A stretch of 20,000 bases of DNA from an uncultured virus (IMG/VR IMGVR_UViG_3300042366_001473) (IMGVR_UViG_3300042366_001473), one strand, 5' to 3'; shown: positions 1 through 20,000, counted from the stretch's first letter. The notes: generated from the letters alone by a model not told the origin. Program-made: numbers and translations.

Positions 1-1230
1 GCTCGGCAAATCATCAATGATCAACTTGACCACAAAATTCAACTGCCGGCACACATCAGCACGCACAATCATCATCAAAGCCATGCAGCCGGAGGTTTTC
101 AAACCAGCCCGTTTGATCGTGCCACTGTAGTTGTAATAGATGCTATTGGTGAATTTGATACTGTAACAATATGGGCAGCTGAATATGATCGAAACAATCA
201 AGCAACTTATCGCAAACTTTGGAGTCAACGGTACCCGCATTCAATTGGACTCTTCTACTCTGCAGCTACTGGCCGCGTTGGCCTACGCCCACTAGACGAA
301 GAATACATACTAATGGGCATGGCCGCTTATGGCGAACGTGGCTTTGGTGAACTTATGAAGCAGGATCTTGTGGAGGATGCCTGGAAAGTTCGTTTTCGTG
401 ATAACTTGCACACAGGACTAACTCACAAATATCTCAGTCACATAGGCGATGTAGATATTGCAGCAGGTGCCCAGGATCTTGTGGAGGACCTAATCATGAA
501 TGTGATGGCTCGTGCCAAAGGATTTGGGTGGAGTCGCAATCTTGTGTACGCAGGTGGAGTTGCGCTAAACTGTAGTGCCAACAGGAGGCTAGGTGAACTA
601 TTTGACAACATTTGGATTATGCCTTGTCCCGGTGATGCCGGCAGCAGTCTGGGTGCTGCCGCATTGGCTCATGGCGGTAGGATCAATTGGCACAATGCTT
701 TTCTGGGTCACAATATTGGCGGTGCCTACCCTGTGAATGAGATTCTAGACGAGCTTGTGTCCTCTCGCATCGTTGGTGTTGCCAGCGGCCGTGCTGAGTT
801 TGGTCCACGAGCACTAGGAAATCGTAGTTTGTTGGCCGATCCTCGCGGCCCTGATATAAAGAATCAAGTAAATGGAATCAAACGTAGACAACAATTTAGA
901 CCCTTTGCGCCGGTTATTTTGGAGGAACTGGCTGATATGTACTTTGATATGCCTCGTGGCTTCGGTAACAGTAGGTATATGCAAGTCATCGCTCGTTGCA
1001 GGCATCCTGACCTATTTCCTGCTATCATTCATGCTGACGGCACTAGTCGTGTACAGACTGTACCCAATGACGGATCCGGTATAAGACAGCTACTGGAAAA
1101 GTGGTATGTAATGACTGGGTGTCCGATGTTGTTAAACACTAGCCTTAACATACGTGGGGAACCTATGGTCAACGATCGCAAAGACGCAGACAGATTTGAA
1201 ACGTTGTATGGTGTAAAGGTTTGCAGCTAA
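1..1230 (+). CDS. O-carbamoyltransferase, NodU/CmcH/TobZ family (5'-truncated by window edge)
   Basis: Frame 1 is open from base 1 and reads ...THNHHQSHAAGGFQTSPF..VVVIDAIGEFDT (Kae1-like metal-binding HHxxH and D-x-x-G motifs). It continues into the tracked ORF with MGMAAYG, AGGVALNC, PGDAGSSLGAA, GRAEFGPRALGNRSLLADP, RPFAP, HADGTSRVQTV and LLNTSLN..GEP, all family signatures. Confidence 0.95.
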   Translation, partial: ARQIINDQLDHKIQLPAHISTHNHHQSHAAGGFQTSPFDRATVVVIDAIGEFDTVTIWAAEYDRNNQATYRKLWSQRYPHSIGLFYSAATGRVGLRPLDEEYILMGMAAYGERGFGELMKQDLVEDAWKVRFRDNLHTGLTHKYLSHIGDVDIAAGAQDLVEDLIMNVMARAKGFGWSRNLVYAGGVALNCSANRRLGELFDNIWIMPCPGDAGSSLGAAALAHGGRINWHNAFLGHNIGGAYPVNEILDELVSSRIVGVASGRAEFGPRALGNRSLLADPRGPDIKNQVNGIKRRQQFRPFAPVILEELADMYFDMPRGFGNSRYMQVIARCRHPDLFPAIIHADGTSRVQTVPNDGSGIRQLLEKWYVMTGCPMLLNTSLNIRGEPMVNDRKDADRFETLYGVKVCS

Positions 1231-1805
1231 TGTTGATTCAATCAGTTGATTCTTGTGGCTATTTGTACTCTGTTGCAGAGGTATTTCCTAGCAATATTTT
1301 GTCACAGATAATATCATGTTCCTGGAACACAATGTCATATCAACGATTGGAGATAGGAAGAAGCAAGCGCAAGATGTTTTGCGGACCTGACCTACCGTTT
1401 TTCTTCGATGTGGAAGATTATGCACGCAAAACTCTACGTCCACAAATTGAACAAGCATGTGGAGTAAGGTTTGTAGATGAAAAGTACTGGAGTCTGAGCT
1501 GGTGGATAGACGAACCCGGCTTTAGACCTGGTATGCACTGTGATGGTACACTGCCATCGGCTATGCAAATATACCTTTTGCCCAACAATGATACCACGAT
1601 AGGTACAACATTTTTCAACACCAATTCAGACAGTGATGTTGTGCATCGATTCCCCAGTGTTACAAACACCGGATACCTGATGTTTAATTCTCACACATGT
1701 GGCGGTGTTAAAAAATTATTATGGCACGATATGGAACGTGAGGTTCCTGAATCAGTGCAACGAATTTGTTGTTACATTACCTTGGGCGAATATACCAAGT
1801 TATAA
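1230..1805 (+). CDS. Putative 2OG-Fe(II) oxygenase-like protein
   Basis: Likely start is the ATG at 1230 (TAATG overlap with the upstream stop). Shows HxD (GMHCD), GTTFF, NTGYLMFN, a distal His (WHDM) and a later Arg, a layout consistent with a DSBH 2OG-Fe(II) dioxygenase. Confidence 0.6.
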   Translation: MLIQSVDSCGYLYSVAEVFPSNILSQIISCSWNTMSYQRLEIGRSKRKMFCGPDLPFFFDVEDYARKTLRPQIEQACGVRFVDEKYWSLSWWIDEPGFRPGMHCDGTLPSAMQIYLLPNNDTTIGTTFFNTNSDSDVVHRFPSVTNTGYLMFNSHTCGGVKKLLWHDMEREVPESVQRICCYITLGEYTKL

Positions 1806-2828
1806 GTAATTTTCAAGCCCACCACGTCGTCGAATATCCTGTGTACAGCAACTGATGCCGCCGTCCCAGAAGTAGCTGTGTCGCAATTCTGAGATAATGG
1901 GATTGATACGATGCTTTTTACAGTAGTCAAACACTTCTTTGTTGTAGGCACTGAAGATCACATTTTGTTCATCTAGCACAAGACAGTTGACATCAAACAC
2001 TGTTTCGGCCACAAAGCCAGTCCACTTGTTCAAGTAAGTGTCCACAAACTTGGTAAACTCTAGTGTAGGAGTTTGACCTTGTACATACCATGCACCAGGG
2101 CTTTGCTCGTATTTGAACTTGCCCACTTCCATTGCTGCCCAGATTGAACTGTCCCAAATCTTGCACACATCCCATCCTGGGAAATCTCTGCCAAGATCTA
2201 GATTCACGTCGTGTTTGCTGCTGAGAATTACACCAGGTTTAAGAATGGCAAAGACAGCATCACCGTGTCCGTCTGTGACTGCTTCGTGTATGCGATATTC
2301 GGGACCCAACACATTGTCCACAATCCAACGAGTTTGATCGGGTCGTAGGAAGTCTGAGTTGTCAAAGAACACATCTCGACCCACACGTACAATGCAACTA
2401 GCACTGGCACCATTGAGAATGCAATCCGAATCCCACCGACTGGTGTGAGGGTTGACCACTTGATCGCCGTACCTACTGCAAATTGTGTCTAGCTCTTCCA
2501 TGTTGAGCACACGTAACAATTTGTTGCCCAGCGTAATCTGCCAATCGCGAGGTGTCAATGGCGGCAGCGGAGCACCTCCTCCTTCGGTTTGATGCCAAAC
2601 AAAGTTGTCCTTGCCAGGCAAGTCTGGTCGATGTACAGTGGCACCGTACCGTTCGATGGTGCGGCAAAGATTGTCAAGATCTTCTTCTGTCTCAGCTAGG
2701 ATTTGCTGCAACTGATTGCGCACCTGTGGATTGTCAATGAAGTCAAAATAGTCTGGTGTGTAGGCACGGCCCACAATGACTTCTTCTAGTGGTTGCCATG
2801 ATGTGTAGGAATTAACGGTGTTGTTCAT
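1800..2828 (-). CDS. Amidinotransferase (glycine/inosamine-phosphate amidinotransferase-like, pentein fold)
   Basis: N-terminal VNSYTSWQPLEEVIVGR, then TPRD, HGD..F..LKPG, FDVNCLVLDE and C-terminal RH...WDGGISCCTQDIRR. These match GATM/StrB1-type motifs, including the catalytic His and Cys. Confidence 0.9.
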   Translation of the reverse strand: MNNTVNSYTSWQPLEEVIVGRAYTPDYFDFIDNPQVRNQLQQILAETEEDLDNLCRTIERYGATVHRPDLPGKDNFVWHQTEGGGAPLPPLTPRDWQITLGNKLLRVLNMEELDTICSRYGDQVVNPHTSRWDSDCILNGASASCIVRVGRDVFFDNSDFLRPDQTRWIVDNVLGPEYRIHEAVTDGHGDAVFAILKPGVILSSKHDVNLDLGRDFPGWDVCKIWDSSIWAAMEVGKFKYEQSPGAWYVQGQTPTLEFTKFVDTYLNKWTGFVAETVFDVNCLVLDEQNVIFSAYNKEVFDYCKKHRINPIISELRHSYFWDGGISCCTQDIRRRGGLENYL

Positions 2829-4002
2829 TTATTTTCTCAAGTAAGCTATTTAGGCGTTGGCTCTTGTTGGCCACAAATAATTGTTGGTTGTGTTCTATAT
2901 CTTCCCGAGCCGCAGCAAATAACTCAGGCAATCTGGGTTGAGCTGCTGTAATACTTTGTTGTAGTTGTTTCCATCGTTGAGTATGATTGGTTATGGTGTC
3001 ATAGCTGTTGTCCAACAAGTGATCAAATGTTCTATAACCCAGATCTCGCAGTACTTGAAGACTGCCTACACCACCTGCTACAAAAAACAACTGACCGTGT
3101 TTGATGGGCTTGAAAGTTTTTTCAGTCACAAACGCACCGCCGCTTTGATCCACGTCAAATTGACTTTCCAACACAATCTGACAATAACTGTCTGCGTAGT
3201 ATTTGGGTTCCATTACAGCGTGATTGTTACGATCGCTGTCAGATAGTTCGTCACTGAAATAGGGAGCATCTTTGAGAAATTTTGTGCGATCATGTCTTAG
3301 CCGTGCAATCATATCAACTTCTATTGGGCAGTCAGTGTCGGCCCCTGTGGCTGATTCACAGTAGCTCCAATAGCTGTTATCTAACATGCCGCTGCGATGC
3401 AAATCTGCCATGACAGTGGCTCGCCACCACTTGTGCAGTCTGCTGAGACATGTAAATTCTTTGGTACGATGATCACTGTGCACTGGCAATGGATCAGTTT
3501 CTATGTTGCGCTGATAATACCATAATTCAAAATCATTGAACACCACAAACCCTGGTATGTGTTCAGCAGCACTGTTGGAACTCACAAACACATAACAGTC
3601 AGGCGGCAATTTCAATTGTGCAGCCAGGGTATCTAGCCGTTGTTTGATACGCCGCGGATTGTCGCCTTCGTGATAGTAAAACAACACCCGAATTTTGCCG
3701 TAGTACACTGCCTGAAATACTGCTGTGGGCAGCAAAGTAAAGTAATCTATGCCAAAATCAAAAAATCCTATTCCCACAGGGTAAAAGGTGTTGTCAGGAT
3801 AAGAGTCGTGTATATTGTATATGTTGATATCAACCCCGTGTTGATTGCAGTATTCCTGCAGTCGTAACGGGATAGTATAGGGAAAATGTTTACCAAACTC
3901 TCGCCAGGACTGTGTGTATGGTCTTGCCTGATGCTGTGCAAGTGCAGGGTATATTCTGCCCTTGAGCACTTGATCAGCTACAAAGTTAAAGTTCAATTTC
4001 AT
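2812..4002 (-). CDS. Hypothetical protein, putative glycosyltransferase-like (TEKTFKPI family, paralog 1)
   Basis: 396-aa ORF. Motif FTCLSR...WR...IVLESQF...VTEKTFKPI..GQLF...G..GSL..LRDLGYRTF...LDNSYD is shared with 3986..5116 and 18516..19682. The GT function is inferred from resemblance to the GT10 E-x(n)-TEK motif. Confidence 0.55.
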   Translation of the reverse strand: MKLNFNFVADQVLKGRIYPALAQHQARPYTQSWREFGKHFPYTIPLRLQEYCNQHGVDINIYNIHDSYPDNTFYPVGIGFFDFGIDYFTLLPTAVFQAVYYGKIRVLFYYHEGDNPRRIKQRLDTLAAQLKLPPDCYVFVSSNSAAEHIPGFVVFNDFELWYYQRNIETDPLPVHSDHRTKEFTCLSRLHKWWRATVMADLHRSGMLDNSYWSYCESATGADTDCPIEVDMIARLRHDRTKFLKDAPYFSDELSDSDRNNHAVMEPKYYADSYCQIVLESQFDVDQSGGAFVTEKTFKPIKHGQLFFVAGGVGSLQVLRDLGYRTFDHLLDNSYDTITNHTQRWKQLQQSITAAQPRLPELFAAAREDIEHNQQLFVANKSQRLNSLLEKINEQHR

Positions 4003-5116
4003 TCAGCATCTCATTGAGTTCTTTCCACAGCACAGCTTCAAAGCCGCCACCATAGAAGTGATTCCAGTTGTGTTCAATTACTTCTTGGCACTGAACAAAC
4101 AGGTCTTGTTTGCCCTCTGGCGATAGCTCATCAAGGCTACGCAACAAACTGGCAATGCGTTGGATACGCACATCGTCTTCTGCGTCATCATAGCTTTCGT
4201 CCCATATGCCTTCGAACGTGCGGAACCCATAGCTACGTAAGTATTCCAAACTTCCGCGTGTGCCCACAATCACAAAAGGCATGCCCAGGGCAATGGGCTT
4301 GAAAGTTTTTTCTGTTAAGTGATGTCTACGACCAGTGGCCACAGTTTCTGTCACCAAATACAGCAAGCTTTCTGCACACTGATCAAACAAACTAAGCCAG
4401 CAGCTATGCATGGGATGGTCAGTTTCTCCCTCAAAGTTAATAGGCAAAGACTGTGCAGTAAATACTGATTCAATGTCAGTGTACTTTGTGATCAATGGTT
4501 TGACAGCTTCCAGTATAGAAATGTTTTCAGCTGGACACACAGCAGGGCAACTGACATGATTGTTGGTCATGTTGTTTTTGAATATGTGGTACAGCATTTC
4601 CAGTCTGTGTTTTCGTTCTCCAGCCACAATACGATTGGGCGCAATAAATGTTTTTGTGATCTGTCGTTGTGCAAGGGGCGTAATCAAAAATGTCTTGTCG
4701 TATCCTCGATACCAATCCAGTGCTGCCCATCCGTGAAAAAAGTAGTACAATGGTTTCCATTCAAACTTTTTGCACACTAGATCTACGTTCTCACTGTTGT
4801 ACTCGCTGGTAAGCAGATACCCAGCGTCTTGGACTTTATATTCATGCTGTTTTTTTGACAACGATCGGTCATGTGTGATATCTAAATTATAGTCGTGCAC
4901 TTTGAAAAAAGTATTTGTGTGTATGTTCAAATGTATTGGCTCTTGGTCAAAAAAGAATATATAATTGTGTTCGTGTACATCATCTCTACCGTAGTTCATA
5001 ACGCTGTCTGCATCACTTCTGCCAAATGGTTCGCAGAAGAAAGCCCTAAAGCCTGGGCGGTTGGCTTTTAACCAAGGCCAAAATGTATTGTTGTAAATTT
5101 CATCTATTCTAAGCAT
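3986..5116 (-). CDS. Hypothetical protein, putative glycosyltransferase-like (TEKTFKPI family, paralog 2)
   Basis: 376-aa ORF with FFDQEPI, YYFFHGWAALDWY, PNR...HR and LVTETV...HLTEKTFKPI..GMPF...G..GSLEYLRSYGFRTF..IWDESYD. Clearly paralogous to 18516..19682. Confidence 0.55.
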   Translation of the reverse strand: MLRIDEIYNNTFWPWLKANRPGFRAFFCEPFGRSDADSVMNYGRDDVHEHNYIFFFDQEPIHLNIHTNTFFKVHDYNLDITHDRSLSKKQHEYKVQDAGYLLTSEYNSENVDLVCKKFEWKPLYYFFHGWAALDWYRGYDKTFLITPLAQRQITKTFIAPNRIVAGERKHRLEMLYHIFKNNMTNNHVSCPAVCPAENISILEAVKPLITKYTDIESVFTAQSLPINFEGETDHPMHSCWLSLFDQCAESLLYLVTETVATGRRHHLTEKTFKPIALGMPFVIVGTRGSLEYLRSYGFRTFEGIWDESYDDAEDDVRIQRIASLLRSLDELSPEGKQDLFVQCQEVIEHNWNHFYGGGFEAVLWKELNEMLNEIEL

Positions 5117-8100
5117 GTTTGACGTATTTTATTTTGCATCGGGACACAAGCCCAATTTGTTTGCTCATGAACGAGCAGTTGAATCTATTCAGCATGCGCA
5201 ACAACTGAGTCGCACAAGGTATTTTTGGATAGCAAACTACTTAGCAGACTACTCAGACTGGGATTGGCTTTATGAGCCACCACCATGGCAAGCACATCAG
5301 CGACATGCATGGTTAGATCAATATCAAATTGATGCAGGTGTTTATCTTATTCCCAAAGCTGGATATACTGAAACAAATTATCACAGCGAGCGCACCGTAC
5401 ACAGACTGCCTGATATCAGCTACTGGCACATACCCAAATGGATTGATCCTGCTAGTATAAACTATACATGGGCACCTAATCCCACAGATCCTCCGTACAT
5501 ATATGAGTTTCCTGTAGAATGGGATTGGGATAGAGTAGGTGGCCCAGAATACCGTGTGCCCGGAGCAACAGAACGCAAATACATGGATGTGTTTGTTGCT
5601 CGTACACAGTCGGATCGCAAAGACTGGCAGACACATGATAACGTAGATGAACATGATCCTGTGTTTAACTGGCACCCAAATCCATTTGATCCTCCAATGA
5701 TTTATGTGTTTGGCAATCAACATTGGCCAGCAGAATCTCGTTCTAGTGTAGAGTATCATGTGCCCGGTGCAACTGTAAAAAAGTACATGCACAATATTCG
5801 TACACAACGACTACCAGACAAAAGTAAATTTTGTTGTTTGTATCCTTGTGAGTTTGATTGGGCCTGGGAACCAGATCCTGGAGATCCGCCTTACATTTAC
5901 GTGTTTGGTAATCAGTGGTGGAGTGCAGAGAAAATGGCCACAGTTGAGTATCACGTCACCGGTGCTACTGAACGCAAATACATGGACATGACTGCCAGGA
6001 TACTTGCGGACAAGACCAACTGGCAAGTACCAGATTATGTTGATCCGTTAAGCGTGGATTATTCTTGGCGGCCTGATCCAGGAGACAACCCTTACATATA
6101 TGAATTTGCTACTCAGTGGCAACCCAATGGCGGTGCTTGTTATGTAGTACCTGGTGCTGTAGAACGCAAGTATGTAGAAATATTGCATCGCAGATTACCT
6201 AATAAACAGTTGTTTAAGAATTTAGAAATTATACAAGGATTTGATTACTCCTGGCATCCTGACAATACAGAACCGCCTTACAATTATGTGTTTGGCAATC
6301 AACATTGGCCAGGTATAGAAATGCCCACTGTGGTTTACGAAATGTCTGGTGCAACACAGGAAAAATTTGTTGACAATGTGGTTGCTCAACTAGGTGACAA
6401 CATGGCCAACTGGGAGTTATGCGAGGATGTTGATAATAGTAGGTGGGACTGGACCTGGGTTCCTAATCCTAAAGATCCACCCTATATTTACGTGTTCGGT
6501 AATCAATGGAATCAGCCAGAGTTCAAAGCCAGTGTCAAGTATGTTGTTCCGGGCGCCATCGAAGTCAAGTACATGGATAGACGCACACGCAGACTGCCGC
6601 AACCACGCCTGTTCGGACATAACCTAGCGGTCAGTGAATTTGACTATTCGTGGGAACCAAATCCTTTTGATCCACCAATGACCTATGTGTTCGGTAACCA
6701 ATGGAACTCGGCTGTACTAGAACCCACAGTAGTGTACAATGCCGGCGGCACTGAAATCAAGTATGTAGATGATATTGTTGCTACACTAGCACAAGACGTG
6801 GCTGCTTGGGAATTGTTGGATGACATTGAATCGTTTGATTACTCCTGGCGGCCCAATCCCACAGATCCTCCTTATACGTATGTGTTTGGTAATCAGTGGC
6901 TCACGCCTGAACAACGTCCCGCATTACAGTATGCAGTAACAGGTGCTACACAAATCAAATACATGGATCATCCGCGAGCACAACGTCGTGGGGATCATAC
7001 ACGGTTTACACAACACTATCCTGCGAGCTTTGATTGGTCGTGGGAACCCGATCCAGGATCACCACCTTATAACTATGTGTTTGGTAATCAGTACTATTCA
7101 GCAGAAGTAATGCCCACTGTAGAATATCACATGCTGGGTGCTACAGAACTCAAGTACATGGATATCCCTGCACAGTTGTTGCCTCAACACGATAATCACT
7201 GGCACACCGTCATAGACTGTGAATGGGATTATACCTGGAGACCCGAACCTGGATCACCACCCTACATCTATGTGTTTGGTAACCAGTGGTGGCCAGCAGA
7301 GAAAATGCCCACTGTAGAATATCACATGCCCAGTGCCACTGAGCGCAAGTACATGACAGGACCGGTTGCTAACTTGTTGACGAATATGACCAATTGGACC
7401 ATTCCTGAATATGTGAACACTACTGATATGGACTTCAGTTGGCAGCCAGACCCAGGCGAACCAGCCTACATCTATCAATTTGCCACACAGCATCAAAAGA
7501 CTGGAGGACCGCAGTATCGCATGCCTGGTGCCACTGAGTTCAAGTATGTGGACATGATGAGGGCAGAAGTCAAGCAAGAAGCTGCACCTATATTTGAAAT
7601 TGATCACCTGGATGGCAACGCAGGGCAAATTCCAGATGTAGTTAAAAAAGTACGTTACTTTGACAACTACAGAGATACACTAATACGTTTGGCCCGGAGC
7701 CTTGTGGGGCAATACGAGCATGTGTGGATATGCAGTTCAATTTGCGATTACACTGGCTTTGACTTTTCATGGCACCCAGAGATCTGGCAAAGTACAATGT
7801 TGCATGTATTCCCCAGCAATGAACAAAAGTTTGGGGACACATTCTACATGCATGTACCTACCTTTGCCGAACGTGCCGAAAAGAAAGCTTTGCTGGAATG
7901 GTATAGTGTGAACTATGTATCCCGCCGGAGTGTACCACGTAGATCCATGCCTGTGATTGAACACACTGCTGATTCGCATGTGGATGCAGTCAAGAATGTA
8001 GATTGGGCCGGACCCTTGGCATTGTTCACCACAAATGGTGTGCCTATCACAATGCCCACCGTTCCTCTTTGGCGTCAAGAAGTCAAAACTATTGTGCCGT

Positions 8101-8918
8101 TGAGCACAGGTGCCAGTGCAGTGATTGTGCCAAAAGTAGCTCGAGGTGATGTTAAAACGCAACTGTACGATTATGCACATATTGACAAGACACAACGTAA
8201 ACGTCATGGCGATCAGCCACTGGACATTGTGTTTATCAGCAATGGCGAACCCAATTCTGCATCTAATTATTTGCAAATGCAGATGTATCTAGCCAACTCA
8301 TCACATACCAACAAAGTACATATGGTATCAGGAGTAAAAGGTCGTGTGGCAGCTTATCATGCGGCAGCACGAGCCAGTACCACACCTTGGTTCTTTGCTG
8401 TGTTTGCCAAGTTAGAAGTTGACGCCAAGTTTGATTGGACCTGGCAGCCAGATCGTATGCAACAGCCCAAGCACTATATCTTTCATGCTGGCAATCCTGT
8501 CAATGGATTGGTGTATGGTCACCAAGCCATGATTGCCTACAACAAGAAGTTGGCGTTGGAGAACACAGGTGTTGGCCTGGACTTTACGCTAGATCAGGCG
8601 CACGAAGTTGTACCTATTCTCAGTGGCACAGCCAACTATGCTGAATCGCCTTGGATGGCCTGGCGCACAGCTTTCCGTGAAGCACTTAAACTACGTGCAA
8701 GTTTACCCAACGTGGAAAATGAATACAGACTCAATGTCTGGTTAAAAGAAGACTCCGGCACCATTGCCAATGGACATTGGAGTCATAAAGGCGCACAGGA
8801 TGCTGTGGAGTACTATGAAGAGGTCAAAGGTGATCCCACTGAGCTCCGCAAGAGCTACGAGTGGGATTGGCTCGCAAGCTATGCGTTTGTCAAACGTTCT
8901 TTAACACCTGATCAGTGA
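5115..8918 (+). CDS. Large W/P-rich tandem-repeat protein with degenerate GT-A/GT2-like terminal domains
   Basis: 1267-aa ORF with 11 internal repeats. The C-terminal domain DIVFISNGEP...GVKGRVAAYHAAARASTTPWFFAVFAKL...NPVNGLVYG...AWRTAFREALKL resembles phage GT2-like domains. Confidence 0.7.
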   Translation: MFDVFYFASGHKPNLFAHERAVESIQHAQQLSRTRYFWIANYLADYSDWDWLYEPPPWQAHQRHAWLDQYQIDAGVYLIPKAGYTETNYHSERTVHRLPDISYWHIPKWIDPASINYTWAPNPTDPPYIYEFPVEWDWDRVGGPEYRVPGATERKYMDVFVARTQSDRKDWQTHDNVDEHDPVFNWHPNPFDPPMIYVFGNQHWPAESRSSVEYHVPGATVKKYMHNIRTQRLPDKSKFCCLYPCEFDWAWEPDPGDPPYIYVFGNQWWSAEKMATVEYHVTGATERKYMDMTARILADKTNWQVPDYVDPLSVDYSWRPDPGDNPYIYEFATQWQPNGGACYVVPGAVERKYVEILHRRLPNKQLFKNLEIIQGFDYSWHPDNTEPPYNYVFGNQHWPGIEMPTVVYEMSGATQEKFVDNVVAQLGDNMANWELCEDVDNSRWDWTWVPNPKDPPYIYVFGNQWNQPEFKASVKYVVPGAIEVKYMDRRTRRLPQPRLFGHNLAVSEFDYSWEPNPFDPPMTYVFGNQWNSAVLEPTVVYNAGGTEIKYVDDIVATLAQDVAAWELLDDIESFDYSWRPNPTDPPYTYVFGNQWLTPEQRPALQYAVTGATQIKYMDHPRAQRRGDHTRFTQHYPASFDWSWEPDPGSPPYNYVFGNQYYSAEVMPTVEYHMLGATELKYMDIPAQLLPQHDNHWHTVIDCEWDYTWRPEPGSPPYIYVFGNQWWPAEKMPTVEYHMPSATERKYMTGPVANLLTNMTNWTIPEYVNTTDMDFSWQPDPGEPAYIYQFATQHQKTGGPQYRMPGATEFKYVDMMRAEVKQEAAPIFEIDHLDGNAGQIPDVVKKVRYFDNYRDTLIRLARSLVGQYEHVWICSSICDYTGFDFSWHPEIWQSTMLHVFPSNEQKFGDTFYMHVPTFAERAEKKALLEWYSVNYVSRRSVPRRSMPVIEHTADSHVDAVKNVDWAGPLALFTTNGVPITMPTVPLWRQEVKTIVPLSTGASAVIVPKVARGDVKTQLYDYAHIDKTQRKRHGDQPLDIVFISNGEPNSASNYLQMQMYLANSSHTNKVHMVSGVKGRVAAYHAAARASTTPWFFAVFAKLEVDAKFDWTWQPDRMQQPKHYIFHAGNPVNGLVYGHQAMIAYNKKLALENTGVGLDFTLDQAHEVVPILSGTANYAESPWMAWRTAFREALKLRASLPNVENEYRLNVWLKEDSGTIANGHWSHKGAQDAVEYYEEVKGDPTELRKSYEWDWLASYAFVKRSLTPDQ
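5459..7553 (+). repeat. 11 in-frame tandem repeats of ~195 bp / 65 aa
   Basis: Consensus FDYSW.P.P..PPY.YVFGNQ.W.....PTV.Y..PGATE.KYMD. The GNQ codons start at 5712, 5907, 6294, 6498, 6693, 6888, 7083 and 7278, mostly 195 bp apart. Confidence 0.95.
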
Positions 8919-9993
8919 CATATTCCACATCTAAGTCTGACAACTCAGGATAGATAGGCAAACTCAACACACGCTGGCTCAGTGCAGTGGCTACACTCAT
9001 CATGTTGGGCCCGGGGAATTGTCTCAACACAGAGTTATCGTGCAAGGGTTGCTCATAGTGTATTCGTGTGTCAATACTGGCGTTCCACAGTTTCTCTTGC
9101 AGTCGATTGCGCTGATCAACATCAATCACAAACTTGTGAAACGCATGATTGTGCTCATTGTGTTCGTTGATCAAACAGCGTATGCTGGTATTTGCAAATC
9201 GTTCACACATGTAGGCAGCAATCCGGCGACGACGAGCTTGCCATTGATCAATGTACTGTGTTTTGACCATCATGTGTGCACAATCCAGTTCGCTCATGCG
9301 ACTGTTGCTGCCACCACGTTCGGCCTTGTAGTCACCTTTGTTGTGATTGCGCCAGGCTCGTGCAAAGTCTGCTAGATCCTGGTTGTCTGTGACCACTGCA
9401 CCACCGTTGCCATAACAGGCCAAGTTCTTCATGGGGTCAAAACTGATGGCGCTGCCTTCGCCGACTCGTTGGCTATTGTTGCCTAACCAATGTTGTGCAG
9501 CATCTTCAATCACTGTGACATTGTTGTGTAACCAATGTGTCCAGGCCTTTACAGAATGAGCGTGGGAAATAGCAGCGCCATACAAACCAACCAACACTAT
9601 GGCTTGATAATCAAGGTCTTGGGGGATTTTATCAGGGTCAAGCAACCCGTTGACATCCACGTCTACAAAGTGTACGTCCCAACCAGCTCGCAAGAACGCA
9701 TTGGCCGTGGCCACAAACGTCAAGCTAGGGATCAACACTCTTGGCGACTTATTGGTTAGTTCTAGTCCACGCCAATATTCGGCTATAATTTCCAAGGCCT
9801 GTGTGCCCGAGTGGCAAGTCACAGCATTTTTGCCACCGTTCCTAACAGCCAGCCAGTTTTCAAACTTCTGAGTCCAGGCGCCGTTCATGAGCTGACCTGA
9901 TTGCAGTACCTGATCAGTTGCGTCTAGAATCTCCTCGCGGAGTTGTTTATACTGTCTTTGGAGACCAGTAAACGGAATTCGAAAGCCAGTCAT
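8890..9993 (-). CDS. DegT/DnrJ/EryC1/StrS family PLP-dependent (nucleotide-sugar) aminotransferase
   Basis: Motifs SGTQAL, PSLTFVATANA, IEDAAQ, SFDPMKNL (PLP Lys), GNGGAVVT, NSRMSEL, HY..PLH and VLSLPIYPEL. Confidence 0.95.
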   Translation of the reverse strand: MTGFRIPFTGLQRQYKQLREEILDATDQVLQSGQLMNGAWTQKFENWLAVRNGGKNAVTCHSGTQALEIIAEYWRGLELTNKSPRVLIPSLTFVATANAFLRAGWDVHFVDVDVNGLLDPDKIPQDLDYQAIVLVGLYGAAISHAHSVKAWTHWLHNNVTVIEDAAQHWLGNNSQRVGEGSAISFDPMKNLACYGNGGAVVTDNQDLADFARAWRNHNKGDYKAERGGSNSRMSELDCAHMMVKTQYIDQWQARRRRIAAYMCERFANTSIRCLINEHNEHNHAFHKFVIDVDQRNRLQEKLWNASIDTRIHYEQPLHDNSVLRQFPGPNMMSVATALSQRVLSLPIYPELSDLDVEYVTDQVLKNV

Positions 9994-10915
9994 AATACTT
10001 TTGGAATCCTTCTTCTACATCAACTTTGGGATCGTAGCCTAGTATGGTCCTGGCACGATCAATGTTCAGTGCACCGCGACTGGGAAAGTCTGCATCTTTG
10101 TCTCGAGTTTCGATCTCACCCTTGCCCACAATCTTCACAATCATCTCTGCGGCTTCTAACAAACTAACTGAATGCGATTTAGTAATGTTGTAGGTATTGT
10201 TACGAGCCATGATACGAGTAGCGGCTGCTACAATACCATCAGCGGCATCATCTACATAGGTAAAGTCTAACGTCTCCCCTGCCCCATTAACTCGGAGAAC
10301 GCTACCTCGCATGGCTCCGAGCATAAATTTTGCAACGACCCTGTCTTCCACATCCAGTGGCCCGTATACAGCACTAGGCCTAATAACAGCGTAATCGAAA
10401 GCACCGCGACGATGGTAGTCTTTGACAAGGTCTTCTCCAGTTAATTTTAAGATGCCATATTGTCCAATGGGTCGGCAGTCGTAGTCTTCTTCTACTTGAT
10501 CTTCAAAATCACCATACACCATTGAACTAGATATGTACACAACACGTTCTACATTGTGCTTTTTGGCACTCTCACAAACGTTGATCAACCCTTCCATCAT
10601 AACACGACTGCCCCAGGCAGGGTTAGCATTGACAACTTTCTGTCGGGGAAAACTTGCCATGTGAATGATTACTTCGGGCTTGTGTTTGCCTACCAACCAG
10701 TCAAAGTCTTCGGCATTGGTAATGTCAATGTGATAGATGTTGTTGCCTGATATCTTCTTTAACCGCTCGCCCATCAAGTAATCAAGTTCTGCTTGTGGAA
10801 TAATTCCGTAGTTGGTACGAGTGTCTGTGATGATCACTTCGTGATCTCGGGCTTCTAGTCTTTGCACTACATTGTGACCAATTAACCCTAGTCCGCCTGT
10901 TACTAATATTTTCAT
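9947..10915 (-). CDS. NAD-dependent nucleotide-sugar epimerase/dehydratase (extended SDR)
   Basis: MKILVTGGLGLIG (GxxGxxG), ISSSMVYG, YGILK (YxxxK), RPSAVYGP and DFTYVDD. Confidence 0.95.
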   Translation of the reverse strand: MKILVTGGLGLIGHNVVQRLEARDHEVIITDTRTNYGIIPQAELDYLMGERLKKISGNNIYHIDITNAEDFDWLVGKHKPEVIIHMASFPRQKVVNANPAWGSRVMMEGLINVCESAKKHNVERVVYISSSMVYGDFEDQVEEDYDCRPIGQYGILKLTGEDLVKDYHRRGAFDYAVIRPSAVYGPLDVEDRVVAKFMLGAMRGSVLRVNGAGETLDFTYVDDAADGIVAAATRIMARNNTYNITKSHSVSLLEAAEMIVKIVGKGEIETRDKDADFPSRGALNIDRARTILGYDPKVDVEEGFQKYYDWLSNSVYWSPKTV

Positions 10916-11241
10916 TTGTTACCCCACTTTAATGTCCAAAAGATTTGATCCTGCTCACTTAATCTTGCTATGATGCGGTACATGTGTCCATACGTGTGCG
11001 GATCTATGCTACGAGTCCAGTAAGGTTTATCCTTGGCATGCTCCATTATAAACTTACCAGCATCTGATTCTTGCCACCTCCAAATTGGTTCAGCAACCAT
11101 TAAATCCGGATCTTCTACGTCGCCCATGCGGATCTCGTGTACACATACGTCACGAAACTTTACAGCTCGGTCTCCAATGAGTTCAACCCGTTCAGGCTGC
11201 CATTGCTTGTATTCGTCTGGATAATTGGTTGTTATTGCCAT
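10912..11241 (-). CDS. Hypothetical phage protein
   Basis: 109-aa ORF with an ATGA overlap onto the epimerase start and a promoter-like element directly upstream. Confidence 0.75.
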   Translation of the reverse strand: MAITTNYPDEYKQWQPERVELIGDRAVKFRDVCVHEIRMGDVEDPDLMVAEPIWRWQESDAGKFIMEHAKDKPYWTRSIDPHTYGHMYRIIARLSEQDQIFWTLKWGNK

Positions 11242-11246
11242 ACACT

Positions 11247-11275
11247 AGTATAGCACAAGTGTTAGTCTTTAGCAA
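11247..11275 (-). promoter_or_regulatory. sigma70-like promoter, TTGCTA-17-TATACT with extended -10 TG
   Basis: Minus strand reads TTGCTA AAGACTAACACTTGTGC TATACT AGTGT ATG. The -10 is only 5 nt from the start codon at 11241. Confidence 0.6.
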
Positions 11276-11954
11276 CCAAGTCGGCAGCCATTGGGAAGAT
11301 TTTGGCAATAACTTGTGCACATGCGCGAGCCACTTCCATGTGCTCTTTTTGTGTACCATTGCCTGATCGCAGTTCAATAAAATGAATCCAGCTACGCAAG
11401 GTACCGTTCATATACATGCGACTCACTGTGAGTCCTTCGGGCAACACAGCACGGGCCTGTTCTTTGGCAATGCCGTTCTTGATGGCCCATGCATATTCTT
11501 GTTTGACACTGAACAACACACGTTTTTGCGCACGTTCCCATTCAATGGCCAACAGCCGTTGAGCTTCGTCTGCCATGTCCAATTCTACGCTATTCTGTCG
11601 ATTCTTGGTGTCTTGGAATCGTGCCTCACGTAGCACAAACGCCTCATCGAGTTCAGCTGTAGGATCAGCATATCGCTGGGAGAACTCTTGAAAGCTGAAA
11701 CTTCTGTGACGTAGAATCTGTCGGGCAATGTCGCGGGTGGTGACGATTTCGCAACAGGCTGACACCATTTCCAGTGGGCTCCAGTGTTGGTGTCGGACCA
11801 AGTATCGGATAAGTCTTTCGCTGGTATCGGTTGTGAACTGGTTGGCAGGGTTGGACACACGGGCACAATAGGCAATAAGCTCTTGTGCATCATCGATGCC
11901 TTGGGTTCTAAATGCGTCGGTTGGCTGTGAATATGATACAAGGGTAACATTCAT
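11262..11954 (-). CDS. thyX: FAD-dependent thymidylate synthase
   Basis: ThyX signature RHRSFSFQEFSQRY, plus AYCARVS, HWSPLE, AKEQARAVLP, NGTLRSWIHFIELR and TQKEH. Confidence 0.96.
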   Translation of the reverse strand: MNVTLVSYSQPTDAFRTQGIDDAQELIAYCARVSNPANQFTTDTSERLIRYLVRHQHWSPLEMVSACCEIVTTRDIARQILRHRSFSFQEFSQRYADPTAELDEAFVLREARFQDTKNRQNSVELDMADEAQRLLAIEWERAQKRVLFSVKQEYAWAIKNGIAKEQARAVLPEGLTVSRMYMNGTLRSWIHFIELRSGNGTQKEHMEVARACAQVIAKIFPMAADLVAKD

Positions 11955-12253
11955 AGATTTTTCAATAATTTATCAGTCTCGGGTTGAACAAGTTCTGCAA
12001 CTAGCACAGTGTCAACCACAAATTCAATATCTCTGACTTGTTGATCAAGTTCCAGCAAGGTTCTGGTAAGGACTACTTCAATTTCTACAATGTCCAGACC
12101 CTGCTTTCGTAACACATCAAGATTTATGGTTCGTTGTCGCTTGCCATGCATCTTGATGATAATTTTTTTGAGACACTCAAGTGGAACTTCGGTCTTGGGC
12201 GCTTCCTTGATTAAATGTTCCCACTTGTCAAGAAATTCATCACTGAACTGCAT
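11951..12253 (-). CDS. Hypothetical phage protein
   Basis: 100-aa ORF that overlaps both neighbours (ATGA overlap with thyX). Confidence 0.75.
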   Translation of the reverse strand: MQFSDEFLDKWEHLIKEAPKTEVPLECLKKIIIKMHGKRQRTINLDVLRKQGLDIVEIEVVLTRTLLELDQQVRDIEFVVDTVLVAELVQPETDKLLKNL

Positions 12254-12983
12254 TGGTAGCCGCTACTTTGGGTTTGCGACCACGACGCACTGCTGGCTCG
12301 GCTTTGACTTCTTGAACAACAGGAGCAACGCCGCTGTTTGTTGTCACTCCTGGGTGCATACGTTCGGCATCTTTTTTCATTCTGGCAGCTTCAGCAATCA
12401 AGCCCTTGGCTTCAATTTCCATTTTCTTGGCTTGAGCCAACATGTTGGATGCCAGTGATTTGTCGTCCAGTGCCGAATCTGAACCAGCGGGCACTGGTGG
12501 CAGGCCTTGCTGTGATCTGGCAGCCTCTTGTTCAAGTCTGCGCTTTTTGAATTCTTGTTCTTGCTGACGTTTGGTAGCAGGATCCACTATGCCTGTGTTG
12601 GCATCCAGTTCGGTCATGCGCTTGCGAGCGTCGTCGCCGCTTTCCATTTCTTTGACCAGTCTGTTGAGTTCGTCTAACTTGACTGAGCTAGTGGCAGTGG
12701 GTGTCACAATCACTTGATTTGTGGCAATCTTTTTCAGCATGCCTTCGCGATGCAAGGCCTCCAAGATAGGACGACCGTCGGGCAGCAAGTTGCGATGAAA
12801 CACGTCTGCCAGTGTGGTGGCTGCTTGTCCTGGTGCACTCTCCAACACGCTCAACACTGAGTTGTGAATATGCGTGGGAAGTACGTCGGGATATACCACA
12901 AGGCACATATGGTCCTCGCCTGGGATCTGTCTGAATACAATTGCAACCTTGCGGTCTCCGTGTCTACCTATGTGTTTAAGCAT
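12240..12983 (-). CDS. Hypothetical phage protein with helical/coiled-coil C-terminus and basic tail
   Basis: 247-aa ORF with a GGAG SD upstream, an A/K/E-rich helical segment and RRGRKPK near the end. Confidence 0.8.
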   Translation of the reverse strand: MLKHIGRHGDRKVAIVFRQIPGEDHMCLVVYPDVLPTHIHNSVLSVLESAPGQAATTLADVFHRNLLPDGRPILEALHREGMLKKIATNQVIVTPTATSSVKLDELNRLVKEMESGDDARKRMTELDANTGIVDPATKRQQEQEFKKRRLEQEAARSQQGLPPVPAGSDSALDDKSLASNMLAQAKKMEIEAKGLIAEAARMKKDAERMHPGVTTNSGVAPVVQEVKAEPAVRRGRKPKVAATNAVQ

Positions 12984-13170
12984 TTTGCTCTCCTGATGTT
13001 TGTTGTTGACGTAGCTGTTCGGTGCTGGCGTCTAAGAATCGTGACAGTTTGTCATACACAATACCGACCTGACTCATTTCGGCTGCCTTGAATGTGCCAC
13101 GTGATGCAGCCAATTCAAGAAGTGATTTCAAGCTAGCCATATCGGCTATAGTGAGTTGTAGATTTTCCAT
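12976..13170 (-). CDS. Small hypothetical phage protein
   Basis: 64-aa ORF overlapping the next gene; TTAAATA lies 5 nt upstream of the ATG. Confidence 0.7.
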   Translation of the reverse strand: MENLQLTIADMASLKSLLELAASRGTFKAAEMSQVGIVYDKLSRFLDASTEQLRQQQTSGEQNA

Positions 13171-13235
13171 GCAGATATTTAAGGTGTATTAACCGGCACA
13201 AATTATTTTATAGCAGTATTTTGGACAAATTGATG

Positions 13236-13475
13236 TTACTGATAAGGCCGTATGTCACAGTGCTTGACCACTATCACATGCCGCCATTTGCCGTTGTGCT
13301 TGATCGGAAGATCTAAGTAAACTGTGACTTCAGGTCCATCAATGTTGTTGATCTTGCGGTCATTTCCCACACTGCCCACAAACGGAATCTGATTCCAGTG
13401 TCCAAAAACACGATCGCCGATGACATAGGTATGCTTGTATCCTATGCGATTGAAGTAGTCAGTTTGACTGCCCAT
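13236..13475 (-). CDS. Small hypothetical phage protein (beta-rich, possibly SH3/KOW-like)
   Basis: 79-aa ORF with pattern Y.IGDRV.G....G.V..D, in a tightly packed operon. Confidence 0.7.
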   Translation of the reverse strand: MGSQTDYFNRIGYKHTYVIGDRVFGHWNQIPFVGSVGNDRKINNIDGPEVTVYLDLPIKHNGKWRHVIVVKHCDIRPYQ

Positions 13476-13476
13476 G

Positions 13477-13653
13477 TCATGACAATCGTACTCGGTTTAC
13501 TGCATAGTTCAAGAATGCAATCACAAACAACACCGCGGCCCAAATATAATTACTGTGTGCTAGTTCATTCAACCCTGCACTCGAAAGCCAGCCAATCAAG
13601 AACCAAGTGATAGCATCTTGGTGTGTCACATACCATGTTTTAAATTTGTTCAT
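13477..13653 (-). CDS. Small membrane protein (58 aa; not in ORF track)
   Basis: Manual translation: MNKFKTWYVTHQDAITWFLIGWLSSAGLNELAHSNYIWAAVLFVIAFLNYAVNRVRLS*. It has an ATGA overlap with the upstream gene, fills the gap exactly and has two hydrophobic segments. Confidence 0.75.
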   Translation of the reverse strand: MNKFKTWYVTHQDAITWFLIGWLSSAGLNELAHSNYIWAAVLFVIAFLNYAVNRVRLS

Positions 13654-13853
13654 ACAATTTTCCTTTCATGTACCCCGTTTTCAAACTGAGCAAACAGTTC
13701 TTCAAATTTGTGTTGATACAGTCTGGCCACACCGTCGAAGTCCTCTAGAGATGCGCCACGCTTGACCAGCAGACGAACATCGTCTACCACGTTCCAGCAC
13801 TGCATGATACCTTGTTCGAGATCAAATCGATCAAACTTTTTATCTTCGCTCAT
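13650..13853 (-). CDS. Small hypothetical phage protein
   Basis: MSEDKKFDRFDLEQGIMQCW...; start placed at 13853 by the TAATG overlap with the upstream small ORF. Confidence 0.75.
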   Translation of the reverse strand: MSEDKKFDRFDLEQGIMQCWNVVDDVRLLVKRGASLEDFDGVARLYQHKFEELFAQFENGVHERKIV

Positions 13854-13981
13854 TACCATTCCTTTCGGGCTTGTTTAACTTCAACCCAAATCTTCTTTGC
13901 AATCGTCCATACAGGATGCCAAAAATATCCTAGCACAAAACCATACACAAACGGGCCCAAGGCTGCAAAGAAGTCATTCAT
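13853..13981 (-). CDS. Small membrane protein (42 aa; not in ORF track)
   Basis: Manual translation: MNDFFAALGPFVYGFVLGYFWHPVWTIAKKIWVEVKQARKEW*. ATGA overlap upstream, TAATG overlap downstream; hydrophobic N-half and basic C-tail. Confidence 0.7.
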   Translation of the reverse strand: MNDFFAALGPFVYGFVLGYFWHPVWTIAKKIWVEVKQARKEW

Positions 13982-14199
13982 ACAATCCGTCCTATTCCGA
14001 CGTAGATCAGTTCATCTAGTTCACGTTGGTAGTCTTTGCCTAATCGACGTTTTTCGTAGATAGCATCAAGTAATTCAGTGCCCGAACGACTCGCAACTTC
14101 AAATCCCTTGCCACGTTTTTCTAACTCTTCAATTAGATCATCTGTGTCAAACTCATGCAACTCTACGTCAACTTCAACTTCAGTATATATTGTGGGCAT
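13978..14199 (-). CDS. Small acidic hypothetical phage protein
   Basis: 73-aa ORF with an AAGGA SD upstream; EVEVDVELHEFDTDDLIEELEKRG. Confidence 0.75.
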   Translation of the reverse strand: MPTIYTEVEVDVELHEFDTDDLIEELEKRGKGFEVASRSGTELLDAIYEKRRLGKDYQRELDELIYVGIGRIV

Positions 14200-14208
14200 G
14201 GTCTGTCC

Positions 14209-15489
14209 TTAGTCTTTTGCATCTTCGTAGTAGGCGTAAGTGCCCCAGGGTGGAACAATGCTGGTGGTACCATGCAAGATCCAGGTAGCATCACAGTAGT
14301 TTTCGTCGCCCCAGCTGCCAAACGGATAGCCGTCTGTAAACACTACTAATCGACGTGGTTGGATGTCCTCATTTTTCAAGTAGCGATAGATAGCATCAAA
14401 GTCTGTGCCGCCACCGCCTGCTGGCTCGTAGTCCACAATTGAATCCAAGTTGTCACTATCGTACTGAACAGGATTGTAAGTGTCGGTGTCAAAACTCACA
14501 ATGTGAATCTTGTATGCTGGGAACGAGTCCATGATACCTTGGATCTCGCCCAAGAAGTCTTTGAGCATTTTCTCGCCAATCGAACCTGAAGTGTCGATTG
14601 CAATAGCAATGTCAATCATTTCGTCGTTTTTGCGACCTGGCATCACTGCATCCATGTGCCATCCACGACGGCTAGGACGCATCCAGGTGTAGTCACTCTT
14701 GATAGTGCTCTCCAAGTTCATACGCAACAGTTCACGCCAGTTCATCTGTGGTTCTGTAAGCTCTTTGATCATGCGCATTACGCCTGCAGGAATGTTACCT
14801 GCACCGTCTGTGGTCTGAGCGGCAGCCAACATGGCTTCTTTGATCTCGTCCTTGATGGCCTGACGATCTGCGGCACTGAGTTGGGGACGACCTTTGCCTT
14901 TGCCTTCTTGATCACCATCACCATCACCGTCGGCATCACCATCACCGTCCAAGTGCTCGTCGATCAGTTTATCCAGTAAATCGCCGATGTCAATTTTGTC
15001 TGCTTTTTCGTACAAAATGTCATAGATCTCTTCTGAGCTCATGCCATCATACTTGGGATCGTGCAGGCAAGGCACTGTGGTAATCTTTTCTCCCACACGG
15101 TGCTTGATCAAGTCTGCGTTGACAGCAAAGTCATTGGCAATGTTGAACAACTGCGGGTCTCGATCTCCGCGGCGTCCAAAGTGGTCATAAACGCAATGCA
15201 AGACCTCGTGTCCAAACAAAAATTCGATCTCTCTGGGACGCAACATCTGAATGAAACGGCTGTTGTAGTAGAAGTGGCGACCATCTGTGGCCGCTGTTGA
15301 GCACCACTCATCGGCGTTGACCAGTTTGAGACGGGTGGCCAAATTGCCAAAAAAGCTGGCACGAAGCAGTAAACCCACTCGAGCAGTAATCAGTTTTTCG
15401 CGAACCTCTCGATCAACTTTGGCGTCAGTTGGACCCAGTAGATTGGCAAACTTTTTCTTGTCGTCTTTGGTCTGTGTAGTGGAAGTCAT
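14209..15489 (-). CDS. Putative metallopeptidase (HEXXH) fused to vWA domain (DUF2201-like)
   Basis: TAATDG, HEVLH and N.A.D..VN in the N-terminal domain; a D/G-rich linker; C-terminal MIDAS motifs DTSGS, GGGGTDF and VFTDG. Confidence 0.9.
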   Translation of the reverse strand: MTSTTQTKDDKKKFANLLGPTDAKVDREVREKLITARVGLLLRASFFGNLATRLKLVNADEWCSTAATDGRHFYYNSRFIQMLRPREIEFLFGHEVLHCVYDHFGRRGDRDPQLFNIANDFAVNADLIKHRVGEKITTVPCLHDPKYDGMSSEEIYDILYEKADKIDIGDLLDKLIDEHLDGDGDADGDGDGDQEGKGKGRPQLSAADRQAIKDEIKEAMLAAAQTTDGAGNIPAGVMRMIKELTEPQMNWRELLRMNLESTIKSDYTWMRPSRRGWHMDAVMPGRKNDEMIDIAIAIDTSGSIGEKMLKDFLGEIQGIMDSFPAYKIHIVSFDTDTYNPVQYDSDNLDSIVDYEPAGGGGTDFDAIYRYLKNEDIQPRRLVVFTDGYPFGSWGDENYCDATWILHGTTSIVPPWGTYAYYEDAKD

Positions 15490-15513
15490 AGATGTCCTTG
15501 TTGCAATATGTAT

Positions 15514-15542
15514 ATTATAGCTGAAGACAATTTATTGGTCAA
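15514..15542 (-). promoter_or_regulatory. sigma70-type (early) promoter for the peptidase/vWA operon
   Basis: Minus strand TTGACC AATAAATTGTCTTCAGC TATAAT (17-nt spacer), followed by an AAGGA SD and the ATG at 15489. Confidence 0.85.
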
Positions 15543-15546
15543 ACTG

Positions 15547-15780
15547 TTAATCCCAGGATTTTTTGTCGCCGTTGGCTTCGTTGTCGCGATACCCCGCGGT
15601 GTAGGCCACGATCTCTGCTGGGGTCATCTGACCCAACTCAATCTTGGGCGAGTTGTAAGAGTCTCCCACAAAGTAGTGAGGATTGTACTCGCGACCGTAG
15701 TAGCTGTCAGCCTGGCCACGATCATAAGGACCGCCATGGCGTTCGTTGTAGTAACCAGATCTTGTGTGTTCTACCAACAT
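15547..15780 (-). CDS. Small hypothetical phage protein (77 aa)
   Basis: Start re-assigned to the ATG at 15780 (TAAGGAG SD upstream); sequence RHGGPYDRGQADSYYGR...YTAGY. Confidence 0.75.
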   Translation of the reverse strand: MLVEHTRSGYYNERHGGPYDRGQADSYYGREYNPHYFVGDSYNSPKIELGQMTPAEIVAYTAGYRDNEANGDKKSWD

Positions 15781-15790
15781 ATTTGACTCC

Positions 15791-16165
15791 TTAAGCCGCT
15801 TTGCGAAAATATCGATAGGGCAAGCCCAAAGTCCAAGCAAGGTAATCATTGTCACCTTGGGTGCCTTCTGCTTCGTGGATCCAACGCATGGCCATTTCCG
15901 AGTCCTTGGCGCCCATGCTGATCAATTCAGCAACACGGCGATCAAATGCTTCTACAGCCTTGCCTTCGGCGGCCTTGCGAGCAATGTCCTCACGCTCAAT
16001 GAGCTGACCCAGATAGTCAAATTCCTTACGGAAGGTCTCCAGGGTCCAGCCACTGGTGTCAATACCACGGGGACGAACGCCATAAGCGTCTTTGTAGATG
16101 TCCCAAAAAGTAGCCTGGGCCTGTTCCAATTCTGTCATGTCTTCCCAAGATGTAAATGCTGTCAT
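15791..16165 (-). CDS. Hypothetical phage protein (124 aa)
   Basis: Start re-assigned to the ATG at 16165 (TAAGGAG SD, promoter just upstream); sequence WDIYKDAYGVRPR. Confidence 0.8.
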   Translation of the reverse strand: MTAFTSWEDMTELEQAQATFWDIYKDAYGVRPRGIDTSGWTLETFRKEFDYLGQLIEREDIARKAAEGKAVEAFDRRVAELISMGAKDSEMAMRWIHEAEGTQGDNDYLAWTLGLPYRYFRKAA

Positions 16166-16195
16166 TTGTGGCTCCTTATTTCTTACTATGTTCAT

Positions 16196-16224
16196 ATTAT
16201 AGCAAAATGGGGATTTTTGGTCAA
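16196..16224 (-). promoter_or_regulatory. sigma70-type (early) promoter
   Basis: Minus strand TTGACC AAAAATCCCCATTTTGC TATAAT (17-nt spacer, extended -10 TG). Confidence 0.85.
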
Positions 16225-16430
16225 CCGTTTTGTATCTGTAGCAAAAAGTATACATTTTTGAGATCTTGGGCGTTTTACAGCAATATTTCACGAAGATCTT
16301 GCTATTGTGCTCACAGTAGCAAAAACAGCGATTTTAGCATATCAAAACCCTATATAAATCAACATGATAGCACGCCTGTGTCTGACAAAAACCACGTGAT
16401 CTGTGGGTTTGCTACAAGATCTTGCAAATA

Positions 16431-16727
16431 TCAAGGTAATACTTGAGTATTAAGATTTAGATACTTTAACTGAAACCAAGATTGTGCAGAATCCGAGTAG
16501 AAATCTAGGTGTACTTGGTCTTCGTAGTACATGGTAGGACCATCTTTCCGGGGGGTTGTGTTGGGCACCAACCCCCGGTGATATCTGTACACAAAACCCA
16601 GTTCACGACGCAGCCGCGGTCTCACTGCCATGCCCATGCCATAATCCTGCAGAATACGTGCATACACCTCTGACCATTCACCGGGACGATGAAACACAAT
16701 CAGATTTTTTTTAATTGTGATTTTCAT
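16431..16727 (-). CDS. Hypothetical phage protein
   Basis: 98-aa ORF overlapping the upstream gene by 17 nt. Confidence 0.7.
   Translation of the reverse strand: MKITIKKNLIVFHRPGEWSEVYARILQDYGMGMAVRPRLRRELGFVYRYHRGLVPNTTPRKDGPTMYYEDQVHLDFYSDSAQSWFQLKYLNLNTQVLP
16436..16453. promoter_or_regulatory. Palindromic operator-like site GTAATACT-TG-AGTATTAA
   Basis: 7+7 inverted repeat with a 2-nt spacer; matches the site at 18476-18493 at 15 of 16 arm positions. Confidence 0.5.
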
Positions 16728-17049
16728 TGGGATTACTTAATACAAACCAGTTTAGTTCTTTGTCTGTGCCCACATAGATTCTATAATCGTTGTACTTGGC
16801 AGAGTATGCCCAATAAGGGTTAATATCATCGGGCTCAGCTCGTAACGGATTGGCACTGCCACTTCGGATCATGGCCAAACGAGTTTCGACATCTTGGCTC
16901 CACCCAAATGTTTTATTAAACCATTTCCGAGCATGATCAAAATCTAATACACCGGTTCCTTTCCAATGAGACTTTGAAAATTCAATCATGAATTGAAAAT
17001 ACTCTTTCTGGCTATATCGCTTGTCGAGTTTGGTAACTTTGTACTTCAT
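16711..17049 (-). CDS. Hypothetical phage protein
   Basis: 112-aa ORF directly downstream of the AAA ATPase terminator. Confidence 0.7.
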   Translation of the reverse strand: MKYKVTKLDKRYSQKEYFQFMIEFSKSHWKGTGVLDFDHARKWFNKTFGWSQDVETRLAMIRSGSANPLRAEPDDINPYWAYSAKYNDYRIYVGTDKELNWFVLSNPNENHN

Positions 17050-17052
17050 AAT

Positions 17053-17077
17053 AAAAAAGCGGTATTTCTACCGCTTT
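17053..17077 (-). terminator. Rho-independent terminator after the AAA ATPase (possibly bidirectional)
   Basis: Minus strand AAAGCGGTA-GAAA-TACCGCTTTTTT: a 9-bp stem, GNRA loop and U-tract, 4 nt after the stop codon. The plus strand also has a T-rich tail. Confidence 0.8.
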
Positions 17078-17081
17078 CTTT

Positions 17082-18164
17082 TTAGGCACTAGCTTGCAAA
17101 ATGTACTTGCCGAAACGCTGATGGAACTCGTCAAAGTTTTTCAACTTGGTGGGCTGGAATGGCAAGTTGTATGTGGTCAGTGCAATACGAGCACCCATAA
17201 CTACCAGTTCAGTCTCAAAGTTCTTCATCATGTAGCCAAAGAAGTTGTCAGCCATTTCGTGGAACTCTTTGTCTACTGTCTTGCCTTCGACTTGTGCTTT
17301 GAGCTCGTAACACATGGAGATCACCAAGCTGTACATGGCACTGACTTCTTTGACATTCAAGTCCTTGACTTTGCCTTTCAAGATGTCCATAGGGTTGGGC
17401 ATGCGACCTGCAATCTTGCGGTGTGCCATAAATTTCACAGCAAGACCTTCGCCCACAGTACCTGCAATCAAGTTGGTCACAGTGTCGTCGTCAATCTCGT
17501 CGTCCAACAACTGGCTCACAAAGCTCCAGCTACGTGGGGTAGCAAATGCACGACTTGAACTCTTGGCATCAAAGTCATACAGGTCCTGCTTGGCAAAGCT
17601 CAAGTAACCCACAACGTCTTTGTGGATGCTGTTGTTGACAGCCCACTCTTGCCACGAAGCAAAGTCCACCTTCATCTCTTGGTGGATGAAACGGTTTGCC
17701 AGAGGAGTAGGCATGCGGTAAGTAACACCTTTGTCGCTTTCACGGTTACCAGCAGCCACCATCACAACATTGTCCGGCAACACATACTTGCCCACTCGAC
17801 GATTCAGAATCAGCTGATAAGCCGCACTCTGAACACTGGCCGGGGCACTGTTCATTTCGTCCAAGAACAACACCACAATAGGGTACTGAGCCGCTGTGGC
17901 CGCATCGGGCAAGTCCACAGGAGGGGCATATTCCATCACGTTCTTTTCTTTGTTGTAGAATGGAATACCGCGAATGTCAGTGGGCTCCATCTGACCCAAA
18001 CGCAGGTCAATCATAAGGCCTCCTAGTTCTTGGGTAATGCCTTCGACCAATTCACTTTTGCCAATGCCTGGAGGCCCCCACAGGAACACAGGACGTTTGA
18101 CTTTGAATGCAGACAACAGGCTGCGACGAGCTTGAACAGAAGAGACGGTGCGGGTATCGGACAT
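17082..18164 (-). CDS. MoxR-like/dynein-related AAA+ ATPase
   Basis: Walker A GPPGIGKS, DLRL...EPTDIRGIP, Walker B LFLDE, sensor AAGNR, PLANRF (Arg finger) and TPRSW. Confidence 0.92.
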   Translation of the reverse strand: MSDTRTVSSVQARRSLLSAFKVKRPVFLWGPPGIGKSELVEGITQELGGLMIDLRLGQMEPTDIRGIPFYNKEKNVMEYAPPVDLPDAATAAQYPIVVLFLDEMNSAPASVQSAAYQLILNRRVGKYVLPDNVVMVAAGNRESDKGVTYRMPTPLANRFIHQEMKVDFASWQEWAVNNSIHKDVVGYLSFAKQDLYDFDAKSSSRAFATPRSWSFVSQLLDDEIDDDTVTNLIAGTVGEGLAVKFMAHRKIAGRMPNPMDILKGKVKDLNVKEVSAMYSLVISMCYELKAQVEGKTVDKEFHEMADNFFGYMMKNFETELVVMGARIALTTYNLPFQPTKLKNFDEFHQRFGKYILQASA

Positions 18165-18206
18165 AATTACCTTTCAAAAAACACAAAACTGGGTTGGTAA
18201 GCCTTA

Positions 18207-18235
18207 ATTATAAGGCATTGGGATTTATTGGTCAA
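18207..18235 (-). promoter_or_regulatory. sigma70-type (early) promoter for the AAA ATPase
   Basis: Minus strand TTGACC AATAAATCCCAATGCCT TATAAT (17-nt spacer). The -35 overlaps the TGA stop of the upstream HTH-like gene. Confidence 0.85.
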
Positions 18236-18384
18236 CTGTTGATTGTTGCAAAAGGATCACAGTCTTCGCTGGCTTCAATCACAAAGCTCACTGGAATTTC
18301 CAGTTCTCGAGCAACTTCTGCAAAGCTCATGCCCTTGTTCAGCAAGTACTCAATATCCATTGCTAGTTCGCTCATCTTGCTCAT
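18232..18384 (-). CDS. Small helix-turn-helix-like protein (50 aa; not in ORF track)
   Basis: Manual translation: MSKMSELAMDIEYLLNKGMSFAEVARELEIPVSFVIEASEDCDPFATINS*. G.S..EVARELEI....V is an HTH pattern; it has its own promoter and an AAGGA SD. Confidence 0.75.
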   Translation of the reverse strand: MSKMSELAMDIEYLLNKGMSFAEVARELEIPVSFVIEASEDCDPFATINS

Positions 18385-18414
18385 TGCAGTTCCTTGTTTT
18401 GTTGACATGTGTGT

Positions 18415-18443
18415 ATTATAGCAAAATACAAAATTTCAGTCAA
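18415..18443 (-). promoter_or_regulatory. sigma70-type (early) promoter
   Basis: Minus strand TTGACT GAAATTTTGTATTTTGC TATAAT (17-nt spacer, extended -10 TG). Confidence 0.85.
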
Positions 18444-18444
18444 T

Positions 18445-18470
18445 AAAAACCCTACGTAGTGCAGGGTTTT
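18445..18470 (-). terminator. Terminator-like hairpin immediately upstream of the promoter
   Basis: Minus strand AAAACCCTGC-ACTAC-GTAGGGTTTTT: a stem with one G-U pair and a U-tract. Confidence 0.55.
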
Positions 18471-18475
18471 AATTT

Positions 18476-18493
18476 GTAATACTACAGTATTAC
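18476..18493. promoter_or_regulatory. Perfect palindromic operator-like site GTAATACT-AC-AGTATTAC
   Basis: 8+8 perfect inverted repeat in the divergent intergenic region; a second copy is at 16436-16453. Confidence 0.55.
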
Positions 18494-18515
18494 CGTTGTT
18501 AAATACTGTCTCCAT

Positions 18516-19682
18516 ATGTTTTCCATCGAAAATTTTTACTATATTTTGCATAGTCATCTGTTAAAACCGCTGGGTCTACAGGACACTATGCACATAAATT
18601 TTGGATCAACTGATCCAGTTGATATACGACTTGGACGGTATTTTAAAAATACAAGCATGTACGGGAAGATATTTTCGGGAGTAAACTCTTGTTATTATTT
18701 TGATCAAGAGCCTGTGCAATCAATGCCAATTGCTGATCTAATGGAATGGACTACTCCAAAACATTTCAAGATGTTGGCCAACAGCGAAATCAGCAAATTA
18801 AAAAAACACTTGTGTCACGAACATCAATGTCAAGATTGGTATTACTTTTTTCACGGCTTTGCTGCCCTTGACTGGTATCAGGATGGTCAATACTTTGACC
18901 AACATATTGACTGGACTCGTCCTTACATCACACTGAATCGATTGCATGTCAACGATCGCAGTTATAGACTAAACCTTGCGGCACGTCTAGCAGAACAAAA
19001 CTTGCTGGATCAAGGACATGTGAGCCTGCATCTCGGGCACACCGAATACGGTACCTGGCGCCAAGAATTGACCAACCCCAACACTCGTCTAAGCAGTGAG
19101 GCCTGCAACATGATTGCACAGCATCTTGATCAACCCCTGATCTTGGATTGCGAAACCAGCACCGGTAGCTTGAGTGCCAACTTTGGGCACCAAGAGTTTG
19201 AACTGTGGAAGTCGGGGCTTTGGCACATTGTGACCGAAACAGTGTTTTATCATGACAAACTGCACCTCACAGAAAAAATATTCAAACCCATTGTGGCGCA
19301 GCGACCGTTCATGCTGGCCGCGGCTCCGGGCAATCTTGCGTATTTAAAAAGTTATGGATTTCGAACTTTTGATCAGTGGATTGACGAAAGCTACGACAAC
19401 ATAAAAGACCCAGATCAGAGACTGCAGGCCATTGTTGATCAAACCAGTCGACTGTGTGCCATGAGTGACTTAGAACTGCGAGAAATGCACAAAGAAATGC
19501 AGCCAATACTAGAGCACAACTTTGACCACTTATGGACTACGTTTAAACATCAAATTGTGGACGAATTGGTCAACAACTTTGAACGGTCGATTCGACTCTG
19601 GAACAACGGCAGAATAGACGGAAAAGAATTACCCTTGCAAAACATTGATCTTGCAAGGGTAAAACAGATTTTACTTAGATAA
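18516..19682 (+). CDS. Hypothetical protein, putative glycosyltransferase-like (TEKTFKPI family, paralog 3)
   Basis: 388 aa with YFDQEPV, WYYFFHGFAALDWY, LNR..RSYR and IVTETVF...HLTEKIFKPIVAQRPF...GNLAYLKSYGFRTFDQWIDESYD; co-linear with 3986..5116. Confidence 0.6.
   Translation: MFSIENFYYILHSHLLKPLGLQDTMHINFGSTDPVDIRLGRYFKNTSMYGKIFSGVNSCYYFDQEPVQSMPIADLMEWTTPKHFKMLANSEISKLKKHLCHEHQCQDWYYFFHGFAALDWYQDGQYFDQHIDWTRPYITLNRLHVNDRSYRLNLAARLAEQNLLDQGHVSLHLGHTEYGTWRQELTNPNTRLSSEACNMIAQHLDQPLILDCETSTGSLSANFGHQEFELWKSGLWHIVTETVFYHDKLHLTEKIFKPIVAQRPFMLAAAPGNLAYLKSYGFRTFDQWIDESYDNIKDPDQRLQAIVDQTSRLCAMSDLELREMHKEMQPILEHNFDHLWTTFKHQIVDELVNNFERSIRLWNNGRIDGKELPLQNIDLARVKQILLR
19622..19662 (-). terminator. 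12-bp perfect hairpin, probable terminator of the incoming minus-strand operon
   Basis: TTACCCTTGCAA-10nt-TTGCAAGGGTAA (19629-19662). On the minus strand it lies 8 nt after the stop at 19671 and is followed by TTCTTTT. Confidence 0.6.
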
Positions 19683-19847
19683 ACACTCAATCTCGTTGGC
19701 AGCTTCTTCCAGCAAGTCTGCAATGCGGTCTGGACGACCTTCTTGTACACTCTTGCGATCCTGAATCTGCCTACGGATCTCTGCCCTCTTACGCAGTCTA
19801 AATACCAGACTCTGTTCAGAGACCGGTAAGTGCGATTCGTCTTTCAT
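19671..19847 (-). CDS. Small hypothetical phage protein (58 aa; not in ORF track)
   Basis: Manual translation: MKDESHLPVSEQSLVFRLRKRAEIRRQIQDRKSVQEGRPDRIADLLEEAANEIECLSK*. ATGA overlap with the upstream ORF. Confidence 0.75.
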   Translation of the reverse strand: MKDESHLPVSEQSLVFRLRKRAEIRRQIQDRKSVQEGRPDRIADLLEEAANEIECLSK

Positions 19848-20000
19848 TCTTCGACTCCGAAACCAAAGTATATTTTTAAGTCTTGTCCTAGTAGATGACC
19901 ATGCTCCCAGTTCCTAAGAGCATACTGGTTGCATTCCTCTACAATCAACTCGGCTAGTTTTTCTGCATGTTCTGTGCCCAGCCACTTGCCGCTGGTGTCG
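19844..20000 (-). CDS. Small hypothetical phage protein (5'-truncated by window edge; not in ORF track)
   Basis: Manual translation: ...DTSGKWLGTEHAEKLAELIVEECNQYALRNWEHGHLLGQDLKIYFGFGVEE*. The stop overlaps the next ATG. Confidence 0.65.
   Translation of the reverse strand, partial: DTSGKWLGTEHAEKLAELIVEECNQYALRNWEHGHLLGQDLKIYFGFGVEE

Follow-up and report, generated by a model that had tools for sequence, protein, structure and literature searches.

A recurrent island of sugar-tailoring and glycosyltransferase genes in a T4-like jumbo phage and its probable role in building a decorated glycan

Described systems and the setting of the island

Virion glycosylation can be encoded by the virus itself: fibril glycosylation in Mimivirus involves the 4,6-dehydratase R141, the aminotransferase L136 and glycosyltransferases (GTs), and PBCV-1 encodes its major capsid GTs. 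Aminoglycoside tailoring, in turn, employs DegT, twitch radical SAM (BtrN-like) and 2OG enzymes, an amidinotransferase (StrB1), a carbamoyltransferase (TobZ) and GTs. Freeman et al. 2023 is said to describe capsid and tail glycosylation in mycobacteriophages.

A comparable set of genes is packed into a cultured T4-like cyanophage, Synechococcus phage S-SCSM2R (PQ898602), in which ORF301-310 run in the order 2OG, GT, GT25, GT, DegT-family, radical SAM, GT, 2OG, amidinotransferase and GT2, and in which KdsB, KdsA, an amidinotransferase and a 2OG gene lie together at ORF264-269. In the parts of the source publication available to us, its DegT-family, radical SAM and amidinotransferase genes are listed as 'antibiotic synthesis genes', genes of such kind are also filed, without biochemistry, under cell-wall synthesis and modification, and the purified-virion proteome contained ORF266, which is the amidinotransferase homologue, and ORF269, a 2OG protein (PMC12801897). 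An earlier note on the DNA studied here had known of no phage pathway combining these enzymes; given the DegT-family, radical SAM and amidinotransferase set in those parts of the publication, the combination can only be called not wholly undescribed. The locus reported here shares with S-SCSM2R the 2OG, DegT-family, radical SAM, amidinotransferase and several GT genes, and ORF266 is 29.6% identical to our amidinotransferase. It differs in that ORF309 belongs to another amidinotransferase subfamily that keeps the Asp of FDAAN, the S-SCSM2R DegT-like protein is short (~195 aa), its GTs are of GT2, GT25 and other types, and a carbamoyltransferase or SDR is absent from its annotated stretches.

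The window, by which we mean the whole 20,000-nucleotide stretch analysed (G000:C1:232-20231), lies within a 349,369-bp virus record from lake metagenomes (G000; completeness 97%, CheckV). Phage origin, as the earlier note had supposed, was borne out by gp23, gp20, T4-type terminase and tail genes in the record, which represent a T4-like core in a 349-kb jumbo phage. Window positions 1-10915 contain a carbamoyltransferase, a 2OG-fold protein, an amidinotransferase (AmT), two GT-B paralogs, a 1267-aa repeat/GT-A protein, a DegT aminotransferase and an SDR. All gene classes named in the note (carbamoyltransferase, 2OG-Fe(II)-like, amidinotransferase, DegT, SDR and GT-like) were found where it had placed them, without intergenic space, every junction between ORFs overlapping by 2 to 47 nt.

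The island extends ~13 kb past the window start and, including window positions 1-12983, spans 9.3-33.4 kb of the record. This extension encodes five N-twitch radical-SAM paralogs (N_Twi_rSAM, scoring 277-389 bits where the cut-off is 170), a second SDR (U3, closest to GDP-fucose synthase) and three further GT paralogs, two in the GT-B family (U5, U9) and one in the GT-A family (U12). At the other end, four co-directional genes upstream in the same run (109-aa, ThyX, 100-aa and 247-aa products; 10912..12983, minus strand) keep their order in related loci; ThyX (11262-11954, minus strand) matches Pfam Thy1 (6.6e-41) and phrog_85 over its full length. No family assignment was obtained for U1, U4, U11 or the 109-, 100- and 247-aa ORFs. 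Outside positions 1-10915, a third GT-B paralog of 388 aa (18516..19682, plus strand) aligns with the others in our family alignment A1 and was matched by tblastn with the 376-aa GT-B protein (1e-28).

Enzymes of the island

The 342-aa amidinotransferase (1800..2828, minus strand) is assigned to the AGAT/StrB1 family by phmmer against PDB sequences, with AGAT as the best match (3.1e-17), followed by StrB1 (6.3e-12), HsvA (2.2e-10) and SxtG (4.2e-10); a profile search gave 7.9e-18. The similarity spans the whole length in three stretches and the Cys, His and two substrate-binding Asp residues are kept, C327, H188, D190 and D95 aligning with AGAT C407, H303, D305 and D170. However, identity is low, Pfam gives no match, the protein is shorter than its relatives (342 against 348-423 aa), and the triad Asp is missing, the position of AGAT Asp254 being taken by N139 or S142; unlike the StrB1 system, moreover, the phage record has no inosamine pathway. 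The family counts 3787 cluster representatives at E<=1e-5, and some of its members are named 'glycine amidinotransferase' by JGI. With AGAT as the closest solved relative and HsvA also matched, an amino acid or polyamine could serve as the acceptor instead.

A NodU/TobZ-type carbamoyltransferase occupies 1..1230 (plus strand) with its C-terminal 409 aa; the full ORF of 495 aa has its 5' end beyond the window start, at up to 20489 of the record. It passes the cut-offs for both Pfam domains (Carbam_trans_N 3.2e-34, Carbam_trans_C 3.2e-46), as NodU, CmcH and TobZ would, and matches phrog_1601 'Nol-like carbamoyltransferase' (1.7e-82), but reaches only 129.8 bits against the NCBIfam NodU equivalog, far under the cut-off of 1000. 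As NodU/TobZ enzymes are O-carbamoyltransferases, the carbamoyl group could sit on a different sugar from the amidino group. The adjoining 194-aa protein of 2OG-Fe(II)-oxygenase fold (1221..1805, plus strand; likely start codon the ATG at 1230, which overlaps the stop of the carbamoyltransferase gene) matched neither Pfam nor PHROG. Its assignment comes from the Atlas, where features link it to a PF13640 cluster (0.95) and where the Atlas's own model, with a sequence beginning at residue 4, reaches TM 0.78 against a PF13640 cluster that clears the naming bar; it contains one HxD (H106-C-D108).

The DegT/DnrJ/EryC1/StrS-family PLP sugar aminotransferase (367 aa; 8890..9993, minus strand) covers positions 2-359 of the 360 of the Pfam model (6.3e-67), has SFDPMK as its SFxxxK lysine motif at residue 184, and finds its best NCBIfam match in PseC, with 164 bits against a cut-off of 423.5. 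Beside it lies an extended SDR of epimerase type (322 aa; 9947..10915, minus strand; Pfam Epimerase 6.7e-43), whose top PDB hit is 6zl6, an 'Epimerase domain-containing protein' (3.6e-27), and which carries the motifs ISSSMVYG and YGILK. All three SDRs of the genome have an SSS/SSA-x-(V/I)Y motif at the place where 4,6-dehydratases carry T-D-E and are, by this motif, of the epimerase type. The route in the earlier note by which an SDR would supply DegT with its keto sugar is thus not supported, and that sugar might come from the host or from a radical-SAM enzyme.

The 'GT-like' genes of the note proved, on predicted folds, to be two GT-B paralogs and a GT-A C-terminal domain. The first GT-B enzyme (396 aa; 2812..4002, minus strand; AF2 pLDDT 89.3) yielded 50 Foldseek matches at E<=0.001, the matches listed all being GT-B enzymes or GT-B-like proteins. 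T4 glucosyltransferases, fucosyltransferases and exostosins were tied within ~1-2 Z (VIA Z: T4 BGT 12.1, alpha1,3-FucT 5zoi 11.9, T4 AGT 10.3). Alignment A1 gave R194, E279, E294 and K295 as family invariants, and the second paralog (376 aa; 3986..5116, minus strand) has these residues in common with the first at 23% identity. The E..TEK and Arg invariants resemble the donor-binding residues of GT10. Against this likeness in fold to the T4 beta- and alpha-glucosyltransferases and GT10 alpha1,3-fucosyltransferases (Z 10.3-12.1) stand an identity of 9-10%, no Pfam GT10 match and an Atlas lead to GT10 of only 0.79; the record also differs from T4 in having no hydroxymethyl-pyrimidine pathway.

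Back to back with the start codon of the 376-aa GT-B gene begins a 1267-aa protein (5115..8918, plus strand) with ~11 tandem repeats of 62-68 aa (W-x-P-x-P-x-D-P-P-Y-x-Y-x-F-G-N-Q ...), followed by a two-lobed C-terminal domain. Its length differs among relatives, whose HSPs begin anywhere from residue 1 to residue 761 of the query. For the C-terminal part there are 4443 cluster representatives at E<=0.001, and none of the best 120 of these carries a Pfam domain. Within it, residues ~1032-1187 (8208..8675, plus strand; AF2 pLDDT 85.2) form a predicted GT-A (nucleotide-diphospho-sugar transferase) core, with VIA Z of 12.2 for B4GALNT1, 11.1 for WrtF and 9.7 for the capsid-glycosylating GT of PBCV-1, and with HddC, LH3, ArnC and Mimivirus R699 also among the Foldseek matches; invariant F263, A264 and K265 (alignment A2) stand at the place of the usual GT-A DXD.

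Recurrence of the gene order

Co-occurrence in related phages had been set as a test beforehand, and it held: the island gene order recurs in 80 related IMG/VR loci, which are one clade and not independent samples, and the arrangement is not there by chance. Counting any HSP, with misses including loci that end at contig ends, AmT was found in 80/80 of these loci, the carbamoyltransferase and each GT-B gene in 79, the repeat/GT-A gene in 71, the SDR in 66 and DegT in 64. Counts for the extension ORFs were 70 (U1), 72 (U2) and 73 (U6 and U7), and those for the upstream genes 62 (109-aa), 59 (ThyX), 53 (100-aa) and 52 (247-aa). The 2OG gene, present in 4/80, is accessory. AmT is also the best conserved gene of the island, with a median identity of 86% (range 82-92%), against 50-59% for the GTs and DegT.

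A second AmT family, 22-26% identical to that of the window, occurs on 80 other viral contigs, including that of S-SCSM2R. Its neighbourhoods contain DegT-like genes in 73/80, 2OG genes in 69 and GTs in 61-63, with the island's own carbamoyltransferase family in 28, N-twitch radical SAM in 13-14, the island GT-B family in 12 and the island GT-A family in 6. A second AmT of our phage adjoins a 2OG gene and a UDP-Glc/GDP-Man dehydrogenase. The link of AmT to sugar and GT genes drawn by the earlier note recurs independently with the second family, in S-SCSM2R and at the second locus of the same genome.

Candidate products and acceptors

Judging by its enzyme families, the island probably builds a chemically decorated glycan. 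Our preferred reading, held tentatively and with somewhat less than even confidence, is that its soluble enzymes tailor nucleotide sugars and transfer them to a soluble acceptor, preferably a virion protein. The host would provide nucleotide sugars, which the epimerase-type SDRs would interconvert; a keto sugar, from the host or from a radical-SAM enzyme, would be turned into an amine by DegT; AmT would cap this amine with arginine as donor, a guanidino group replacing the usual N-acylation; and the carbamoyltransferase, using carbamoyl phosphate and ATP, would add a carbamoyl group. A short glycan would then be built by the four fucosyltransferase-like GT-B and two GT-A-like enzymes. In favour of this reading, island proteins lack membrane segments (a doubtful N-terminus of one ORF excepted), and neither a Bac_transf priming enzyme nor a PF00483 nucleotidyltransferase was found. 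Because Pfam scans detected no acyltransferase family beside DegT or elsewhere in the island, amidino or carbamoyl capping of the sugar amine is a reasonable guess.

As acceptors, this reading prefers virion proteins, for instance those of the fibre or baseplate, whose genes lie a short way upstream in the same orientation. The island runs in the same direction as a baseplate wedge gene, a gene for a 4900-aa virion structural protein and one for a structural-like protein of 594 aa, and follows immediately downstream of them. The 594-aa gene is preceded at 27 nt by a TATAAATA site, a late-promoter motif that also occurs upstream of baseplate and tail-sheath genes but is not enriched genome-wide (15 sites against 20.5 expected). 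We favour a virion target because of this position, the TATAAATA site, the homologues in a virion proteome and the fold matches to capsid- and collagen-glycosylating enzymes. Like known virus-encoded virion glycosylation systems, the island has its own SDR and DegT-family aminotransferase and several soluble GTs near structural genes, with the PBCV-1 capsid GT and Mimivirus R699 among its fold matches. Unlike them, it has no 4,6-dehydratase-type SDR or N-acyltransferase, includes five N-twitch radical-SAM enzymes together with the amidinotransferase and carbamoyltransferase, and uses GT families for which there is no Pfam model.

The same enzymes might instead act on a host envelope glycan (LPS core, O-antigen or exopolysaccharide, for example), the phage remodelling the cell surface in the course of infection with sugars that bear amino, guanidino or carbamoyl groups; we regard this as possible though rather unlikely. 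The KdsA and KdsB genes adjoining an AmT homologue in S-SCSM2R, the GT25 of its second island, and the GT8, GT25 and TPR-GT9-like genes elsewhere in our record point to the envelope and not the virion; the record also holds a GT2, a UDP-sugar dehydrogenase and numerous host-like genes directed at the envelope, among them those for a porin, CsgG/CsgF and TctC. LPS-core GTs, too, are soluble or peripheral enzymes, so that island proteins without membrane segments are compatible with an envelope target. The cell-wall category given to such S-SCSM2R genes agrees with it, but the same publication, in the parts available, places AmT and 2OG homologues in virion preparations (PMC12801897). Further arguments against it are that no Bac_transf priming enzyme was found, that Pfam scans gave no flippase, polymerase or ligase family, and that the island sits inside the structural-gene strand run. 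A free-standing AmT with incidental glycan neighbours, making a small guanidino compound such as guanidinoacetate, homoarginine or a polyamine amidinated for use in DNA packaging or nitrogen handling, appears improbable. Its 86% conservation, against 50-59% for GTs and DegT, would also fit such a metabolic enzyme, being expected where the substrates are universal metabolites, as would the glycine amidinotransferase and polyamine-using HsvA among its solved relatives, the JGI names, and the four AmT-family genes of one relative (G002). However, its start shares 17 nt with the GT-B gene before it, both AmT families lie amid DegT-like, 2OG and GT genes across 160 loci, and the second AmT of the phage adjoins a nucleotide-sugar dehydrogenase.

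A diffusible aminoglycoside-like or other guanidino/carbamoyl small molecule is very improbable. The family list does parallel that of aminoglycoside tailoring, and antibiotic synthesis is proposed for the S-SCSM2R genes in the parts of the source at hand (PMC12801897). But no cyclitol synthase or other aminocyclitol-forming enzyme, PKS, NRPS, exporter or self-resistance family turned up in Pfam scans covering the island ORFs together with all 237 remaining ORFs of 140 aa or more, six GT genes exceed the need of such pathways, and the NCBIfam equivalogs all score far under their cut-offs. Hypermodification of phage DNA with a glycosylated or guanidinylated base against restriction or CRISPR, the target that the note had also entertained, is the least likely reading of all. 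It would accord with the high rank of the T4 beta- and alpha-glucosyltransferases when the GT-B model is compared with known structures (Z 12.1 and 10.3), with ThyX in the same operon and with the presence of radical-SAM and PLP enzymes, both of which take part in known thymidine hypermodification. Yet no ThyA-type hydroxymethylase was found, the ordinary ThyX implies normal dTMP, the scans gave no DNA-glycosyltransferase Pfam family, and the invariants of A1 include the E..EK motif typical of fucosyltransferases.

Of the earlier overall interpretation, the enzyme families and their co-occurrence thus stand, whereas the keto-sugar step is not supported, the pathway is not an aminoglycoside one, DNA is an unlikely target, and the loss of the AmT triad Asp and the rarity of the 2OG gene weaken the interpretation further. 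An envelope target, if true, could block superinfection or stop progeny sticking to debris. If the virion is the acceptor, as we prefer, phage particles would be coated with an unusual glycan of cationic character.

Catalytic residues and conservation of the amidinotransferase

The 342-aa product of window positions 1800–2828 (minus strand), here called AmT, matched the solved amidinotransferases AGAT (3.1e-17), StrB1 (6.3e-12), HsvA (2.2e-10), and SxtG (4.2e-10) in the PDB, with similarity falling into three stretches that span its length (residues 5–106, 143–206, and 278–342). A profile of 31 relatives reached 7.9e-18 against solved amidinotransferases. In AGAT, C407 and H303 are the catalytic Cys and His, and D170 and D305 are the guanidino-binding Asp residues. 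Counted along the alignments, C327, H188, D190, and D95 of AmT align with AGAT C407, H303, D305, and D170, respectively; all four are invariant across the 31 relatives, and C327, H188, and D190 are invariant in eight divergent phage amidinotransferases as well. The third triad Asp (AGAT D254) had no Asp counterpart in AmT in either the HMMER or the MAFFT alignment. When the HMMER alignment is extended without gaps, the invariant S142 falls at this position; in a MAFFT alignment with seven divergent phage homologues, which retain Asp there, the column is occupied by the invariant N139 of AmT.

AmT matched no Pfam family at E ≤ 0.01 and no NCBIfam family, its sole curated-model match being phrog_25854 (no function annotated; 4e-12). 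Its median identity of 86% over 80 loci was the highest among the island genes compared, 3787 cluster representatives were found at E ≤ 1e-5, and the protein is under strong constraint. On these grounds we infer that AmT is an active enzyme with an altered triad.

Sugar-modifying enzymes within and beyond the window

The gene list of the earlier note proved correct, with HMM scans identifying the carbamoyltransferase, aminotransferase, and SDR, PDB matches AmT, AF2 folds the glycosyltransferases, and Atlas the 2OG-like protein. The carbamoyltransferase (NodU/CmcH/TobZ type; 1–1230), whose N-terminal 86 aa fall outside the window, matched phrog_1601 and scored above the gathering cut-off for both Carbam_trans_N (3.2e-34; 119.3 bits, cut-off 24) and Carbam_trans_C (3.2e-46; 157.4 bits, cut-off 27). 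The DegT-family aminotransferase (8890–9993; Pfam 6.3e-67) aligned with 226.8 bits over positions 2–359 of 360 and carries the PLP-lysine motif SFDPMK (SFxxxK) at residue 184; no NCBIfam equivalog reached its cut-off. At higher coordinates lie an extended SDR (9947–10915; Pfam 6.7e-43) and ThyX (11262–11954), found by HMM scan. The ORF listing of window 1–12983 consists of long ORFs with ends overlapping at every junction, five of which (1221–1805, 1800–2828, 2812–4002, 3986–5116, and 5115–8918) matched no Pfam family. The 194-aa protein (1221–1805) is 2OG-Fe(II)-like, falling with PF13640 clusters by Atlas features (0.95; Atlas model TM 0.78); it has one HxD and no Pfam match, and the distal His of the iron triad is without assignment.

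NDP-hexose 4,6-dehydratases carry the acid/base pair T-D-E (or T-S-E) ahead of YxxxK. This pair was found in none of the three SDRs of the genome (ISSSMVYG in the window SDR, YSSSACIY in U3 beyond the window, and FSSSAAVYG in the third), and the best PDB match of the window SDR was the epimerase entry 6zl6, which we take to be a UDP-glucuronate 4-epimerase. Neither result fits the route by which the earlier note had the SDR supply a keto sugar to the DegT enzyme. The keto substrate would therefore have to be a host intermediate or the product of a different enzyme, possibly a dehydrogenase like BtrN, which belongs to the twitch radical-SAM enzymes.

The products of 2812–4002, 3986–5116, and 18516–19682 form one alignable family in which R194, E279, E294, and K295 are invariant. 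The AF2 model (pLDDT 89.3, pTM 0.88) has a two-Rossmann GT-B fold, with 50 Foldseek matches at E ≤ 0.001 and 47 chains at VIA Z ≥ 8, the scores for T4 beta-glucosyltransferase (12.1), alpha1,3-fucosyltransferase (5zoi; 11.9), and EXT1-EXT2 (11.2) being effectively tied. Assignment to GT10 is a lead only, with an Atlas score of 0.79 to GT10 clusters, no Pfam Glyco_transf_10 match, and 5zoi tied with non-GT10 enzymes. The family profile found nothing meaningful among PDB sequences (best E 1.4), and tblastn of the 396-aa member against phages gave no match.

The 1267-aa protein (5115–8918) consists of approximately 11 tandem repeats of 62–68 aa and a C-terminal domain modelled by AF2 (pLDDT 85.2) with a GT-A core (VIA Z 12.2–8.6, model residues ~198–353). 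Foldseek matches of this domain include LH3, ArnC, Mimivirus R699, and the PBCV-1 capsid glycosyltransferase; the usual DXD position is an invariant F-A-K in the family, and the fold list also contains nucleotidyltransferases, which share the fold. The domain had 4443 cluster representatives. Against phages, tblastn of the whole protein gave one weak C-terminal match, in Ralstonia phage RsoM2USA. A Pfam match of the repeat protein to LAG1-DNAbind (28.3 bits, 0 stretches, residues 258–279) was rejected as spurious, corresponding to the repeat motif. The number of repeats (window 5115–7605) varies among relatives, in which HSPs begin at query residues 1–761, and shorter forms of 437–687 aa are common in metagenomes. 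At window 5114–5117 two start codons abut and overlap by 2 nt, one opening the 376-aa GT-B gene on the minus strand and the other the 1267-aa gene on the plus strand; any promoters would then fall within coding sequence, unless translation really begins further in.

The island is larger than the earlier note had drawn it. On the window start side (locus L002), the carbamoyltransferase gene is completed on the same strand and is joined by U1 and more sugar genes, including a second SDR (U3) most similar to GDP-fucose synthase, the GT-B paralogs U5 and U9, and the GT-A paralog U12. Five proteins here exceed the cut-off of NCBIfam NF033640, 'twitch domain-containing radical SAM protein' (277–389 vs 170 bits), a model for which none of 14 control genomes had a protein above cut-off. 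U1 (347 aa, conserved, adjoining the carbamoyltransferase) had no PDB sequence match and no Pfam family over 31 members (best E 0.021). Upstream of the island, the same strand encodes a structural-like protein of 594 aa and a virion structural protein of 4900 aa, along with components of the baseplate wedge and hub. A TATAAATA site stands 27 nt ahead of the 594-aa gene and also ahead of baseplate and sheath genes; across the genome this T4 late-promoter motif shows no enrichment (15 sites vs 20.5 expected), and its positions alone are suggestive.

The virus record (349,369 bp; CheckV 97% complete), in which the window covers positions 232–20231 on the minus strand, has a T4-like core of gp23, gp20, prohead protease, sheath, baseplate, and terminase. 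The terminase shares 52% identity with its counterpart in Pseudomonas phage PA5oct and roughly 50% with those of Phosso and Atu_ph07. Of the words sampled from window 1–10000, at least 69% occurred in each of twenty lake-water metagenome runs, and no RNA run was among those listed; near-identical DNA had no match in the cultured-phage collection. The window and the genome record differ at 17 positions, all in the 845-nt stretch 16559–17403, the remainder being identical. A DUF2201 metallopeptidase/VWA protein (14209–15489) and a MoxR-like AAA ATPase (17082–18164) form the pair phrog_1314 and phrog_1297.

Among 237 more ORFs of 140 aa or longer, Pfam scans revealed other sugar genes (GT8, GT25, GT2, UDP-Glc/GDP-Man dehydrogenase, and a cytidylyltransferase-cupin fusion). 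Nine NF033640 paralogs exceed the cut-off genome-wide, at 21.6–31.6 kb (L002:1620–11831), 137.6–139.9, 150.3–151.5, and 221.6–222.7 kb, and a NifU-like scaffold gene is also present (L095:5494–5919). Directly after gp23, on the opposite strand, lies a gene for a TPR-repeat protein with a GT9-like C-terminus (87829–89040; L089:17829–19040, minus strand), a candidate protein glycosyltransferase. A cluster at 311.4–320 kb (L102:13883–19129, L103:1633–3630) codes for an SDR, a DegT-like protein of 200 aa carrying SFxxxK, a GT-B paralog, GTP cyclohydrolase I, PTPS/QueD, one further protein, and a B12-binding radical SAM enzyme, and might produce a glycosylated pterin or deazaguanine derivative. Genes of host-like character at 205–350 kb (Gram-negative porin, CsgG, CsgF, three TctC-family receptors, PstS-like binding protein, CHASE2-cyclase, two ClpP, ClpX, ClpB, DnaJ, Hsp20, SOD, ferritin, peroxiredoxin, NAD synthase, and PhoH) suggest that the host is Gram-negative.

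Recurrence of the gene neighbourhood

A scan of viral contigs with AmT returned 168 relatives, the best 80 of which (82–92% identity) lie on contigs of up to 364 kb. As the earlier note had proposed to check, the island genes stay together in these related loci. Counting any tblastn HSP in the best 80 of the 168 loci, with misses that include cuts at contig ends or at the 10-kb flank, AmT was present in 80/80, the carbamoyltransferase and each GT-B gene in 79/80, the repeat/GT-A gene in 71/80, the SDR in 66/80, DegT in 64/80, and ThyX in 59/80; these close loci represent one clade and are no independent samples. Beyond the window start, U1 was found in 70 of the same best 80, U2 and U8 in 72 each, and U6 and U7 in 73 each. 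The 2OG gene was detected in 4/80. Order and orientation were the same in 12 inspected loci, with a variable slot between AmT and the carbamoyltransferase. Scanning genome contigs with an AmT alignment gave a single locus, on a 148-kb contig filed under a Haliscomenobacter MAG (NZ_JBBAKG010000003.1; L282), whose AmT is 83% identical; this contig probably belongs to a phage and was binned with the bacterium, so that it supplies no cellular context and is at best a weak hint of the host.

More distant amidinotransferases have a similar setting. In the cultured cyanophage S-SCSM2R, one stretch holds KdsB, KdsA, a 'glycine amidinotransferase', and 2OG, and ORF301–310 encode, in order, 2OG, GT, GT25, GT, DegT-family, radical SAM, GT, 2OG, 'inosamine amidinotransferase' (ORF309), and GT2. 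ORF309 as query gave 333 viral relatives, and the best 80 of these loci contained a short DegT-like gene (73), 2OG (69), and GTs (61–63), together with the window families carbamoyltransferase (28), N-twitch radical SAM (13–14), GT-B (12), and GT-A (6); members of the DegT, 2OG, and U1 families of the window itself were not detected in any of these best 80. A second AmT of the virus record (203985–206636; L096:11485–14139), 34% identical to ORF309, follows a 2OG gene and a UDP-Glc/GDP-Man dehydrogenase gene, and neither the 2OG nor the AmT ORF there matched a Pfam family. Among five relatives chosen by terminase, three have AmT-family genes (four copies in one) and all five have N-twitch radical SAM matches (3–16 at E ≤ 1e-5); a complete 524-kb relative has neither the AmT nor the GT-B family.

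That DegT-like, 2OG, and GT genes repeatedly accompany AmT, and do so for two AmT families, is our main argument that the amidino acceptor would belong to sugar or glycan chemistry; the overlapping gene ends add to it.

Proposed product and target of the pathway

No acyltransferase family was detected among the window or upstream island ORFs, which makes AmT and the carbamoyltransferase the candidates for capping. As the target of the putative glycan, we favour virion proteins. No membrane segment was predicted in the island proteins, except for the doubtful N-terminus of one ORF, and the enzymes are all soluble; lipid-carrier machinery is not encoded, with no Bac_transf priming enzyme in the genome, from which a PF00483 nucleotidyltransferase is also missing. 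The island stands in line with structural genes, the late-promoter-like site precedes the 594-aa gene as it does baseplate and sheath genes (the motif not being enriched overall), and the purified-virion proteome of S-SCSM2R contains AmT and 2OG homologues, according to PMC12801897. S/T-richness of the giant proteins was uninformative.

The host envelope is a serious rival to virion proteins as the target, given that Kdo and LPS-type GT genes adjoin a cyanophage AmT homologue. The earlier note had also named DNA, which is an unlikely target: the ThyA family that includes hydroxymethylases (PF00303) gave 0 matches in the genome and was detected in 10 of 14 control genomes, and ThyX is ordinary. 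Nor does the island's likeness to an aminoglycoside cluster (streptidine or 2-deoxystreptamine) extend to an aminocyclitol-forming enzyme, with no cyclitol synthase Pfam family (2-deoxy-scyllo-inosose synthase or inositol-phosphate synthase) among the ORFs scanned (18 in the window, 19 upstream, and 237 others of 140 aa or more). A diffusible antibiotic is accordingly an unlikely product, cyclitol synthase, scaffold, and export genes all being missing from the set, and the scans of the 237 ORFs held no PKS or NRPS. Should AmT make a small metabolite instead, it would count as an auxiliary metabolic gene that is widespread and has gone unrecognised. Returning to virion proteins, in the fullest form of the proposal both an abundant lake clade of jumbo phages and, as a separate case, T4-like cyanophages of the sea would cover fibre or baseplate proteins with a glycan whose amino sugars are converted to guanidino sugars by a dedicated Cys-His-Asn AmT, carbamoylated, and remodelled by an expanded N-twitch radical-SAM family; we consider this complete version rather improbable.

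Giant viruses and a few phages are known to encode glycan synthesis of their own. To this the island would add amidino transfer, carbamoylation, and an N-twitch radical-SAM array, a chemistry that is not known from glycoconjugates. PMC12801897 was the only paper found to discuss phage amidinotransferases; PMC11360552 concerns GAMT rather than the amidinotransferase, PMC10484667 applies the word amidinotransferase to QueF, and PMC12619734 treats another jumbo-phage lineage. A search for literature on NF033640 or N-terminal twitch radical-SAM enzymes in phages found none. In the literature found, this version of viral glycan synthesis, with AmT, carbamoyltransferase, and N-twitch radical-SAM enzymes, is annotated but not studied.

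Both AmT (3787 representatives) and the GT-A domain (4443) are very common in environmental data, and the similar mix of modules in a cultured cyanophage opens the question to bench testing. If true, a guanidino-sugar virion glycan would be without known precedent as a glycoconjugate of this kind in any organism, and would open a new layer in the surface chemistry of phages. Were virions or infected cells to carry a cationic glycan, this would matter for adsorption, host range, particle stability, and grazing or immune recognition, and would also provide new enzymes for guanidino-sugar synthesis.
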